NCBI GenBank assembly: GCA_039588295.1 | Contig: JBDHAB010000012.1 | Location: 1-62,038, forward strand | Direction: 5' to 3' | DNA length: 62,038 nucleotides | From: Gemmatimonadota bacterium | GTDB lineage: Bacteria > Gemmatimonadota > Gemmatimonadetes > Gemmatimonadales > GWC2-71-9 | In this document: in pieces, positions 1-62,038 of the stretch | Layout of the letters: the number at the start of each line of letters is the position of its first letter | How positions within the stretch are numbered: position 1 is the first letter of the stretch | Made by a program: the position numbers and the translations under genes | The notes under the pieces: model-generated | Told to the model about the DNA's origin: nothing | Databases searched by the model: none | What the model saw: the letters and a program-made list of their open reading frames with translations, nothing else

Positions 1-29
1 GCGACGATCCACAGTGGTCGAGGTGTGTT

Positions 30-455
30 ATGCTCATCGTAACGGGGATCATTGCTCTGCTGGTCGGTCTGCTCGCACTCGGCCAGCTCATCTCGGTGGT
101 CGACTTCGAGCTCGCACAGCAACTCGGGCTCCAGGAGAAGGCTGACGAGACCGACCCACTATTTCGGCGGCTCGAGCTGAACACCGCCTGGTGGGATCAG
201 GTCGTGCTGTGGCTCCTCCCGCTGGCCGGTGTCCTGATGCTCATGGACCATTCGTGGTGGCCGTACGTCGCGCTCGTCGCCGGTGGTGTGTACGTCGACG
301 CTGCGGGACGGGAGGCGGCCAAGTGGCTCGGTCTCGGGTCGGAGGGGATCAGAACTGGCGCTGAGAAGGCGGTGCGTGTCGCCATGGGCGCGTTTTCAGT
401 GATGTTCGTGACCGGCCTGTGGGTGATCGTCTACGCCGTGTCGGTTCTGGCGTGA
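30..455 (+). CDS. Hypothetical integral membrane protein (~4 TM)
   Basis: 141-aa ORF with several hydrophobic segments; GAGGTG RBS upstream of ATG. Confidence 0.7.
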   Translation: MLIVTGIIALLVGLLALGQLISVVDFELAQQLGLQEKADETDPLFRRLELNTAWWDQVVLWLLPLAGVLMLMDHSWWPYVALVAGGVYVDAAGREAAKWLGLGSEGIRTGAEKAVRVAMGAFSVMFVTGLWVIVYAVSVLA

Positions 456-505
456 GTTCCCCGTGACGTGCGCGGCGTTCGACGCTCGCCGCTCTTGAGG
501 TCTTG

Positions 506-790
506 ATGGGAAACGCGCAGGCCCCGAGCAAGCATCGCATCTGGCGCCAGCCCGTGATGTGGGTATGGCTCGCGCTCAACGCGGGGTGGGTTGGCGTGTC
601 GGGGTACGTCACGGTCAGGTTCATCTGGGCGATGTTCCATGACGCGCGGTTCGGATGGCTGGATCGGACGATTGCCATCGTGTTCCTTCCGCCGATCGTA
701 GTGTTCGTGGCGCTCGCCGTCGGCGTGGCGACGCTCTCCGGCCTGCTGCGGCTCAAACGGCAGCGGGACCGAAGGCGTCGCTCCGAGTAG
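506..790 (+). CDS. Small 2-TM membrane protein
   Basis: Two hydrophobic helices, Arg-rich C-terminus; GAGG upstream. Confidence 0.55.
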   Translation: MGNAQAPSKHRIWRQPVMWVWLALNAGWVGVSGYVTVRFIWAMFHDARFGWLDRTIAIVFLPPIVVFVALAVGVATLSGLLRLKRQRDRRRRSE

Positions 791-816
791 GACGGCCGAG
801 TCGGATCGCCCGAGCC

Positions 817-1125
817 ATGGGTATTCTCCTCCTCGTCCTCGGACTCCTATCCGCCCTGTCTGGGTGGTTCAAGCTTCGCCTGCGTGTGCGCACGCTGTTC
901 GGCAGCTCACGGCTCGCAGTGTTAGAGCTGGTCGCCGGGGCGATGACCGTGCTTGGCTCGGGTGTGGGACTGGCGAAGCAGAGACCCGTCGCGTGGGGTG
1001 TCGTGGTCCTCGTGAGTGCTGCCGTCGTGGTCTCGTCCGTCGCTCACGCACGGCGGATGCTGCGGCTCTCCAAACGTCGAGCAACGTCGGAGCAGGAACG
1101 ACTGGAGCGCCACCTGCGCGCCTGA
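817..1125 (+). CDS. Small 3-TM membrane protein
   Basis: ATG 817 starts MGILLLVLGLLSALSGWF; three hydrophobic segments, charged tail. Confidence 0.6.
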   Translation: MGILLLVLGLLSALSGWFKLRLRVRTLFGSSRLAVLELVAGAMTVLGSGVGLAKQRPVAWGVVVLVSAAVVVSSVAHARRMLRLSKRRATSEQERLERHLRA

Positions 1126-1144
1126 TTGGGGGGACCTTGAAGAT

Positions 1145-1181
1145 TGCCTCAAGATGGCGCAGCGCGCCTCGTTTTGAGGCG
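1145..1181. promoter_or_regulatory. Tandem palindromic sites, putative enhancer (UAS) for a sigma-54 activator
   Basis: CGCCTC-N5-GAGGCG (1165-1181) plus imperfect copy TGCCTC-N5-GGCGCA (1145-1161), 20 bp apart, ~100 bp upstream of a -24/-12 promoter. Confidence 0.5.
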
Positions 1182-1214
1182 TCCGTTCCCACGTGATCTC
1201 CCTCACCTACGTCA

Positions 1215-1239
1215 TAACTCCTCGTGAAGTAGCAGGTTG
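1215..1239. promoter_or_regulatory. 25-bp symmetric IHF/HU-like element
   Basis: TAA CTCC TCG TGAAG TAG CAGG TTG; fits recurring YAA-N4-TTG-N5-CAA-N4-TTR pattern. Confidence 0.5.
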
Positions 1240-1265
1240 CGAGGTCGCACATCGGCCCCGGTCGG

Positions 1266-1280
1266 TGGCACCGGCTATGC
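1266..1280 (+). promoter_or_regulatory. Sigma-54 (-24/-12) promoter
   Basis: TGGCACCGGCTATGC, GG-N10-GC spacing. Confidence 0.7.
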
Positions 1281-1322
1281 AACAAGGTTGATCAGAGTGC
1301 CAACGACTGCGGAGGTGATCCA

Positions 1323-1595
1323 ATGTTGCGACCCGTGTCGATTCGTCGTTTGGGCAGCTGGCGGCGGGCCGGTGTGGCGTACAATGTCCACGCGGTTCTC
1401 GACGCCGCCGGCAAGCACGTGATCGTCATCAATGCCTTGGGCCCTCGTGGCGAGCACCGGTTTGCAGTTGTCCGGGACGATGGCGAAGCGGTGCGAGCAC
1501 CGAGTGCCTGGGTGGTGCATGAAGATGAGGAGCGAACAGACAGGGCGGAGTGGTTCCTGGGTTATGCCGAGCTCGAGGCCGCCAGCCGTCACTAG
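1323..1595 (+). CDS. Hypothetical 90-aa soluble protein
   Basis: Strong GGAGGTGA RBS, directly downstream of sigma-54 promoter. Confidence 0.7.
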   Translation: MLRPVSIRRLGSWRRAGVAYNVHAVLDAAGKHVIVINALGPRGEHRFAVVRDDGEAVRAPSAWVVHEDEERTDRAEWFLGYAELEAASRH

Positions 1596-1684
1596 CGACG
1601 GTGCCACGCGGCAATGCTGTGGGTGTTGTACCGGAGGCGGATCGCCTATCGTTAAAGACGTCCCCATCCGGTTCCGGTGGCAGT

Positions 1685-2770
1685 ATGGGCAACATGGCTG
1701 GAGCAGTCGTTCCCACCAAGTACTGGCACGTGCTCGACGACGGTCGGGTTCAATGCGACATGTGCCCCCGGTACTGTCGTCTGCGAGAAGGCCAGCGGGG
1801 TATGTGCTTCGTGCGGATGTGCCAGGACACCGAGATCGTTCTCACCACCTACGGACGTTCGAGCGGATTCTGCGTTGATCCCATCGAGAAGAAACCGCTG
1901 AACCACTTCCTGCCGGGCACTCCCGTCCTCTCGTTCGGTACGGCCGGGTGCAACCTCGCCTGCAAGTTCTGCCAGAACTGGGACATCAGTAAGTCACGGG
2001 AAACCGACACCCTGGCGGACGCGGCCTCTCCAGCCCGGCTCGCCGAGACGGCTGAGCGGCTCGACTGCCGGAGCGTCGCCTTTACCTACAATGATCCGGT
2101 GATCTTCCACGAGTACGCGATCGATGTGGCGCAGGCGTGTCGGGAGCGCGGCATCAAGACGGTGGCGGTGACGGCTGGATACGTGTGCGACGAGCCACGG
2201 CGCGAATTCTACCGGCACATGGATGCCGCGAACGTCGACCTCAAAGCGTTCGCCGAGGACTTCTACTGGCAGATCACCAAGAGTCACCTGCAACCTGTGC
2301 TCGACACGTTGGTCTACCTCAAGCATGAGACTGAGGTCTGGTTCGAGCTCACGACGCTGGTGATTCCGGGCAAGAACGATTCGGACAGGGAGTTCGAGGA
2401 GATGTCGCAGTGGGTGGTTGAGCACCTTGGACCCGATGTACCGATGCATTTCACGGCGTTCCATCCGGACTGGAAGATGCTCGATGTGCCCCCGACTCCA
2501 TCGAGCACGCTCACCAGAGCGCGCGAGGTCGCGATGCGCAACGGTGTTCGATATGTCTACACCGGCAACGTGCACGACGTGGAGGGCGGTAGTACGCTGT
2601 GCCACGACTGCGGCCAGCTGCTCATCGCGCGGGACTGGTACGTGCTCGGTACCTGGAATCTCACCGATGACGGCCGCTGCACCGGGTGTGGCGCGCGGTG
2701 CGCGGGCCGGTTCGATGGTGCTCCGGGTACCTGGGGTGCGAAACGAATGCCTGTCCGGATTGGGCGCTAG
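1685..2770 (+). CDS. amrS: AmmeMemoRadiSam system radical SAM enzyme
   Basis: VQCDMCPRYC N-terminal cysteine motif, DPIEKKPLNHF, CNLACKFC (CxxxCxxC), AFTYNDP, C-terminal CxxC pairs; start 1685 or 1694. Confidence 0.9.
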   Translation: MGNMAGAVVPTKYWHVLDDGRVQCDMCPRYCRLREGQRGMCFVRMCQDTEIVLTTYGRSSGFCVDPIEKKPLNHFLPGTPVLSFGTAGCNLACKFCQNWDISKSRETDTLADAASPARLAETAERLDCRSVAFTYNDPVIFHEYAIDVAQACRERGIKTVAVTAGYVCDEPRREFYRHMDAANVDLKAFAEDFYWQITKSHLQPVLDTLVYLKHETEVWFELTTLVIPGKNDSDREFEEMSQWVVEHLGPDVPMHFTAFHPDWKMLDVPPTPSSTLTRAREVAMRNGVRYVYTGNVHDVEGGSTLCHDCGQLLIARDWYVLGTWNLTDDGRCTGCGARCAGRFDGAPGTWGAKRMPVRIGR

Positions 2771-2777
2771 GAGATCA

Positions 2778-3911
2778 TTGCCCGCCCTCACCCGTCACCG
2801 GCCAGTTACTATCCATCGCATTGTCCTCGGTACCGTCGCGGCCTTCACGCTAGCCGGCGCGTGCAGTGGCAACCCGCCCGCCGTACCCGATGGTGCGCTC
2901 GTTGTCGATCCACCCGCCGTGCGACACTACGTCTGCTACCGAGCTCCGGACCCGCTCACGGTGGATGGTCGGCTCGATGAGCCGGCATGGCGGGCCGCCC
3001 GGTGGAGCGAGCCGTTCATGGACATCGTGGGCGCGGAAGGACCGACGCCCACCTGGCGGACGCAGGTCAAGCTGCTGTGGGACGAGACGTTCCTCTATGT
3101 CGGCGCCAACCTGGAGGAGCCACACCTCTGGGCCACGCTGACTGAGCGTGACGCCGTCATCTACCGTGACAACGACTTCGAAGTGTTCATCGATCCCAAC
3201 GGCGATACGCAGGACTACTTCGAGATCGAGATCAATGCGATGGGCACCGTGTGGGATCTCATGCTGCCCAAGCCGTACCGGGATCGGGGTTCGGCCGTGA
3301 CCTCATGGGACGCCGAGGGTCTCGGAGCGGCCGTCCACCTTGATGGGACGATCAACGACCCATCGGATCGCGATCGCGGGTGGACGGTGGAGGTCGCGGT
3401 GCCTTGGTCTGCGCTCCGGCTGCGGCCCCCTGGCGACGGGGATCACTGGCGCCTCAACTTCTCCCGAGTGCAATGGTACCTCGATGTCGTGGGCCGGGCT
3501 TACCAGAAGGCGGTCGACCCCTCGACGGGCGAGTCGCTCCCCGAGGAGAACTGGGTCTGGTCGCCGCAGGGTGCCGTGAACATGCACATGCCGGAGCGCT
3601 GGGGGATCGTACAATTCAGTGAGGCCGTGGTGGGGCGGGGACCGGTCTCCGTTCGGCCGCCTCGCGATCCCGTGCCACACTGGGCGCTTCGCGAGGTGTA
3701 CTATGCCCAGCGGCGCTACCGCCAGGAGCACGGTCGTTACGCGGCCACGCTGGAAGAACTTGGTGTTCGAGCGATCGTAACCACGGATGGACGACCCATT
3801 GAGGTTGGCATGGAGGGTTCGGCGGACGGGTTCGAGGCAACGGCCGTCGGACTCACCGGTGAAGCGCAGTGGCATATTCGCCAGGACGGGAAGCTCTGGC
3901 GTCATGACTGA
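2778..3911 (+). CDS. Carbohydrate-binding family 9-like lipoprotein
   Basis: TTG after AGGAG; lipobox LAGAC; VDGRLDEPAW, DNDFEVFIDP, WRLNFSRVQW, NWVWSPQG..MHMPERWG motifs. Confidence 0.8.
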   Translation: MPALTRHRPVTIHRIVLGTVAAFTLAGACSGNPPAVPDGALVVDPPAVRHYVCYRAPDPLTVDGRLDEPAWRAARWSEPFMDIVGAEGPTPTWRTQVKLLWDETFLYVGANLEEPHLWATLTERDAVIYRDNDFEVFIDPNGDTQDYFEIEINAMGTVWDLMLPKPYRDRGSAVTSWDAEGLGAAVHLDGTINDPSDRDRGWTVEVAVPWSALRLRPPGDGDHWRLNFSRVQWYLDVVGRAYQKAVDPSTGESLPEENWVWSPQGAVNMHMPERWGIVQFSEAVVGRGPVSVRPPRDPVPHWALREVYYAQRRYRQEHGRYAATLEELGVRAIVTTDGRPIEVGMEGSADGFEATAVGLTGEAQWHIRQDGKLWRHD

Positions 3912-3917
3912 TTCCGA

Positions 3918-5009
3918 GTGCGAGCGGTGAAACGACGACAGTTTCTCGAGGCGCTCAGCGGAACGGCGCTGGGACTCGGTGTGCTGCCGGCCTTCGGCGG
4001 GTGTGCAGCGGGGCGAAACGCAGTGGGCTTCAAAGCATGGGCATGGGTCCATGGCGGCCGTGAACGGACCCGAGATGAATGGCAGCGCGAGTTCCAACGA
4101 GCGCGCGAGGCGGGTATCCGTGCGGTACTCGTGTCCGGCGGTGACACGGAGCTGCTCGCGCCGCCGGCGCACGCGGAGGGCCTCGAGTATCACCGGTGGG
4201 TGTGGATCTTGAATCGAAGTGGCGACCGCTGGGCACAACAGCACCATCCCGAGTGGTACACCGTGAGCCGCAACCTCGAATCGACACTCGAGAAACCGCC
4301 CTATGTCGGCTACTACCAATGGGTCTGCCCCACCCGCGAGCCGGTGCGCGAGTATCTGCAGGGAATCGTGGGCGACATCGCACGCGATGAAGCCGTAGAT
4401 GGCGTGCACCTCGACTACATCCGTCACTCGGATGTGATCCTTCCGGTTGGACTCTGGGCGAAGTACGAGCTGGTGCAGGACCGCGAGTATCCTGAGTTCG
4501 ACTTCTGTTACTGTGACGTGTGCCGCGAGACGTTTCGGGAACAGAGCGGCACCGACCCGCTTGAACTGCCCGACCCGACGCAGGATGTCGCGTGGCGGGA
4601 GTTTCGCTGGAACAGCGTGACGGGAGTGGTCCGGGCACTTGCCGACGCCGTCCATGCGCACGGCAAGCCCATCACCGCGGCGGTCTTTCCCACACCGACC
4701 CTGGCCCGGCAGCTCGTGCGCCAGGCCTGGGACCAGTGGCCGCTCGACGCCGTGTTCCCGATGATCTATCACGAGTTCTACGAAGAGGATGTTCCCTGGA
4801 TCGGAACAGCCACGAGCAAAGGGGTGTCCGCCTTGCCCGCGGGCACGCCGCTCTACAGCGGGCTCTTCCTGCCCAGCCTCTCACCGGAGCAGTTGGCTGA
4901 AGCCGTGCACGTCGCTCGCGACGCGGGGGCGAACGGGGTCGCGTTGTTCGAGATGGGTGGGCTCACGGAGGAGCATGTGGTGCGGTTTCGGGAGGCGCTC
5001 GACCGTTAG
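3918..5009 (+). CDS. Tat-exported glycoside hydrolase-like protein (GHL10/DUF187-like TIM barrel)
   Basis: KRRQFL twin-Arg signal with possible lipobox FGGC; VDGVHLDYIR motif; PMIYH. Confidence 0.75.
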   Translation: MRAVKRRQFLEALSGTALGLGVLPAFGGCAAGRNAVGFKAWAWVHGGRERTRDEWQREFQRAREAGIRAVLVSGGDTELLAPPAHAEGLEYHRWVWILNRSGDRWAQQHHPEWYTVSRNLESTLEKPPYVGYYQWVCPTREPVREYLQGIVGDIARDEAVDGVHLDYIRHSDVILPVGLWAKYELVQDREYPEFDFCYCDVCRETFREQSGTDPLELPDPTQDVAWREFRWNSVTGVVRALADAVHAHGKPITAAVFPTPTLARQLVRQAWDQWPLDAVFPMIYHEFYEEDVPWIGTATSKGVSALPAGTPLYSGLFLPSLSPEQLAEAVHVARDAGANGVALFEMGGLTEEHVVRFREALDR

Positions 5010-5063
5010 ATCGTGCAAGGGGTTTCCGGAGGAGGTGACTCGCCTGCGCGAAGCACAACGCAG

Positions 5064-5090
5064 AAGCGCCCGACTCAGGTCGGGCGCTTT
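5064..5090. terminator. Bidirectional intrinsic terminator
   Basis: AAGCGCCCGAC-TCAG-GTCGGGCGCTT between convergent genes. Confidence 0.75.
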
Positions 5091-5133
5091 GTCCTTGCCG
5101 TGTCCACACCCGGCCCCATGACCCGGCGTTGCG

Positions 5134-5556
5134 TCACAGGCACTTGAACACGCGGGGGGCCACGCCCCGGACGAGTGCGAAGGTTCCGATGGACTCGTCG
5201 GTGTCCGTGAGCATGACTGTCAATGACATCGTCCGACCGTCCGTACGGCCTTCGAAACGCGCGGGGTGCTCGTCCGGTGGGTCCCCGTCCCGGACCGGGC
5301 CGCCCTGCTCGAAGGTGTGCGTACCCGTCAAGCTGAAGTTGCCACGAGTATCGGTGGCGAACGGTTGGTCGATCGTTCCGTGCGCGCAGTCGTACTCGAG
5401 CGTCGCGCTGGTTCCGGCGATCACCAGCTCGATGTGGTCACCACCCCAGCTGCCGATCACGTTGGGGGCGATGAAGTCCCTGCAGGCGATGCTCGACGTG
5501 CCGACCCCTGCAACGAGTGCCGCTATCCCGAGATACCGTGTCATAAGCCCCTTCAT
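5134..5556 (-). CDS. Hypothetical lipoprotein
   Basis: Signal peptide ending SIAC; G-WGGDHI..EYDCAHGTI beta-rich domain. Confidence 0.7.
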   Translation of the reverse strand: MKGLMTRYLGIAALVAGVGTSSIACRDFIAPNVIGSWGGDHIELVIAGTSATLEYDCAHGTIDQPFATDTRGNFSLTGTHTFEQGGPVRDGDPPDEHPARFEGRTDGRTMSLTVMLTDTDESIGTFALVRGVAPRVFKCL

Positions 5557-5595
5557 GCGGTCCGCATCCAGTATACCCTCAAACTGCTGGATTCG

Positions 5596-5754
5596 TCACG
5601 CCCCACGGTCGGGCCGCACTTCCGGTGAGTTCGGATCACGGTGCGCGCTCCGCACGACGTCCACTCCGAAGACCGCCGCGGTGAGGAGCAGCAGACGCCG
5701 GAATCGCAGGGTGCGCGCGTAACGCTCAATCAGCGAGACGACGGGAAGGCGCAT
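5596..5754 (-). pseudogene. Probable truncated DUF6116-like small membrane protein
   Basis: LIERYARTLRFRRLLLLTAAVFGVDVV resembles the DUF6116 N-terminus; expected PD.LPF.DE helix is absent. Confidence 0.4.
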
Positions 5755-5858
5755 GGGAAGCGTGCTCCGTGCTGACCGGATGTTGCTCGGTGGACAAATG
5801 GGGCCCGAGTGAATCTCGGGCCCCAACGAATGCTCTCCTCAGTGCCGCGAGCGAGCTG

Positions 5859-8048
5859 CTATTGGCCGCCCGCCGATTTCTTCAATCCCTGCAACTCGTC
5901 CGCGATCCATCCGGCGTCGTACACCTTCCTCAGCGCTTCGATGATACCCGCCGAGTGCACGCTCACGGTGCGCGACACCGCGTCCGAAAAGACGAAACGA
6001 TTGGGCAGCATCTGGATGTTTCCGTCGAACACCAATCCCACGACTTCGGCGTTCTTGTTGATCACGGGGCTGCCCGAATTGCCCCCGATGATGTCATTCG
6101 TGGAGACCATGTTGATCGGGGTCGAGAGATCGAGCTGATCCCGCCGCTTCTTCCATCGCGGCGCGAGCGTCCAAGGGTCCTGGTAATCGAACTCTGCCGC
6201 CCGCGCGAACAGCCCGTACATCGTGGTCTTGGGTGGGGCAAACGTCCCGTTCATCGGGTAGCGCTTCATGACACCGTCGCTGATCCGGAGCGTGAAGGTT
6301 GCGTCCGGCGGCAACGACTTGCCGTAGGCTGCGAAGATCGCCTGGCCGACCAACTCGGCGTTCGCCGAGATGATCGCTTCGAGCGGCCGGGCGCGCAGGG
6401 CCCGCTCCCGGCTCAGCGGCGCGATCTTCCGAGCCACCACCATCATCGGATCGTCCGACGCCTCGACGGCCGGTTGCCCTCCATCCATGAGGGCCGTGCG
6501 GACGGCCACGTCGGTCAATCTCGTGCCCGTCACGAGCGCCCGGGCCGCGGCCTCGGGCGTGCGCCCGTCAAGCATGGCCTGCCGGAACGGATCGTTCGCT
6601 GGTAGCTCCGACTGCGCCGCCTTGAGCTGTGCCGCGAGCGTCATCTGCTCGAGCTCGAGATCGAACGGCACATCCCGACGAATCTGGTTTCTGATGCGGT
6701 CGAGTCCCCGACCACGGAACTGCGACTGCCGGAGCGAGTCGGGCAGCGCCTCCTGCTCGGGCAACCGGATGATGCCACCGGCCAGGTTCAACAGTTGCGA
6801 GCCGCCAAAGCCGTAGTACCGGGACTGCACCGCGAATGAGCCCAGCTCTCGTTGCGCGTCGGCGATGGCGTCCCATGCGGCACCGTACTTCGCTTGCAGC
6901 TGGGGATCGCGGTCGATGCGGTTCCGAAAGTCGCGCTCGAAGACCGCTTTCTTGGCCATGAGTTCGGGGTCCCGCAGCCCGCTCAAGTACCCGCTGACCG
7001 CTTTGTGCGAGTTTTCGAGGCCGAATATTCGGTTCTCGTACTGGCGTCGGTCGGCCTCGCTCCGTGCCGCCAGGTGACGCACGATCTCCAGCTGGCGCTC
7101 GTAGCCGGCCAAGCGCGCGGGATAGCTTATGTCCCGCAGATACTCCATCTGCGCCATCGTGAGCAGCCGGCCCGTCGAGCCGGGGTTGCCCGTCACGAAG
7201 ACCAGCTCGCCTTCTTGCGCACCGTTGGTGCTCCACGTGAAGTAATGGTCGGTCTTCCGCGGCGCACCGTTCTCGTAGACGCGCAAGAGCGTCAAATCCA
7301 TGTCATAACGGGGATACGTGAAGTTGTCCGGGTCGCCACCGAAGAACGCCGCCTGCCCTTCGGGAGCCATCACCAGCCGGACGTCGGAAAACCGCTTGTA
7401 GCGGTAGAGCGAGTACATCCCGCCCCGGTAGAACGTGACCACCTGGCAGTTGAGACCGGTGGCCCCCGCACATTCCTGCTGGATCGTGTTGATCACCGAG
7501 TCGCGCTGCTCGACCTGCACGACCGGCGACGTAGCGGTGACCGCGCGGCGGATCTGTGCGGTCACGTCCTCAATCGACTGCAGCTGATCGACGTACATGC
7601 CCTGGCAGGGCTTCTCGTCTGCCGGACTGCTCGCCACGAACCCCGTTTCCTGGTAGCTGGAGTCCGCGGTAGACGACCGCGAGATACACCCGCGTGCGCA
7701 ATGGTGATTGGTCATGACCAGACCGTTGTCCGACACAAAGCTCGATGAGCACCCGGGCAGACGCACGGACGCGAGCCGGACGTGGTCGAGCCACGCCTGA
7801 TCCGGCCGGAAGCCGTACGTCTCCTCCCAGTAGTCGAGCGGCGGTGCGTCAAAGGTCCACATCGTGCCGAATTCCTTGATGAATCCGGTCGAGGTCACAT
7901 CTGGCAGAGCCGGTGCTGTCGGCGCGACCGCGGGTGCCGCTGCCTCGCGCGGGGTTGGCGACGCGTCCGGACCGGGCTGAGTACTGCAGGCAAGAAGCGC
8001 GGCCGCACCGATTACCGCCAAGGACTGAGTTCGACTGAATAGCGTCAT
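5859..8048 (-). CDS. S46 family dipeptidyl peptidase (lipoprotein)
   Basis: Lipobox [27 protein letters not shown] and [11 protein letters not shown] catalytic motifs. Confidence 0.92.
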
Positions 8049-8204
8049 GGTTCGTTGGCTTTGGCTAGAGGAAACGTGACGGCCGGGCCCACGCCCGACC
8101 GATGGTGATTTCGGTCACAATTCAATGCCCGAACGTGCATGAAAGAACGCTGAAGGCCGGATGAAATCCCCCAGGAGCTGCGCAGGGGGGCCGCCCAACC
8201 GTGC

Positions 8205-8219
8205 TGGACCGGATCTTGC
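8205..8219 (+). promoter_or_regulatory. Possible sigma-54 promoter of the EPS operon
   Basis: TGGACCGGATCTTGC, GG-N10-GC with TTGC; no 25-bp element seen upstream. Confidence 0.4.
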
Positions 8220-8280
8220 GCTACCTTACGTCGACTTCCTGTGACGGCTCACCTTGGGTTCAACGGATGTCTCGAAGCGG

Positions 8281-9750
8281 ATGAAGACAATCCCGACTGG
8301 TATCGGGCCTCTTGACGAGCGGGCCGGCGGGCTGCGGGCGGGTGGCGTGTACGTGCTCGCTGGGGCGCCCGGCAGCGGCAAGCTCACCGCGGTGCTGCAG
8401 TTCCTGAACGCGGGGCTCGAGGGTGGTGAGCAGGTGGCGCTCCTGACCAACATGCCACCCGAGCACGTGTTCGAACACGCGCAGCACTGGGGCTTCGAAT
8501 TCGAGGGCGCTTGGAGGGAGGGGCGATTCCGGCTGGTGGGGTTTGCCGGCGATTTCGAGCGCCGGCTGATGAGCGCCGCGGAGCCGAAGGAGGTGTTCGA
8601 CGAGCTGTCCGACCTCATCGGACGGAACGTCGATCGGCTCGGCGTGGACCCGGGGAAGCCTCTCTGGGAGACCCGGGCTGGTACCTCGTTGGGCAGCCGG
8701 TTTCTGCAGTGGGCCCAAGGGCTGGACGCGACCTCGGTGGTGACCGTCGCGAGCGACCTCACGGACACCTTGTCGCCGGCTACCGAGTGGGTCTTGCAGA
8801 GCGCGGCGGGTGTGTTGAAAATCGAGAGGCTCCCGGACGGTCTCCGCCAGGTCTGGATCCGCCGTATCAACCCTCCGATCGACCACCAAGGAGCCGTGAG
8901 CCTGGAGCTCGTCCCGGCCAAAGGGTTTGGTGAGCCGGCCGGCCGGCTCGATCGCCGACGCACGGATGCTCCGATCGGGAGCGAGCGTCGCCTGCTCCTG
9001 CTCAAACTGGCGGACACCGTGCCGGAAGAGCTCGTGGGGTGGGCGCGGAATCGCTACGACGCCGTCGAGCTGGACCAGCCGTTGCGGCTCGTCTCGCGGC
9101 TGCAGGACGGTGAGGAGTACGGCGTTGTACTGGTGTACCTCGATCGGGGTCATAGCCGTGACGCCGCCGAAGCCTGTCGTGCCATCCGGCCGCTCACGGG
9201 CGCCCCGATCATTTTGGCGACCGACGACCGCCTGCGTGCCACGGACCGCACGCAGGCGCTCGACGCCGGCGCCAATGATTTCCTCAGCGACAACTTCAGC
9301 CTCGTTGAACTCGCGTCGCGCATCGAGCGTGCGATGGAGGCGCTGAGTGGTCTCCCGTATTCGCGTCGGGACGAGGATGAGGAGGCAGACGTGCCAGAAG
9401 GTGTATTGGACCGCGAGGAGTTCGCGCTTCGTGTGGAGGGGCATCTCTCCGATCCATGGGCCATGCCGTTCGTGTTGGTGCTGCTGCACTACGATGGTCC
9501 GAAGAGCCGCCAACTGGGCGAGGTGCTCGCCGAACATGTGCGGGACGCCGGTGACTACGTTGGGGGAACTCCGGATGGGTACGGTGTGGTGCTACAGGGA
9601 GCCCGCCCCCGACAGGCGCAGGCGTACTTGGATCGTGTGCGACATGCGTTCGCACGACTAGAGGACACCACCGACTTCGAGGTCAAGGTGCTCTCGAGCG
9701 CCACGGATGGAGAAGTGATTACCGGGGCTGTGCACGCGCCTGCCACGTAG
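8281..9750 (+). CDS. KaiC/RecA-like ATPase - pseudo-receiver - degenerate GGDEF protein (BcsE-like c-di-GMP effector)
   Basis: IPTGI..LD..GG, Walker A GAPGSGKL; REC-like PIILAT..ALDAGANDFL lacking phospho-Asp and Lys; GGDEF-like GVLDREEF..FVLVLL..RDAGDYVG without GGDEF. Confidence 0.75.
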   Translation: MKTIPTGIGPLDERAGGLRAGGVYVLAGAPGSGKLTAVLQFLNAGLEGGEQVALLTNMPPEHVFEHAQHWGFEFEGAWREGRFRLVGFAGDFERRLMSAAEPKEVFDELSDLIGRNVDRLGVDPGKPLWETRAGTSLGSRFLQWAQGLDATSVVTVASDLTDTLSPATEWVLQSAAGVLKIERLPDGLRQVWIRRINPPIDHQGAVSLELVPAKGFGEPAGRLDRRRTDAPIGSERRLLLLKLADTVPEELVGWARNRYDAVELDQPLRLVSRLQDGEEYGVVLVYLDRGHSRDAAEACRAIRPLTGAPIILATDDRLRATDRTQALDAGANDFLSDNFSLVELASRIERAMEALSGLPYSRRDEDEEADVPEGVLDREEFALRVEGHLSDPWAMPFVLVLLHYDGPKSRQLGEVLAEHVRDAGDYVGGTPDGYGVVLQGARPRQAQAYLDRVRHAFARLEDTTDFEVKVLSSATDGEVITGAVHAPAT

Positions 9751-9796
9751 GCGCGACGTCGGCACGCTCCTGCATCCTCGTCGAGACACCTAACCG

Positions 9797-11992
9797 ATGC
9801 CCTCGGTACCGCGGCGCAGGCGACCACGCGTGCCCTACTGGGTTCGCTTCTCGCTGACCGTCCTCTCGCTGGGCGCCTTCACGTCGGCCTTCGTGCTCGT
9901 GGTGCTGCCACAGCGATTCGTACTCCAGGCCGGGCTCGTGGAATCCGGCATCACGTTTCCCACAACGCTGCCGCCGTTCCTCACACCGGCCCGCGCGCCG
10001 GTCATTCGGCCTCGCATCCCGCCGCCACCGCCCATCCAACCGGGTCCGGCCGAGCGGTTTTGGCATGCCATCCTCCCGCTCCTGCGCGCCGGCCAACTCG
10101 ACGCGGCGGTGCCCCGGTTTCGTGCGTACCTCGCCGTGCACCCTGGCGATCGGGATATCTGGCGCGAGTTCGCCGTGGTACTCACCCGTCTTGGCCAGTA
10201 CGACGAGGCGGAAGCGATCTACCTGCGTCTGCTCGCCACCTCGGACGATCCCCGGCTCACGCTGCAACTCGCACGCTTACTGCGCGATCGCGGTGAGCGC
10301 GAGCGGTCGCTCGCGCTGTATCGGCAGCTGGTGGCCGCACAACCCGCCGACGCGACGCTCGCGCGTGAATTCGCGCAGGTGCTGACGTGGGCAGAAGCAT
10401 ACGGGGCAGCCGCCGACGTGTACCGGCAACTGCTCGCCCGTGATCCCGCCGACCACGGGCTGCGGCTGGACCTTGCACGGGTGCTGTATTGGGGCGGGCA
10501 GCGTACGGACGCGCTGCGGGTGCTGTGGGCGATCCCGGCGGACGCCGCGGAGGCGACGGCGGCGGGCGACCTGCGGGCGGTGCTGGAGCGTGAGCTCGCG
10601 CCACCCCCGACGACGGCCGATACGCTCCTCGAACAAGCACGACGAGCCGTCGTTGCCCAGAACCTCGACGGCGCCACACGGCTGTACGAACGACTCCTCG
10701 AACGCGACCCCGACGATCCTGCCCTGTGGCTGGAATGGGCTGATTTCCTGCAATACCAGAAGCAGGACCTGCCGGCTGCCCGGGATGCATTGACGCATCT
10801 CGGTGGGATGCGAAGTCTCACGTGGGCCGAGCGGTTTCGGCTGGCACAACTTCACGCGTGGACCGGTGAAGAACAGCAGGCCAAGTCGATGCTCCTGGGG
10901 CTCCTGGAGGAGGATTCGACACAGGCCGAGGCGTGGGCGCTGCTGGGCAACCTCTACCGCTTCGAGAACGCGAGGATCGATGCGCAGCGCGCGTATCGGA
11001 ACGCGTTGGAGCTGGATCCGCGGAGTATTCAGGCACTCGAGGGGCAGCGAGGACTCGAGCGACAGACCGCGCAGGTGATCGCGACCCGTGAACGACCGAG
11101 CGCCGGTCCCGAACTGTTCTACTTCCGCGACTCGGACGAGTACCGCCGCTTCGACATCGGCGCGCGGGCGACGTTCCTGTGGGGAGCCACGGCCGTGGTG
11201 GCTCGAGCGGGGTACCGCACGTTAGAGGGTGTCGCCCTTGCGGGGGCACCCGGCAGTGAGGAAGGACCGTTCTTCCACGTCGAGCTGGCGCGTTGGTGGC
11301 GGCTGGGGACGGTACGCACGTCGGTGTCGGCGGGCGTGGAGCATTTGGACGCCTTCGGGACCGAGCCCACCCTCGGTGTCAGGCTCGTGATTCCCGATGC
11401 AGGTGGGGCCGCCGTGGCACTGGCGTACGATCACGGGCCGGCGTTCCATCGGACCGTGACGCTTGAGAGCATCTTGGGTGTCGTGCGCTCCGACCACCTG
11501 CAGGCGTCCGTGTTCCGACCGCTTGGTCGTGGCTGGAGCCTCGCGGGTCTCGGTGCGGCGACGTCACTGCGGGGCGGCGGTACGAACAACTGGCGGTTCA
11601 ATGGATTCGTCACGCTGCGGCGCCAGGTATTGGCTCCGCTCAGCGTGGCCCTGACGTCGCAGTTCCTTGCGTTCTCCTCCGCTGCGCCGGTGCTCGACAC
11701 CCGGCGGCTCTACTGGGATCCCAAAGCCTTCTGGTCGGGCGGCGTCCAACTGGAAGCCCGTACTCGCCCGGCGAGCGCATGGCAGCTCTACGGACGCCTT
11801 ACGCCGGGAGTCGGTTTGGTGCGGGAGCGGATTGTGGGGGGACTCGACCTGGTCCCGCAGCTCGCTACGGAGGCCGGTGTGGGGTACGAGTCTCCCCGCA
11901 TCGTATTTGCGGGCGGGCTTGCCTACCTCCGTGGTCGAGAAGGCGAATACAACTCCTTTGGGGCGAACGTGAGCCTGGCGGTCCGGTACTAG
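9797..11992 (+). CDS. TPR + C-terminal beta-barrel polysaccharide export protein (PgaA/BcsC-like)
   Basis: N-terminal hydrophobic helix, Pro-rich linker, multiple TPRs, amphipathic beta-strands ending VSLAVRY; YWDP motif. Confidence 0.75.
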   Translation: MPSVPRRRRPRVPYWVRFSLTVLSLGAFTSAFVLVVLPQRFVLQAGLVESGITFPTTLPPFLTPARAPVIRPRIPPPPPIQPGPAERFWHAILPLLRAGQLDAAVPRFRAYLAVHPGDRDIWREFAVVLTRLGQYDEAEAIYLRLLATSDDPRLTLQLARLLRDRGERERSLALYRQLVAAQPADATLAREFAQVLTWAEAYGAAADVYRQLLARDPADHGLRLDLARVLYWGGQRTDALRVLWAIPADAAEATAAGDLRAVLERELAPPPTTADTLLEQARRAVVAQNLDGATRLYERLLERDPDDPALWLEWADFLQYQKQDLPAARDALTHLGGMRSLTWAERFRLAQLHAWTGEEQQAKSMLLGLLEEDSTQAEAWALLGNLYRFENARIDAQRAYRNALELDPRSIQALEGQRGLERQTAQVIATRERPSAGPELFYFRDSDEYRRFDIGARATFLWGATAVVARAGYRTLEGVALAGAPGSEEGPFFHVELARWWRLGTVRTSVSAGVEHLDAFGTEPTLGVRLVIPDAGGAAVALAYDHGPAFHRTVTLESILGVVRSDHLQASVFRPLGRGWSLAGLGAATSLRGGGTNNWRFNGFVTLRRQVLAPLSVALTSQFLAFSSAAPVLDTRRLYWDPKAFWSGGVQLEARTRPASAWQLYGRLTPGVGLVRERIVGGLDLVPQLATEAGVGYESPRIVFAGGLAYLRGREGEYNSFGANVSLAVRY

Positions 11993-11993
11993 G

Positions 11994-13334
11994 ATGGCGT
12001 CCCGAGCTCGCACGTTCGCGTCGATCCTGATCATCGTCGGCGTCGTGGGGGGGACCGTCTGGTTCACCATTTGGGCGCTGAGTTCCCCGCTCAGCGTCCA
12101 GCGGTTTCTCGTACGCCTCGTGTTGATCAGTCTGATCATGTTCCTGGCCATTCTGTTCGCTCGCTACTTCTCGCTTCTGTGGTTCGCGTTTCTCCAGCTT
12201 CTCGAGAAGACGATGCGGCCGCGCCGGGCGGGGGCACCGTTGCCACCGGTCTCGGTGATCGTACCCGCATACAACGAAGGCACGGTGCTGGAGTCGGCCA
12301 TCGATGCGTTGCTGCGGATCGACTACCCCACGTTCGAGGTGATCATCGTCGATGACGGTTCCACTGATGACACCCTGGCGATCGCCCGACGGTTGGAAGG
12401 TCGACATGCGAGTATCGAGGTCCGTGTCTTCACAAAGGCCAACGGCGGAAAAGCGACGGCGTTGAACACCGGGATTGCCCAAGCCCGTTTTGGCTTCGTG
12501 CTGTGCATGGATGCCGACTCGGCGATCGCACCGGACAGCCTCCGTGAGGCCATGCCTCACTTCCGCGATCAGGCGGTCGGGGCCGTCGCGGGAAACGTCA
12601 AGGTCGTCAATCGGGAGAACTGGCTCACGCGACTGCAGGCGCTCGAATACATTGAGGGCCTGAACATGCCGCGCCGCGCCCAGGGCTTCATTGCGGCCGT
12701 CAACATCGTCCCCGGTCCGGTGGGACTGTTCCGCGTCGAGGCGTTGCAGGAGGTCGGTGGGTACGACAACGATACGTTCGCCGAGGATGCCGATCTGACC
12801 CTCAAGTTGATCAGCGCGGGGTGGAAGATCGTGTACGAGGAGAACGCGGTCGCCTGGACGCAGGCACCGACGCGGGTCCTGGATCTCGTGCAGCAACGCT
12901 ATCGCTGGACCCGGGGTATCCTGCAGGCGGTTCGCAAGCGGAAGTGGATACTGCTGAAGCCGTTTCCCGACTTCCCGCTGTGGCTCTCCGGCATGGAGAT
13001 GGCGTTCGAGGGCATTCTCTGGCCCGTGCTCAATGTCTACGGTCATCTCTTCTTCGCGCTCGTGGCAATGTTGTACGGCGTGGGAGAGCTCCTGCTCTAT
13101 TGGTGGATTCTGCTGACGCTGCTCGATCTGGTGGCCGCACTGGTAACGGTGTCGATGGAAGAGGAATCGCTGTCACTCGTTCCACTGGCCATCGTGTATC
13201 GGTTCTTCTTCATCCTGTTCCTTGACGTCACCAAGACGTTTGCCGCGGTCGAAGAAGTGTTTAGACTCGGTATGGAGTGGGGCAAGCTCCGTCGGATTGC
13301 CTATAGTGAGGAGGGCGGAGCCAGTGCGTCGTAG
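11994..13334 (+). CDS. Processive GT2 glycosyltransferase (PgaC/IcaA-like synthase)
   Basis: VPAYNE, DDGSTD, NGGKA, DADS, AEDADL and QRYRW motifs; N- and C-terminal TM helices; no PilZ domain. Confidence 0.9.
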   Translation: MASRARTFASILIIVGVVGGTVWFTIWALSSPLSVQRFLVRLVLISLIMFLAILFARYFSLLWFAFLQLLEKTMRPRRAGAPLPPVSVIVPAYNEGTVLESAIDALLRIDYPTFEVIIVDDGSTDDTLAIARRLEGRHASIEVRVFTKANGGKATALNTGIAQARFGFVLCMDADSAIAPDSLREAMPHFRDQAVGAVAGNVKVVNRENWLTRLQALEYIEGLNMPRRAQGFIAAVNIVPGPVGLFRVEALQEVGGYDNDTFAEDADLTLKLISAGWKIVYEENAVAWTQAPTRVLDLVQQRYRWTRGILQAVRKRKWILLKPFPDFPLWLSGMEMAFEGILWPVLNVYGHLFFALVAMLYGVGELLLYWWILLTLLDLVAALVTVSMEEESLSLVPLAIVYRFFFILFLDVTKTFAAVEEVFRLGMEWGKLRRIAYSEEGGASAS

Positions 13335-13361
13335 TCCACGGCCACGCTGAGGTGAATCTGC

Positions 13362-13568
13362 ATGGGTGTCATTGATCTGCTGGTCACCATCATCGTCGTC
13401 ACGATTCTCGTGACGATCGCCCTTGGCGTGATGACCTATATCGCGTACAAGCTGCGGCTGTCGCGCCGCCCGGCTTCGGCCGACGAAGACGACACGGGCC
13501 CACGCTACTTCGTGGCCCACGAGCCGCCCGGTGCCGAGCCGCCACCGAGCGAGGACCATGTCCCCTAA
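13362..13568 (+). CDS. 68-aa single-TM protein in EPS operon
   Basis: GAGGTG RBS; one long hydrophobic helix then YKLR; overlaps start of next gene. Confidence 0.7.
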   Translation: MGVIDLLVTIIVVTILVTIALGVMTYIAYKLRLSRRPASADEDDTGPRYFVAHEPPGAEPPPSEDHVP

Positions 13569-15426
13569 GCGCGACCCGGTTCCCCGCGCGCGGTCCGCAC
13601 TCTCGTGGCTGCGGGGCTTCCTGTTGTTGGGTGTGCTCGCTGCCGGCGTGATCGCCGCCGGGGTGAAGCTGTGGCAGGACATCGACATCCAACGGCTCAC
13701 CCGAAGCGCGACACTGGCCGAACCCGTCACCATCCCTGACGCGCTGCCGCCGGCCAGCCCCGCCGTCGCGACTCGACCGTACCGAACGGCACTGTTCTAC
13801 TCCCACGCCAGCGCCCGCTACTTTCCCGACTCGGCATACTACTCGAACCACTTGGATCGCTGGGAAGGGCTCCTCGCGGAAACGGGTGCCAGCGTGTCCC
13901 GGGTCTCCAGCGCCGCCGAGGTAACTGCGCTCGACCCCCGCGACGTGATCGTCGTCCCGGCCGCCGTCTGTCTGAACCCCGGGGAGGTGGACGTCCTGCG
14001 GGCGCACGCAGACCGCGGGGGCGGACTCGTCTTGACGTGGGCAGTGGGAGCGCGCGATGACGCCTGTGAATGGCGCGGGTGGGATGCCGTGGCCATGCTC
14101 ACCGGGAGCGGCGACGTGCGTGAGGTCGAGCAGCGGAGTGGACTCTATCTCACGATCCCCGCCGATCTCCCACTTTCCCCCGGCTTCGACCCCGGAACCC
14201 GAATCGAGCTCCGGTCGGAATCGCAGCTCGCTGGCGAAACGCGTGGGGCCCGGGTGTATTGGTCCGACTGGGCGCTCAATGTCGCCCCGGTGGAGGACGC
14301 GGACTGGATCAACGCCGCTGCGTTGACCAGCGTGACCGACGCGGGCGGACGCGTGGTCTGGTTCGGATTCCGGCTCGGCCAGGGCGCTCGTCCCCAAGAC
14401 GAACAGCGCCTCGAGGGACTCGTCCGCAACGGTGTGCGGTGGGCCGCGCGCGTGCCGACGGTGGAAATCCTTCCCTGGCGGGGCGGTGCTCGGGCCGCGC
14501 TGCTGATTGCGCAGGATGTCGAGTCCGAGTTCCCCAACGCCGCGGCCCTTGCGGCGATCGCAAGGCGGAAGTCGGTACCGGTCACCTTCTTCGTCGTCTC
14601 GCGGCTCGCGCTCGACTATCCGCACCTCGCCGACACGCTGGTCACGGTTGGTGAGGTCGGCAGTCAGACGTCGGACCATATGGTGCTGTCCGGCCTGACG
14701 TTTGCCGATCAGCGCGCCCGATTGAGCCGCAGCTGGGCCGAGGTGCGTGGCTGGACCGGAGACTCGGCGCACGGGCTCCATCCGCCGGAGGAGCGGTTCG
14801 ACGGAAACACGTTGCGGGCCTGGCGACAGGTCGGTGGGTCGTATCTCGTGGCAGTGAACGAAGCACGCACCGGCAGCCCGGAGGTACTGGAGACCTCTGA
14901 AGGCGAGGTTGTGCTGCTGCCGCGGATCATCAAGGACGACTACAACGTCTTCGTGCAGGAAAGCGCGCTGCGATCCCGACGCCTCACTGAAGCCTATCTC
15001 GAAGGGATGATCAAGGTGCGGTCACTGGGCGGCCTCGCGATCGTGTCGGTTCGGAGTCAGGTGGGCGGCAATCCCGGACGCGTCGGCGTGATTGGTGAGA
15101 TCGTCGATAGCGCCCGCGCGAACGGCGATTGGTGGCTCGCCTCGGGACGGGAGATTGCGACGTGGTGGGCTGCACGACGACTGACGTCGCTACGCCTCAC
15201 GGCCTCGGGTGAGGACCGGCTGGCGCTCGCGATCACCGCACCGGCCACGTCGTCGTTGGTGGGCGCGTGGGTCCGCGTGTTACTGCCGGACGCGACCGCG
15301 ACGTGGATTCCGACCGTCGGGGGTCGGCCGATCAGCTACGCCGAAACGCCGTTTGGCCTGCGCATTCCCGTGTCCGATCTCGCTCCAGGCGAGCGGGTCG
15401 TGGTCGTGTTGCGCAGGGAGGGCTGA
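13558..15426 (+). CDS. Membrane-anchored polysaccharide deacetylase (CE4/NodB-like) with N-terminal GATase-like domain
   Basis: TM anchor; AQDVE, VTFFVV, EVGSQTSDH, GLHPPEE and WWLASGREIATWW NodB-type motifs. Confidence 0.75.
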   Translation: MSPKRDPVPRARSALSWLRGFLLLGVLAAGVIAAGVKLWQDIDIQRLTRSATLAEPVTIPDALPPASPAVATRPYRTALFYSHASARYFPDSAYYSNHLDRWEGLLAETGASVSRVSSAAEVTALDPRDVIVVPAAVCLNPGEVDVLRAHADRGGGLVLTWAVGARDDACEWRGWDAVAMLTGSGDVREVEQRSGLYLTIPADLPLSPGFDPGTRIELRSESQLAGETRGARVYWSDWALNVAPVEDADWINAAALTSVTDAGGRVVWFGFRLGQGARPQDEQRLEGLVRNGVRWAARVPTVEILPWRGGARAALLIAQDVESEFPNAAALAAIARRKSVPVTFFVVSRLALDYPHLADTLVTVGEVGSQTSDHMVLSGLTFADQRARLSRSWAEVRGWTGDSAHGLHPPEERFDGNTLRAWRQVGGSYLVAVNEARTGSPEVLETSEGEVVLLPRIIKDDYNVFVQESALRSRRLTEAYLEGMIKVRSLGGLAIVSVRSQVGGNPGRVGVIGEIVDSARANGDWWLASGREIATWWAARRLTSLRLTASGEDRLALAITAPATSSLVGAWVRVLLPDATATWIPTVGGRPISYAETPFGLRIPVSDLAPGERVVVVLRREG

Positions 15427-15446
15427 ACGATCCTGGCACGACGCGG

Positions 15447-16681
15447 TCAATCGCGATACAGCCGCTTCACTACCGGTCCCAATGACAGTCCCTGCACGAT
15501 GATCGAGAATGCCACGACCACGTAGGTGATCGCCACGATCACCTGCTTCTCCGGCCCGCTCGGTAAGGAAAGCGCGAGCGCGACCGAGATTCCTCCGCGC
15601 AGCCCGCCCCAGGTCAAGATCTTGACGGCGTGCGGGCTGAAGCCCCGAAGGCGACGGAGCAGGGCTATGGGAGTCGCCACCGCAAGCCAGCGCGCGCCGA
15701 GAACGATCACGATGCACGCGGCGCCGGCGACGAACGTCTCGAGCCCGAATGTTACGACCAACAGCTCGAACCCGATCAACATGAACAGCAGCGCGTTCAT
15801 GAGGTCGTCTACGAGTTCCCAAAACAAGTCGAGTCGCTCGCGGGTCGTGGATGACATGGCGAACATCCGTCCGGGTTGCCGATCAGGATGCCCGCTACCA
15901 CCATGGCCAGCGCGCCGGACAGATGCAGCGTGAGCGCGAGGGCATAGCCACCGGTTACCACGGCGAGGGTGATGAGGATCTCCACCTCGTGCTGGTCGAC
16001 GCGCCGGAGCATGTGATAGGCGAGCCAGCCCACCACGAACCCGAATGCCAGCCCCCCCACGACCTCCTGCAGCACGATGCGCCCCAGCTCGCCGGCGGTG
16101 AACTCACCGTGCCCTCCGACGAACGGCAACAACAGCGTGAACATGACGACGCCGACGCCGTCGTTGAAGAGCGACTCACCGGCGATCTTCATCTCAATCG
16201 ACTTTGGCACCGCGACTCGCTTGAGGATCCCTAGCACCGCCACCGGATCGGTCGGGGAGATGAGCGCCCCGAAAATCAAGCAGTACCAGAAATCGACGGT
16301 GATGCCCAGGGTTCGAAACAGGAAGTACGAGAGCGTCCCGACGATCGCGGTCGACGTGAGTACGCCGAACGTGGCCAACAGACCGATGACGCGGCGCTGC
16401 GATACGAGGTCGTCGAGGTTGACGTGCATCGCGCCGGCGAAGAGCAACGCGCCCAGCATGCCGTGGAGCAGCGTTCGGTCGAAGTCGATGGTATGGATCG
16501 TCCGCGCCAGTTCCGCGCCACCCCCGATCCCCAGCTTGCCGACGGCGATGAGTCCAAGCGAGAACACCAGGGCGATCACCATGATGCCGATCGTCGTGGG
16601 AAGCCGCAGAAATCGATGATTGAGCCAGGCGAATACCGCGGCGAACGTGATCAGGACGGCGAGCAGGTTGAAGATGTCCAT
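15447..16681 (-). pseudogene. CPA1 Na+/H+ antiporter (NhaP-like), frameshifted
   Basis: LLFAGA, ISPTDPVAV, GESLFNDG and WGGLRGGISVALALSLP motifs split over two frames; one extra C near 15873-15875 restores GNPGRMFAMS. Confidence 0.85.
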
Positions 16682-16794
16682 TGGCGTCCTCCGGGACCCC
16701 TGGCAGCGGTTGGCGGACGAAGTTGGCACCGCGGGACGACGAGGACAACTGGGAGTGAGCGGCAGGTTCCGACCGGAAGCCGTAGATTGAAAAG

Positions 16795-18198
16795 GTGAGG
16801 ATCGACGCCGCCTGCCGCACACGCGCTGTGCTCGCACTGGGCCTACTCGTCACGGGCTGCACGAGCGCGAGGGTGCCACCGGAGGTTGCTCAACCGGAGG
16901 CGGCGGACCCCTGTCTCGTCCTGACGGGTGCGGGATCGCCTCGTGATACGCTGCGCGTCGCCCTCGCCGACTACGTGAGCGCCCGCCATGCGCCCGTCGC
17001 GCACACAGAGGCCGAACGCTTCCTCTTCCGCCAGATCTACGAGACGCTGGTTCGAGTGGACTGCGAAGGGACCATCCGACCCGCGCTCGCTCGCGCTTGG
17101 CGCTCGGCCGATGGCGGAAGACGCTGGATCTTCACGCTGCGGGACGGCGCGCGGTTCTGGGACGGGACGCCAGTCACCGCTCGGGAGATCGTCGCGGGCT
17201 GGCGTGACCACGGCGTGATCGACGCCACATGGGACGGCGTCGCCGTTCGCGACGCGCGAACGATCGATCTCGCGTTCACCGAGCCGCATGATGCCGCGGC
17301 GTTCGCGTCACCCACGTTCGCCATCGTCAAGCGCATCGCGGAGTCCGCGTGGCCGCTTGGCACGGGGGTACTGTGGATCAGGGATACGGGCAGTGGCGTC
17401 ACGGGCATCGTTCGTGCGAGCCCCGTACCGTGGACGACCGGAGCGCCCCTCCTGGAGCTCCACGCGGCCCCGGGGGCCGACGGCCGCGATCTCCTCGATC
17501 AGGGCGCCGACCTCATGGTGACGCGCGAGCCCGCGGTACGGAGCTACGCAACGGCGAACCCAGAGTTCCTCGCGGTGCCGCTCCCGTGGGAGCGCGTGTA
17601 CGTGCTAGTGTCGCCGTCTCGGGTCCGGGCCGGTGTCACGGGTCAGTTCGCTCGCGTGATTCGACAGGAGATGGCGGGCGAAGCGGTCCGGGCTGATGCG
17701 CGCGCTGCAGCGCCGCCGTACTGGTGGGAGCAGCTCGGACGCTGCCAGTTGCCCGCCGCCGAACGCGTGCCCCCGGCCTCGCGGTCGGAGCGGGTCGTGT
17801 ACGAGCGGGACGATCCCGTGGCGCGCGACCTCGCTGAACGGCTCGTTGCAGTGGCCGGCACCGTCGACGCCGGCGTGGTGCCCGGATTCGCGCAATCGGA
17901 GGCTGTGGCCGTCGGACTGACGACGGCCTCTTTTGCGACCGCCCTCCGCGCGGGCGGTGACCTCGCCTATGTCCTTTCGCTGCCGACCACGGCCTTCCTT
18001 CCGTGTCGGCAGGCACGGGACGTGCGCCGTCGGATGCCGTGGATCGCCCCACTCGGTGACTGGGGACTTGGTCGGTCCCTTCTGCCCGTGGTCGAGACGC
18101 GGGCGTACCTGCTCGTGCGTCGCGGCGTCGCGAACCTGACGGTCGACGGCGACGGTGGCGTCCGTGTCATGGCCCAGCCGGCGCCCGCGTCACGATGA
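16795..18198 (+). CDS. ABC-type solute-binding protein family 5-like lipoprotein
   Basis: Lipobox VTGC; QIYETLV..PALA..W..FTLRDGARFWDGTPVTA signature; no permease nearby. Confidence 0.8.
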   Translation: MRIDAACRTRAVLALGLLVTGCTSARVPPEVAQPEAADPCLVLTGAGSPRDTLRVALADYVSARHAPVAHTEAERFLFRQIYETLVRVDCEGTIRPALARAWRSADGGRRWIFTLRDGARFWDGTPVTAREIVAGWRDHGVIDATWDGVAVRDARTIDLAFTEPHDAAAFASPTFAIVKRIAESAWPLGTGVLWIRDTGSGVTGIVRASPVPWTTGAPLLELHAAPGADGRDLLDQGADLMVTREPAVRSYATANPEFLAVPLPWERVYVLVSPSRVRAGVTGQFARVIRQEMAGEAVRADARAAAPPYWWEQLGRCQLPAAERVPPASRSERVVYERDDPVARDLAERLVAVAGTVDAGVVPGFAQSEAVAVGLTTASFATALRAGGDLAYVLSLPTTAFLPCRQARDVRRRMPWIAPLGDWGLGRSLLPVVETRAYLLVRRGVANLTVDGDGGVRVMAQPAPASR

Positions 18199-19964
18199 CA
18201 TTCCGCACGCGGCTCCTCCTCGCGTTCGCGGCGGTCGTGGCGGTCCCGCTCGTCGTACTTGGCTTCGGGGTGCGCCGGGAGATGAGTAACCGGCTCTCCA
18301 CACAGTACGAGGGTCGCGTGGCCTCGCTCGTGGCCATCATCGAGGACGACCTCTCCAACGAGAGCGAAGCGATTGCCGCGCGCCTTGCTGCCCTCCGAGA
18401 GGCGCTTCGCGAGGACAACCGGTTTCGACTTGCAGCCGTGCAGGCGGTTCCGACCGAGCGGCCGTACCTGCTGGATTACGCATCGGATGCGATGCACCTC
18501 GCCGGTCTCTCCATGTTTCAGATCCAGGATGCGGCGGGGCGCATCCTGAGTTCGGGACACTTCCGCAACGAGTACGACCGGCTCGATCCCGAGGTGCCGT
18601 TGCGACTGGCAGTCGTTGGCCCGCGGCCGGCGCTGGTCCGGGCCCGAACTCCCGAAGGTCCGGTGCTCGCATTGGGCCGGCTGGACTCGCTGCAGGTGGG
18701 CGGACACCGGTTTGTACTGGTTGGTGGGGTTACGGTCGACCGGATGTTCCTCACCAGGCTCGTGCGCGACCCGGATCTCACGGTCTCCCTCCTCGCCCCG
18801 CACGCCACCATGTCGTCCGACGAGCGAGTCGTGGATCTGCTGGACTCGCTGCGGGAGGAAGGCGTGGATCGGGCCGCGCTGGAGGACCGGCTACTGGTCG
18901 TGGGTGCGCTCGAGCTCCCATACGTGGATTGGGTTCCGGATTCGGAGCAGCAGGCGAGCGTGCTCCTGACGTACCCGCTCACTTCACTGGAGGAGCTGCG
19001 CCGGAGCGTCGACACGTGGTTCCTGATCGCCATTGCGGCGACGGTCGCCGTGGTCCTGCTCATCGCAGGGTGGATGTCCACGCGCATCAGTCGGCCCATC
19101 CGTGAACTTGCGCGACGCACGGAACAGGTGAACCTCGACCGACTCGATGTCGACTTCGCGAGTGATCGACGCGACGAGGTCGGTGCGCTCACGCGGTTGC
19201 TTGGCCGCATGGTCGAGCGACTGCGCGGCGATACCGTGCGGCTGCGCGAGATCGAACGGCGCGCGACGGTCGGGGAACTGGCTCGCCAGGTGAACCACGA
19301 TGTGAAGAACGGGCTCATGCCGATCCGCAATGTGTTCCGGCATCTCACGGCAGTGGCTCGTGACGAGCCGGCGGCGCTCCCGGGAGTCTTCGTCGAGCGG
19401 CAAGGCACCGTCGAGTCGGGGATCGCCTATCTCGAGCGGCTGGTCACCAATTACGCGCGTCTGTACCCCAGCCTCGAGGTCCAAGCCTGTGACGTCAACA
19501 CCGTGGTTCGCGAGGTGACGGCCGGAGCGCGCCGTTCGGTGGATGTGGAACTCGACCTCCGGATCGGCGAGGGCATTGTGGCGATCAACACCGACCCTCT
19601 CGTGTTGCGGCGGATCTTGGAGAACCTGGTGCGCAACGCCATGGATAGCCTCGAAGGCGTGCCTGGTCGAGTGACGGTGACGGCCGCACCGATGGATGGA
19701 GCGCATCGGGGCGTTCGGATCACGGTTGGCGACACGGGAAAGGGAATGACGCAGGAAGAGTTGGACCATGCGTTCGACGATTTCTACACCACCAAGGCCA
19801 GCGGCACCGGGCTCGGGCTGTCGATCGTGCGACGCCTCGTAGCGGACCTAGGTGGCGCGCTCCGCGTCACGACCGCACCTGGCGAAGGAACCACCTTCAC
19901 GATCGAGCTCACCGAGCTCACGCCGCAGCCGACGACGAATGACCGCAGGGCGGCACGAGCATGA
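18195..19964 (+). CDS. HAMP sensor histidine kinase (NtrY-like)
   Basis: 2 TM + periplasmic domain, [15 protein letters not shown]-box, NLVRNA, DTGKG, FYTTK..GTGLGL. Confidence 0.92.
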
Positions 19965-21319
19965 CACTGGTACTGGTGGTAGACGATGTGCTGCCGATGG
20001 CCGAGCAATACGCCTACGATCTCAGGCGCCTTGGTGGGTATGAGACCGTCGTCGCCTCCACTGGGAACGAGGCGCTGGATGTCGTCGCCCGGGAGCCGGT
20101 CGACTGCATGATTCTCGACTTGGAGATGCCCGGGATGGATGGCTTCGATGTCCTCCGCGCGCTGCGCGAGCGGGAGGTGTCGTTGCCGATCATCGTCTAC
20201 ACCGGCACCGGCAACTACGACCGATGCGTCCAGGCGGTGAAGCTTGGCGCGCGTGGGTTCATTGACAAGACGGAACCGATGGAGCGTGTCGTGCAGGAGG
20301 TCGAGCACACGCTCGAACGCCAGCGACTCACCCATGAGGTCGAGTCGCTGCGCCGTCGGTTCGATCCGGACTCACCGCTCATTGGGTTGAGCCCGGCAAT
20401 GCAGGAGCTGCAGGAGATGCTCGCGCGGGTCGCGCCCGTTCCGAGTCCGGCGTTGGTGGTGGGCGAGAGTGGGTCGGGCAAGGAACTGGTCGCGCGGGAG
20501 CTCCACCGGCTGGGTCCCAATCCCAAGGGTCCGTTCGTCGCGATCAACAGCGCCGCGCTGCCGGAACACCTCGTCGAGTCAGAGCTGTTCGGTCACGAAC
20601 GGGGTGCGTTCACCGGGGCGGCGACGCTCCGCCGCGGTGCGTTCGAGCACGCGTCGGGGGGTACCCTGTTTCTGGATGAGGTTGGCGATCTGCCGGCCGC
20701 AGCCCAGGCAACGCTGCTGCGTGTACTCGAGCAACGCGAGGTCACCCGTGTGGGAGGGAACCGCACGATCGCCGTGGACGCGCGGGTCGTGGCCGCCACG
20801 AACCGGGATCTCGAAGCAGAGGTAGCGGCGAAACGGTTCCGGCAGGATCTGTTCTAGCGACTGAACGTGCACGTGCGTCGCGTCCCGCCGCTCCGCGACC
20901 ATGTTTCCGACCTGCCGGAGCTCGCGAATCATCTGCTGCGGACCACGTGCGAACGCTTCGGGGTGCGTCGTAAGACGCTGAGTGATCGAGCGCTCGCGCG
21001 GCTCATGGCGTACGACTGGCGCAACAACAATGTGCGTGAGTTGCGAAACATCATCGAACGCCTGGTCATCGCGTGCGACGGCCCCGAGATCGGTGAAGCT
21101 CACGTCCCACCCGAGATTGCGGGGCGTGCCGGCACGGGTCCGGAACCCGGCACGGCGCGATCGTTCCAGGAGCTCAAGGCCGAGGCCGAGCGCCGGATTG
21201 TCGTGCAAGCGCTGGAGCGGAACGACTGGCACGTCACGCGCACGGCGAAGGCACTGGGCCTGGCCGACCACGCGAGCCTGTTGAAGATCATGCGCCGACT
21301 GAACCTGCGGCGCGAATAG
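19961..21319 (+). pseudogene. Sigma-54-dependent response regulator with in-frame amber codon at 20855-20857
   Basis: [47 protein letters not shown]; same frame continues after TAG. Confidence 0.85.
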
Positions 21320-21322
21320 GCG

Positions 21323-21372
21323 GTGTCCGTTCGGACACACCCGCAAGCTTTCCATCGTGTCCAATCAAACAC
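21323..21372. promoter_or_regulatory. Tandem palindromic enhancer sites (GTGTC-N6-GACAC)
   Basis: GTGTCCGTTCGGACAC (21323-21338) and GTGTCCAATCAAACAC (21357-21372). Confidence 0.6.
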
Positions 21373-21405
21373 AATTTGCCGGAGATGCCCAACCGTGTAA
21401 TCCCG

Positions 21406-21430
21406 TAACCCTTTGTAGGACAATAACTTG
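21406..21430. promoter_or_regulatory. 25-bp symmetric IHF/HU-like element
   Basis: TAA CCCT TTG TAGGA CAA TAAC TTG, full match to pattern. Confidence 0.7.
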
Positions 21431-21457
21431 AACGTCTCCCCTTCCGGCGTGGTCCAC

Positions 21458-21472
21458 TGGTACGGGCGGTGC
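21458..21472 (+). promoter_or_regulatory. Sigma-54 promoter
   Basis: TGGTACGGGCGGTGC, GG-N10-GC. Confidence 0.65.
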
Positions 21473-21536
21473 CTCTTCAGTCGGTGGAACCATCAACCGA
21501 TGACGGCGCCGTGGGCGCCAGAGCCAGGAGGGACCT

Positions 21537-22547
21537 ATGTACTGCCGAATCGCCCTGCGGGATGAACTGAAGAAGCTGTCGGGTCACGTCGCTGTTGTCC
21601 TCCTTCTGTTGGTGACCTACCTCCTGTCCGGGTGCGGCGATCCGGGCGATGGCGAGGTCACGGTGGGGACCGCGATCCAAGAGCCCGACACCCCGTCCAG
21701 CGTCTCCACGGTGGCCATGACGCCGGACGAGCGGGAGCCCATCGAGCCCGTCGCCCCTGCGGCAGTCACGGGACCGGTGAGCTATGAAGAGGCCGAGCGC
21801 GCGTATCGCGCGCGGCGCTTCGAGGATGCCGTCCACCTGTTCTCCGCCTACACGGAGGAAAAGACCGAGAACCCGTGGGGCTATTACATGCTCGGGCTTT
21901 CGGCGCGCAAGGCTGGTGACTTCGAGACGGCGGAGCTGGCGTTTGGCCGCGCCCTGGAGCTCGATTCCGGACATGTGAAGAGCTATCTCAACCTGAGTCG
22001 TGTGCTCATTGACACGCAGCGCCCCGAGGAAGCGCTCGAGAGGATTCAGCTAGCCTTGTCGATCGACTCCGTTGCCAGGGGCGGACAGCGGCTCCTGGGG
22101 CGCGCGTTCGCCGAGCTAGGTCGGGTTGAGGAAGCGATCGAGGCCTACCAGAAGGCGATCACGATCGATGACGGCGACGTGTGGGCGATGAACAACCTGG
22201 GTCTTCTGTACATCACCGAGGGGCGCTCGGATGAAGCCTTGTTGCCGCTGGCGCGGGCCGTCGAGATCAAGGGTGATGTGGCGGTATTCCAGAACAACCT
22301 TGGGATGGCCCTCGAGCGAACCGGACATTTCACGGCGGGGGCGGATGCGTACCGTGCTGCGGTGGACGCCGACCCCTCACACGACAAGGCCGCTAGCAAC
22401 CTGGCGCGTGTCGAAGGTCGGGCGGACGCGGATTGGGCCCCGCCCATCGAGCTCGCCGTTCTCGCACAGGAGTTCGTGGACCAGATCGAAACCTGGCGCC
22501 AGTCGACCACTGAGGTAGCTCGCCAGCCAGAGTCCGAGATCTTCTGA
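21537..22547 (+). CDS. TPR-repeat lipoprotein
   Basis: AGGAGG RBS; lipobox LSGC; multiple TPRs (NNLG motifs). Confidence 0.85.
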   Translation: MYCRIALRDELKKLSGHVAVVLLLLVTYLLSGCGDPGDGEVTVGTAIQEPDTPSSVSTVAMTPDEREPIEPVAPAAVTGPVSYEEAERAYRARRFEDAVHLFSAYTEEKTENPWGYYMLGLSARKAGDFETAELAFGRALELDSGHVKSYLNLSRVLIDTQRPEEALERIQLALSIDSVARGGQRLLGRAFAELGRVEEAIEAYQKAITIDDGDVWAMNNLGLLYITEGRSDEALLPLARAVEIKGDVAVFQNNLGMALERTGHFTAGADAYRAAVDADPSHDKAASNLARVEGRADADWAPPIELAVLAQEFVDQIETWRQSTTEVARQPESEIF

Positions 22548-22567
22548 CTGCTGTGACGGAAACCGAC

Positions 22568-22604
22568 GATGATGCGGCCGCGGACATACCGTGGCCGCAT
22601 CATC
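22568..22604 (+). terminator. 16-bp stem-loop after TPR gene
   Basis: GATGATGCGGCCGCGG-ACATA-CCGTGGCCGCATCATC (one G-U pair), no U-tract. Confidence 0.5.
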
Positions 22605-22773
22605 ATGTGGGTCGAGTGGTGCAGGAGACGACGCGTTGGCCGCAACCCAGACCCAACGTCTGGCTCTGTGTGCCCGTCCTAGGTAGCTTGTGGGCCATAT
22701 GTACCCCACGCCGGTCGGGTAGAGTGCAAGGATCTCTCGCGGCGGGTGCGTGGCCAACCGAGGAAATGAATCG

Positions 22774-23463
22774 ATGCGACTGTCTCACGCCGCGCCCGTT
22801 GTTGGGATCACGGCTGTGCTCGTTACCGCCTGCTCCGGCGACCGGCCCGCAACGCTCACCTCGTTCGCCGACAGCGCGAGCTACGCGATCGGCATGAACC
22901 TCGGTGCGTCCGTGGTAGAAGTACGGGATCAGATCGAACTGGACGCGCTGCTCCGAGGCTTGCAGGACCAGGTGGAAGGAGCCGAACGGGCGCTGACGGA
23001 ACCGGAAGCCATGCAGGTGCTGCGGACGTTTGTGGCCCAGGTTCAGGAGGCGCAGCAGCAGGGAATGACCGAGGCCGGTACAGCCAACGTTCAAGCGGGT
23101 TCGGCCTTCCTTGCCCAGAACGCGGCTCGGAGCGGAGTGACGACCACGCAGAGCGGTCTTCAATATGAGGTGCTGGAGCAGGGTAGCGGCCCGAGCCCCG
23201 GGGCGACCGACCGGGTACGCGTGCACTACCGCGGTTCGTTGATCGACGGAACGGAGTTCGAGAGTTCCTACACCGGCAACCCCGTCATTTTCGCCTTGAA
23301 CGAGGTGATTCCGGGTTGGACCGAAGGGCTTCAGCTCATGAACGTGGGTAGCACGTTCAAGTTCGTGCTCCCCCCGGAGTTGGGGTACGGTGAGTCCGGT
23401 GGCCCCGGCGGACCGAACGCGACCTTGGTTTTCGAGGTCGAACTGCTGGAAATCGATCCGTAG
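22774..23463 (+). CDS. FKBP-type peptidyl-prolyl isomerase (FkpA/Mip-like lipoprotein)
   Basis: SYAIG, SGLQYEVL, VRVHYRG.L.DGTEFESS, VIPGWTEGL, PPELGYG, FEVELL. Confidence 0.93.
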   Translation: MRLSHAAPVVGITAVLVTACSGDRPATLTSFADSASYAIGMNLGASVVEVRDQIELDALLRGLQDQVEGAERALTEPEAMQVLRTFVAQVQEAQQQGMTEAGTANVQAGSAFLAQNAARSGVTTTQSGLQYEVLEQGSGPSPGATDRVRVHYRGSLIDGTEFESSYTGNPVIFALNEVIPGWTEGLQLMNVGSTFKFVLPPELGYGESGGPGGPNATLVFEVELLEIDP

Positions 23464-23612
23464 CGCCGGTCGCGCGGGTGGTCGGTGAGCTCGGCGGCGT
23501 CCGAGCCCGGCACCCTGTGACTGATATCACGGTTGTGCACGGAGTCCGAAGCCATCCTATTTGCGACCGAGAACGTGACAGGCGCCCGTAACTCGTTTCG
23601 AGGGCTGGATTC

Positions 23613-23987
23613 ATGGCAAAGGCAATTGGCTGGGCTCGTGCCTGGGCCATCGCGCGGCCGGAGAGTGAGCCGACTCTGCGGCAGGGTGCGTGGTACCCGG
23701 TCATCAAGGAGCGGGAGTCGGACCTGGTGCTCCGCGTGTTGGATGAGGACGTCACGATCCCACGAAGGCTCGTGGAGCTTCGGGACGAGCGCCCGGAGCG
23801 GTTCACCGTGGTCTACCGGGCGAAAGACGATCCCAACCCCGTTCGCGGCAAGAAGACCGACCGTGGCCGCGTATATGCCGTGTGCCCGATGTGCGGACAT
23901 CGCGTGTGGCTGGTCGGGAAAGAAGCGACTACTCGCTGCACCGAGTGCCATCATGAGGGAGAAGTGGCCTGGTGGGAGACGGGGTAG
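23613..23987 (+). CDS. Hypothetical protein with C-terminal zinc ribbon
   Basis: CPMC...CTEC; LRQGAWYPV N-terminal motif. Confidence 0.7.
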   Translation: MAKAIGWARAWAIARPESEPTLRQGAWYPVIKERESDLVLRVLDEDVTIPRRLVELRDERPERFTVVYRAKDDPNPVRGKKTDRGRVYAVCPMCGHRVWLVGKEATTRCTECHHEGEVAWWETG

Positions 23988-24103
23988 ATCCCGTTTGACT
24001 GCATGAGCCGCGTGCTCCGCTGAGCTGCCCTACCTCAACCGGTGAGCCTCCGACAGCACACCAGTCCCGGTCGAGGTCCCTTAATCCCGCTAACGACGCT
24101 CAG

Positions 24104-24127
24104 AATTGTCCTCTATTGAGGACAATT
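24104..24127. promoter_or_regulatory. Perfect palindrome, putative enhancer
   Basis: AATTGTCCTC-TATT-GAGGACAATT. Confidence 0.6.
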
Positions 24128-24158
24128 TGCGCCGGCCCAGGGCCTGCGCTCGTCTCCT

Positions 24159-24183
24159 TAAGTGATTTGATGGCAACAGATTA
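24159..24183. promoter_or_regulatory. 25-bp symmetric IHF/HU-like element
   Basis: TAA GTGA TTT GATGG CAA CAGA TTA. Confidence 0.65.
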
Positions 24184-24190
24184 ACTCGTC

Positions 24191-24205
24191 TGGCACGCGT
24201 ACTGC
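24191..24205 (+). promoter_or_regulatory. Sigma-54 promoter
   Basis: TGGCACGCGTACTGC. Confidence 0.75.
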
Positions 24206-24250
24206 ACTTTGGCTCCCTTGGGAGGCTGATCCTCTTGCAAGGGAGGGAAC

Positions 24251-24694
24251 ATGAGACGGTTCTTTGTGAGCGCATTCGCGGGGCTGCTTGCCCTGGCAGT
24301 GACGAGTTCACCGAGCGACGCGCAGAGGGTGCGGGTCGCCGTCGGGGTTCGAATCCCTCACGGCTCGGTCTCGGTCGAGTTCGGTCGGCGCGCGTATCCG
24401 CTGCGTGCGGGCTACGTGGTCGTGGCGCCGGCGAGAGTGCGTGCGCATGCGAAAGCCCGCCGCCAGGCGGAGCGCGCGTATCGGAAAGCGGTGCGCCGCG
24501 CCGAGCGAGCCTACGACCGGACGTTTCGCGCCTACGCCTGGGATCCCGTGCGTGCACGGTACGAGGCCGAGCGAGCGTACTGGCGGGTGCTTTGGAACGC
24601 CGGCTACCGGTTCGACCGCGGCCACCGGTTCGACCGCGACGACTGGTTCGACGATGGGTATCGGGACCGCGAGGATCGCCGCCATCGGCGGTAG
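24251..24694 (+). CDS. Secreted Arg/Tyr-rich low-complexity protein
   Basis: GGGAGGG RBS; signal peptide ending SDA-Q; AERAY repeats and RFDR repeats. Confidence 0.7.
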   Translation: MRRFFVSAFAGLLALAVTSSPSDAQRVRVAVGVRIPHGSVSVEFGRRAYPLRAGYVVVAPARVRAHAKARRQAERAYRKAVRRAERAYDRTFRAYAWDPVRARYEAERAYWRVLWNAGYRFDRGHRFDRDDWFDDGYRDREDRRHRR

Positions 24695-24919
24695 CTCCCT
24701 TCGGTGATGGCTGGTGGCCGGAGCTGCGCCGGCCGCGGACGACCCTCGTCCACCGACCAGGTGGCCGAGGGTCGTTCTGCACGTGTGACCTGGGACACCG
24801 TGGCCGTGGAGGTAGCAGCATAGTCTCGGAGGGCACCCCACGGCTCGCGTCGGTTCGGGTCGAATCGTATGTTTCGCTCCCACAAAAGCGCTCCTGTGCG
24901 CTGAAGGAGGAACACCGAA

Positions 24920-25681
24920 ATGTCTGGTGTTCGTCACTCTCGCCCGGCGGCTTGGGCCGCAGGTGCCCTGGTGTGCGCCCTCGTTTGGGCGTGTGCCGGT
25001 GGAAGCACCCAAGATGTAGCGCTCGCTCCAGTGGTGGATACGGTGGTGCGGGTAGACACGGTACAGGTGGAGTCGGAGGCGAGCCAAGAACTCGAACAAC
25101 GCGTTGCTCGCCTGCAGCTCCAATTGCTTGAGCGTGAGGCGCAGATCACCAGCCTCGAGCGGCAACGGAATGAGGCGATGCAAGAAGTCGTGCGCGCCAT
25201 GGCCCGGCTCGAAACGGCGGCGACGCGGGCCGAAGCAGCATCGGCGATGGCTGAGGCCCAAGTTGCGATGGAAGTCCTGCGAGAGGCCCAACCGGATGCG
25301 CCGGAGGTCCAGCAAGCCGCGCACTTTCTGGAGCAGAGTCGAGCCGCGTTCGCCGCGCCCAACTACGGTGGCGCGCTGTACTACGCGAACGAAGCGAGAT
25401 TGTTGTCGCGGACCGGTCAGGCCCGCCTGGCAGGGGTTGAGGTCGGAGGCATGCGACCAGGCGAGGCGCCGTTTGCGGTACCGGTGCGCCTCGAGACACT
25501 GCGGCGCTGCAATGTGCGTAGCGGTCCGGGCCTCGAGTTCGAGGTGCTCTCTACCCTCGAGCCGAACATCAGTCTGGTGGGTTATAGCTATGCTGATGAG
25601 TGGGTGCGGGTCCGCTTGGCCGATGGACGCGCGGGGTGGGTCTTCTACAACCTGGTAGGAGTGCGCAAGGAACGGCCCTAG
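24920..25681 (+). CDS. Coiled-coil + SH3b domain lipoprotein
   Basis: AAGGAGG RBS; lipobox VWAC; NVRSGPG..WVRVR..GRAGWV SH3b motif. Confidence 0.8.
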   Translation: MSGVRHSRPAAWAAGALVCALVWACAGGSTQDVALAPVVDTVVRVDTVQVESEASQELEQRVARLQLQLLEREAQITSLERQRNEAMQEVVRAMARLETAATRAEAASAMAEAQVAMEVLREAQPDAPEVQQAAHFLEQSRAAFAAPNYGGALYYANEARLLSRTGQARLAGVEVGGMRPGEAPFAVPVRLETLRRCNVRSGPGLEFEVLSTLEPNISLVGYSYADEWVRVRLADGRAGWVFYNLVGVRKERP

Positions 25682-25685
25682 CTCG

Positions 25686-27467
25686 CTAGGCCGGCGTCGA
25701 TGAGTCCGACGCCCTAGCGGATGACCGTTTCGTCGAAGACTTCCGCTTGGCCTGCGTCACGCGGTTGCGGCCCTGCTTCTTCGCCAGGTACAACGCAGCG
25801 TCCGCCGCCGCGACGACCGATTGCACTGAATCGCCATCGGTTGGAAACTCTGCAACCCCCACGCTCACCGTCACCACCGCTTCCTTGCCGTCCACGATCA
25901 GCGGGCGTTCCGACACGGTCGCGCGGATGCGTTCGGCGACGTCGGTCGCGTCGGCGACGTCCGTCTCCGGCAACATCACGACGAACTCCTCGCCGCCGTA
26001 CCGGGAGGCGCAATCTACGACCCGCGTGGCCTCCCTGAGCACCGACCCGACGTTGATGAGCACTTGGTCGCCTGCCTGATGACCGTAGGTGTCGTTGAAT
26101 CGCTTGAACCGGTCGACGTCGAGCATGATGAGGGTGAACGGCTGCCCGGTTCGCTCGCTCCGCTGGGCCTCATGGTCCAAGGTTCCCATGAGATAGCGGC
26201 GGTTGTACAACCCGGTGAGCGCGTCGGTGACCGAGAGACGCTCCAGCTCTTCGTTCTTCTCCCGAAGGTCTTCGTGGGTAGCCTCGAGTTCCTCCCTGGC
26301 GGCGCGGAGCCGTCCCACCATGTAGTTGAAGACCTGCGTGAGGTAGCCGATCTCGCCGCCACCGGTCGCGGGGAGCTCAACGGCGAGGTCACCCCAGGCA
26401 ACTTCCGCCGCTCCCTTGGACAGGCGATCGAGGGGGCGGATGATGACCAGTGCGAGACGATACGCAATGAACCCGACCACAAGGAACACGCCGACGACCA
26501 AAAGTACCGTGAGATTACGAAGCCGGGTGACCGGGGCGAACGCCTCTTCGACCGGGATCTCCGCAACGACGGACCAGCCGAGGCGCTCAACCCGGAGGAG
26601 CCGACCGACTACTTCGTTCTCCCGATACCCGATGTACCGTACGGACGGTTTATCGGTGGTCGCCAGCATCTGCCGGATCTCCGCTGGCACGTTGGTGTTC
26701 ATGAGGGCGCGGGAGCTTGCGCGGGAGCTGATGATGAGGTGGCCGGCATCATCCAGGAGGTAAACCTCGCCGCTCTCTCCGGGGATATGGTTACTGAGGA
26801 TCCCTGCGGGCGAGCGTCTCGTGGTCGCGATCGGGCTCAGGTTGAGCTTGGCGATCAGGATCCCCAACAGTCGGGCGTCAGCGGCACTCACCGACGTGGC
26901 GATCGTGAAGATGGGCGCGCTGAAAGCGTCCTCCCAATACGGATCGCCGACCACCGGAAGATCCGGCCTGACGGAGGTCAACCAGTCGCTACGCAGCCGC
27001 AACGGAGCGGGCTCGGCGACACTGCTGGCAACCAGCTCGCCGTCCGGTGTGACCATCACCAGCTCGCCGTATTCGGGGTTCAGCTCCTGTACGGAGCGGA
27101 GATACTCGGTCAGGCGTGCGACGGCATCGCGTCCGGCGCTGCCGCGGCGGCCGACGCGCTGGACCGTCTCCAGATTCTCCCTGACCTCCCCCGCACTCGC
27201 GTACACGCGCGCCTCGTAGAGAACTCCTTCGTACCACAACTGGGTTTCACCGGTGGTTTGCGTGGTGATGCTCCGCAGTTCCTGGTTGATGCGCTCGGTG
27301 AGGGAGTGCCGAGTCTGGGTGTAGGCGATAAACGCCGTGATTGCCGTCGGGATGAGGGCGGCAAGGAGCGCGAACACCACCACCCGGCTCCGGAGGGAAT
27401 CCAGGCCGAGCACGCTTGGGGCGCCGCGCGCGATGATCGAGCTGATACGGGAAACCCGACTTACCAT
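25686..27467 (-). CDS. Membrane diguanylate cyclase (Cache-HAMP-GGDEF)
   Basis: 2 TM, HAMP, TDALTGLYNRR, DVDRFK.FNDTYGH, RYGGEEF intact. Confidence 0.92.
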   Translation of the reverse strand: MVSRVSRISSIIARGAPSVLGLDSLRSRVVVFALLAALIPTAITAFIAYTQTRHSLTERINQELRSITTQTTGETQLWYEGVLYEARVYASAGEVRENLETVQRVGRRGSAGRDAVARLTEYLRSVQELNPEYGELVMVTPDGELVASSVAEPAPLRLRSDWLTSVRPDLPVVGDPYWEDAFSAPIFTIATSVSAADARLLGILIAKLNLSPIATTRRSPAGILSNHIPGESGEVYLLDDAGHLIISSRASSRALMNTNVPAEIRQMLATTDKPSVRYIGYRENEVVGRLLRVERLGWSVVAEIPVEEAFAPVTRLRNLTVLLVVGVFLVVGFIAYRLALVIIRPLDRLSKGAAEVAWGDLAVELPATGGGEIGYLTQVFNYMVGRLRAAREELEATHEDLREKNEELERLSVTDALTGLYNRRYLMGTLDHEAQRSERTGQPFTLIMLDVDRFKRFNDTYGHQAGDQVLINVGSVLREATRVVDCASRYGGEEFVVMLPETDVADATDVAERIRATVSERPLIVDGKEAVVTVSVGVAEFPTDGDSVQSVVAAADAALYLAKKQGRNRVTQAKRKSSTKRSSARASDSSTPA

Positions 27468-27633
27468 GTGCCGAAAGATACGGTCGGGAATGAAGACTCG
27501 TAAGTCGGGCGACCGCCCGCTAGCGTCCTTCCCCAGAACGCGCGACCTTACTCAGGATCCCCAATTGCCGGGGGAATCCCAGCGGCCACCGCGGCTCTGC
27601 GGCACGTACGATATCCATCGACGAGGTACGCCC

Positions 27634-28008
27634 ATGCCGGTTCCGGCACCAGAAGCGTTTGCAGGCCTCTACGAGCGTCTCGCGCCTTCGGCCGCGGACC
27701 TGGTCGACGACCGCGTCCGCACCGAGGTGCTCGAAGCGTTCAAGGACGTGAAAGCAGCGGCCCACCCCGATGCGATAGCGGAGATTGCGGGCAGTGACTA
27801 TGTCGGGCGGGGACTCATGGCGCACGCGCTGTTTCTCGCCTGGGATGATCGGCGAGAGGCGAGTTTCCTGCTCGAGGGCGCGCGGGATCACATGATGAAA
27901 CAGCTCCGGGAGGAGCATACGCCCACGCCTCAGGTGTATCGGCTGCTGGAGGCACTCACACGCCTGTGTGGTGCGTGGCGGGCCGCGGGGTACGGCGAGT
28001 CGGCGTAG
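27634..28008 (+). CDS. Hypothetical helical protein
   Basis: GAGG RBS before ATG 27634; plausible composition. Confidence 0.6.
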   Translation: MPVPAPEAFAGLYERLAPSAADLVDDRVRTEVLEAFKDVKAAAHPDAIAEIAGSDYVGRGLMAHALFLAWDDRREASFLLEGARDHMMKQLREEHTPTPQVYRLLEALTRLCGAWRAAGYGESA

Positions 28009-28108
28009 GAGCACCCTCGAGCCACCCGCTCGAGGAGCGGTCAGGCGCCAGCCGTCTCAGACCCTTCCCGCGTGCGGCCGTGACGGCTGACATCCCTACC
28101 GCACCCGC

Positions 28109-28657
28109 CTAATGCCAGGTCACTCCCACCGTGAAGAGCAGGCTTCCGACCGTGTCATCGTCGAAGAACTGCACCATGTAATCCACGTTCGGTGTAACGT
28201 AGAAGTTGCGGCCAAGCTGCAAGTCGAAGCCGGTTCCGATCGTCGGCCCGATCCCTTGGCGATCGAATCCGCCCACCTCGTACACCGCGACGCCGAACCC
28301 GCCTTTGAGGAACCAGCCCCCGCGGATGCTGGGGTAGAGAAGAGTGGAAGCCGTGACATTCACCCGCGTCAGGTCCGGGCCGGCGCCGTTTTCGTTGAAC
28401 CACACCAGCGCCTCACCGCCGAACAACACCTGCGGTCTGACGGTGCCACCCATCCGCACATATGCGGCCGCGCCCCTCCCCTCGGTGCCGAATGTGAAAT
28501 CGGTGTCCTCCCAGCCGCCCCCTCCGCCGAAACTCAGCCAGAACCCGCGGTGTTTGTGCAGCTCGACAATGCCGCGGTCCGCGTACTGGGCGTCGGCGGC
28601 ATGGGGTACGACCGCGAGGGCGAGTGCCGCCGCGCCAATCAAGGCGAGTGCCCGCAT
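28109..28657 (-). CDS. Outer membrane beta-barrel protein (small, 8-strand type)
   Basis: GGAGG RBS; signal peptide ADA-Q; alternating beta strands; ends GVTWH. Confidence 0.8.
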   Translation of the reverse strand: MRALALIGAAALALAVVPHAADAQYADRGIVELHKHRGFWLSFGGGGGWEDTDFTFGTEGRGAAAYVRMGGTVRPQVLFGGEALVWFNENGAGPDLTRVNVTASTLLYPSIRGGWFLKGGFGVAVYEVGGFDRQGIGPTIGTGFDLQLGRNFYVTPNVDYMVQFFDDDTVGSLLFTVGVTWH

Positions 28658-28730
28658 CTGACACCTCCCGGTGGAATCCGAAGTTCTGTGTTCGCCCATG
28701 ACCCACCACCGTTTTCGGGGAACTACGTCG

Positions 28731-28745
28731 GCAAGGGACATGCCG
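28731..28745 (-). promoter_or_regulatory. Sigma-54 promoter
   Basis: Minus strand CGGCATGTCCCTTGC, GG-N10-GC. Confidence 0.65.
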
Positions 28746-28761
28746 GGCCGACACAATACGT

Positions 28762-28786
28762 TAACCCTCTGTGGACGAGTGGCTTA
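28762..28786. promoter_or_regulatory. 25-bp symmetric IHF/HU-like element
   Basis: TAA CCCT CTG TGGAC GAG TGGC TTA. Confidence 0.55.
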
Positions 28787-28874
28787 CGGCGCCAAGTGTG
28801 CCGGTGAAGCGGCGCCCTGCGTCCTCGCCGGGAGACACCCGCGCCGACCGCGGTGCAGCGGGAGGGAGCATGCG

Positions 28875-28904
28875 AACGCCGGCGGACTGAGGCCCGCCGG
28901 CGTT
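28875..28904. terminator. Stem-loop after DUF4097 gene
   Basis: AACGCCGGCGG..CCGCCGGCGTT. Confidence 0.55.
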
Positions 28905-28930
28905 TCCACATCGATCTCGGATGGTCGGAG

Positions 28931-29869
28931 CTAGCGGCGGACCTGTAGCATCACGGTTCCGTCGGAGGTCGTGGCCACGAGGCGCGGCCCGCCACCGAGC
29001 AGGTCGCCCCGCACGGACCTGGATCGGCGTACGCCGTCAAACTCGAGGCCTCGCGGGATCACGAGATCCTCACCCCTGAGGTCCAGGGTCAGGCCGAAGG
29101 CCTCGGCCATCGAGATGGCAATGTCACCGTCCCCCGTGCGAATCGTCGTAGCCGCCGGGGTGGCCAGATGCACGGCGATGTCACCATCCCCACTGCTTGC
29201 CTCGAGGGATCCGTGGACGGAGCGAACCCGCATGTCACCGTCTCCAGTGTGGAGCGAGATCTCCGGTGCCTCCAGCTCCTCGGCTTCGACGTCGCCGTCA
29301 CCGGTCCGCAGTGTGATGCGTTCCCCTCGGAGATGGCCCAGCACGAGGTCACCATCCCCGGACCGAATCTCGACGTCACCAACAAGGTCGTCGGCGGAGA
29401 CATCGCCGTCGCCCGTATGAATTCGCACGTCGAACTCGGTCGGAACTGTGACACGGACCTCGACGTGCACTCCCCGATGCTGCTGCCATTCCGACCGTTC
29501 GATGTGGGGATCGGTGGCCTCGACGGTAATCTGGTTATCGGCGGAGTGCACGTCGAACCGCATGCGCTCGAATACCGAGCGGGCCCACTGTGGGTCGCGG
29601 GCACCGGCGAGCACCGTGACCGACGCCTGTCCGGTCGCGGATGTCTCGACTGCGACGTTCCCGTCCGGCACCTCCATCACGAGGTGGCCACCCCGCTGCA
29701 CCTCGAAGGACCGCTCCAGCATGATCGTGAGCTCATATTGCTGGGCGTGGTGCGCGTCATGCCGCGATGCCTCCGTCGGGTGGGTGAAGAACGATCCATC
29801 GCGGTTCACCATCAGCAGGCCGAATCCCACGATGGTGGTGGCCCCGGCGAGCGCTGTCAGGTTTCTCAT
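28931..29869 (-). CDS. DUF4097 family beta-strand repeat protein
   Basis: Repeated TGDGD motifs; C-terminal GGGPRLVATTSDGTV. Confidence 0.85.
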   Translation of the reverse strand: MRNLTALAGATTIVGFGLLMVNRDGSFFTHPTEASRHDAHHAQQYELTIMLERSFEVQRGGHLVMEVPDGNVAVETSATGQASVTVLAGARDPQWARSVFERMRFDVHSADNQITVEATDPHIERSEWQQHRGVHVEVRVTVPTEFDVRIHTGDGDVSADDLVGDVEIRSGDGDLVLGHLRGERITLRTGDGDVEAEELEAPEISLHTGDGDMRVRSVHGSLEASSGDGDIAVHLATPAATTIRTGDGDIAISMAEAFGLTLDLRGEDLVIPRGLEFDGVRRSRSVRGDLLGGGPRLVATTSDGTVMLQVRR

Positions 29870-30069
29870 GGAGATCTCCATAGCCAGTGCGATCGTTTCT
29901 TTTGATACCGCGAGCCGTCGAAACGTTGGGTAGCGCGGCCGGCATCGTCGATCGGGTCAGACGGTTGCCCGGCCGCTGCACCTGGCAGTCGGAACCTTCG
30001 GCATCGCCGCCTTCGATGAGAATGATGTTGACGGGCCGGCTGGCCGTATGTGGTGCTGGCGTACGGTTG

Positions 30070-31302
30070 CTAGCCCGGACTCGGTTCTACGGTCAGGACG
30101 TCTTCCCCCTCCAGCGTCGCGACGATCACCGCACCGCACGAGTCGCTCAACACGTTGACCGTCGTGCGGAACATGTCGAGCACCCGGTCCACCGCGAGGA
30201 TGAGCGCTACCCCCTCGAGCGGCAGCCCGACCGCACCCAGAATGATCGACATCATCACGAGGCCGGACATGGGGACGCTAGCGGCTCCGATCGAGGCCAA
30301 GAGCGCCGTCGCAACGATGATCAGCTGCTGGTCGAGCGAGAGGGCGAATCCGTACACCTGTGCAATGAAGATGACCGCGACGCACTCGTACAACGCCGTC
30401 CCATCCATGTTCACCGTTGCGCCGATCGGCAGCACGAACGAGGAGATCTTCTCGGACACCTTGGACTTCTGCGTGACCGCCTCCATGGTGAGCGGCAGGG
30501 TCACGATCGTGGAGCAGGTGGAGAAGGCCGTGACCAGTGGGGGCGGCATCCCCTTGTAGTGGCGAAACGGGTTCTTGCGGGTCACCAGGTACACCAGGAG
30601 CGGCAGGGTCACCGTTGCGTGGATGAAGAGCCCGATCAGCACCACACCGAAATAGAACCCGAGTGTGCGAAACGCATCGAACCCTGTCGTCGCCACGATT
30701 CTCGCGTTGATGCCGAACACGCCGAGTGGTGCCGTCCATATCACCACATGGGTCAGCTTCAACATGGCGTGAAACGCGGCGTGAAAGATGTTGCCGAGCT
30801 GCGAGCGGTGTGGCTCGTTGAGGCGGGTCACGAAATAGCCGAACAGGATGCTGAAGAAGATGACCGGGAGCACCTGTCCGTCTGCGAGGGCCTGGAACGG
30901 GTTCTCAGGAATGATGTTGAAGATGATCTCGCCGATGCTGCGCTGCGCTGCGGGAATCTCCGTCACGGTTTCCTGAAGCCGGATCGTCGAACCGACACCC
31001 GGCTTCAGCACGTTGACCAGGATCTGCCCGGTCAGGATTGCCAGCAGACTCGTCGTGACGTAGTAGGCAAACGTCTTCGCGCCAAGGATTTCCAGGTTCT
31101 TCCGGTCGCCGACGCTGATCACGGCGGACGTGATCGACGTGATGATGAGCGGCATGATGGCCATGCGTAGGAGTCGGAGAAACAACTCCGACAGCGGATC
31201 GGCGATCGGCACGATCGGCTCGCCCACGACCCAACCGGCGGCCATTCCGCCGAACAGCCCGACGAAGATCCAAAAGGTGAGGGAGCGCAGGGGGAGCCGC
31301 AT
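30070..31302 (-). CDS. Dicarboxylate/amino acid:cation symporter (DAACS, GltP-like)
   Basis: FLRLLRM, IIPENPF, AFSTCST, LPIGATVNMDGTALYE, DMFRTTVNV. Confidence 0.93.
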   Translation of the reverse strand: MRLPLRSLTFWIFVGLFGGMAAGWVVGEPIVPIADPLSELFLRLLRMAIMPLIITSITSAVISVGDRKNLEILGAKTFAYYVTTSLLAILTGQILVNVLKPGVGSTIRLQETVTEIPAAQRSIGEIIFNIIPENPFQALADGQVLPVIFFSILFGYFVTRLNEPHRSQLGNIFHAAFHAMLKLTHVVIWTAPLGVFGINARIVATTGFDAFRTLGFYFGVVLIGLFIHATVTLPLLVYLVTRKNPFRHYKGMPPPLVTAFSTCSTIVTLPLTMEAVTQKSKVSEKISSFVLPIGATVNMDGTALYECVAVIFIAQVYGFALSLDQQLIIVATALLASIGAASVPMSGLVMMSIILGAVGLPLEGVALILAVDRVLDMFRTTVNVLSDSCGAVIVATLEGEDVLTVEPSPG

Positions 31303-31471
31303 AGTGGCTTAACGTGCATCCTTGGCTCGGGATTGGGAACCGCACGCATCCCCATCCACCGCACGAGGCTCGGTTTCGACGTGAGACAGTGGGCAGGGAC
31401 GAAACCACCGGGTGTGGGTGGTGGACAGCTTGGATCTGATAACGCGTTAAGTGCCCCGAGGCTGCCTTCGC

Positions 31472-32641
31472 CTAATCGAGTATTCGTCCCTGTGCGACCC
31501 ACACCTTTCGCATGAACGAGTCGCACCGAACCAGCGTCCCCTCAAATGTGAGCTCCGTGCCGGTCCTTGTCCGGAGCTGAGCGAGCGCATTCTCAGGGAG
31601 TTGCACGATGGCCTGGATCGTTCGAGCACCGTAGGGACTGTTGCGCTGGTAGATGTCGAGCTCCGCCTTCGTCCCACGCGCCCTGCCAAACACGAGATCG
31701 AACGGAAACGCACTCACGCGGCTGAGTTTGCCCACCCAGAGGACCGCGTGGTTCTGATAGCGCTCACGGAAGATGCGTTCGACTTCGTAGCTGGGTCGAT
31801 CGGGTCCAAACAGGTCATGGATGAGTTCCGGAAGTTGAGTTCCGGGTCCCGTCCCCACGCCTGGCCCGGTCGTGTAGGGCAGGTCCATCAGTCGGTCCGC
31901 AGCCGCTATCCCGGCGAGTTCGTCGTGACGCTCGTCCATTGGCGGCGAGACCGGTTCGGCGGCGGGCTCATTCAGGATCTCGGGTGCAGGGTCCTCCGGC
32001 TGGAGTGGTTGCACGGGCTCCGGTCGTGGGAGCGCGTCGGCGGGCAGTGTTTCCCGTTCGGGATGCTCGGTTGTGAAGTGGTGCGCCAGGTCGACCATAC
32101 GTTCGACGACCGACACGAGCGTGGAGGGGCTCCGCTCGGTACCCCGGGCTTCCCAGCGTACCTCCGAGTCCTCGATGACCGCCCCATCCAACGTGCTGAG
32201 AAACCGTCCGACGAGTGCCCTCCGCGTCGGCGTGAGGAATGCCGTGATTTGTGCGGTGTTGCTCCCCTTCACCACGACGTTGGCGTCGAAGTCGGCGTCT
32301 CCCAGCTCGATGTCCTGAGCGCCGAGCAGTTTACGCACCCCAAACCATGGTCTCTGTGGTGTGAGCTTGAGGCCCAGGCCGAGCGCCCAGGGATAGACCA
32401 CCCGATAGCGGGTGTAGGTTTGCGAGCTTTCGCTGCCGCGCGAGTGGGTGTCCACCCGGACTCGGCAGTGGTGCAGCGTCCCGACAATCTCCGGTCCGCC
32501 GAACAGTTTGGCTGGGATGTACTGCAGGCCGAGGCGGCGGGCCGCTTGTTGCCACGCCTCGTTCGTGTCTCGCTTCCCCGCGACTGAGGCCACGACGGCG
32601 ACCGTGACACCGATGATGAGCACCAGGACAAAGACTTCCAT
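31472..32641 (-). CDS. Hypothetical membrane-anchored protein with possible C-terminal OB-fold
   Basis: GGAG RBS, N-terminal TM; DIELGDADFDANVVV motif; Pro-rich linker; RY.N..V.W.G.L C-domain. Confidence 0.65.
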   Translation of the reverse strand: MEVFVLVLIIGVTVAVVASVAGKRDTNEAWQQAARRLGLQYIPAKLFGGPEIVGTLHHCRVRVDTHSRGSESSQTYTRYRVVYPWALGLGLKLTPQRPWFGVRKLLGAQDIELGDADFDANVVVKGSNTAQITAFLTPTRRALVGRFLSTLDGAVIEDSEVRWEARGTERSPSTLVSVVERMVDLAHHFTTEHPERETLPADALPRPEPVQPLQPEDPAPEILNEPAAEPVSPPMDERHDELAGIAAADRLMDLPYTTGPGVGTGPGTQLPELIHDLFGPDRPSYEVERIFRERYQNHAVLWVGKLSRVSAFPFDLVFGRARGTKAELDIYQRNSPYGARTIQAIVQLPENALAQLRTRTGTELTFEGTLVRCDSFMRKVWVAQGRILD

Positions 32642-32761
32642 GGGTGCTCCGCAATGTACGACCGCCAGGCGGAAACGGGCCAGGGCACACCGGCGGCCTT
32701 GAGATGCGAGGGGCGCGGGAGTACAATCTCGGCGACCCCCCAAACGGAACGCGAGAGAGCC

Positions 32762-35221
32762 ATGGCGCGGAAGAAGCGAACCAACACCAAGACGTTCGAG
32801 AAGCTGGGGGCGTTCTATCTGGGGCGCCGCTACGATGCCGATCAGGCGGCCGTCACGCCCGAGCTCGTCTTGTACGACGCGAAGGACTTGACGACCCACG
32901 CACTCTGTGTCGGTATGACGGGGAGCGGGAAGACGGGACTCTGCGTGTCCCTACTGGAGGAAGCGGCGATCGACGGCATTCCCGCGATCGCGATCGACCC
33001 CAAGGGCGATCTCGGAAATCTCCTGCTGAATTTTCCGTTGCTTCGGCCCGAGGATTTTCGACCGTGGATCGACGAATCACAGGCGGCCCGCAAGGGCATG
33101 AGCCCGGACGAATACGCGGCTGCGGTCGCGAGCATGTGGAAGGAAGGGCTGGCCGACTGGGGGCAGGACGGCGCGCGTCTCCGGCGTCTTCGTGATGCGT
33201 CCGACGTCGCCATCTACACGCCTGGCAGTAGTGCCGGCCTGCAGCTGATGTTGCTCCGCTCGTTCACCGCGCCGGACGCCGCGCTCGTTGAGGACACGGA
33301 CGCATTGCGTGAGCGCGTGGCTGCAACGGTAGCCGGTCTCCTGGCCTTGGTGGGGATCGAGGCGGACCCGGTACGCAGCCGGGAGCACATTCTCCTGTCG
33401 AATCTGTTCGAGCGGGCGTGGTCGGAGGGGCGGGATCTCGACCTGCCGTCGTTGATTACGGAGGTACAGTCTCCGCCCCTCGAGAAGGTCGGGGTGATGG
33501 ATCTCGAGATGTTCTATCCGAGCAAGGAGCGAGTCGAGCTCTCCATGACGTTGAACAACCTCCTTGCCTCGCCGGGGTTCGCGGCCTGGATGGAAGGGGA
33601 GCCGTTTGAAGTCTCCCGCCTCCTGTGGACGCCCGACGGGCGTCCGCGCATCTCGGTGCTGTCCATAGCGCACCTGTCCGAGGCCGAGCGGATGTTCTTC
33701 GTGACGATACTGCTCAACGAGGTCATCGCGTGGATGCGTACGCAGTCGGGCACGGCGAGTCTCCGGGCGCTCCTGTACATGGATGAAGTGTTCGGCTACT
33801 TCCCGCCGACCGCGAATCCGCCGTCCAAGACGGCAATGTTGACCCTGCTCAAGCAGGCACGCGCGTACGGCCTCGGCGTCGTTCTGGCCACACAGAATCC
33901 GGTTGATCTGGACTACAAGGGCCTCTCCAACGCGGGCACCTGGTTCCTCGGCCGGCTGCAGACGGAGCGCGACAAGGCACGAGTGATGGACGGGCTCGAG
34001 GGCGCCTCTGCCGCACAGGGGAAAGCGTTGGATCGTAAGCAGGTCGATCGCATTCTCTCGGGGCTCGACAGTCGCGTGTTCCTGATGCACAACGTGCACG
34101 AGGACGAGCCCGTGCTGTTTCATACGCGTTGGGCAATGTCGTATCTACGGGGACCGCTCACGCGCACCCAGATCCAGCAACTCATGGCAGATCGCAAGCG
34201 CGAGTCCGTCGCAGCGGCACCGCCCCGTCGGAAAGCTCGCCCGGCCGGTGGTAAGGCGAAGCCGTCAAAGTCGACCGGCGGCCGGCCGGTGATTCATGCG
34301 GACATTGAGGAGTCCTTCATGCCGTCGGTGCGCGCTGCTGGCCGGCTGGTGTATCGGCCGGCGCTGCTTGGCACGGCCGACCTGCACTTCGCCAATGCGC
34401 GGGCGGGTGTGGACTCGTGGGAGACGGTCGCGTACGTCGCCCCGCTGCGCGCCAAAGCGGGTGCGAAGATCTGGGACACATCCGAGCCGTTGGAAAGTGG
34501 TGAGCCCGAGCTGGTGAACGAGCCCGACGAGGGGGCGGAATTCAACTCACTGCCGAAGAAGGCGACTCAAGCGTCATCGTACACATCGTGGCAGAAGGCG
34601 TTCAAGACGCACTTGTACAAGCAGAACACGATCGGACTCTTCAAGTGCAAGGAGCTCAAGCTCAGCTCGCAGCCAGGTGAGACGGAGGCCGAGTTCCACA
34701 TTCGGCTTCGCGAGGCCGCGCGGGAGAAGCGGGACGGGGCGGTAGAGAAACTGCGCAAACGGTATGGGCCCAAACTGGCGCGGTTGCAGGAGCGGATCCG
34801 GCGAGGCCAGGAGCGGGTTGGGAAGGAGAAGTCGCAGTACGATCAACAGAAGATGCAGACGGCCGTGTCGATGGGCGCGACGGTCCTGGGGGCGCTGTTC
34901 GGTCGCAAAGTGGCCAGTGTGGGAACGGTTGGTCGCGCCACGACCACGATGCGAGGCATGGGGCGCGCGTCCCGAGAGAAGCAGGATGTTGCTCGTGCGG
35001 CTCGGGACCTCGAGGCGCTCGAGCAGCAACTCGCGGACCTGGAGGTGGAGTTCCAGGAGGAAGTGGCGGTGCTGGGCGATGCCGTCAGCGTCGACGCGTT
35101 TGAAGTGAAAGAGGTGGTGATCCGACCACGAAAGACCGACATCGCCATCGGCCATTTCGGTCTGGTGTGGCTCCCCTGGACGGTCGACGACGACGGCATG
35201 GCCGAACCAGCCTACGAATGA
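32762..35221 (+). CDS. HerA/FtsK-like P-loop ATPase (DUF87-type)
   Basis: HALCVGMTGSGKT, IDPKGD, YMDEVFG, ATQNPVDLD; C-terminal coiled coil. Confidence 0.88.
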   Translation: MARKKRTNTKTFEKLGAFYLGRRYDADQAAVTPELVLYDAKDLTTHALCVGMTGSGKTGLCVSLLEEAAIDGIPAIAIDPKGDLGNLLLNFPLLRPEDFRPWIDESQAARKGMSPDEYAAAVASMWKEGLADWGQDGARLRRLRDASDVAIYTPGSSAGLQLMLLRSFTAPDAALVEDTDALRERVAATVAGLLALVGIEADPVRSREHILLSNLFERAWSEGRDLDLPSLITEVQSPPLEKVGVMDLEMFYPSKERVELSMTLNNLLASPGFAAWMEGEPFEVSRLLWTPDGRPRISVLSIAHLSEAERMFFVTILLNEVIAWMRTQSGTASLRALLYMDEVFGYFPPTANPPSKTAMLTLLKQARAYGLGVVLATQNPVDLDYKGLSNAGTWFLGRLQTERDKARVMDGLEGASAAQGKALDRKQVDRILSGLDSRVFLMHNVHEDEPVLFHTRWAMSYLRGPLTRTQIQQLMADRKRESVAAAPPRRKARPAGGKAKPSKSTGGRPVIHADIEESFMPSVRAAGRLVYRPALLGTADLHFANARAGVDSWETVAYVAPLRAKAGAKIWDTSEPLESGEPELVNEPDEGAEFNSLPKKATQASSYTSWQKAFKTHLYKQNTIGLFKCKELKLSSQPGETEAEFHIRLREAAREKRDGAVEKLRKRYGPKLARLQERIRRGQERVGKEKSQYDQQKMQTAVSMGATVLGALFGRKVASVGTVGRATTTMRGMGRASREKQDVARAARDLEALEQQLADLEVEFQEEVAVLGDAVSVDAFEVKEVVIRPRKTDIAIGHFGLVWLPWTVDDDGMAEPAYE

Positions 35222-35224
35222 ACA

Positions 35225-35251
35225 ACGGCCGGCCCTTGAGGGGCCGGCCGT
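35225..35251. terminator. Stem-loop between convergent genes
   Basis: ACGGCCGGCCC-TTGAG-GGGCCGGCCGT. Confidence 0.6.
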
Positions 35252-35281
35252 CATCCGTCAGGCCTCGGTGTGGTTTCGCGC

Positions 35282-35485
35282 TCAGTCGTTGAGCACAAAG
35301 GTCACTTTGATGTGGACGCGGTACTGTGTGACCTTCCCGTTCTTGACGTCGACCTTGAAACTCTCCACCCATGCACCCTGAATGTCGTCGAGCGTCTTTG
35401 ACGCTCTCGTGATGCCCTTGGCAACGGCGTCGTCGAAGCTCTTGGGAGAGGAAGCGCTGATCTCGGTGATCTTCGCAATGCTCAT
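35282..35485 (-). CDS. Dodecin family protein
   Basis: MSIAKITEISASS.KSFDDA..GI.RASKTL..GAW..YRV..KVTFVL. Confidence 0.9.
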   Translation of the reverse strand: MSIAKITEISASSPKSFDDAVAKGITRASKTLDDIQGAWVESFKVDVKNGKVTQYRVHIKVTFVLND

Positions 35486-35514
35486 GATGAACCTCGCTCG
35501 ATGGTAGGGTCGTC

Positions 35515-35922
35515 TCAGTGAGTGATAACGGGGGTGAGGCTCGCAGCGTGCGAGATCCACTTCTGCACAGTCTTGGGGCTCGGTGACGTACGGGTCAGCC
35601 GTTTGGCCTGGTTCATCTGTTTCATCGTCGTCGCGAGGTTCTCGGCGTTGCGGTTGCGCAGCTCCTTCACCGTGTCGACGCCAGCTGCCTCGAGTAACTC
35701 TGAGAACTCGGAGCCGATACCGGAAACCCGCATGAGGTCTGCCAGGTTCGTCCACTTCAACAGCTGCGCCTCGCTGATCCCCGTTCGGGCGCTGACGTTC
35801 GTGCGGCCCACCGCGTCGCAGCAGAGCTTGAGCAGATCGTCCGTCGTCTTGACCTTGGTCAGGGCGAGCTTCTCCGCGTAGGAGGGGCCGATACCCTCGA
35901 TGTCCTCGATCTTGTAGCCCAT
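35515..35922 (-). CDS. DUF4332 domain protein
   Basis: IEDIEGIGP..ADLMRVSGIG.EFSELLEAAGVDTVKEL. Confidence 0.88.
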   Translation of the reverse strand: MGYKIEDIEGIGPSYAEKLALTKVKTTDDLLKLCCDAVGRTNVSARTGISEAQLLKWTNLADLMRVSGIGSEFSELLEAAGVDTVKELRNRNAENLATTMKQMNQAKRLTRTSPSPKTVQKWISHAASLTPVITH

Positions 35923-36085
35923 CTGTTACCGTCCTCGTGGTTGTTGGTTGACGCATCCGTATTCGAACTCGATCCCGTCGAAGCTGAGCCTCGCAGAAAG
36001 TTGTTCGTGTGACACGTGTCTGCAAGCGGCGCTCGAATCTGTCAGCGCACCTGTCAGGTTCGCGATGTGTGTCGATGGTCGGTAT

Positions 36086-36141
36086 GGAAAGAACGTGCCA
36101 ACTGCATGCGAAGTTCTAAGTCGCCCGAGCGTAAAGCGTTG
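36086..36141 (-). promoter_or_regulatory. Variant sigma-54 promoter (36086-36100) with weak 25-bp element (36117-36141)
   Basis: TGGCACGTTCTTTCC (one mismatch in -12 box); TAAGTCG..AGCGTTG element 16 bp away. Confidence 0.35.
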
Positions 36142-36409
36142 GAGCCCGAGCACGCCGCGCCGGGGAATGCGAGCCCAACCCGATTTGAAACGTCGCCGTT
36201 CCGAACGCGAACGCGCTGTTTCAATCAGGGAGGCGAGGCAGCGGCCGAATCCTCCACCGCTGGGGTTGCCGCAATGGCGTTCGCGCCGTCCAACCACTTG
36301 TGGACCAACGACTCAGCGCTTCGGGCCGCCGGCTTGCCGTGGGTAACCTCGACCGCTGGCATGTCCGTTGCCCCTACGGTCCACGAATCCGAACCCGAGG
36401 ATGTAGGAC

Positions 36410-37909
36410 ATGGAAGGCTTCGATCAACTCTGGCAGTCGATGCGGGACTACCTGCCCAGCCTGCTCGCGGCGCTCGCCATTCTCGTCGTGGGCTGGATTG
36501 CGGCGCGCATCATTGCCGCGCTTGTGCGCGCCGGACTCAAGCGTACGACCATTGACAACAAGCTGGCCGTGTGGCTCGCGGGCGAAGAACGTGGTAAGAG
36601 CATCGCCGTCGAGAATGTGGCTGCCAAGATCGTGTTCTACACGATCTTGGTGTTCGTGCTGATCGCGTTCTTCCAGACGATCGGTCTCACACAGCTCGCC
36701 CAGCCGCTCAACGTTTTGCTCAACGAAGTCTTCGCGTTTGCGCCCCGCTTGTTTGGCGCGGCGGCCCTCGCGGCGGTTGCGTGGCTCGTCGCGACGGCGT
36801 TGCGGATGGTCGTGACGCGGGTGTTGGCCCGAACGAAGCTCGACGAGCGGGTCGGCCAGGAGGCGGGACGGGAAGGTGTCGCGCCAATCCCGCTCAGTAA
36901 GACCCTGGGCGACGCCGTGTACTGGCTCGTCTTCCTGTTGTTCTTGCCCGCGATCCTCGGGGCGCTCGCCTTGGAAGGGCTGCTGGAGCCTGTCCAGGTG
37001 ATGATGAACAAGGTGCTCGAGTATCTCCCAAACGTCGCCAGCGCGGCGGCGATCCTGCTGGTAGGCTGGTTCGTCGCGCGGATCATCCAGCGGGTCGTTG
37101 GCAGTCTGCTTGCCGCCGTCGGCCTCGATCGGTTGAGCGAGAGCACTGGTATTTCCCGCGCGTTGGGGTCGCAGAGCCTGTCGCAGTTGCTGGCCCTGGT
37201 GGTCTACGTGCTCATCTTGATTCCCGTACTGGTCTCCGCCCTGAACGCGCTGGGACTCGAAGCCGTCACCCGGCCGGCCAGCAATATGCTCGACACGCTG
37301 TTGAGTGCCGTTCCACGACTGTTTGCCGCGGGACTGGTGCTAGCAATCGCCTACATGATCGGCCGGATCGTGTCGGATCTCCTGAGCAGCCTGCTGCGGG
37401 GTGCGGGCTTCGACAACTTGCTCGGCCGCCTCGGCCTCAAGACCGCGGAACTCGAGGAGAACCGACGGCCCTCGTCGGTTGCCGGCTATCTGGCAATGGC
37501 CGCGATCATGTTCTTCGCGGCGATCGAGGCGTTCACGCTCATGGGTTTGGGCACCCTCGCCGGCCTCGGCGCGGAACTCCTGGTATTCGGCGGCCACGTA
37601 CTCGTGGGTCTCGTCATTTTTGGCGCAGGCCTCTACCTCGCGAATCTCGCCGGTAGTACCATTCAGGCGGGCGGCGCCTCGCAGGCACGGCTGCTGGCCG
37701 CTGGGGCGCGAGTGGCCATCTTGGTCCTGGCAGGCGCCATGGCCCTGCGGCAGCTCGGGGTCGCGGACGAGATCATCACGCTCGCCTTCGGGCTGAGCCT
37801 TGGCGCGATCGCCGTCGCCGCAGCAGTAGCATTTGGACTCGGAGGGCGCGATCTTGCAGCGCGTCAACTGGACGAGTGGCACAGCGATATGCGTGGTGGA
37901 GACCGGTAG
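36410..37909 (+). CDS. TM-helix repeat membrane protein (CmpX/MscS-associated family)
   Basis: Repeated YLP.L.AA..IL.VGW.IAR units; C-terminal AFGLGGRD.A. Confidence 0.85.
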   Translation: MEGFDQLWQSMRDYLPSLLAALAILVVGWIAARIIAALVRAGLKRTTIDNKLAVWLAGEERGKSIAVENVAAKIVFYTILVFVLIAFFQTIGLTQLAQPLNVLLNEVFAFAPRLFGAAALAAVAWLVATALRMVVTRVLARTKLDERVGQEAGREGVAPIPLSKTLGDAVYWLVFLLFLPAILGALALEGLLEPVQVMMNKVLEYLPNVASAAAILLVGWFVARIIQRVVGSLLAAVGLDRLSESTGISRALGSQSLSQLLALVVYVLILIPVLVSALNALGLEAVTRPASNMLDTLLSAVPRLFAAGLVLAIAYMIGRIVSDLLSSLLRGAGFDNLLGRLGLKTAELEENRRPSSVAGYLAMAAIMFFAAIEAFTLMGLGTLAGLGAELLVFGGHVLVGLVIFGAGLYLANLAGSTIQAGGASQARLLAAGARVAILVLAGAMALRQLGVADEIITLAFGLSLGAIAVAAAVAFGLGGRDLAARQLDEWHSDMRGGDR

Positions 37910-37951
37910 GTCCCCCGCGTTGGGTAGGCACTATTGCATGAGGAGACCATC

Positions 37952-38752
37952 ATGATGCTCCGCAAACACGCCATTCACTGGGCACCGATCCTCGCGCTGT
38001 CGCTCGCGGCGTGCGGCGGCAGCGGTGAAGCCGAGGGCGAGCGCGACCTCAGTCTGATGCCGGCAGAATCGCTCGCGGCATTGAGTGACCAGCCGGTCGA
38101 AGCGCAGACGGCCGAGCAAACGCCGCAGGCTGCCGCTCCGGCCACGCGCTCGAGTGGCGGAACGGGCGAGACGCAGGGTGTTGAAACGAGACAACCGGAA
38201 ATCACCCGGCGGCCGCCTCGGCCCGCGGCGCCGCCCACGTTGGAGGTCGGCACGCAAGTCACGCTCGTGGCCAGTGACACCACTGTTGCGAATCACAGCA
38301 AGGTTGGCGATCCGGTCTACGCCACCGTGGCCAGTCCGATCCTGGACGCGAACGGGAGAGAAGTGATTCCGGCAGGCGCCGTATTCGTCGGCACGATCGC
38401 GAACTACGAGGAGGCCGCGAGCGACTACGAGGGCCACATGTTGCTGCGGTTCAACCAGGTCGAGTTCGGTGGCGGGAGCTATCCCATCGATGCGCAGACG
38501 CTTGGTGTGGGTACCCGGACGCAGAAGCAGGGCGTCACCACCGGAGACGCGGCCAAGGTTGGTGTCGGCGCGGTGGCGGGCGCCATTGCCGGTCGCATCA
38601 TTGGCGGGAACAAGACGGGGACCGCCGTCGGTGCCGTGGTTGGCGCGGCTGCGGGTGTTGGCGTTGCGGCCGCGACCAAGGGCGAAGACGTGTATCTCGA
38701 CGCGGGAGCCCCGATTCGGATTGTGCTTACGACACCGTTCGTTCGCTCGTAG
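37952..38752 (+). CDS. Lipoprotein with VirB10-like beta domain and glycine zipper
   Basis: Lipobox LAAC; VIPAGA..G; GAVAGAIAG..GTAVGAVVGAAAG. Confidence 0.75.
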   Translation: MMLRKHAIHWAPILALSLAACGGSGEAEGERDLSLMPAESLAALSDQPVEAQTAEQTPQAAAPATRSSGGTGETQGVETRQPEITRRPPRPAAPPTLEVGTQVTLVASDTTVANHSKVGDPVYATVASPILDANGREVIPAGAVFVGTIANYEEAASDYEGHMLLRFNQVEFGGGSYPIDAQTLGVGTRTQKQGVTTGDAAKVGVGAVAGAIAGRIIGGNKTGTAVGAVVGAAAGVGVAAATKGEDVYLDAGAPIRIVLTTPFVRS

Positions 38753-38775
38753 CGCACCGCGCGGGCGCCAGAACG

Positions 38776-38804
38776 AAAGCGGGGCCTCTCTTGGGCCCCG
38801 CTTT
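38776..38804. terminator. Bidirectional intrinsic terminator
   Basis: AAAGCGGGGCC..GGCCCCGCTTT between convergent genes. Confidence 0.75.
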
Positions 38805-38834
38805 GCATGTGCTCGAGTCTCCGCACCGGCGCTG

Positions 38835-40376
38835 TCAGGATTCCTCCGGCCGCGGTTCCGAGGGTCCCATCCGCGCCGCGCCGCGCTTGAGCCGGAACCA
38901 GAACCGCGATCCGCGCCTGGGCCGGTTCTCCTGCCCGATAACGCCGCCCCAGCCTTCGACGGCGATGCGACAGAAGTGGAGGCCGAGTCCCGCCTCCCCG
39001 GTCTTCCCACCAGCCTGGGAGAATCGATCGAACAGTCTTGGCGCGAGTTGCGTGGGGACGCCCGGTCCCTCGTCCTCGACGCCGACGGTCACGGCGTCCT
39101 CGCCGGGCCGAACGTCGACGCACACCGCCGTCCCTGGGCTCGAATGCCGCAGCGCGTTGTCCAGAAGATTGGCCACCACGCGCATGAGGCGTGTGCGTTC
39201 CGCATGCACGCCCCACTCGTCTGCCTCCCCGACATCGAGGGTCAAACCCACGTTTCGGAGCTGGAAGGCGGGCATGAAGCCCTCAACCACCTCTCGCGTG
39301 CACGCAACGATGTTCACGGGTTCGTGATCTTCGGCCAGTTCCTCGAGTTGCTGGAGGTCTGCGGCAAACACGTCGAGGATGGAGCGGATGAGGAGGTCCT
39401 GACGCTCGAGTTCTGAGCGCCCGACGGCGAGCGTTCGCTGCGCGGCATCCGGGAGGGTCTCGGCGGCGAGCAGCTGGAGCGCCGCGTGTGCCGATACCAT
39501 GGGCGTGCGGAGGTCGTGCACGATGCAGTGTAGCAGGACGTCCTTCTTCTCGATCTCCTTGAGAAGCTGCTGGTGGCCGAGGGCCTGCTCACGCGCCTCT
39601 TGGAGCAAGGCGAGCTTCTCGTGGTACGGCCTCCCCACATCGGCAATCGTGAGCAGGGAGCGTTCCCCAAGCGTGCGGGCTACGGCCTCGAGGTGCCACT
39701 CGCGGCCGGCGTCATCGATCTCTGTCCAAATTCCCGACCGCCGCTCGGCCTCGCCCGCGAACCAGCAGCTTCGTGCTTCCACCAAGAAGTCGTGCAGGAA
39801 CGGCGAGCGGTCTTGTGGCGTGAACGGACCGCTTCCCGTCCGCGCCTCCGGCCAGATCCGGGCAAGCCACGGCGGCGCATGACCGATGACGCGGAACCGC
39901 TCTGATTCGACCGGCTCGAGCACGCCGATACCCAAGGCCGCGAGTAGATCGGCGACGAATGACGCGCGGACAGGTGTGGAGGCGCCGGGTGGACGCCCCC
40001 GATCCTCGAGGAGGCTCAACACGTTCCGGCTCTGTTGGAGCTGGCGTTCCTGCTCGAACTCTCTCGTGGCATTCACGAACACCACCCAGGTGCCGCGCCC
40101 GCTCCGAAACAGCGATAGGTCGGCGACCAATCCGGTCTCCGTTTCGACCCGAGGCAGGTGCTGGGCGTCGTCGGTAAGCGGAATGAAGCCTTGCAGCACG
40201 GAAACGTGCTCGACCATGTCCACACCGTGCCGAGGCTCTGGAATGCCGTACTCGTCGAGGGGTCCCCCCCACTCGACGAGTTTCCCCTCGTTGTCAGCCA
40301 GGAGGTAGGCCGGCGACTGGGTCCGGACGAGTTGTTGCTGAAGGAACTCCAGCACCGGACGGGGGAGTTCGGTCAT
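38835..40376 (-). CDS. Cytoplasmic sensor histidine kinase with two PAS-like domains
   Basis: IVHDLRTP, NLLDNALRH, DEGPG, GLGLHFC; ATGA overlap with GTPase stop. Confidence 0.88.
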   Translation of the reverse strand: MTELPRPVLEFLQQQLVRTQSPAYLLADNEGKLVEWGGPLDEYGIPEPRHGVDMVEHVSVLQGFIPLTDDAQHLPRVETETGLVADLSLFRSGRGTWVVFVNATREFEQERQLQQSRNVLSLLEDRGRPPGASTPVRASFVADLLAALGIGVLEPVESERFRVIGHAPPWLARIWPEARTGSGPFTPQDRSPFLHDFLVEARSCWFAGEAERRSGIWTEIDDAGREWHLEAVARTLGERSLLTIADVGRPYHEKLALLQEAREQALGHQQLLKEIEKKDVLLHCIVHDLRTPMVSAHAALQLLAAETLPDAAQRTLAVGRSELERQDLLIRSILDVFAADLQQLEELAEDHEPVNIVACTREVVEGFMPAFQLRNVGLTLDVGEADEWGVHAERTRLMRVVANLLDNALRHSSPGTAVCVDVRPGEDAVTVGVEDEGPGVPTQLAPRLFDRFSQAGGKTGEAGLGLHFCRIAVEGWGGVIGQENRPRRGSRFWFRLKRGAARMGPSEPRPEES

Positions 40377-40870
40377 CGGGGCCGAATCGTCTCGCGCCCA
40401 ATCCACAGGAAGGCTTCCTCCACGCCTTCCCCGGTCTTCGCGCTCGTCTCGAACACCTTCCAACCGGCACCCGCCAGATCTGATGGTGCCCGCGCGTCGA
40501 GATCCCACTCCTTGACGAGAGCGGACTTGTTGAGCGCGACGACGCTGGGAACGCTGCCCACCGTGTCCTCGGCCACCTGTCGCAGGACCTGCGCTTGATC
40601 GAGCGTCACGCGGCGCGTTCCATCTACGACGAAGATCAGTCCGGAGGATCCTCGGAGATACGACGTGCGGACCGTCTGGTAGGTATCCTCGCCGGCGAGA
40701 TCCCACAGCAGGAGGGTCACGGGTTTGCCGTCAATCTCCACGCGCTTGCGGTCGATCTTGACGCCCACCGTGGTGTGGTACCGCTCGTCGAACAGGGTGT
40801 GTACGAAACGCCGCACCAGGCTCGTCTTTCCGGCAGCGAACGCTCCCAGCATGCAGATCTTCTTCTGCAT
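40373..40870 (-). CDS. Rab/Ras-like small GTPase
   Basis: G1 GAFAAGKTS, G2 TTVGV, G3 WDLAG, G4 NKSA (variant), G5 TSAK. Confidence 0.92.
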   Translation of the reverse strand: MQKKICMLGAFAAGKTSLVRRFVHTLFDERYHTTVGVKIDRKRVEIDGKPVTLLLWDLAGEDTYQTVRTSYLRGSSGLIFVVDGTRRVTLDQAQVLRQVAEDTVGSVPSVVALNKSALVKEWDLDARAPSDLAGAGWKVFETSAKTGEGVEEAFLWIGRETIRPR

Positions 40871-40884
40871 CACCTGCGCTCCCC

Positions 40885-42669
40885 TTACTCGTTCTGGGTG
40901 AGCAGGACGCGGAAGGTCACGCTGCGGTTCCGCTGCTGCCGAGCGGCAGTCGCGTTCCCTGGAAGGGGGTCATCGGCGGCCAGTGGAACAATGCCCAGTC
41001 CAGCCGGCGCCACGCCTCGGGACACCAGCGCATCGCGGACCGCGATCGCCCGCTGTTCACTGAGCAACCGATTGGTGGATTCCGATCCCGACGCATCAGT
41101 CCGCCCCAGTATCTCGATGGCCACCGCCTGCCCGAGTCGGTCCATCTCGTCTTGGAGCGAACGAATGCGTGGTGCGATCGCGTCGAGGGATGCGCCTTGC
41201 GCAACGCCAATGGTGGCCGACCCCGCTCCGAACAGGACCACTTGGCTCTCGATGTCGCGGCGCAGGTCGGCGACACGGACCGCATCGCCGACGCGTACCG
41301 CTCCGAGGTCGACCCCTGTGACGCCGGGGATCGTGGGCGCGAGTCGCTCGGCTGCCGCGATCCAGCTCTGTGGTGCAATCCCCGAGGCGTACAATGTCCC
41401 GTCCCTCGCGTCGAGGGAAACATTCGGCGGCGGTTGCAGCACGTGCCGCGATCGGGCCTCCACCAGCTGTGGATCGAACGAGGCATAGTGCTCCCACTGC
41501 GCTCTCACGTCATCCACGTCGAGTTTGGATTCTGCGATGAGGGTCGCGGGGTCCGCGGCCAACGGATCCCGCAGGCCTGTCAATACGAATCGCCCTCGGT
41601 GGCGCTCTGCCTCGGTCACCACGATTCCCGGCGTGGCACGCAGCCGCTCGACGAGTCCCGACCAGCGACGCGCGGTCCGCACGCTGACGAACGCCCAGGC
41701 CGCCACGAGCACGAAGACGATGACCAGGATCGCGAGCACGGCGCGGGACAGGAACGGGCCTCGCTCCTTCCGCTCCGCCACCTGCATTTGGAGGCATCCG
41801 TCGAGTATCGGCCGAGCCAGTTCGAACGGCGCCGCGTCGCCCTCGAACGCCGTCAGTTCCTTGCCGAACTCGAGGTGGACCGTCTCGATGGCGTCCTGCA
41901 GGACCACGGTCAGCTCGTTGGGCGCGTGTCCGCGAACGACCGCGGCGATGACTGCGTGTGGTCCCTGCTCGACCCGCACCGTGAACTCACCGACTGAGAA
42001 CGTTCTCAGGCCCGACTCCCGTTCGACACCGAACGAGTCCGCCATGAAATCTTGAATCGCCGTGAGCATGCTCGACACGAGGTCGGCGTCTTGCTGAATC
42101 CCGGCTTCCGCCGCCGCCTGGCAGAGCACGAGCCCGGTGTCTCGATCAATGAGGAATACCTGATCAACCGAGTAGACCAGGGTGTGTCGCAGGACGACCT
42201 GGGCGAACGGAACGCCGGTGCGCATGGCCTCCATCCGCCATTTGAACCCGCGCCACGAGAGGTTGTGCTGTGTCGCCGTGTTGATGGCCTGGATCAGACC
42301 ACTCATGGCTTGGGAGATGGCCTTGCGAATGGCGGGCCCCAGAACCGGGAAGATCGCCTCCGCGAGTGCGCCCGGGTTCCTCCGCACCGACTGCTTGATG
42401 GCCTCTTCGAGGGTCGGCGCCAGCGCCTTGCTCAGCCGTTGGTCACGTTGCGTACTGTAGACGATGGCATCGGGGAGAACCTCGCCGACCTCCTCTGGGC
42501 CGACAGCGAGTCTCTCCAATCGGTCCCAGATCTCTTCGATCTCGGCGGCTTCGCGCCCGACCAAGATCCGGCGCAACTCGGCGAGCTGTTCCGAGCTCAA
42601 CGCCTGCGCGCGGTCCGGGGCATCGGCAGCCGCCTCGCTGGAAGGGTCGGGCGTCAGGTGTTCGGCCAC
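40885..42669 (-). CDS. Longin-like/TM/BON-like/OmpA multidomain protein
   Basis: QVFLIDRDTGLVL..DADLVSSMLTAIQDF domain, TM, GLRDPLA, C-terminal GRTD..N..LS..RA..NRSV OmpA motif. Confidence 0.8.
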   Translation of the reverse strand: MAEHLTPDPSSEAAADAPDRAQALSSEQLAELRRILVGREAAEIEEIWDRLERLAVGPEEVGEVLPDAIVYSTQRDQRLSKALAPTLEEAIKQSVRRNPGALAEAIFPVLGPAIRKAISQAMSGLIQAINTATQHNLSWRGFKWRMEAMRTGVPFAQVVLRHTLVYSVDQVFLIDRDTGLVLCQAAAEAGIQQDADLVSSMLTAIQDFMADSFGVERESGLRTFSVGEFTVRVEQGPHAVIAAVVRGHAPNELTVVLQDAIETVHLEFGKELTAFEGDAAPFELARPILDGCLQMQVAERKERGPFLSRAVLAILVIVFVLVAAWAFVSVRTARRWSGLVERLRATPGIVVTEAERHRGRFVLTGLRDPLAADPATLIAESKLDVDDVRAQWEHYASFDPQLVEARSRHVLQPPPNVSLDARDGTLYASGIAPQSWIAAAERLAPTIPGVTGVDLGAVRVGDAVRVADLRRDIESQVVLFGAGSATIGVAQGASLDAIAPRIRSLQDEMDRLGQAVAIEILGRTDASGSESTNRLLSEQRAIAVRDALVSRGVAPAGLGIVPLAADDPLPGNATAARQQRNRSVTFRVLLTQNE

Positions 42670-42693
42670 GGATGCAGAGTCAGACGTGAGCTC

Positions 42694-42802
42694 TCACTTG
42701 CCGGGGCGCTGCTCATCGGAGAGCCGAGACGCCATGTCGGCGAACAGCGCCGCCAGCGAAACCCGGTCGGTCTTCTCGGCCCGCAGCTCTTCGAACTTCC
42801 GG
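42694..42802 (-). pseudogene. 3' remnant of coiled-coil protein normally preceding the OmpA gene
   Basis: Reads RKFEELRAEKTDRVSLAALFADMASRLSDEQRPGK* with no own start before the junction. Confidence 0.6.
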
Positions 42803-43390
42803 GATCTCGCGGACGAAGTACGGGCCGGACGGTTTCGTGAGGATCTCTACTTTCGAATCGCGGTCATGGATCTCAAGGTGGAGCCGCTGCGCCAGCGACC
42901 AGACGACATCCCCTTGCTTGCACGACACTTCTTGCGCCAGGTCCAGGGACCGGTGCGCGATCTCGCTCCGGCTGCGCTTCGCATACTGGTGGAGCACTCG
43001 TGGCCGGGCAATGTCCGCGAGCTGCAAAACGCCATCGAGCGCGCGGCGGTCGAGGCGGAGGAGCGCGTGATCCAGCCCCGTGACCTTCCGAGCCGCGTGT
43101 TTGGTGGCGTAACGACTGGTGTCCCGAGCCGTCGGTCGGCGGGGGCACCGCAGGCAGCCTCGGTGGATGCCGGCATCGTCGGGCCAACCGGCGTGTCGCT
43201 GGCTGGCGCACCCGAATCCGAGCGAGCGGCGTCGACCGCAGCAAGCCCACAAACCCTCGAGGAAATCGAGCGTGACGCGATCGCGGCGGCCCTGGCCCGC
43301 AACAGAGGCAACGTGGCACAGGTGGTTCGCGAGCTTGGGATCGGACGGACCACGCTGTATCGCAAAATCAAGAAATACGGGCTGCGCTAG
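42800..43390 (+). pseudogene. 3' fragment of a sigma-54 enhancer-binding protein
   Basis: RDL..GRFREDLYFRI, WPGNVRELQN, Fis HTH LGIGRTTLYRK; REC, Walker A and GAFTGA absent. Confidence 0.85.
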
Positions 43391-43500
43391 CCATCCGCGA
43401 TCCGGGGTGTCCGAGCGGTCCTGGCGCCGAGTCCCACTCTGACGACCATATGCCGGAATGAAACAGAAACACGAACGCGGTCAAATCTCTCCATTCCGCT

Positions 43501-43525
43501 TAAGCCTCTGTAATCAAATCACTTA
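43501..43525. promoter_or_regulatory. 25-bp symmetric IHF/HU-like element
   Basis: TAA GCCT CTG TAATC AAA TCAC TTA. Confidence 0.7.
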
Positions 43526-43530
43526 CGTGT

Positions 43531-43545
43531 TGGCACACGGCTTGC
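43531..43545 (+). promoter_or_regulatory. Sigma-54 promoter
   Basis: TGGCACACGGCTTGC, consensus match. Confidence 0.8.
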
Positions 43546-43596
43546 CTTCTCTGGCGACGCCTGAATGATGTCACTCTCTATGTGGAGGATCAGGGC

Positions 43597-45042
43597 ATGT
43601 GTAAGACCTGGATGACTCGGGGCATCCCTGTGCTGGCAGCGGCCGTCATGGCGGCGGCGCCGCTCGCGGCTCAGAGCCCCGGGACGGTGGAGCTTGGAGC
43701 GTTCGGCCGCTACACGGCATTCGACGCGACGTTGGCTCTCAAAAACCGATTGGGTGGTGGCGGTCGGTTTGGCGTATTCGTCGTGCCCAATCTGGAGGTC
43801 GAGGGTACGGGTTCCTGGACCGGAACCGAGGTAGAGGGCTCGGGGGCGGATGTGTCGTACCTGCCGTTCCACGCTCGCCTCGTCTACAACCTTCCGGTTC
43901 ATGAGCGCGCGGCCGTGCTGATCGGTGCGGGCTTGGTGCACACGCAGTACCAGAACACCGCCGATGCCTCGGATGACGGGGCGAACGGTCTGCTAGGATT
44001 GCGGTTCTGGCTGTCAGATGCGGTGTCGGGCCGTGTCGAGGGACTCCTGGACTACATACCTGCGCCCACGAACGGCGCGGGCAACAACGTGAACTGGGGC
44101 GCCCAGGCCGGCCTCAGCGTGTTCCTCGGAGGCCGGGCCGCCGACGCCGACGGTGATGGGGTGCGGGACGACCGCGATGCCTGCCCCGGCACGAGCATGG
44201 GCGAAGCGGTGGATGCCCGAGGCTGCCCGCTGGATTCTGACAACGATGGTGTACGTGACTCGGGAGATCGGTGCCCGAGCACCCCGGCCGGCGAAGTCGT
44301 TGACAGCAGTGGGTGCCCGCGAGACAGCGATGGCGACGGCGTGCGTGACTCCGCCGATCGGTGCGCCAACACGCCGGCGGGTGTATCCGTTGATGCCAGC
44401 GGATGCCCGACGGACGCTGACGGAGATGGAGTAGCGGATGCGCGGGATCGCTGCCCGAACACTCCGGCAGGTGCGGCGGTGGATGCGAATGGCTGCCCGC
44501 GTGACAGTGACGGCGACGGCGTGGCCGACGCGCAGGACCGCTGCCCCAACACGCCGGCCGGCGCGACCGTGGATGCCAATGGATGTCCGGGCGACGCGGA
44601 CGGTGACGGCGTGCCTGACGGGATCGACCGCTGTGGGGACACCGCTCCGGGAACCGAGGTCGACGCGAACGGCTGTCCCGTCCTGTTCGAAGAAGACGTA
44701 GTGCGGATTGTCCTCGAAGGCGTGACGTTCGCAACCAACAGTGCTGACCTGACGGCCGAAGCGCGGACGGTGCTCGATCGCGTGGCGGCGTCGCTTCGGG
44801 GCAACCTGGAAGTGCGTGTCGAGGTCGGCGGTCACACCGATGCCACCGGATCGCGGGAGTACAACCTCCAGTTGTCGCAGTCCCGCGCTGAATCGGTCGT
44901 AGCGTACCTCGTTCAGCAGGGTGTCGCCTCCGACCGCATGGAAGCACGCGGGTATGGTCCCGACAACCCGGTCGCCGACAAGGCCACTCGGGAAGGTCGG
45001 GCTCAGAACCGGCGCGTCGAGTTGCGCCGGACCGATCAGTAG
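43597..45042 (+). CDS. OmpA family protein: beta-barrel + thrombospondin type-3 repeats + OmpA C-domain
   Basis: GGAGG RBS, signal AAQ, barrel, DxDxDG..D.CP repeats, GHTD..N..LS..RA..NRRVE. Confidence 0.92.
   Translation: MCKTWMTRGIPVLAAAVMAAAPLAAQSPGTVELGAFGRYTAFDATLALKNRLGGGGRFGVFVVPNLEVEGTGSWTGTEVEGSGADVSYLPFHARLVYNLPVHERAAVLIGAGLVHTQYQNTADASDDGANGLLGLRFWLSDAVSGRVEGLLDYIPAPTNGAGNNVNWGAQAGLSVFLGGRAADADGDGVRDDRDACPGTSMGEAVDARGCPLDSDNDGVRDSGDRCPSTPAGEVVDSSGCPRDSDGDGVRDSADRCANTPAGVSVDASGCPTDADGDGVADARDRCPNTPAGAAVDANGCPRDSDGDGVADAQDRCPNTPAGATVDANGCPGDADGDGVPDGIDRCGDTAPGTEVDANGCPVLFEEDVVRIVLEGVTFATNSADLTAEARTVLDRVAASLRGNLEVRVEVGGHTDATGSREYNLQLSQSRAESVVAYLVQQGVASDRMEARGYGPDNPVADKATREGRAQNRRVELRRTDQ
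44143..44682 (+). repeat. Six 90-bp (30-aa) TSP3 coding repeats
   Basis: D(A/S)DGDGV.D..DRCP.TP.G..VD..GCP x6. Confidence 0.9.
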
Positions 45043-45064
45043 TGTAGTTCAGCTGCCGTAGTCG

Positions 45065-45096
45065 GGTGGTGCGCTGCCTGGGGGCGGCGCACCACC
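45065..45096 (+). terminator. 14-bp stem-loop between ompA-like gene and mscL
   Basis: GGTGGTGCGCTGCC-TGGG-GGCGGCGCACCACC. Confidence 0.5.
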
Positions 45097-45134
45097 ACTC
45101 TGCGCCCTCCATCACAGTCAGCAGGAGCGTCAAG

Positions 45135-45590
45135 GTGCTAAAGGATTTCAAAGATTTTGCCATGCGGGGAAACGTCGTCGACATGGCGGTCGGCATCATC
45201 ATCGGCGGCGCGTTCGGGACGATCGTGAAGTCGCTCGTGTCGGATGTCTTGATGCCACCGATCGGCCTGTTGCTCGGTGGCGTGAGCTTTTCCGATCTGT
45301 TTGTCACGCTGAAAGCTGGCGAGACAGCGGGCCCGTATCTGAATCCGGAAGCAGCGGCCGAGGTAGGCGCTGTGACGGTCAACTACGGTGTCTTCATTGA
45401 CAACATCATCAGCTTCATCATCGTTGCGTTCGCGGTGTTCATGCTGGTGCGTACGATCATGAAGATGCAGCGTCAAGAAGAAGCGGCGCCACCACCACCG
45501 GACAAGAAGGATTGTCCGTTCTGTCTCTCCAACGTGGCGATCAAAGCCACCCGCTGCCCGAACTGCACGTCGGAGTTGAAGGCGGCGTAG
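45135..45590 (+). CDS. mscL: Large-conductance mechanosensitive channel with C-terminal zinc-ribbon
   Basis: [42 protein letters not shown] tail; GTG after AGGAG. Confidence 0.95.
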
Positions 45591-45613
45591 CCACGAGCGT
45601 AGTCATGTGCTGA

Positions 45614-45654
45614 AGGGCCGTGGTGCGGATCGATCCGATTCGTACCACGGCCCT
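45614..45654 (+). terminator. 19-bp stem-loop after mscL
   Basis: AGGGCCGTGGTGCGGATCG-ATC-CGATTCGTACCACGGCCCT, two G-U pairs on + strand. Confidence 0.55.
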
Positions 45655-45815
45655 GTGTCGTCTCGCGGTCTTCTTGGTAGCGTCGTTGTGTGGCTGCGTC
45701 TCGGTAGCCCGACTCGTTTCGACGTGGTAGAATCCGGTGGTCGTGAGGCGGGGACAGGGGTACCGGTCGCCGCCATTCGGGTGGGAACACGTGGACTGAA
45801 ACGGTAGGTGCATCA

Positions 45816-47393
45816 ATGGCAACGACGGCTCCAGCTCTGGCGGGGTTTCTCCGGACCCTGGGAATCGATGAAATCAATTCCGGTGGCTTTGGGGGCGAAT
45901 GGATAGGATCGGGACCGGAGCTCGACGTGATCACGCCGATCGACGGGTCGAAGATCGCGACGGTGCGGCAAGTGACCGAACGCGAGTACGATGCGATCGT
46001 CGACCGCGCACACGAGGCTTTCCTGGACTGGCGGCGGGTGCCGGCGCCCAAACGTGGCGAAGTGATTCGTCAGCTTGGGAATCGTCTACGTCAGGTCAAA
46101 CTCGAGCTTGGACAGCTGGTAACACTCGAGATGGGCAAGATTCTCGCGGAGGGCGAGGGTGAGGTGCAGGAAATGATCGACATCTGCGACTTCGCCACCG
46201 GTCTATCGCGTCAGCTGTACGGTCTCACCATGGCATCGGAGCGCGCCGATCATCGCATGTTCGAGCAGTGGCACCCCCTGGGCGTGGTCGGCGTGATCAG
46301 TGCGTTCAACTTCCCGGTGGCGGTGTGGAGTTGGAACACGGCGATTGCTGCCGTATGTGGCGATTCGGTGGTCTGGAAACCGGCGAGCAAGACACCCCTC
46401 ACGGCCATTGCCTGCGTCAAGGTCGCAGAACAGGTGTGCCGCGAGAACGACGTTGATCCGGCGATCTTCTCCCTCACGATCGGCAAGGGGTCCACGGTGG
46501 GCGACCGGCTGCTGCACGACCGGCGCATCCCGCTGGTGTCGGCCACGGGAAGCTGCCAAATGGGCTACCGCGTGGCTGAGGTGGTTGGCAAGCGACTTGG
46601 GCGGACGATTCTCGAGCTGGGCGGAAACAACGCGATCATCGTAACCCCCAGTGCCAACATGGATCTTGCGCTGCGCGCGATTCTCTTCGGAGCCGTGGGC
46701 ACGGCAGGCCAGCGTTGCACCTCCACGCGCCGGATCATCGTACACGAGTCGATGCGCCAGGAACTCGTGCAACGACTGGTCAAGGCCTACGAAGGGATCT
46801 CCATTGGGGATCCGCGGAATCCAGAGACCTTGATGGGGCCGCTGGTGACCCATGACGCCGTGCGTGATCTGCGAAACGCGATCGAACGCCTCACACGGGA
46901 GGGTGGGGACGTGCTGTTCGGTGGCGAGCAGCTGGACGGGCCGGCGTATCCGGGCGGTCACTATGTGAAACCGTGCATCGCAGCAGCCAAGAACGAGTAC
47001 GCCATCGTGCAAGAGGAGACCTTTGCGCCGATCCTGTACATCATCGGGTACGGGAGCCCGTCAGCGTCACCGCGAGACGCGGTTGCCGAGGTCGAGGAAG
47101 CGGTCGCGCTGCATAACGGCGTTCCCCAGGGTCTTTCGTCCGCGATCTTCACCGAAAACGTGCGCGAAGCCGAGTACTTCCTGTCCCCTCGGGGGAGTGA
47201 CTGCGGTATCGCCAACGTGAACATCGGAACGAGCGGTGCCGAGATCGGCGGTGCCTTTGGCGGCGAGAAGGAGACGGGTGGCGGGCGGGAGTCCGGGTCC
47301 GACTCGTGGAAGGTCTACATGCGACGTCAGACGAACACGGTCAACTGGAGCGCCGAGCTGCCGTTGGCTCAGGGGATCAGGTTCGGCGACTGA
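45816..47393 (+). CDS. Aldehyde dehydrogenase, ALDH7/piperideine-6-carboxylate dehydrogenase type
   Basis: GEVQEMIDICDFA.GLSRQL, AFNFP, LELGGNNA, GTAGQRCT, GAEIGGAFGGEK.TGGGRESGSD. Confidence 0.93.
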   Translation: MATTAPALAGFLRTLGIDEINSGGFGGEWIGSGPELDVITPIDGSKIATVRQVTEREYDAIVDRAHEAFLDWRRVPAPKRGEVIRQLGNRLRQVKLELGQLVTLEMGKILAEGEGEVQEMIDICDFATGLSRQLYGLTMASERADHRMFEQWHPLGVVGVISAFNFPVAVWSWNTAIAAVCGDSVVWKPASKTPLTAIACVKVAEQVCRENDVDPAIFSLTIGKGSTVGDRLLHDRRIPLVSATGSCQMGYRVAEVVGKRLGRTILELGGNNAIIVTPSANMDLALRAILFGAVGTAGQRCTSTRRIIVHESMRQELVQRLVKAYEGISIGDPRNPETLMGPLVTHDAVRDLRNAIERLTREGGDVLFGGEQLDGPAYPGGHYVKPCIAAAKNEYAIVQEETFAPILYIIGYGSPSASPRDAVAEVEEAVALHNGVPQGLSSAIFTENVREAEYFLSPRGSDCGIANVNIGTSGAEIGGAFGGEKETGGGRESGSDSWKVYMRRQTNTVNWSAELPLAQGIRFGD

Positions 47394-47418
47394 GCGCCAC
47401 TGGCCCAGCGTCGAGCGG

Positions 47419-47460
47419 GAGGCCGGCAGCAACCGATGAACCTGCCGGCCTCGCTTCTTG
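47419..47460 (+). terminator. Intrinsic terminator
   Basis: GAGGCCGGCAG..CTGCCGGCCTC followed by pyrimidine-rich tract. Confidence 0.55.
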
Positions 47461-47591
47461 TGTCACACATCACATCACGGAATCTCGCGTGTGCGCTATG
47501 TCACGGGCCGATTTCGCTCCGGAATCGATAATAGTGGTGTCAGCTGACCGGGGTCTTCTCCGCCGGTCCAGGCTTGGTTCCGGAGGCCCTC

Positions 47592-49292
47592 ATGGTGGAC
47601 ATCACGAAACTCAAACAGCAGGCGCGCGCCCTAGAGCAGCAGGGTGATTTAGCGGCCGCGCTCGGCGCCTACAGGGAGGTTCTCAGACAGTTTGAGCTCG
47701 CGCCGAACGTCGAGCCCGATGTCCCGTTGTACGTGAAGGTCGGCGACCTGTCGCTCAAGACGGGAGACCAGACGGTTGCCCTCGACATGTTCGAGCGAGC
47801 TGCGGAACGATACGCGGACCTCGGCTCCGCCAAGAGTGTCATCGCGCTGTGTCTCAAGATCATCCGAACCGATCCGCGGCGGACTGATGTGTATCTTCGG
47901 TACGCACGCCGCCTGCTTGCCAAGGGCCACGTCGAGTCCACCCGCCTGGTCCTGCTCGATTGCGCACAGCGTGCCAAGCTGCAAAAGACCCTGAACACAC
48001 TCCAGGAACTCGGCGAGCGCCCTGAGTCCGAGCGCAGGGGACTGCTCGAGCAGTTCTTCGCAGCGGTCACCCACGGTACCGGGACCCACGTGGCGCTCGG
48101 TGGGCCGTTGGACCCGAGCACAGCGGACGCCGCCCCACCGAAACCGGAGCAGGCCGAGCGACCGGCCGCCACCACGAGGGCAACGCCCGCGGCGGTTCCG
48201 GAGCAGACGAAACCGCAACCGTCCGTGAGCGATCGCAAACCACGACCGTCCCGGCCCACACCGGTTGAGGAGCCGCCGGTTCCGGCTGCCGCCGACCCGG
48301 TGGTCGCAGAGATCCGCAGCCGTCCGTTCCCGACGAAGGCGGTGGCCACGCCAAGCGCCGCGACACCGCCGGTTGAGGTGCCGCCCGCGACCGTTCCGAA
48401 GCCTCAGCCAACCGTTCCACGGACACCCATGCGGCGGACCGAGCCGCCCCAGCGGCGTCCCTGGAGACTCGCCACGTTCCGCCGAGAGCTCAGAGCGCGT
48501 CCCGCTTGGCTGTGGCCGGCCATGTCTGCCGCCGCCGTCGTGGTGGTCGGTGTCGGCCTCCTCGGGTTTGGCGCGATGTCGTCGGGTGCCGAGCTTGGGG
48601 CAGCCCCGCCGGAGCTGCCGATCCCCTTGGCGAGCATGAGGGCCGCCGGAGACTCGCTCGCCGACTCATCGTCATCGCCGGCTGACAACGCGGCCGAGAC
48701 CGGTGCCGTCGTGGCGGTACCGGAGTCCAAGCCGGAGCCGGTCAAACGGACGCGCATCGCGAGTTCGCGCTCGGTCGTGCCGTCCGAGCTGGATCCATCG
48801 GCCCTCGCGGCAGCGCAGGAGGCAGCGCTGGCGGTTCGCTCCGACTCGGTGGATGTGGAGCTTAGTGACGACCTCACGTCCGTTGGCGCGACCCTCACCA
48901 TGCCGGCGGTGCCGCTCACGTCGGCCGCGACCAGTGGGCGGCTCGGTGCCGGCATGCGCGCCGCGCCCTCGCGACGGGGAGCGGCGTCGGAAGGGCCGGT
49001 GATTGTGATTGACGGCCTCGAGGTGGAGGCGGTGGCGCGATTCTCTGGCCCGGCCGGTGCCAGCCATCAAGTTGTGCAACGCCTGGAGAACGGCGGGCGG
49101 ATCACACTCCACGTCTCACCGTTTGCAGGCGCACCGAGGGGGGAGACCGGGAGGCTCCGAGTCGAGACGGACTCGGGAGCCACCGTGGGAACCGTGCGAT
49201 TCGAGGGCTTCTTCGTGACCGCCCGGGCAGACCTGTCCCCTGCGGTGCTCGAGGGTCTGCTCCGGCGGCTGACTCGGCAGGGAGGCAACTAG
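47592..49292 (+). CDS. TPR-like N-domain / Pro-rich linker / TM / periplasmic domain protein (paralog 1)
   Basis: GGAGG RBS; LYVKVGDL..SAKSVIALCLKI; single TM; C-domain VIVIDGL..VVQRL..GTVRF..VLEGLL. Confidence 0.75.
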   Translation: MVDITKLKQQARALEQQGDLAAALGAYREVLRQFELAPNVEPDVPLYVKVGDLSLKTGDQTVALDMFERAAERYADLGSAKSVIALCLKIIRTDPRRTDVYLRYARRLLAKGHVESTRLVLLDCAQRAKLQKTLNTLQELGERPESERRGLLEQFFAAVTHGTGTHVALGGPLDPSTADAAPPKPEQAERPAATTRATPAAVPEQTKPQPSVSDRKPRPSRPTPVEEPPVPAAADPVVAEIRSRPFPTKAVATPSAATPPVEVPPATVPKPQPTVPRTPMRRTEPPQRRPWRLATFRRELRARPAWLWPAMSAAAVVVVGVGLLGFGAMSSGAELGAAPPELPIPLASMRAAGDSLADSSSSPADNAAETGAVVAVPESKPEPVKRTRIASSRSVVPSELDPSALAAAQEAALAVRSDSVDVELSDDLTSVGATLTMPAVPLTSAATSGRLGAGMRAAPSRRGAASEGPVIVIDGLEVEAVARFSGPAGASHQVVQRLENGGRITLHVSPFAGAPRGETGRLRVETDSGATVGTVRFEGFFVTARADLSPAVLEGLLRRLTRQGGN

Positions 49293-49354
49293 CTTCCCGC
49301 GCCAAGGAGCTGCGCATCGCCGGCTGTGTGCCGGCGCCACAAGAACCGATCGCT

Positions 49355-49382
49355 CAGGGCCGGGATCTGACTCCCGGCCCTG
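49355..49382 (+). terminator. Stem-loop between paralogs
   Basis: CAGGGCCGGGA-TCTGAC-TCCCGGCCCTG. Confidence 0.5.
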
Positions 49383-49497
49383 CGTGTGTTGGGGTGCTCG
49401 GCCCGCGTAGTTGCTCTGCTCTCTGTCTCCACTACCTTACCTGGTGAGTCCGGACTTCTCTGAGCCGTCGGCTCGACTTTTCAGGAGACGAGCGCCA

Positions 49498-51183
49498 ATG
49501 GACACGGCGACCCTGAAAGCGCAGGCACGCGCGCTCGAACAGCAGGGGAATGCGGTCGAGGCACTCGAGACCTACCACCGTATCCTCGCGCGGCTCGAAG
49601 GTACACCGGCCATCCACCGGGAGCTGCCGCTCTACGTCAAGATTGGCGACCTATCGCTGAGGACCGGCAACACGGCAGCCGCGATCACGATGTACGAACG
49701 GGCCGGCGAGCACTTCGCGACCCTTGGATCGGCGAAGAGCGTGATCGCGCTCTGTCTCAAAATCCTCCGCGCGGACCCTGATCGGACGGATGTGTATCCG
49801 AAACACGCCCGTCGGATGCTGCAGGCCGGCCACGCCGAGGCGACACGCGTCGTGCTTGTCGACTACGCGGAACGTGCCAAGCTGCAGAAGACGCTCGGGA
49901 CCCTGCGTCGGCTTGCCGGGCGCTCCGAAGCCGAGCTCACGGGCCTGCTTGAGAAGTTCTTCGAGACCATGGATCGGCGCGCCGAGAAGCGGGCGGAGCC
50001 GCCGGCGGCACGCATGCCTTCGCCGGCCGAGCCGCCGGTCCCAGCAGTGGAGCAGCCCATGCGATCGGCCGTGGAGGCCGAAGCATCGCCAGTACAGCCT
50101 GCTGTGCCGGAACCAGGTGCGGAGGAGGAAGAGCAACCGGACACGGACGTGTTGATTGTGCCGGTGGGAGAGGCGGAGACCGTCCAGCCGTTGGCAAGAC
50201 ACCAGGAGAGCGCTCCGACCCCGGCAGAGCGGCAAGAGCCCGAACCTCCAGTCGAGGAACACGTTCCACCACCGCGCGCACCCGAACCGCCGCCGCCCGT
50301 GCCACCCAAGGAAGTCCGGCCGCCTCTTGGACCCAAGCCGGCACGTCGTCCGTTGCGGGAAGTGCCTATGCCGGCACCCGCGCGCCGTGAGATCCTCATG
50401 CAGTATCAGCACCGCACGCGGTCGCGACCGGTCTGGTTCTGGCCCGGAATCGCGGCAGGTGTCTTGGCGGTCGCCGGGGCGGGCGTGATCGGTGTTGGGG
50501 CGATCACGCGAGGTGGGGAGTTGGAGCCGCCCCAGGGGGCCGAGCCGGCTCCATCCCCGGTTTCGCGTGCGGGGTCCCTTGCTGTCGGGCAGTCTGATAC
50601 GGGCGCGGCTCGGCTCGGCGTCGGCGATTCCGGTGCGGCGCTGCCGCTCAGTGGGGCGTTGACGCTCGATTCCGCGGAGCAAGGGGCCGCCCAGCCTCCA
50701 GCGTCGCGCGATACCGCCCTGCCGCCCGAATCGCTCGAGGTGCTCATCGACACGGTGGACGCCGGTGTGCCAGACCTTCCGGTGTCTGCGGCCCTGCCGA
50801 TCGATCGCGCGATTCCCGAGGTCGAGACACCGTCCGTGCAGACGGCACGCACTCCGGCGCTTCCACCGGGAACGACGATTCAAGGTTCAGTGATAGTGAT
50901 CGACAGGCTTCCTATCGATAGCGTCTCCGAATTCGCCGTTGGCGGTCGCACGGGGCAGCGAGTGGTGCAGCGTCTCCAATCCGGCGCCCGGGTCGTGCTG
51001 ACCGTGGTGCCGTTCCAAGGTGCTCCCGGCCAGGGAGCGGGTGCGTCAATACGCGTGATCACGGTGCCCGGGGATACGGCGGTTGGGACGGTGCGGTTCG
51101 CAGACAGGCTCGTCAGCGCCCGAGCGGTGGTTGCACCGGCCGTACTGGAAGGACTTCTGGGGCAATTGACCGAGGTCCGCTGA
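49498..51183 (+). CDS. TPR-like / Pro-rich / TM / periplasmic domain protein (paralog 2)
   Basis: AGGAG RBS; same N- and C-terminal motifs as 47592-49292. Confidence 0.75.
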   Translation: MDTATLKAQARALEQQGNAVEALETYHRILARLEGTPAIHRELPLYVKIGDLSLRTGNTAAAITMYERAGEHFATLGSAKSVIALCLKILRADPDRTDVYPKHARRMLQAGHAEATRVVLVDYAERAKLQKTLGTLRRLAGRSEAELTGLLEKFFETMDRRAEKRAEPPAARMPSPAEPPVPAVEQPMRSAVEAEASPVQPAVPEPGAEEEEQPDTDVLIVPVGEAETVQPLARHQESAPTPAERQEPEPPVEEHVPPPRAPEPPPPVPPKEVRPPLGPKPARRPLREVPMPAPARREILMQYQHRTRSRPVWFWPGIAAGVLAVAGAGVIGVGAITRGGELEPPQGAEPAPSPVSRAGSLAVGQSDTGAARLGVGDSGAALPLSGALTLDSAEQGAAQPPASRDTALPPESLEVLIDTVDAGVPDLPVSAALPIDRAIPEVETPSVQTARTPALPPGTTIQGSVIVIDRLPIDSVSEFAVGGRTGQRVVQRLQSGARVVLTVVPFQGAPGQGAGASIRVITVPGDTAVGTVRFADRLVSARAVVAPAVLEGLLGQLTEVR

Positions 51184-51276
51184 CAACGTCCAGGCGCCCG
51201 CACCGGGCACGCTCGATCTGCCCTCTCCGTACGTCATCGATAGACAGGGTTCCTTTCAGTCCGTAAACTTGCGGCG

Positions 51277-52449
51277 ATGCAGCTTTCGTTTCGCCGGCGG
51301 GTGTTCATCGGGGTGGTGGGAATCGGCACCCTCCCCTTGGCAGTTGCCCTAATTCTGCTCGCCCTGCAGGTCCGATCGACGGGGTCGCAAGCCGGCCCGC
51401 GCGCCGCCATTGACGAGATTGCCGAGAGTGGCCGGAGTCTGATGGCGGCGGTGGACACCGTGGAGCTTCCCGAGGAAGCCTCGGCCGCGCTTCAGGCACA
51501 CGCGGAGGTCGTCGCCCAACGCACCACCCTGGTTCGACGCGCAGAGACGCTCACCCGCTATGCGGCAGCGGCGCTCGGCTTTGCCATTCTCGGTGTTACC
51601 CTCATCCTCATCTTGGCCTCGTTGGGTTTCGCGCGACGATGGTCGCGATACGTGTCTTCCCCAATCGAGGAGTTGGTTGAATGGGTGCGGACGATCGAAC
51701 GTGGGGAGTCGCTGCCACCATCGGATCAGGAAGGCGCGGCGCCCGAGTTTGATGCGCTGCGGCGTGCCCTGCACGAGATGTCTTACGCTGTGGAGCACGC
51801 GAGACGCCAGGAACTCGATCAGGAGCGGCTGCGGGCGTTTCGCGAGACCGCCCGCCGAGTCGCCCACGAAATGCGGGGGCCGCTAACGGCGGCCCGACTT
51901 GCCATTCGGCAGCTGAAGCCCGCGCACGACACCGAGACGGTCGAGGTGCTCGAGGAAGAGACCGATCGTTTGGAGCGGATGGCGCAGGAGTTCTCCGACT
52001 TCGGACGGTTGCCTGAGGGACCCGAGGCGGACGTTGATCTCGTTGAGCTCGTGCGAGACGTCGTGACGGGAATCGCGCCGACCCAGATGCCGGTTCAGAT
52101 CGACGTTCCTCCATCAGTCACCGTCCGCGGCCACTACGAGCCACTGCGCCGTGCCATTCAGAATCTCGTGCGCAATGCGTTCGAAGCCACGGACCGAAGA
52201 GGGATTCACATTGCGATCGCATCGGTGAACGGTACGATCCGCATCGTGGTGCGAGACCACGGGCCTGGCGTACCGCCTTCCCTTCGCGAGCGGATCTTCG
52301 AGCCCTACTTCACCACCAAGAAGCAGGGGACGGGTCTAGGACTTGCACTGGCGCGGCAGACAGTGGAAGCGCACGGTGGAAACCTGTGCGTGGAGGACGC
52401 CGATGGTGGCGGAGCGCGATTTGTGATGGCTATCGCGGAGTCGGAATGA
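51277..52449 (+). CDS. HAMP sensor histidine kinase (NtrY-like)
   Basis: 2 TM, ARRVAHEMRGPL, NLVRNA, DHGPG, FEPYFTTK..GTGLGL. Confidence 0.92.
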   Translation: MQLSFRRRVFIGVVGIGTLPLAVALILLALQVRSTGSQAGPRAAIDEIAESGRSLMAAVDTVELPEEASAALQAHAEVVAQRTTLVRRAETLTRYAAAALGFAILGVTLILILASLGFARRWSRYVSSPIEELVEWVRTIERGESLPPSDQEGAAPEFDALRRALHEMSYAVEHARRQELDQERLRAFRETARRVAHEMRGPLTAARLAIRQLKPAHDTETVEVLEEETDRLERMAQEFSDFGRLPEGPEADVDLVELVRDVVTGIAPTQMPVQIDVPPSVTVRGHYEPLRRAIQNLVRNAFEATDRRGIHIAIASVNGTIRIVVRDHGPGVPPSLRERIFEPYFTTKKQGTGLGLALARQTVEAHGGNLCVEDADGGGARFVMAIAESE

Positions 52450-53831
52450 CAGTCAGAGTGCTCGTCGCCGATGACGAGCGAAACCTGCGTCGCATGCTGC
52501 GCGCCGTACTCGAGGCGGATGCATACGACGTGTACGAGGCCGAAAACGGTGCGGCCGCGTTGACCGCGTGTAGGCGCATCGAGCCGGATGTCGTGCTCCT
52601 GGATCTCTTGATGCCCGAGGGGCCAGACGGGCTCGCCGTCTTGCAAGAGCTCGGGAGCCAGGACGCTGCACCAAGCATCATCATGATGAGCGGGAAAGCC
52701 ACGCTGGGTGATGCGGTGCGAGCGACGAAGCTGGGGGCATTTCAATTCCTCGAGAAGCCACTCACGCCGGAGTCCGTGCTCAGTACGGTGGCGGCTGCCG
52801 CCGAGCTCGCGCGCGCAAGGGCAGAAAACCGCGCTCTGCGGGCGGAGATCCCAGTGACCGACGACCTCGTCGGTGCGGGTCCCCTCATGGCCAGGGTGCG
52901 AGAGTTCATCGCGCAGGTAGCCCCCACTCGGTCCCGTGTGCTGATTACCGGCGAATCGGGCACCGGCAAGGAGCTGGTGGCGCGGGCCATCCACCGTGCG
53001 AGTCCCCGTGCGAAGAAGCCAATCGTCTGTGTCAATTGCGCAGCTCTTCCGCGGGAGCTCCTCGAGAGTGAGATGTTCGGCCACGAACGCGGCGCGTTTA
53101 CGGGGGCGGTCGCCCGGCGGCACGGCAAGTTCGAGCTGGCGGACGGGAGCAGCCTGTTCCTGGACGAAATTGCTGAGATGCACCCTGAGCTGCAGGCCAA
53201 GCTTCTGAGGGTATTGGAAAGCGGCACGATCGAGCGGGTGGGCGGAGAGCATGAGAAGGCGGTGGATGTGCGCGTCATTGCTGCGACGAACAAGGACCCC
53301 ACCAAGGAGGTGGCTGAGGGCAGATTCCGCGAGGATCTCTTCTACCGACTTGCGGTCTTTCCGATCCACGTGCCGCCGCTGCGCGACCGCAAGGAGGACA
53401 TTCCCGCTCTGGTGGCGCACTTGGCGACGCTGGCGGGAGCGAGATGTGGTCGTTCGCCCCGGGTATTTGGCACGGATGCGGTGCGCCGCATGGAAGCCCA
53501 CGACTGGCCTGGCAACGTGAGAGAGTTCGCGAACGTCGTTGAGCGACTCACTATCGTTGGGGGCGACCAGCAGGTGATGGCGGACGAGGTCGACGCGGTG
53601 CTCGGGCCGGCACGCCCCGTGGACGACGAGGTGAACAGGCCCGGCGCGCCGGAGTCCGGGCTCTCTAGGGCGCTGGAATCCTATGAACGTCAGCTCATAC
53701 GGGGGGCCCTCGATGCCGCCGTGGGCAACATCGCCGAGGCCGCTCGGCGTCTGAACACGGACCGGGCAAATCTGCACCGGCGGATGCGCCGGTTAGGGAT
53801 ACGTCGAAGTGACACGGAAGTGTCTATATGA
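52446..53831 (+). CDS. Sigma-54-dependent response regulator (NtrX/NtrC-like)
   Basis: [49 protein letters not shown] overlap. Confidence 0.93.
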   Translation: MTVRVLVADDERNLRRMLRAVLEADAYDVYEAENGAAALTACRRIEPDVVLLDLLMPEGPDGLAVLQELGSQDAAPSIIMMSGKATLGDAVRATKLGAFQFLEKPLTPESVLSTVAAAAELARARAENRALRAEIPVTDDLVGAGPLMARVREFIAQVAPTRSRVLITGESGTGKELVARAIHRASPRAKKPIVCVNCAALPRELLESEMFGHERGAFTGAVARRHGKFELADGSSLFLDEIAEMHPELQAKLLRVLESGTIERVGGEHEKAVDVRVIAATNKDPTKEVAEGRFREDLFYRLAVFPIHVPPLRDRKEDIPALVAHLATLAGARCGRSPRVFGTDAVRRMEAHDWPGNVREFANVVERLTIVGGDQQVMADEVDAVLGPARPVDDEVNRPGAPESGLSRALESYERQLIRGALDAAVGNIAEAARRLNTDRANLHRRMRRLGIRRSDTEVSI

Positions 53832-53834
53832 CAC
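53801..53834. promoter_or_regulatory. Tandem GTC-N5-GAC palindromes, putative enhancer overlapping regulator 3' end
   Basis: ACGTCGAAGTGACAC (53801-53815) and GTGTCTATATGACAC (53820-53834). Confidence 0.55.
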
Positions 53835-53869
53835 GTTTCTGGCCTGGTCCGTGAGAACGTGTGATTGTT

Positions 53870-53894
53870 CAAGTCGTTGTCTGAAAATAACTTA
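53870..53894. promoter_or_regulatory. 25-bp symmetric IHF/HU-like element
   Basis: CAA GTCG TTG TCTGA AAA TAAC TTA. Confidence 0.7.
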
Positions 53895-53910
53895 CGGGAT
53901 TGCACCAGCG

Positions 53911-53925
53911 TGGTACGCGCCATGC
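53911..53925 (+). promoter_or_regulatory. Sigma-54 promoter
   Basis: TGGTACGCGCCATGC, GG-N10-GC. Confidence 0.65.
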
Positions 53926-53949
53926 CAGGCAGACGAGCCGGAGGTAACG

Positions 53950-54174
53950 ATGATCAAGACGGCTCTGTATCTGTGTGCTCTGGCTGGCGTGCTGTTGCTG
54001 TGGTGTCTCCGGCCTGACTGGCACGTGAAGGTGGCACCCCGAGTCCATGTGCTCGGGTTCGAGCTGGGCGTCATGGTGAGGGTGGACCTCGCGCCGATCC
54101 CGGAATCGCCCGGAGACACGCTCCTCGTGCGGCGGTCCTGTGTCGTCGACACCGTGAACGGGGTGCTTCCATGA
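53950..54174 (+). CDS. Small membrane-anchored/secreted protein (74 aa)
   Basis: GGAGGT RBS; hydrophobic N-terminus; ATGA overlap with next gene. Confidence 0.6.
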   Translation: MIKTALYLCALAGVLLLWCLRPDWHVKVAPRVHVLGFELGVMVRVDLAPIPESPGDTLLVRRSCVVDTVNGVLP

Positions 54175-55874
54175 CGGCCCGCTGGACGGTGGTTGCCTCC
54201 TGCGTCGTGCTCTCGATGCCGATGGCGACGATCGCTGCGCAGGACACCGCGGTCGTTGTTCGTCGCGGTGCCGGCGGGTTCCAGGCGTCCCGGTTCGAGC
54301 GTCGAGCTATTGATGTCTTCAACGCGCTCAACACGATCCGCGTCGTTGGAGCGCTCACCGTCGAACGGGGCACACGCTACGCCGGGGACGTCGCGGTGCT
54401 CGATGGTCCCGTGGTCGTCGAGGGTGTCGTCGAAGGCAGCCTCATTGCGATCAACGCGGATGCTGTCATACGGGCGGGCGCGCGGGTCGATGGGGACGTG
54501 CTTGTCGTCGGCGGCAGATTGGAGGACGAAGCAGGTGCGGATGTCCGCGGGACGATGCGCCGTCAGAGCAGCCACGTAGCGGTCCGCCTGGTTGAGGAGC
54601 AGCTCGTCTTAGTGCAAGCCGCAGCGCCTGACACGACGCGGCGACGCGCACGACGACGGTATCCCGTTGACGGCGGCGCGTCGATTCTCCTGGGGTTCGA
54701 ACCCACCTACAACCGGGTAGAAGGTCTGCCGCTGCATCTCGGCGCCAAGATCGCATTGCGACATTCGGCGTACGATGCGACGCTGCGTGGGTATGGGGTA
54801 TTTCGCACTGCGGGTGGTTTCAAAGGCAACCGGCAGGACATTGGCTACAACATCGAGGGATTACTCCGGGTCGGCCGCCGACGCACCTTCACGATTGGCG
54901 GACGAGCATTTGATGTCGTAGTCCCAACTCAGGACTGGCCGCTTGAGCGCCACGAGGTCGGGTGGGGTTCGTTTCTTTGGCACCGCGACTACCGTGACTA
55001 CTATCTGCAGCGCGGTGTAGCTGGGATTCTCGCAGTTGCCGTCACGCGGCGGCTGACATTGTCGGCTGAGGTCGCACGCGTCGACGAGACCTCAATTGCC
55101 GAGCGGGATCCGTGGACGCTGTTCCGCAACAGCGACGTGTGGCGTCCCAATCCCGCAATCGACGCCGGGGACTACACGCTCCTTTCGGCGGGAGCCGAGT
55201 TCGAATCCCGGCCGCCGCGTCGCGGACGCGGTTCAGGATGGTTGTTGCGGCTCCGGTGGGATCGGGGAATCGGAGATGATGTGGTCCAGCGGCCGCTGCC
55301 GCTGGCGATTAGGGATCCGCTGCCGACGCAGGGGTTCACCTATGATCGCGCTTCGGTCGACGCACGCCGTTATCAGCGGATTGGATGGGCTGGTCAACTT
55401 CGGCTGCGAGCGTTCTGGGCGGGCAGCGTGGGAAGCGACCCGCTGCCGATCCAACGGCGCTTCTCGCTCGGTGGCCCCGACCCGCTGAACGGCTACGGTT
55501 TCCGCACGTTCGCCTGTAACCCGGGGGTTGGCGACCCCGCACAGCCGGGACTATGCGATCACGTCCTGCTGTTACAGGCCGAGTACCGTGGTGGTCTCGG
55601 TTTGGACTGGTTCAGCAACGGACGGGACCGTCGGACGGCGGTGACGCCCGAGCCCGACTGGTGGGACTGGCACGAGTGGTTCTGGTTCGAGGGTCCCACG
55701 CTCGTCCTGTTCGGCAACGCGGGCACCGGTTGGCTCGACGGCGAGGATCTCGGCTCGCTGCACTACGATCTCGGGGCCGGAGTGGAGTGGGGTGGCTTCG
55801 GGTTCTACGTCGCCAAGGCGCTCGAAAGTGGTGAACCCGTGCGTGCAACGCTCAGACTCGAGCGCCGATTCTGA
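54171..55874 (+). CDS. Omp85 (BamA/TamA)-like outer membrane protein with N-terminal bactofilin-like beta-helix
   Basis: Signal AAQ; GDVAV.DG.V.V.G.V.G repeats; YNRVEG; RFSLGG..L.GY.F loop-6-like motif; ends RLERRF. Confidence 0.75.
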   Translation: MTARWTVVASCVVLSMPMATIAAQDTAVVVRRGAGGFQASRFERRAIDVFNALNTIRVVGALTVERGTRYAGDVAVLDGPVVVEGVVEGSLIAINADAVIRAGARVDGDVLVVGGRLEDEAGADVRGTMRRQSSHVAVRLVEEQLVLVQAAAPDTTRRRARRRYPVDGGASILLGFEPTYNRVEGLPLHLGAKIALRHSAYDATLRGYGVFRTAGGFKGNRQDIGYNIEGLLRVGRRRTFTIGGRAFDVVVPTQDWPLERHEVGWGSFLWHRDYRDYYLQRGVAGILAVAVTRRLTLSAEVARVDETSIAERDPWTLFRNSDVWRPNPAIDAGDYTLLSAGAEFESRPPRRGRGSGWLLRLRWDRGIGDDVVQRPLPLAIRDPLPTQGFTYDRASVDARRYQRIGWAGQLRLRAFWAGSVGSDPLPIQRRFSLGGPDPLNGYGFRTFACNPGVGDPAQPGLCDHVLLLQAEYRGGLGLDWFSNGRDRRTAVTPEPDWWDWHEWFWFEGPTLVLFGNAGTGWLDGEDLGSLHYDLGAGVEWGGFGFYVAKALESGEPVRATLRLERRF

Positions 55875-55876
55875 CG

Positions 55877-56488
55877 GTGCGCATTACCCTCGTCGCATTG
55901 GGCTGTGCAGCCATCCTCGCGCCTGGGGTGGGAGCCCAGAACAACCCACAACTCCATGTTCAGCTCGGCAGAACGGCGACTCCGGAGGCGAACATCGTCC
56001 TGCGTGGTCTGCTGACGGACCAGCGATTCCTCAGCGCAATGGAGTCGGGGTTTCCCCTGTACCTCGAGTACCGAGCCGAACTGCGGCAATCGAGGTCGCT
56101 GTGGGACCGAACGGTCGCCGCGGAGCGATGGGAGTACGTGGTGCTCTACGATCCCGTGCGCGAGCGGTTCGTTATCGAGGATGCGGCGGGCACCGAGATC
56201 TTGCCCACGCGCGCGAGTTTGCGTGAGAAGATCGCCGAGGTCTATCTCGTGGGACTGCTGCCCGATCGTGAGGGCGAGTTTTACTATCAGGCGTCAGTCG
56301 ACGCCCGCACCCTGTCGGACGATGATGTGAACGAAGTGTTTGCGTGGCTCAAGGGGGAGAATATCGATTCGTTGCCCCGGCAGCGTCCGGGACTTCTGAC
56401 ACGGGTCGCTCGGCGGTTCCTGGTCCGGGTCGCGCCACTCCCCCGACTGCATCTCGAAGGGCGCTCACAAAACTTCCGACATCCCTAA
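55877..56488 (+). CDS. DUF4390-like secreted protein
   Basis: Signal peptide; AMESGFPL.L.YR.EL...R..WD..YDP motif. Confidence 0.65.
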   Translation: MRITLVALGCAAILAPGVGAQNNPQLHVQLGRTATPEANIVLRGLLTDQRFLSAMESGFPLYLEYRAELRQSRSLWDRTVAAERWEYVVLYDPVRERFVIEDAAGTEILPTRASLREKIAEVYLVGLLPDREGEFYYQASVDARTLSDDDVNEVFAWLKGENIDSLPRQRPGLLTRVARRFLVRVAPLPRLHLEGRSQNFRHP

Positions 56489-56515
56489 CAGGCGTAAGGG
56501 GCGGTCGCGCGGCCG

Positions 56516-57889
56516 TCAGGCCTTCAGCGTCATCCAGCCCGGGAGCTCCGCGGGCGGTGGCCGTTTGCCGTAGAAGACGTCGTCCCCCACGATCGCGAGC
56601 CGGCGAAACAGCGTCGATTGACGCACGCCGAACCGCACGAGGTTGTGCAGCAGGCTGTCGGGGTGCGAGTAGGGGCACACCGACACACATCGAGCGCAAT
56701 CGGTCCCGATCGCACACCAGAGGGTGAAGCAGGCCTCGGAATCGATCTGCCACCGCAGGACTCCGTCGATCGGCGTCCGGCCCTCCAGGGGGATGGCCTG
56801 GCTGGGACAGACGTCCGCGCACTTCCTGCAGTGGGTGCAAAAGTCGATGACCGACCAATCCCGCCTTCGTTCGCTGACGGCGAGAGGAAGGTCGGTCGTG
56901 ACCACGGCAATGCGGACGCGCGGGCCGAGTTCTGGGGTCATGAGCAGGCCCATGCGGCCGATCTCTCCGAGCCCCGCGTCGCGCGCCACCAGGGGACACA
57001 CGACGCGATAGTTCCCGTCGATGTGCGCCCGCGCGTGATATCCGAGGTTGCGGAGGAACTCCGCGATCTGGACCGCAATCACGCCGGATGCGACATACTG
57101 CTGTGCAGACTCCATGACCGTTGGCGCCAAGGGAGCCCGATCGAGCATGCCCTTGTCCATCTCGACCGTGAGCGCGATGGCGTAGGGGTGGTCGAGGGTC
57201 ACGGGTTTCCCATAGTCGTCACCGCGGCCCACGGTGCTGTAGAGATGGTAGTCCTTGAGTTTCGTACACCCGACCGACACGGCTCCGAGCTTCAACGCCC
57301 AGCGCTTCACGAAGGCCGTGATGGCATCCACAGAGATCTGCACCCGCTCGGGGGCAGGCTCGCCATCGACGTGCGCGCGGAGACGTTCGATCGTGCTGAA
57401 GCTGGCATCAGCGGCGGCAAAGGCCTGGGCGTGATAGCCGCTGGACCCCTTGGCGAGCAGTCCTGGCCTCGCGCGGAACGTGTCGTCCGGGGCTTTCTTC
57501 TCGGGGTTGGCCCGATAGTACTCTTGGAATCGTGTGGTTCCAGGTTTCAAGAGTCGCCGGGAGAACATGATATCTCTCTCGTCGATGCGGCCCCGCGGTG
57601 TGTCGTCGACAAGCGCGCGGCTTCGTTTCGTAGGAACCAAAATGGTGAGAACCGTAACGGCGGTCGCGCCGAGCAGCACGCTCGTAACGAGGCCCTGATG
57701 CGGAAAGCTTGCAAGTCCGGCTGCGACGTACGGCGCCGGCACCACCAACGCGAGAACCGCCGAGATACCCGCGGCACGGTGCTCGCTCTCCGAAACGGAC
57801 ATGGCGGCCGCCCACACCATGATGACGAAGAAGATGCCCCCGATTGTCAGGCTGGCGGCATCGAGCACGCTGACTCCGCTGAACGGCAC
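56516..57889 (-). CDS. Membrane-anchored reductive dehalogenase/QueG-like cobalamin 2x[4Fe-4S] protein
   Basis: AGLGEIGRMGLLMTPELGPRVR..VTTDLPL, FCTHCRKCADVCP, CARCVSVCP; 3 N-terminal TM. Confidence 0.85.
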   Translation of the reverse strand: MPFSGVSVLDAASLTIGGIFFVIMVWAAAMSVSESEHRAAGISAVLALVVPAPYVAAGLASFPHQGLVTSVLLGATAVTVLTILVPTKRSRALVDDTPRGRIDERDIMFSRRLLKPGTTRFQEYYRANPEKKAPDDTFRARPGLLAKGSSGYHAQAFAAADASFSTIERLRAHVDGEPAPERVQISVDAITAFVKRWALKLGAVSVGCTKLKDYHLYSTVGRGDDYGKPVTLDHPYAIALTVEMDKGMLDRAPLAPTVMESAQQYVASGVIAVQIAEFLRNLGYHARAHIDGNYRVVCPLVARDAGLGEIGRMGLLMTPELGPRVRIAVVTTDLPLAVSERRRDWSVIDFCTHCRKCADVCPSQAIPLEGRTPIDGVLRWQIDSEACFTLWCAIGTDCARCVSVCPYSHPDSLLHNLVRFGVRQSTLFRRLAIVGDDVFYGKRPPPAELPGWMTLKA

Positions 57890-57996
57890 GTGGTCGCGGT
57901 CCTCCCTGGCGGGAACGTGGGTACCGGGTCACAATAGTGTCAACGATCCAGACAGGACAAGTCGGTAGCCGCCAACCTGGGTTCGAGGAGGTCGTG

Positions 57997-58785
57997 ATGA
58001 CGGCAAGAGATCCGCTGGGACGGTTCGTGTGGTATGACCTCATGACGACGGATCCCGACAAGGCCATGGCTTTCTATACACAGCTCGTGGGGTGGGGGAC
58101 GAAGCCGTGGGAAGGCGGTGACACACCTTACACCTTGTGGACCGCGAACGGGGTCACGATCGGTGGTGTGATGCATCTGCCCGAGGATGCGGTTAAGGGT
58201 GGCGCTCCGCCGCATTGGCTCGGGTACGTGGCGGTGCCGGATCCGGCCGCCGCCGCGGCAAAGGTGCGAGAGATGGGTGGGGGGATTCTCCACCCCGCCA
58301 CCGAGATTCCGTCGGCTGGTAGCTTCGCCGTATTGTGCGACCCACAGGGTGCGGCGTTTGCGGTCTACGCGCCCACGGAGGGGAACGACTACCCTCCGGA
58401 GGCTACAGCTCGGGTAGGCGAGGTCTCGTGGCGCGAGCTCGCGACCACGGATCATGCCGCTGCGTTCCGCTTCTACAACACGATGTTCAAGTGGGACAAG
58501 ACCGAGTCCATGGACCTGGGTGAGATGGGGATCTACCAAATGTTCGGGCGCGCAGGCATGACGCTGGGCGCCATGTTCAACAAGCCGGCGGAGATGCCGG
58601 GCCCGCCGTTCTGGCTCTACTACATTAGGGTCGAGAATGCGGACCATACTGCGGAGCGTGTCAAGCAGCTGGGTGGCCAGGTCCTGAACGGTCCGATGGA
58701 TGTGCCCGGTGGGGATCGTGTTGCGCAGTGCATGGACCCGCAGGGCGCCGCGTTCGCGATACACTCATCGGCCCCCTACAGCTAG
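57997..58785 (+). CDS. Two-domain VOC (glyoxalase-like) protein
   Basis: GRFVWYDLMTTD, PPHWLGY, DPQGA.F repeated twice; GAGGAGG RBS. Confidence 0.9.
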   Translation: MTARDPLGRFVWYDLMTTDPDKAMAFYTQLVGWGTKPWEGGDTPYTLWTANGVTIGGVMHLPEDAVKGGAPPHWLGYVAVPDPAAAAAKVREMGGGILHPATEIPSAGSFAVLCDPQGAAFAVYAPTEGNDYPPEATARVGEVSWRELATTDHAAAFRFYNTMFKWDKTESMDLGEMGIYQMFGRAGMTLGAMFNKPAEMPGPPFWLYYIRVENADHTAERVKQLGGQVLNGPMDVPGGDRVAQCMDPQGAAFAIHSSAPYS

Positions 58786-58888
58786 GAGAGGCACCGAAGC
58801 GAGAGGATCGTCCGCTTCACTCCGGCTTCACAGTGAATTCACGCCCCGCCGGGCAGCTTGGGCTCGATACGTACACGCGGAGGCAGAG

Positions 58889-59077
58889 GTGGCCGAGTGC
58901 ATCACGATCCGACTCACGCCCGAGCAGCAGGAGGCGATCCGAGCGGTCACCGGTCGGGAAGCGCGCACGCTGACTATACCTGTTGACCAGTTGGGAGATC
59001 GTGTGGCGGAACGGGAGGCCGACACAGGTGCGAACGAAGATGCCCTCGTGTGGGAGTGTCTCAACCCGTATCCGTGA
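58889..59077 (+). CDS. 62-aa peptide, possible RiPP-precursor-like
   Basis: GGAGG RBS before GTG; own terminator; IRLTPEQQEAIRAVTG..LTIPVDQLGDRVA. Confidence 0.6.
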   Translation: MAECITIRLTPEQQEAIRAVTGREARTLTIPVDQLGDRVAEREADTGANEDALVWECLNPYP

Positions 59078-59103
59078 GGCGTGTAGGCGACTCGACTTTC
59101 TAG

Positions 59104-59129
59104 GCGCCCGGTTCCCACCGGGCGCTTTT
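59104..59129 (+). terminator. Intrinsic terminator
   Basis: GCGCCCGGT-TCCC-ACCGGGCGC-TTTT. Confidence 0.75.
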
Positions 59130-59227
59130 CCGTTGTGACGGTACCGCGCCGTCCGACCCGACGCGGCGACTTGTCAGCACCGCCACACGATGTATCATCT
59201 GGTTGGAGGCACACCGGAATAGTGGCT

Positions 59228-59674
59228 ATGGACTGCCGTCCGAGTTCGCGCCCGGTCCGGTGGATGCACCGCTGCTGCTGGGTGGGCGGGGTCCTGTGCA
59301 TGGTGGTCGGGGTTGCCGGCGCCCGTGCGCAGGAGCCCGCTCAGGCGCGTCCGCCGGAAGTCACCGACTCACTCATCGAGCGGGGTCGGAAGGTCTTTGC
59401 GGGGAGCGCCCGCTGTGCTGCGTGCCACGGCACCCAAGGTGAAGGCACGGAAGCCGGTCCCAGTCTCGTCGACGGCGAGTGGCTGCACGGAGACGGCGGC
59501 TACGCGCAGATCGTCCAGGTCGTGCGTCACGGTGTCTCACGACGTGAATCGGAGACCGGCCGCCCAATGCCGATGCGCGGTCTCGTACCGCTTGGTGAGG
59601 CGGGCCTGCGTGCCGTCGCGGCCTACGTATGGTCGCTGAGTCGGCAGCGCGATCCAGGAGAGCCTGACCGCTAG
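59228..59674 (+). CDS. Monoheme c-type cytochrome
   Basis: Signal peptide, CAACH, GPSL.D.EWLHG, MPMRG distal Met; start uncertain. Confidence 0.85.
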   Translation: MDCRPSSRPVRWMHRCCWVGGVLCMVVGVAGARAQEPAQARPPEVTDSLIERGRKVFAGSARCAACHGTQGEGTEAGPSLVDGEWLHGDGGYAQIVQVVRHGVSRRESETGRPMPMRGLVPLGEAGLRAVAAYVWSLSRQRDPGEPDR

Positions 59675-59814
59675 CGATTGGGCAGTCGCTCGCATTGGTG
59701 GCAACAAAGTGTCCCCGCAACCCAGTGCGCGGCCGGGCGTTTTGCTGTTCGACTCGGTTGCGCGTGCTTGTCTAGACAGCTGACGAGTGGCACCGGGCAG
59801 GATTCGACTCCAGC

Positions 59815-60357
59815 TTAGCCCGTAGTGAAGCTGAAGGTCATTCCGAACATTCCGTTCGTCGGGTGCTGCCAACCCGGCCCCATCATGTCTCCGTCCATCA
59901 TGCCGCCACCCATCATCATGCGGTCGTTCATCATCTGCTGAGTCACCCAGTCACCCCCCAAGCCGTGACCGTGTTGGTCCAAATCGACGACGTTGCCGTT
60001 TTCGTCGAGCATGCCACCGCCGATGTGGATGGTGTACGGCGACGGCGACATCAGCGAGGACGCTGGCGTGAACGTGAGGCGCATCCGGTCGGCCGACCAT
60101 GCCCGCGTCCCGTCGACGAGCCCACCGGAGACGCCGCTTCCTTCGTGAAGCGCCACGTACATGTCCATGCCCATAGCGTGACTGAACTGGAGCACGATCA
60201 GGCTATTCGGATCAACGCCCGTGTCGCCACCTGCTGGCGTGACCGCGACAAGCGCTGTGGTCACGTCTGTGGGAGTCGCAGGTGTGTCGCCGCAAGCACC
60301 GGCGACCAGCACGGTCGCAGAAAGGACAGCAAGAGCTGAATATGTCTGTTTATGCAT
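59815..60357 (-). CDS. Ig-like (Big_5-type) lipoprotein with Met/His-rich insert
   Basis: Lipobox AGAC; VTPAGG..V..N..I.L.FS..M; LTFTP; Met-rich C-terminal segment. Confidence 0.75.
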   Translation of the reverse strand: MHKQTYSALAVLSATVLVAGACGDTPATPTDVTTALVAVTPAGGDTGVDPNSLIVLQFSHAMGMDMYVALHEGSGVSGGLVDGTRAWSADRMRLTFTPASSLMSPSPYTIHIGGGMLDENGNVVDLDQHGHGLGGDWVTQQMMNDRMMMGGGMMDGDMMGPGWQHPTNGMFGMTFSFTTG

Positions 60358-60432
60358 GTGAGTCTCATCCGTTCTCGTTCAGTATATCCGTTTTTCCTTT
60401 AAGGTCCTGAATATGCGGATCAGCCGTCGCCA

Positions 60433-60783
60433 TCACTTGAGCGCAGCTAGACCTCGAGCGCCGGTTCTGATTTTCACGACGGCGACTATTGGATGGATGG
60501 ACATGATCCCGTCACCTTGCCGGCCGGTCCGCGCCGCACTCGCCACCAAGCGAGCGCACTCCTCACTGCGGTCACTCGAGCAGATGACCTGTACCCACGC
60601 CTTGTCAGCGTACGCGGAGCCCTCGTCGAACGAGAACTTTGCCGCCGCGGGATCCGCACCAGCTCCGATGGCGTGCACCCGAGTCACGGTGATCCGCGGC
60701 ACGCTGGCCTCTTTGAGGGTACGGATGACTCGGTCGAGCATCGGTATCCGAACAACCGCGCGTACTTCGACCATGTCACTCAT
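60433..60783 (-). CDS. P-II family (GlnB-like fold) protein
   Basis: VRAVVR..VIRTL, ARTGRQGDG motif; GGAGGAAGG RBS. Confidence 0.85.
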   Translation of the reverse strand: MSDMVEVRAVVRIPMLDRVIRTLKEASVPRITVTRVHAIGAGADPAAAKFSFDEGSAYADKAWVQVICSSDRSEECARLVASAARTGRQGDGIMSIHPIVAVVKIRTGARGLAALK

Positions 60784-60792
60784 CCTTCCTCC

Positions 60793-62038
60793 TTATGACT
60801 CTTGCGGCGCGAGAGCCATGCCGTCCCGCAACGCTTCGCGAATCGGGGCACCCGGGCGGTGGCGAACTTGCCAACGCCGCCACAGCAAGTAGATAGCTGG
60901 GATCACGACGAGTGTCAGAACGGTGGCCGAGATCATGCCGCCAACCATTGGCGAAGCGATGCGTTTCATGACGTCCGCGCCGGTACCCGCACTCCACATG
61001 ATCGGTGCGAGACCCGCGATGATCGCTGTCACGGTCATGACGACCGGCCGCAGTCGCTCGAGCGCACCTTCACGGACGGACTCTGCGACGTCGGCGGCGC
61101 TCAGCACGCCCCCTTTGAGACTCCGACGGTGAAATGCCTCGTCCAGATAGATCAGCATCACAACACCCGTCTCAGCCGCCACGCCGGCGAGCGCGATAAA
61201 CCCGACCCAGACGGCTACGCTGGTGTTGTACCCGAGCAGCCAGAGAAACCAGATCCCACCCACCAGCGAGAACGGCAGGGCAAGCATCACGATGAGCGAC
61301 TCCGGGACACTCCGGAAGTTGAGATACAGCAACAGAAAGATGATCCCCAGAGTTACCGGGACGACCACACGCAGCTTCTCCGCCACCCGTTCCATGAACT
61401 CGTACTGTCCACTCCAAGTCAGAGTGTATCCTGGTGGCAGTGTGAGCTGTTCGGCCACCACTTGTTGGGCCTCGCGCACGTAGCTGCCGACATCAACCCC
61501 CTCGATGTCCACGAAGACCGTGGTTACCGGAAACGCGTTCTCGGTCTTAACCGCCATCGGCCCCTGGAGCACTCTGACGGCCGCGAGCTGCCCCAGTGGA
61601 ACCTGAGCCGCCCCCGCCGTGGGCACCAGGACCTCACGCAGCTTGTCGACGTCGTCTCGCAACTCTCGGGGGTATCGGACGTTGACCGCGTAGCGCTCGC
61701 GCCCCTCCACGGTCACCGCGGCGGTGATTCCGCCTACCGTCGCCATGATCGCGCTATGGACTTCGCCGACATTCAGTCCGTATCGAGCCGCCTCCTCGCG
61801 GTCCACGTCGATGTCCACGTAGTAGCCCGAGACGCCGCGTTCCGCAAAGGCACTTCGTGTGCCGGGGACTTCCTGCATGATCCGCTCGACCTGCATACCG
61901 AGCATCTGAAGGGTGTCGAGGTCCGGGCCGAAGATCTTGATGCCCACCGCCGTCCTAATCCCGGTGGCCAGCATGTCGATCCGTCCCTTGATGGGCATCG
62001 TCCAGGAGTTGGTGACGCCGGGCATCTGCACCGCAGCC
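60793..62038 (-). CDS. cusA: CusA/CzcA heavy-metal efflux RND permease (3' part; runs off window)
   Basis: WTMPIKGRIDMLATG, WSGQYE, GFIALAGVAAETGVVM, RLRP.VMT, GADVMKRIA.PMVGG. Confidence 0.92.
   Translation of the reverse strand, partial: AAVQMPGVTNSWTMPIKGRIDMLATGIRTAVGIKIFGPDLDTLQMLGMQVERIMQEVPGTRSAFAERGVSGYYVDIDVDREEAARYGLNVGEVHSAIMATVGGITAAVTVEGRERYAVNVRYPRELRDDVDKLREVLVPTAGAAQVPLGQLAAVRVLQGPMAVKTENAFPVTTVFVDIEGVDVGSYVREAQQVVAEQLTLPPGYTLTWSGQYEFMERVAEKLRVVVPVTLGIIFLLLYLNFRSVPESLIVMLALPFSLVGGIWFLWLLGYNTSVAVWVGFIALAGVAAETGVVMLIYLDEAFHRRSLKGGVLSAADVAESVREGALERLRPVVMTVTAIIAGLAPIMWSAGTGADVMKRIASPMVGGMISATVLTLVVIPAIYLLWRRWQVRHRPGAPIREALRDGMALAPQES

What the first reader, a model, noticed from the sequence alone, without database searches (positions are those of the whole stretch)
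8205..15426. Candidate undescribed synthase-dependent exopolysaccharide system: BcsE-like regulator + PgaC-like synthase + TPR/barrel + deacetylase
Seen: five tightly coupled + strand genes (gaps 46, 1 and 27 bp, then an overlap). They encode an ATPase-REC-GGDEF-like protein, a TPR/beta-barrel, a processive GT2 (D,D,D,QxxRW) without PilZ, a 68-aa TM peptide and a NodB-like enzyme. Established: Pga uses PgaABCD with c-di-GMP sensed by PgaC/PgaD, and enterobacterial cellulose systems use BcsE with PilZ-containing BcsA. Inference: this is a hybrid in which a BcsE-type c-di-GMP sensor controls a PNAG/chitin-like synthase. I do not recognise that combination from described Pga, Ica, Pel, Alg or Bcs loci.
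Basis: partly seen in the sequence, partly recalled or inferred. Interest (0 to 1): 0.88.

Follow-up and report, generated by a model that had tools for sequence, protein, structure and literature searches.

The report
BcsE-like regulator on PNAG-type operon
This five-gene operon of an uncultured Gemmatimonadota bacterium encodes a sugar-polymer synthase, a likely outer-membrane export channel and a distant relative of BcsE, the E. coli cellulose regulator, which is predicted to sense c-di-GMP and would switch on secretion of a likely N-acetyl-sugar biofilm polymer; this pairing was not found in the papers searched.

Summary
Five co-directional genes at 8281-15426 (+) have gaps of 46, 1 and 27 nt, then an overlap. 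Only the first gene's start was wrong: it is 8281 or 8254, not 8205.

Gene 1 is a true remote homologue of E. coli BcsE. Its predicted fold matches BcsE chains best, over all three domains. Profile-profile comparison gives 92.6% and 97.7% probability. Both c-di-GMP I-sites of BcsE (RATD in REC*, R..GD in GGDEF*) are invariant in 35 of 35 relatives.

The rest is not a pga operon. The GT2 is 29% identical to PgaC and scores below NCBIfam's cut-off. The TPR porin, the 68-aa peptide and the CE4 protein show no homology to PgaA, PgaD or PgaB.

The genome has seven GGDEF proteins. No BcsB or PilZ was found.

GT2 lies beside the regulator in 15 of 18 Gemmatimonadota loci; 11 hold all five genes in order. 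Where the synthase is missing, the regulator keeps the peptide as its neighbour, as BcsE keeps BcsF.

The CE4 active site is non-canonical in this genus. c-di-GMP binding, regulator-peptide contact and polymer identity are untested.

The scan has noted this system before on other genomes. I found no paper describing it. Verdict: new variant of a known kind.

The parts
8281..9750 (+). BcsE-like regulator, 489 aa (alternative TTG start at 8254). It has three domains: a KaiC-like NTPase* (residues 1-225), a degenerate receiver REC* (about 236-356) and a degenerate GGDEF* (about 375-486).
   Evidence: Pfam KaiC E 8.6e-12. The AlphaFold model has pLDDT 85.9. The top five Foldseek PDB hits are E. 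coli BcsE chains, E 1.2e-17 to 2.4e-16 over 505-530 columns. The N-terminal domain matches KaiC at Z 25.1, rmsd 2.1 A, 201 residues. The C-terminal half alone (pLDDT 91.8) best matches BcsE 217-523, 6ybb_E, E 1.3e-9. hhalign against a BcsE alignment gives 92.6% probability, E 4.6e-7.
8362..8385 (+). Walker A-like loop GAPGSGKL. It lacks the Ser/Thr that normally follows the Lys.
   Evidence: across the 35 sequences of A1 the Lys position is K in 30, R in 4 and T in 1. The next residue is L in 31 and F in 4, never S or T.
9235..9246 (+). REC* I-site II, R319-A-T-D322. It is the counterpart of BcsE R306-A-T-D.
   Evidence: R319 and D322 are invariant in 35 of 35 sequences. hhalign aligns this stretch on the LRATD of BcsE. 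The role of the BcsE motif comes from PMC7840130 (passages).
9541..9555 (+). GGDEF* I-site I, R421-D-A-G-D425. It is the counterpart of BcsE R415-T-G-D418.
   Evidence: R421, G424 and D425 are invariant in 35 of 35 and in 25 of 25 sequences down to 23% identity. hhalign places the motif on BcsE RTGD. It lies just before the beta-hairpin of the GGDEF-like fold.
9797..11992 (+). TPR protein with a probable C-terminal outer-membrane beta-barrel, 731 aa. It is the predicted export scaffold and porin.
   Evidence: TPR_19 E 1.2e-23 and other TPR families. Weak PrsT, PgaA and BcsC TPR matches lie far below their cut-offs. Residues 430-731 resemble PgaA_barrel, BCSC_C and PelB barrel clusters by ESM features, 0.94 (a lead only). 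There is no significant profile match to the E. coli PgaA or BcsC sequences. It follows the regulator in the relatives.
11994..13334 (+). Membrane GT2 synthase, 446 aa, PgaC/IcaA-like, without a PilZ domain.
   Evidence: Glyco_tranf_2_3 E 1.2e-40. TIGR03937 PgaC_IcaA scores 202 bits against a cut-off of 422; NodC 110 bits; CelA 93 bits. It is 29% identical to E. coli PgaC over 389 aa, E 1e-42. Motifs DDGSTD, DAD, ED and QRYRW are present. It is the most conserved gene of the set, 55-87% identity across loci.
13362..13568 (+). 68-aa single-pass membrane peptide with a cytoplasmic tail carrying a conserved [RW][YF]F motif. It is the predicted membrane anchor for the regulator.
   Evidence: Translation. 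In the 17-sequence alignment A3, Y26, R35 and F50 are invariant. The peptide lies directly after the regulator in loci that lack the synthase: L004 and L005, L006 and L091.
13558..15426 (+). Membrane-anchored periplasmic CE4-fold protein, 622 aa from the ATG at 13558 (631 aa from the GTG at 13531). It has an N-terminal transmembrane helix, a weakly GATase1-like region, a CE4 domain and a C-terminal domain.
   Evidence: PF01522 E 3.4e-9, 37.2 bits against 23.1; a weak Glyco_hydro_42M match. The motifs here read DVE, QTSDH, HPPEE, DDY and VRSQ. There is no similarity to PgaB. ESM features place it with clusters of about 630-aa 'polysaccharide deacetylase family' proteins.

Best explanation
The five genes form one operon for a synthase-dependent exopolysaccharide system in which a distant BcsE homologue is predicted to bind c-di-GMP and would activate or assemble a PilZ-less PgaC-like synthase.

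Shown:
- The operon and its conservation.
- The three-domain, BcsE-like fold of gene 1 and its homology to BcsE.
- Invariance of both I-site motifs.
- The processive-GT2 motifs.
- No PilZ or BcsB found in the genome.
- Diguanylate cyclases in the genome, one of them 10 kb away.

Inferred:
1. Intercalated c-di-GMP likely binds between R319ATD (REC*) and R421..GD425 (GGDEF*), as in BcsE.
2. The 68-aa peptide likely tethers the regulator at the inner membrane through its cytoplasmic aromatic tail, as BcsF does for the BcsE N-terminal domain.
3. The membrane-bound regulator would then promote polymerisation by the GT2.
4. The polymer, probably a HexNAc homopolymer of the PNAG kind, would pass the periplasm along the CE4-fold protein and the TPR scaffold, and leave through the C-terminal barrel.
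5. The KaiC-like domain probably no longer hydrolyses ATP here and serves in oligomerisation and docking.
For: Operon: spacing. Only these five genes are shared with relatives; none of the six flanking products searched matched in L001-L011, and one (the histidine kinase) gave a single weak match, in L092. Among 18 loci from a 401-genome phylum sample, 11 have all five genes in order and 15 have GT2 beside the regulator.

BcsE homology:
- Foldseek top five hits are BcsE chains over the whole length.
- The C-terminal half matches BcsE 217-523 best.
- hhalign of A1 against BcsE alignment A4: 92.6%, E 4.6e-7, 409 collinear columns.
- hhalign of the wider family A7 against A4: 97.7%, E 1.5e-12, 419 columns.
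- 3 of 40 distant family members give sub-threshold, collinear PF10995 hits.

c-di-GMP:
- R319, D322, R421 and D425 are each invariant in 35 of 35 sequences.
- The same motifs are functionally validated in BcsE (PMC7439463 sections 8-9; PMC7840130 passages).
- The genome holds 7 GGDEF proteins, including a dCache-HAMP-GGDEF at 25686-27467.
- A GAF-GAF-GGDEF cyclase lies three genes upstream of the regulator in L005 and L006.

No other sensor or synthase was found: the GT2 has no PilZ and the genome shows no PilZ or BcsB.

Peptide as partner: regulator and peptide stay adjacent in two separate clades that lack the neighbouring synthase. In E. coli the BcsF tail binds the BcsE N-terminal domain (PMC11470070 passages).

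HexNAc polymer: PgaC_IcaA is the best NCBIfam match. There is a CE4 partner. The catalytic domain is 48% identical to enzymes annotated 'bifunctional polysaccharide deacetylase/GT2'.
Against: - Pfam's BcsE model does not match the protein or the genome.
- The family profile against the single E. coli BcsE sequence is not significant (0.3%).
- Sequence search of the PDB finds KaiC and receivers, not BcsE.
- BcsE acts through BcsRQ and a PilZ-bearing BcsA. None of these is in the operon, so the step from regulator to synthase has no known model.
- The peptide shows no supported homology to BcsF (6.9%). It sits after the GT2, where PgaD and IcaD sit, so it could be a synthase cofactor instead.
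- The CE4 protein of this genus lacks the usual metal and acid residues, which weakens the deacetylation step and hence the HexNAc inference.
- The GT2 is below the PgaC cut-off, so the product could be another polymer.
- More distant family members keep canonical Walker A and B motifs, so ATP may matter in the family.
Confidence: 0.6

Rival explanations
1. It is simply a divergent Pga/PNAG operon. Gene 2 would be PgaA, gene 3 PgaC, gene 4 PgaD and gene 5 PgaB. c-di-GMP would be sensed at the GT2-peptide interface as in PgaCD, and gene 1 would be an accessory of minor or unrelated role.
For: PgaC_IcaA is the best NCBIfam match for the GT2, and PgaA is among the hits for gene 2. The C-terminal barrel resembles the PgaA barrel by ESM features. 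The peptide sits directly after the synthase, and a CE4 protein is present. JGI's automatic names call the orthologues PgaC.
Against: - The GT2 scores 202 bits against a cut-off of 422, and PgaA 40.8 against 366.65.
- There is no similarity to PgaB (E 0.046) or PgaD (0.3%).
- Similarity to PgaA is limited to TPR (E 0.001), and the barrel profile does not match.
- Gene order differs from pgaABCD.
- The peptive has one helix, and it stays with the regulator, not the GT2, when the synthase is not adjacent.
- Gene 1 is present in all the loci, which were found through it. Conversely, I did not search for GT2 operons that lack it.
Confidence: 0.15
2. Gene 1 is an ATP-driven, KaiC-like assembly or switch protein, not a c-di-GMP receptor. 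The RxxD motifs would serve domain contacts.
For: The N-terminal domain matches KaiC at Z 25. The Walker A lysine is kept in 30 of 35 sequences and an Asp at the Walker B position in 31 of 35. Distant members have GKS/T and VIDS motifs. An earlier scan note reports a related operon in a lineage said to lack c-di-GMP signalling (e1-5287252, not checked here).
Against: The residue after the Walker lysine is never Ser or Thr in 35 of 35 sequences. Two separate motifs known to hold c-di-GMP in BcsE are invariant, while the receiver and cyclase catalytic residues have decayed. The genome encodes seven GGDEF proteins.
Confidence: 0.15
3. Gene 5 is not a deacetylase. It would be a catalytically silent periplasmic scaffold or co-polymerase, in the manner of BcsB, and the polymer need not be an N-acetyl sugar.
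For: Across 16 orthologues the second Asp of the first CE4 motif is Val in 14, Thr in one and Gly in one. The first metal His is Gln in 10 of 16. The acid His is Arg in the window, L003, L077, L079 and L084. The protein is anchored in the inner membrane and has two further domains.
Against: Four orthologues keep H-x-x-x-H and 11 of 16 keep the last His. The CE4 Pfam score is above the cut-off. GT2 relatives in g21 genomes are fused to a canonical CE4 domain (E 3.1e-29), which ties this synthase type to deacetylation.
Confidence: 0.3

Closest known systems
E. coli/Salmonella BcsE with its anchor BcsF (type II cellulose secretion)
   Same: - The same three-domain order, NTPase*-REC*-GGDEF*.
- Collinear profile homology.
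- Both I-sites conserved, one of them literally RATD (PMC7840130).
- Receiver and cyclase catalytic residues lost.
- A gene for a small single-helix membrane peptide accompanies it.
   Different: - 14-16% identity, and it fails Pfam PF10995.
- The Walker A glycines and lysine are largely kept.
- The phylum is Gemmatimonadota, whereas the FEMS review places BcsE in beta- and gamma-Proteobacteria (PMC8892547 passages).
- It is linked to a PgaC-like GT2, not to BcsA. No BcsB or PilZ was found in the genome, and no BcsR/BcsQ or BcsG gene lies in the operon.
- The peptide is not detectably homologous to BcsF.
PgaABCD (E. coli) / IcaADBC (staphylococci), the PNAG systems
   Same: It is a synthase-dependent layout: a membrane GT2 of the PgaC/IcaA type (best NCBIfam match; 29% identity), a TPR-plus-barrel exporter, a small membrane protein after the synthase, and a CE4-fold periplasmic protein.
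   Different: - All four proteins fall below the family cut-offs or show no homology.
- The order is regulator, porin, synthase, peptide, CE4.
- The CE4 protein has another architecture and altered motifs.
- There is an extra BcsE-like regulator.
- The peptide has one helix. That PgaD has two is recalled, not checked here.
PelD of the Pseudomonas Pel system
   Same: It is a degenerate GGDEF domain that keeps only the I-site and acts as the c-di-GMP receptor of a PilZ-less synthase-dependent system. PMC7439463 section 8 names PelD as the closest fold to BcsE GGDEF*.
   Different: PelD is itself membrane-anchored with a GAF domain (recalled). It has no KaiC-like or receiver domain. PelD chains were not among the Foldseek rows shown for my models.
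Bifunctional polysaccharide deacetylase/GT2 enzymes of actinobacteria
   Same: These are the closest annotated catalytic domains in the plasmid collection, 48% identity over about 240 residues (H12 and H15). A GH18-CE4-GT2 fusion of this kind is the only close GT2 in the g21 genomes that keep the regulator-peptide pair.
   Different: There the CE4 is fused to the GT2 and is canonical. No TPR porin or BcsE-like gene was examined beside them. That such enzymes (MatB) make PNAG is recalled from the literature and was not checked here.

Membership tests
BcsE (Pfam PF10995 CBP_BcsE / GIL) | Match to the family's curated sequence model above its cut-off (25 bits) | tested here: not met
   No PF10995 hit for gene 1 at E <= 0.01, and none in the whole genome, while the E. 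coli control rang. Among 40 distant family members, 3 give sub-threshold hits of 22.9, 17.1 and 16.2 bits.
BcsE (Pfam PF10995 CBP_BcsE / GIL) | Tripartite architecture: degenerate RecA/KaiC-like NTPase, degenerate receiver, degenerate GGDEF | tested here: met
   Models with pLDDT 85.9 and 91.8. The whole-length best Foldseek hits are BcsE chains. KaiC matches residues 1-220 at Z 25.1. The C-terminal half matches BcsE 217-523 best, then REC-GGDEF cyclases.
BcsE (Pfam PF10995 CBP_BcsE / GIL) | Detectable homology to BcsE sequences | tested here: met
   hhalign of A1 against an 11-sequence BcsE alignment: 92.6%, E 4.6e-7, 409 columns. A7 against the same: 97.7%, E 1.5e-12. Against the single E. 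coli sequence the result is not significant.
BcsE (Pfam PF10995 CBP_BcsE / GIL) | GGDEF* I-site (R415-x-G-D) and REC* I-site (R306-A-T-D) | tested here: met
   R421..G424-D425 and R319-A-T-D322 are each invariant in 35 of 35 sequences and are aligned on the BcsE motifs. Motif definitions come from PMC7439463 and PMC7840130.
BcsE (Pfam PF10995 CBP_BcsE / GIL) | Part of a cellulose (BcsA/BcsB, BcsRQ, BcsG) secretion system | tested here: not met
   The operon partners are a PgaC-like GT2, a TPR porin, a peptide and a CE4 protein. No BcsB or PilZ was found in the 96% complete genome. BcsQ and BcsR were not searched genome-wide.
BcsE (Pfam PF10995 CBP_BcsE / GIL) | Binds c-di-GMP; recruited to the membrane by a small peptide (BcsF) | not testable with these tools
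   A conserved single-helix peptide accompanies the regulator, but homology to BcsF is not supported. The complex predictor was not available.
PgaABCD PNAG system | PgaC equivalog model TIGR03937 above its cut-off (422.3 bits) | tested here: not met
   202.1 bits; 29% identity to E. coli PgaC.
PgaABCD PNAG system | PgaA porin (TIGR03939), PgaB (CE4 plus C-terminal hydrolase-like domain), PgaD | tested here: not met
   PgaA model 40.8 bits against 366.65. BLASTP finds TPR similarity only, E 0.001. PgaB E 0.046. PgaD 0.3%.
PgaABCD PNAG system | Product is poly-beta-1,6-GlcNAc | not testable with these tools
   There is no chemical evidence; this is inferred only from GT2 and CE4 family resemblance.
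Processive membrane GT2 synthases (cellulose, chitin, hyaluronan, PNAG type) | D, D, D and Q-x-x-R-W motifs (definition recalled) with flanking transmembrane segments | tested here: met
   DDGSTD (residue 120), DAD (173), ED (264-265) and QRYRW (301). Pfam Glyco_tranf_2_3, Glyco_trans_2_3 and Chitin_synth_2 match. PDB sequence matches include hyaluronan and cellulose synthases.
CE4 (NodB-type) metal-dependent deacetylases | Pfam PF01522 above its cut-off | tested here: met
   37.2 bits against 23.1.
CE4 (NodB-type) metal-dependent deacetylases | Asp-His-His metal triad with catalytic Asp and His (five motifs, definition recalled) | tested here: not met
   The window has DVE in place of DD, QTSDH in place of H-x-x-x-H, and Arg in place of the last His. 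Of 16 orthologues, 4 keep H-x-x-x-H and 11 keep the last His. No structure model was made, so motif assignment rests on the alignment.
KaiC/RecA-type active ATPases | Walker A G-x4-G-K-[ST] | tested here: not met
   The loop reads GAPGSGKL. The residue after Lys is L or F in 35 of 35 sequences, and Lys is replaced in 5 of 35.
Response-regulator receivers | Conserved phospho-acceptor Asp at the end of strand 3 | tested here: not met
   At that position (C-half residue 57, placed from the strands of the model) the 25 sequences of A2 have D in 7, E in 6 and other residues in 12. Pfam Response_reg scores 17.2 bits against 30.2.

The most novel reading that the evidence does not exclude
BcsE is only the enterobacterial, most decayed tip of an old family of KaiC-REC-GGDEF* proteins. 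Together with a one-helix membrane anchor, these form a portable c-di-GMP control module, ATP-using in its less decayed members, that different PilZ-less polysaccharide synthases have adopted. The Gemmatimonadota operon would show the module on a PNAG-type machine, and the regulator-peptide pairs that stand without a synthase would show it moving.
Probability: 0.4. Interest if true: 0.75.

Novelty: new variant of a known kind. Interest (0 to 1): 0.62.

Why it matters
How PilZ-less synthases sense c-di-GMP has been solved case by case (PgaCD, PelD, Alg44, BgsA). BcsE has been treated as a speciality of E. coli-type cellulose systems in beta- and gamma-Proteobacteria.

A homologue with both I-sites intact, in a distant phylum and on a PgaC-like synthase, would show that BcsE-style control is older and more general than cellulose. 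It would offer a simpler system, without BcsRQ, in which to ask what the regulator actually does to a synthase. It would also give intermediate forms that explain the origin of BcsE's dead ATPase domain.

It further points to a likely biofilm polymer in Gemmatimonadota, an abundant soil and sediment phylum with few cultured members.

Tried and rejected
1. Complex prediction of the regulator N-terminal domain with the peptide was not available. The queue was full, and searches came before the waiting time had ended. The contact is therefore untested.

2. An apparent peptide-CE4 fusion in L007, L008 and L010 (script output) was an artefact: a stop codon was dropped by the aligner. Translation shows the stop, so I rejected the fusion.

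3. Peptide against BcsF: the comparison with the single E. coli sequence looked suggestive (E 8.8e-4, 23%). With a 6-sequence BcsF alignment it fell to 6.9%, so homology is not claimed. Peptide against PgaD gave nothing.

4. The barrel of gene 2 against E. coli PgaA and BcsC by hhalign: 0.2% and 1.0%. This is inconclusive, since the targets were single sequences.

5. PDB sequence search with the regulator profile found only KaiC and receivers among the 60 rows shown.

6. The CE4 protein had no match in the plasmid collection. It matched 0 of 401 sampled Pseudomonadota genomes at E <= 1e-15. That search had no positive control.

7. Context of distant family members. One protein found nothing in metagenome contigs. 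A 5-sequence alignment found one 2.3-kb contig, where the regulator is followed by a small TPR protein. Cluster look-up gave no organism names.

8. The promoter and terminator scan found no more than chance.

9. A GT2 tree against IcaA, NodC and MatB was not built, because no named sequences of these were on hand.

10. An earlier count said 13 of 18 loci have all five genes. A recount gives 11 of 18.

Full report
**Observation.** The window is contig C12 of a 4.5-Mb, 96% complete genome. Its closest protein relatives are labelled Gemmatimonadota. One search lists five + strand ORFs:
- 8254-9750
- 9797-11992
- 11994-13334
- 13362-13568
- 13531-15426

The start at 8205 is impossible because of an in-frame TGA at 8242-8244. 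The 35 aligned homologues begin at the ATG at 8281.

The flanks are a divergent S46 peptidase gene (5859-8048, - strand) and a convergent Na+/H+ exchanger gene. None of the six flanking products searched matched in L001-L011; one, the histidine kinase, gave a single weak match in L092. The five genes therefore travel as a unit.

**Gene 1 is a remote BcsE homologue.** Pfam sees only a KaiC-type ATPase domain (E 8.6e-12) and a sub-threshold receiver.
- An AlphaFold model built on 35 homologues (pLDDT 85.9) has E. coli BcsE chains as its five best PDB matches: 9fo7_E, 9fnn_U, 9fnn_E, 9fp0_E and 9fp2_D. E-values run from 1.2e-17 to 2.4e-16 over 505-530 columns at 14-16% identity.
- TM-scores are low (0.28-0.34), as expected when three domains are hinged differently.
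- Residues 1-220 superpose on KaiC at Z 25.1, rmsd 2.1 A, 201 residues.
- The C-terminal half modelled alone (25 sequences, pLDDT 91.8) best matches BcsE 217-523 (6ybb_E, E 1.3e-9). Next come the receiver-GGDEF cyclases WspR, DgcR and PleD.

Sequence evidence agrees only at profile level:
- Pfam PF10995 finds nothing in the protein or the genome.
- The PDB sequence search finds only KaiC and receivers.
- The family profile against the single E. coli sequence is not significant.
- Against an 11-sequence BcsE alignment (E. coli plus ten enterobacterial-order loci), hhalign gives 92.6% probability, E 4.6e-7, over 409 collinear columns.
- A profile of 23 more distant family members gives 97.7%, E 1.5e-12, over 419 columns.
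- Three of 40 distant members give collinear sub-threshold PF10995 hits.

**The c-di-GMP sites survive while the enzymatic sites have decayed.** BcsE binds an intercalated c-di-GMP dimer between R415-T-G-D of GGDEF* and R306-A-T-D of REC* (PMC7439463 sections 8-9; PMC7840130 passages).
- The window protein has R421-D-A-G-D425 and, literally, R319-A-T-D322. All four Arg and Asp positions are invariant in 35 of 35 homologues.
- The GGDEF* motif is also invariant in 25 of 25 sequences down to 23% identity.
- hhalign places both motifs on the BcsE motifs.
- By contrast, the acceptor position of the receiver is Asp in only 7 of 25 sequences.
- The GG(D/E)EF turn reads PDGYG.
- The Walker A loop reads GAPGSGKL, and the residue after Lys is never Ser or Thr in 35 of 35.
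- More distant members keep GKS/T and a VIDS Walker B. The family therefore spans forms that look ATP-competent and forms that look dead, with E. coli BcsE at the dead end.

**The other four genes.**
- *GT2.* It carries the processive-synthase motifs and no PilZ. Its best NCBIfam match is PgaC_IcaA, at 202 bits against a cut-off of 422. It is 29% identical to E. coli PgaC. It is up to 48% identical, over the catalytic core, to enzymes annotated as bifunctional deacetylase/GT2.
- *Gene 2.* It is TPR-rich. Its last 300 residues resemble PgaA, BcsC and PelB barrels by language-model features (0.94). That is a lead only, since hhalign to the E. coli PgaA and BcsC sequences is not significant.
- *The 68-aa peptide.* It has one transmembrane helix, a basic stretch and a tail with an invariant Phe in a [RW][YF]F motif.
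- *Gene 5.* It is a membrane-anchored periplasmic protein with a CE4 domain above Pfam's cut-off. It has no similarity to PgaB and its motifs are altered. The second Asp of the first motif is Val in 14 of 16 orthologues (Thr and Gly in the other two). The first metal His is Gln in 10 of 16. The acid His is Arg in the window's genus and in two others.

**Conservation.** The regulator family has 99 clusters in the word-indexed search; all those that carry an organism name are Gemmatimonadota. It has 102 representatives at E < 1e-30 in the exhaustive search. In a sample of 401 Gemmatimonadota genomes it is found in 23 (17 of 147 genera), 19 of them at full length including the window's genome. 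Of the 18 other full-length loci:

| Loci | Content |
|---|---|
| 11 (L077-L087) | All five genes in the same order |
| L090, L092 | Regulator, TPR protein, GT2 and CE4 (peptide not detected by tblastn) |
| L093 | Regulator, TPR protein and GT2 |
| L089 | Regulator, TPR protein, GT2 and peptide |
| L088 | A 4.3-kb contig ending in the TPR gene |
| L091, L094 | No synthase nearby |

In a separate collection, 6 of 11 loci have all five genes and 2 are cut by contig ends. Across these loci the GT2 stays at 55-87% identity while the regulator falls to about 30%.

**The regulator-peptide pair.** In two clades the synthase is not adjacent, yet a peptide of the same family directly follows the regulator:
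- L004 and L005, L006 (a 67-aa ORF) and L091.
- The genomes of L004-L006 show no close GT2 (none at E <= 1e-40; their completeness is unknown).
- They carry a GAF-GAF-GGDEF cyclase three genes upstream of the regulator.
- The g21 genomes carry a GH18-CE4-GT2 fusion elsewhere.

This is the best evidence that the peptide partners the regulator rather than the synthase. It parallels BcsF, whose cytosolic tail adds a strand to the sheet of the BcsE N-terminal domain (PMC11470070 passages). Homology between the peptide and BcsF is not supported, and the complex predictor was not available.

**Genome context for c-di-GMP.** The genome encodes seven GGDEF proteins. One is a dCache-HAMP-GGDEF in this window at 25686-27467. 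No PilZ domain and no BcsB were found. The BcsE-like protein therefore has no cellulose synthase to serve.

**Comparison with what is in print.**
- The FEMS review places BcsE in type II bcs operons of beta- and gamma-Proteobacteria (PMC8892547 passages).
- A search for 'BcsE-like', 'BcsE homolog(s)' or 'GIL domain' returned 20 papers. None used 'BcsE-like', and none concerned a non-cellulose system, judged from titles and abstract starts.
- 'Gemmatimonadetes' with 'exopolysaccharide' and 'PgaC' returned none.
- The operon survey of Bundalovic-Torma et al. does not mention Gemmatimonad* in its main text, and it left bcsE out of its queries (PMC7112194 passages). Its supplementary figures were not read.
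- The epsSMASH preprint does not mention Gemmatimonad* in its main text either, and its supplements are closed.

**Earlier notes of this scan.** They describe the same operon type in other Gemmatimonadota genomes and related KaiC-GGDEF* regulators in Rhodothermales, Ignavibacteria and WOR-3. These are unchecked AI notes and I read them after my own tests. They agree with my reading. They also fit the Ignavibacteriota clusters seen for the CE4 protein. I did not verify the other phyla.

**Verdict.** This is a synthase-dependent exopolysaccharide system of a new variant. It is neither a pga nor a bcs operon, and its regulator is a genuine, distant BcsE homologue with both c-di-GMP sites intact. 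Ligand binding, the regulator-peptide-synthase contacts, the activity of the CE4 protein and the polymer itself remain to be shown.

Noticed in passing
window 15447-16837 (- strand): The Na+/H+ exchanger gene is split into two overlapping ORFs. ORF 15809-16837 matches Pfam Na_H_Exchanger profile positions 3-244 and ORF 15447-15866 matches positions 250-374. This is a probable frameshift or assembly error.
   Followed up: no
window 19961-21319 (+ strand): The sigma-54 activator (receiver plus AAA+ domain) ends at 298 aa, inside the Sigma54_activat domain (profile positions 1-159 of 168). Another ORF follows at 20867-21319. The gene may be interrupted. It sits behind an SBP-like gene and a HAMP histidine-kinase gene (16795-19964).
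   Followed up: no
window 25686-27467 (- strand): A dCache-HAMP-GGDEF diguanylate cyclase (GGDEF E 3e-49) lies 10 kb downstream of the operon. It is one of seven GGDEF proteins in the genome.
   Followed up: partly
G000 contig C1, 275707-279013 (locus L076 covers part): A second GT2, 34% identical to the operon's synthase, lies 1.6 kb from another GGDEF-domain gene on the same strand. This may be a second c-di-GMP-linked polysaccharide locus.
   Followed up: no
window 1550-5722 (+ strand): Upstream genes for a radical SAM protein, a CBM9-containing protein, a GHL10-like protein and a 197-aa protein without family. The two of these that were searched, the GHL10-like and the 197-aa protein, were not found beside the operon in any relative.
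   Followed up: partly
L005 99-8514 and L006 3674-12685: In a clade at about 40% identity the regulator-peptide pair sits between a GAF-GAF-GGDEF cyclase, a GT4 glycosyltransferase and a POT transporter upstream, and a GCS2-CBS protein downstream. No PgaC-like synthase was found in those genomes.
   Followed up: partly
L107 1480-4191 (- strand), genome G172: A 903-aa fusion of a GH18-like domain, a canonical CE4 domain (E 3.1e-29) and a GT2 is the closest GT2 (40% identity) in genomes whose regulator-peptide pair stands alone.
   Followed up: partly
L109 102-2233: A distant family member with a canonical Walker A (GGLGTGKT) and both I-site motifs is followed, with overlapping stop and start, by a 162-aa membrane-anchored TPR protein on a 2.3-kb metagenome contig.
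   Followed up: partly

Follow-up and report, generated by a model that had tools for sequence, protein, structure and literature searches.

To address how a Rab-like GTPase might be switched in a bacterium when its gene lies between those of a receptor-like membrane protein and a histidine kinase, we analyzed one such gene cluster in the window, that is, the whole stretch of DNA (62,038 nt) under analysis (Table 1). A first-pass annotation had recognized a coiled-coil remnant, an OmpA-domain protein, a small GTPase and a kinase here, and we recovered all four where it had placed them on the minus strand, with the OmpA domain (Pfam) at residues 480-582 of the 594-aa protein and the proposed translational coupling visible as an ATGA overlap of the GTPase stop and the kinase start. 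The cluster is a Group 1 Rup system, composed of a coiled-coil gene, a DUFX-TM-OmpA receptor, a Rab-like GTPase and an output kinase, and is a further example of a cluster type catalogued computationally in 2014 as DUFY>DUFX:OmpA>Rup>output (Wuichet and Søgaard-Andersen, 2014; PMC4316618). The annotation had called such GTPases catalogued and largely uncharacterised without naming the system, and this agrees with the available text of that study, which ranks Group 1 Rups closest to Rab/Ran/Ras/Rho among prokaryotic GTPases, knows of no regulator for them, and gives as the product of the fourth gene either a kinase or a cyclic-dinucleotide enzyme, in which an N-terminal Gln is invariant. Our locus shares with this system the four genes in identical order (the first of them as a ~35-residue remnant), the lack of a G3 Gln, the DUFX-TM-OmpA protein and a kinase with N-terminal Gln, and the homologous operons that we found in Mesorhizobium and Nostoc (DUFX receptor proteins 37% and 27% identical, respectively) belong to genera that both appear in Table S2 of PMC4316618. 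It differs in that DUFX, unnamed in the available text, is here predicted to be a longin (a word with 0 occurrences in the main text and searched supplements) and the output N-terminus to be a tandem PAS; in that PP2C, adenylate cyclase and HD-GYP go unmentioned there as outputs; in that no Gemmatimonadetes are among the DUFX/DUFY rows listed; and in that DUFY is truncated in this copy.

Table 1. Features of the Rup locus and the adjoining junction, in window coordinates.
Feature	Position	Strand	Basis
Coiled-coil remnant (DUFY C-terminus, ~35 residues)	42694..42801	-	profile match
Deletion junction CCGG	42799..42802	.	synteny with three relatives
Receptor DUFX:OmpA, 594 aa	40885..42669	-	longin fold (predicted), one TM, BON-like + OmpA
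Predicted longin domain, residues ~164-297	41779..42180	-	ββαβββαα in structure model
Single predicted TM helix, residues 310-328	41686..41742	-	Kyte-Doolittle 19-mer peak 3.12
Periplasmic BON-like + OmpA C-terminal region	40903..41436	-	Pfam; PDB sequence match
Rup (Rab-like) GTPase, 165 aa	40373..40870	-	PF00071, E 4.6e-29
Soluble HisKA/HATPase histidine kinase, 513 aa	38835..40376	-	Pfam domains; two predicted PAS
Sigma54 activator back half (AAA lid, HTH)	42800..43390	+	divergent; whole in relatives

Rup is a single-domain Ras-superfamily GTPase with eukaryote-like G1-G5 motifs (G1 GAFAAGKTS, G3 WDLAGE, G5 SAK), and its length falls inside the 150-240 aa range of Group 1. Its G3 motif lacks the catalytic Gln, and a C-terminal Cys is found in 0 of 33 Rups; such a GTPase therefore needs a helper and a tether, a requirement that fits a GAP-like or platform partner. 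The G4 motif reads NKSA in the window; a second assembly and run X1 both have NKSD. Since the G4 Asp is present in 33/33 Rups, with the window as the lone exception, we consider NKSA to be probably a base error. A genuinely degenerate G4 was rejected in favor of a likely error or a minor allele, given NKSD elsewhere. In a quick tree restricted to Rup homologues from the fetched loci, with those of Mesorhizobium and Nostoc among them, Rups with Arg/Lys in G3 were associated with a PP2C output and formed a single clade, which points to one event.

The linkage of receptor and GTPase assumed by the first-pass annotation is strong: across 301 genomes, the two are found in an identical set of 23, although these belong to only two families and are therefore not independent. 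The synteny check that it had proposed placed the GTPase directly after the receptor in 23/23 genome loci and in 43 of the 49 metagenome loci with room downstream, so the arrangement is not due to chance. The coiled-coil gene matches Rup in constancy (61/62 loci) and is whole in all 23 related genome loci. The host genome encodes three Rups and one receptor, and three relatives keep coiled-coil gene, Rup and kinase together without a receptor gene, which each of them carries at another locus. No relative was found on viral contigs among 64 pattern matches, and no RNA data set is listed as containing the locus.

The receptor consists of an N-terminal helical/coiled-coil region, a predicted longin-fold domain, one TM helix and a periplasmic BON-like (as we take it to be) and OmpA part. 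It has a single hydrophobic segment (residues 310-328; Kyte-Doolittle 3.1), and the best PDB sequence match of its periplasmic part (residues 412-589, E 1e-15) is the BON-OmpA anchor Rv0899/ArfA, a match that excludes the cytoplasmic longin and helical regions. Positions D525 and R540, invariant in 56 sequences, presumably take part in peptidoglycan binding. The receptor is likely a wall-anchored, single-pass membrane protein. Its family comprises 1,563 clusters at 50% identity (E <= 1e-30), with members in Nostoc and Mesorhizobium. Among 175 short proteins found in a search for stand-alone homologues, the 120 listed resemble fragments of this family.

The cytoplasmic part had been annotated as a longin or roadblock fold ending at ~41860. 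The structure model agrees with the fold and sharpens it to a true longin, and the domain reaches ~41779 instead, because a third helix belongs to it; the presence of this helix also favors a longin over a roadblock. The predicted topology is ββαβββαα, with one helix on one face of the sheet and two on the other. In the Foldseek search that the annotation had suggested, MglB (a GAP-type roadblock) ranked first and Asgard roadblocks were also at the top, whereas in the whole-domain structural comparison longins matched better than roadblocks. Longins align through the third helix of the model, and roadblock chains only at model residues 145-253, from their own residue ~17-29 onward, in the case of MglB without its first helix. 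We rejected a roadblock/MglB family assignment, as these alignment extents do not accommodate αββαβββα with its leading sheet-packed helix. We also rejected a GAP-type longin (FLCN, NPRL2, SMCR8), in which a GP motif precedes β2 (as defined in the available text of PMC12290439): GP was found in 0/137 sequences and GL in 121/137. The top-scoring longin structures (VIA) are VAMP7, Sec22 and AP subunits, which are SNARE or adaptor domains and not GEFs. A shared fold alone does not show function. At the sequence level, identity to the structurally matched chains is 7-18%, kinship to PDB longins was not detected (10 PDB sequence matches, all helical noise), and Pfam longin families gave no match, with 1 of 26 members touching Robl_LC7 (E 0.017). 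Links to Asgard longin-like clusters in the Atlas score 0.77-0.79 and, like every Atlas match, fall below the 0.9 threshold and serve as leads only. Within the domain, conservation is highest in β1 and in α1, which has an exposed face and is the best conserved of the helices. In β3, through which a dimer would be expected to form, conservation is poor (46%). The helical region just ahead of the domain is well conserved (64-74%), and R246 is near-invariant (97%). An N-terminal motif common to the coiled-coil protein and the receptor was rejected as weak (hhalign 21.7 vs a shuffle maximum of 20.7, n=30; probability 17%), and the coiled-coil profile matched 0 of 80 receptors.

Two PAS domains are predicted in the kinase, and a helix with a conserved Gln comes after each of them (Q114/Q115, in 15/15 sequences; Q259, in 21/22), ahead of the HisKA (H287) and HATPase domains. 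We infer that these are the invariant N-terminal Gln described in PMC4316618. They sit in a post-PAS helix and may be coiled-coil packing residues. A duplication origin of PAS modules A and B was rejected as weak (probability 8%). The output gene may encode a kinase, an adenylate cyclase, an HD-GYP protein or a PP2C, and 24 of 87 Rups have no recognized output gene beside them. The two-component pathway of the first-pass annotation is therefore not the defining feature of the system, because the kinase is one among several interchangeable outputs.

Our preferred reading, with a probability of about 0.4, is that the longin of the receptor binds Rup and promotes its GTP loading as a GEF-like platform, and that GTP-bound Rup switches the kinase through the PAS domains. 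The wall-anchored receptor would dimerise, by analogy with longin and roadblock dimers, offer helix α1 to the neighboring Rup, act in a GEF-like rather than a GAP-like manner, and so relay cell-wall signals to the kinase. The effector would be the PAS-Gln module of the output, which may also provide the Gln absent from G3, as proposed by Wuichet, although this Gln-in-trans idea is weakened by the 5 of 16 Rups preceding PAS module B that keep their own G3 Gln. The coiled-coil protein could serve as a scaffold, the kinase might phosphorylate the divergent sigma54 regulator (a candidate partner), and one receptor may serve several Rup-output pairs in trans. Counting against this reading are the SNARE and adaptor roles of the top-scoring longins, the lack of a longin match in PDB sequences or Pfam, the first rank of MglB in Foldseek, the weak conservation of β3 and the 24 of 87 Rups that lack a recognized output beside them. 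A bolder version is somewhat doubtful, namely that in many bacterial phyla a true longin GEF acts as a peptidoglycan-anchored receptor driving swappable Rup-effector cartridges (kinase, cyclase, phosphodiesterase or phosphatase).

The same contact with Rup might have the opposite sign or none. MglB and Asgard roadblocks lead the Foldseek ranking, Rup lacks both the catalytic Gln and a Cys for a lipid anchor, R246 of the receptor is near-invariant, and according to the available text of Levine et al. (2013; PMC3747258) such domains are platforms that may be GEF, GAP or neither; all this is consistent with MglB-like binding, either as a GAP that acts indirectly or as a neutral platform for localisation to the membrane, in which the receptor keeps Rup off, or in place, until an envelope signal frees it. 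We find this doubtful, as the whole-domain match favors longins over roadblocks and the GP motif of GAP-type longins is absent. It is unlikely that the longin makes no contact with the GTPase and is an intramolecular or scaffold module that binds helices of the receptor itself or the coiled-coil protein. Control of Rup would then fall to the helical region, to the coiled-coil protein or to the output alone, perhaps with an envelope-structural role in place of a sensory one. This would suit the SNARE and adaptor longins that lead the VIA matches, the conserved helical region, the constancy of the coiled-coil gene and the three relatives without an adjoining receptor gene; however, the most conserved helix is the exposed α1 face, and those relatives do carry the receptor gene elsewhere. 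The missing link to longins in PDB sequences and Pfam, the low identity to matched chains and the Atlas scores below threshold would also fit a convergent or wrongly assigned fold, such as a generic PAS/GAF/profilin-like α/β sandwich for a small molecule, unrelated to GTPase-regulating longins, which we judge very improbable.

Eukaryotes switch Rab proteins on via the longin fold. If the bolder version is true, the system would be a bacterial counterpart of the pairing of longin and Rab that underlies membrane traffic in eukaryotes, perhaps with a share in its origin, and would form a bacterial cascade of receptor, small G protein and effector. A predicted longin in the constant partner of Rup also yields a candidate regulator, points to α1 as the surface for mutagenesis and allows a simple assay. 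The longin-GTPase platforms described in the available text of PMC3747258 (Mon1-Ccz1/Ypt7, TRAPP/Ypt1, CPLANE, SRX) are eukaryotic or Asgard, whereas the present system is bacterial, carries a single predicted longin on each chain, joined to both a TM helix and a wall anchor, shows no detectable sequence similarity to them, pairs with a GTPase without a prenylation Cys, and has bacterial signaling enzymes rather than vesicle traffic as its predicted output. With MglA/MglB and the actinobacterial conservon it shares a small GTPase, a platform protein of related fold and a kinase in one operon, but the GTPase is of Rup type (G3 WDxxG) and not MglA, the partner is predicted to have longin topology and to be anchored in membrane and wall, and the kinase is soluble. 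Levine et al. (2013) reported no longin domains in prokaryotes, and later papers, in their available text, place longins in Asgard archaea or pool them with roadblocks for bacteria. In the literature searched, which leaves out most subscription papers that may bear on novelty, we found no paper on a longin in bacteria or with a Rup GTPase, no fold assignment for DUFX, and only PMC4316618 on Rup GTPases.

The copy in the window is a poor model because of a deletion. Measured on three same-genus relatives (G149, G176 and G109), ~2.06 kb are missing at a CCGG junction, where the coiled-coil remnant now adjoins what is left of the divergent sigma54 regulator, its back half. In relatives this regulator is whole (receiver-AAA-HTH, 486 aa). 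The remnant noted in the first-pass annotation is real: the only match of a profile of 23 whole homologues lies here (E 3.5e-8; profile positions 126-167 out of 171), and the remnant is 62-73% identical to the C-termini of the whole genes in three same-genus genomes. With the coiled-coil gene largely gone, and with it the promoter region between the divergent genes and the front of the regulator including its receiver domain, this operon copy is probably impaired. A sigma70/terminator scan was uninformative, with 0 hits against 0.4 and 2.0 expected. A sigma54 promoter ahead of the OmpF-like gene (43531) is not supported, as its pattern occurs 24 times per Mb and was not found at this position in three syntenic relatives. 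We think it unlikely that the break at 42800 arose during assembly, with both the coiled-coil gene and the regulator whole in the living genome. In favor of such an artefact, the assembly is a draft of 160 contigs in which at least one base close by is likely wrong, a single run contig is listed as crossing the junction and extends ~12 nt beyond it, short of the 31-nt standard, and the reading frames of receptor, Rup and kinase are undamaged; against this, the N-terminal part of the coiled-coil protein was not found elsewhere in the 96% complete host genome (profile search), and the product of the junction-spanning ORF is recorded on two contigs (62,038 and 105,058 nt) from two assemblies, the second with a GTPase differing by one residue, although the two may share reads and their independence is therefore unsure. 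An inversion at the junction was rejected, as three relatives have the divergent layout natively.

The window operon, whose parts are tabulated below, is a further example of the already described Group 1 Rup system (Wuichet and Søgaard-Andersen, PMC4316618). As set out in the available passages of that paper, Group 1 neighborhoods comprise a coiled-coil protein (DUFY), a protein combining an unknown domain with a transmembrane (TM) segment and OmpA (DUFX), a Rab-like small GTPase (Rup) without the G3 Gln, and an output, either a kinase or a c-di-GMP enzyme, with an invariant Gln at its N-terminus; its authors stated that no Rup had been characterized at that time. The window operon has homologues in named operons of Mesorhizobium, where the output is an adenylate cyclase, and of Nostoc, where it is a kinase, and a literature search for Rup GTPases found nothing besides this paper. 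The DUFX protein of the window, hereafter the receptor, has a single hydrophobic segment (residues 310-328) and a periplasmic part best matched by Rv0899, and no hydrophobic segment was found in the kinase or GTPase sequences. The first-pass annotation had proposed a translationally coupled histidine kinase, and the kinase start indeed overlaps the stop of the GTPase gene. We found no longin assignment of DUFX in print in a literature search with partial coverage; it is absent from the examined passages of Tran 2024, Zhang 2012 and Surkont 2016, and in the parts seen of Dey 2016 and an October 2026 preprint, longin and roadblock are tallied jointly for bacteria.

Parts of the window operon and the two other Rup loci of the same genome (G000)
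Feature	Position	Strand	Length (aa)	Details
Coiled-coil remnant	window 42694-42801	minus		
Receptor	window 40885-42669	minus	594	OmpA at 480-582 (Pfam)
Rup GTPase	window 40373-40870	minus	165	Ras (Pfam)
Kinase	window 38835-40376	minus	513	HisKA/HATPase (Pfam)
Rup + PP2C	G000:C10:99140-100476 (L004:9123-10477)			4-nt overlap; no coiled-coil or receptor gene
Rup + PAS-HD-GYP	G000:C13:9489-11029 (L005:7487-9030)			4-nt overlap; no coiled-coil or receptor gene

The genome of the window is probably from Gemmatimonadota, to judge by the names of the nearest named homologues of the receptor. The cytoplasmic part of the receptor was matched in 25 of 301 genomes of the phylum, in 23 of them at E < 1e-60 and in the other two marginally, over the helical part only. 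Rup was detected at E <= 1e-25 in the same 23 genomes, which belong to two families and are not independent. At all 23 genome loci examined (20 of 22 non-self and 3 named), Rup directly followed the receptor and a whole coiled-coil gene preceded it. Of 570 metagenome loci, the 80 best were examined. The upstream side spanned 700 nt or more in 62 of these, and a coiled-coil gene lay ahead of the receptor in 61; the downstream side spanned 600 nt or more in 49, and Rup followed the receptor in 43. Of the remaining six, five have a Rup on the opposite strand. We propose that an envelope signal would reach the receptor, that a GEF-like longin platform would act on Rup, and that Rup would relay the signal onward to the PAS-kinase, a reading to which we give a probability of roughly 0.4. 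A platform that is GAP-like or neutral toward Rup is a tentative alternative, a longin making no contact with Rup is unlikely, and we consider it quite improbable that the predicted fold is wrong or unrelated. It is solely the wall anchor and the adjacent MscL and MscS-like genes that suggest an envelope or osmotic cue as input. A statistically weak LxxxRxILxG-like motif stands before the coiled coil at receptor residues ~26-36 (window 42564-42594) and at the N-termini of coiled-coil homologues.

The genome of the window encodes three Rups and one receptor: one Rup is paired with the kinase on contig C12, another with a PP2C on C10 and the third with a PAS-HD-GYP protein on C13. Three genomes of the same genus have the reciprocal layout: their syntenic locus holds coiled-coil, Rup and kinase genes without a receptor gene, and their sole detected receptor lies in a coiled-coil, receptor, Rup and PP2C operon. 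These gene counts and this layout suggest, rather than show, that one receptor serves several Rups in trans. At L047-L050 (G243, G122, G096, G186), the receptor is followed by a tandem pair of Rup genes, and a co-oriented sigma54 regulator lies upstream; a third, solitary Rup lies amid unrelated genes in G122, G186, G243 and G298 (L151-L154).

The kinase N-terminus was modeled as two PAS domains, modules A and B (28-sequence alignment, pLDDT 86.8), each followed by a helix with a conserved Gln (Q114/Q115, 15/15; Q259, 21/22), and these modules also front adenylate cyclases, HD-GYP proteins, PAS-only proteins and other kinases. For 87 distinct Rups, the next gene encoded a PP2C (24), PAS module A (18), module B (16), a second Rup (4) or another product (24), and was cut off once. 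PP2C outputs lack the PAS-Gln module (L031-L040, L071, L079, L081 and other PP2C-type loci). The G3 Gln site was Arg or Lys in 23 of 24 PP2C-linked Rups vs none of the 61 other parsed Rups; since these 23 make up one clade (SH-aLRT 99, quick tree), the change counts as one event. This residue is possibly a built-in catalytic one. Five module-B Rups retain the G3 Gln, which argues against a strict Gln-in-trans rule. Rups with this canonical Gln (WDIYGQ) occur at L078, L115, L135, L137 and L142, followed by ~200-aa proteins with module B and an unannotated tail.

In the three same-genus genomes, the gene order at this locus is MscL, OmpF-like, receiver-AAA-HTH sigma54 regulator, divergent gap, coiled-coil, Rup and kinase, with the regulator and coiled-coil genes whole in all three. 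In the window, the back half of the regulator adjoins the coiled-coil tail at CCGG (42799-42802), with about 2.06 kb missing as gauged on the relatives; the lost coiled-coil part was not found across the rest of the genome. An ORF product spanning the junction is recorded on two contigs (62,038 and 105,058 nt), and one run contig crosses it, reaching only ~12 nt past. We are fairly confident that the deletion is real rather than an artefact; it likely impairs the operon, with the receptor, Rup and kinase reading frames intact. The G4 Ala of the window GTPase is probably a base error, since a second assembly (105,058-nt contig) and sequencing run X1 have Asp. Single-base differences in runs X1 and X2, with one low-depth contig behind each, fall at 40521 (GTPase residue 117), 40994 and 42666 (receptor residues 559 and 2).

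The operon is flanked (43582-45590, 36410-37909) by genes for MscL, an MscS-type TM-helix protein and an OmpF/OprF-like product (beta-barrel, TSP3 repeats, OmpA); an OmpF-like gene also neighbors Rup operons at L041, L043 and L047-L049. Two tandem paralogues at 47574-49292 and 49411-51183 each encode a protein built of TPR, Pro-rich linker and TM parts; a kinase and a further sigma54 regulator come after them. An 855-aa HerA/DUF87-like ATPase (32654-35221) is divergent from an unannotated 475-aa gene.
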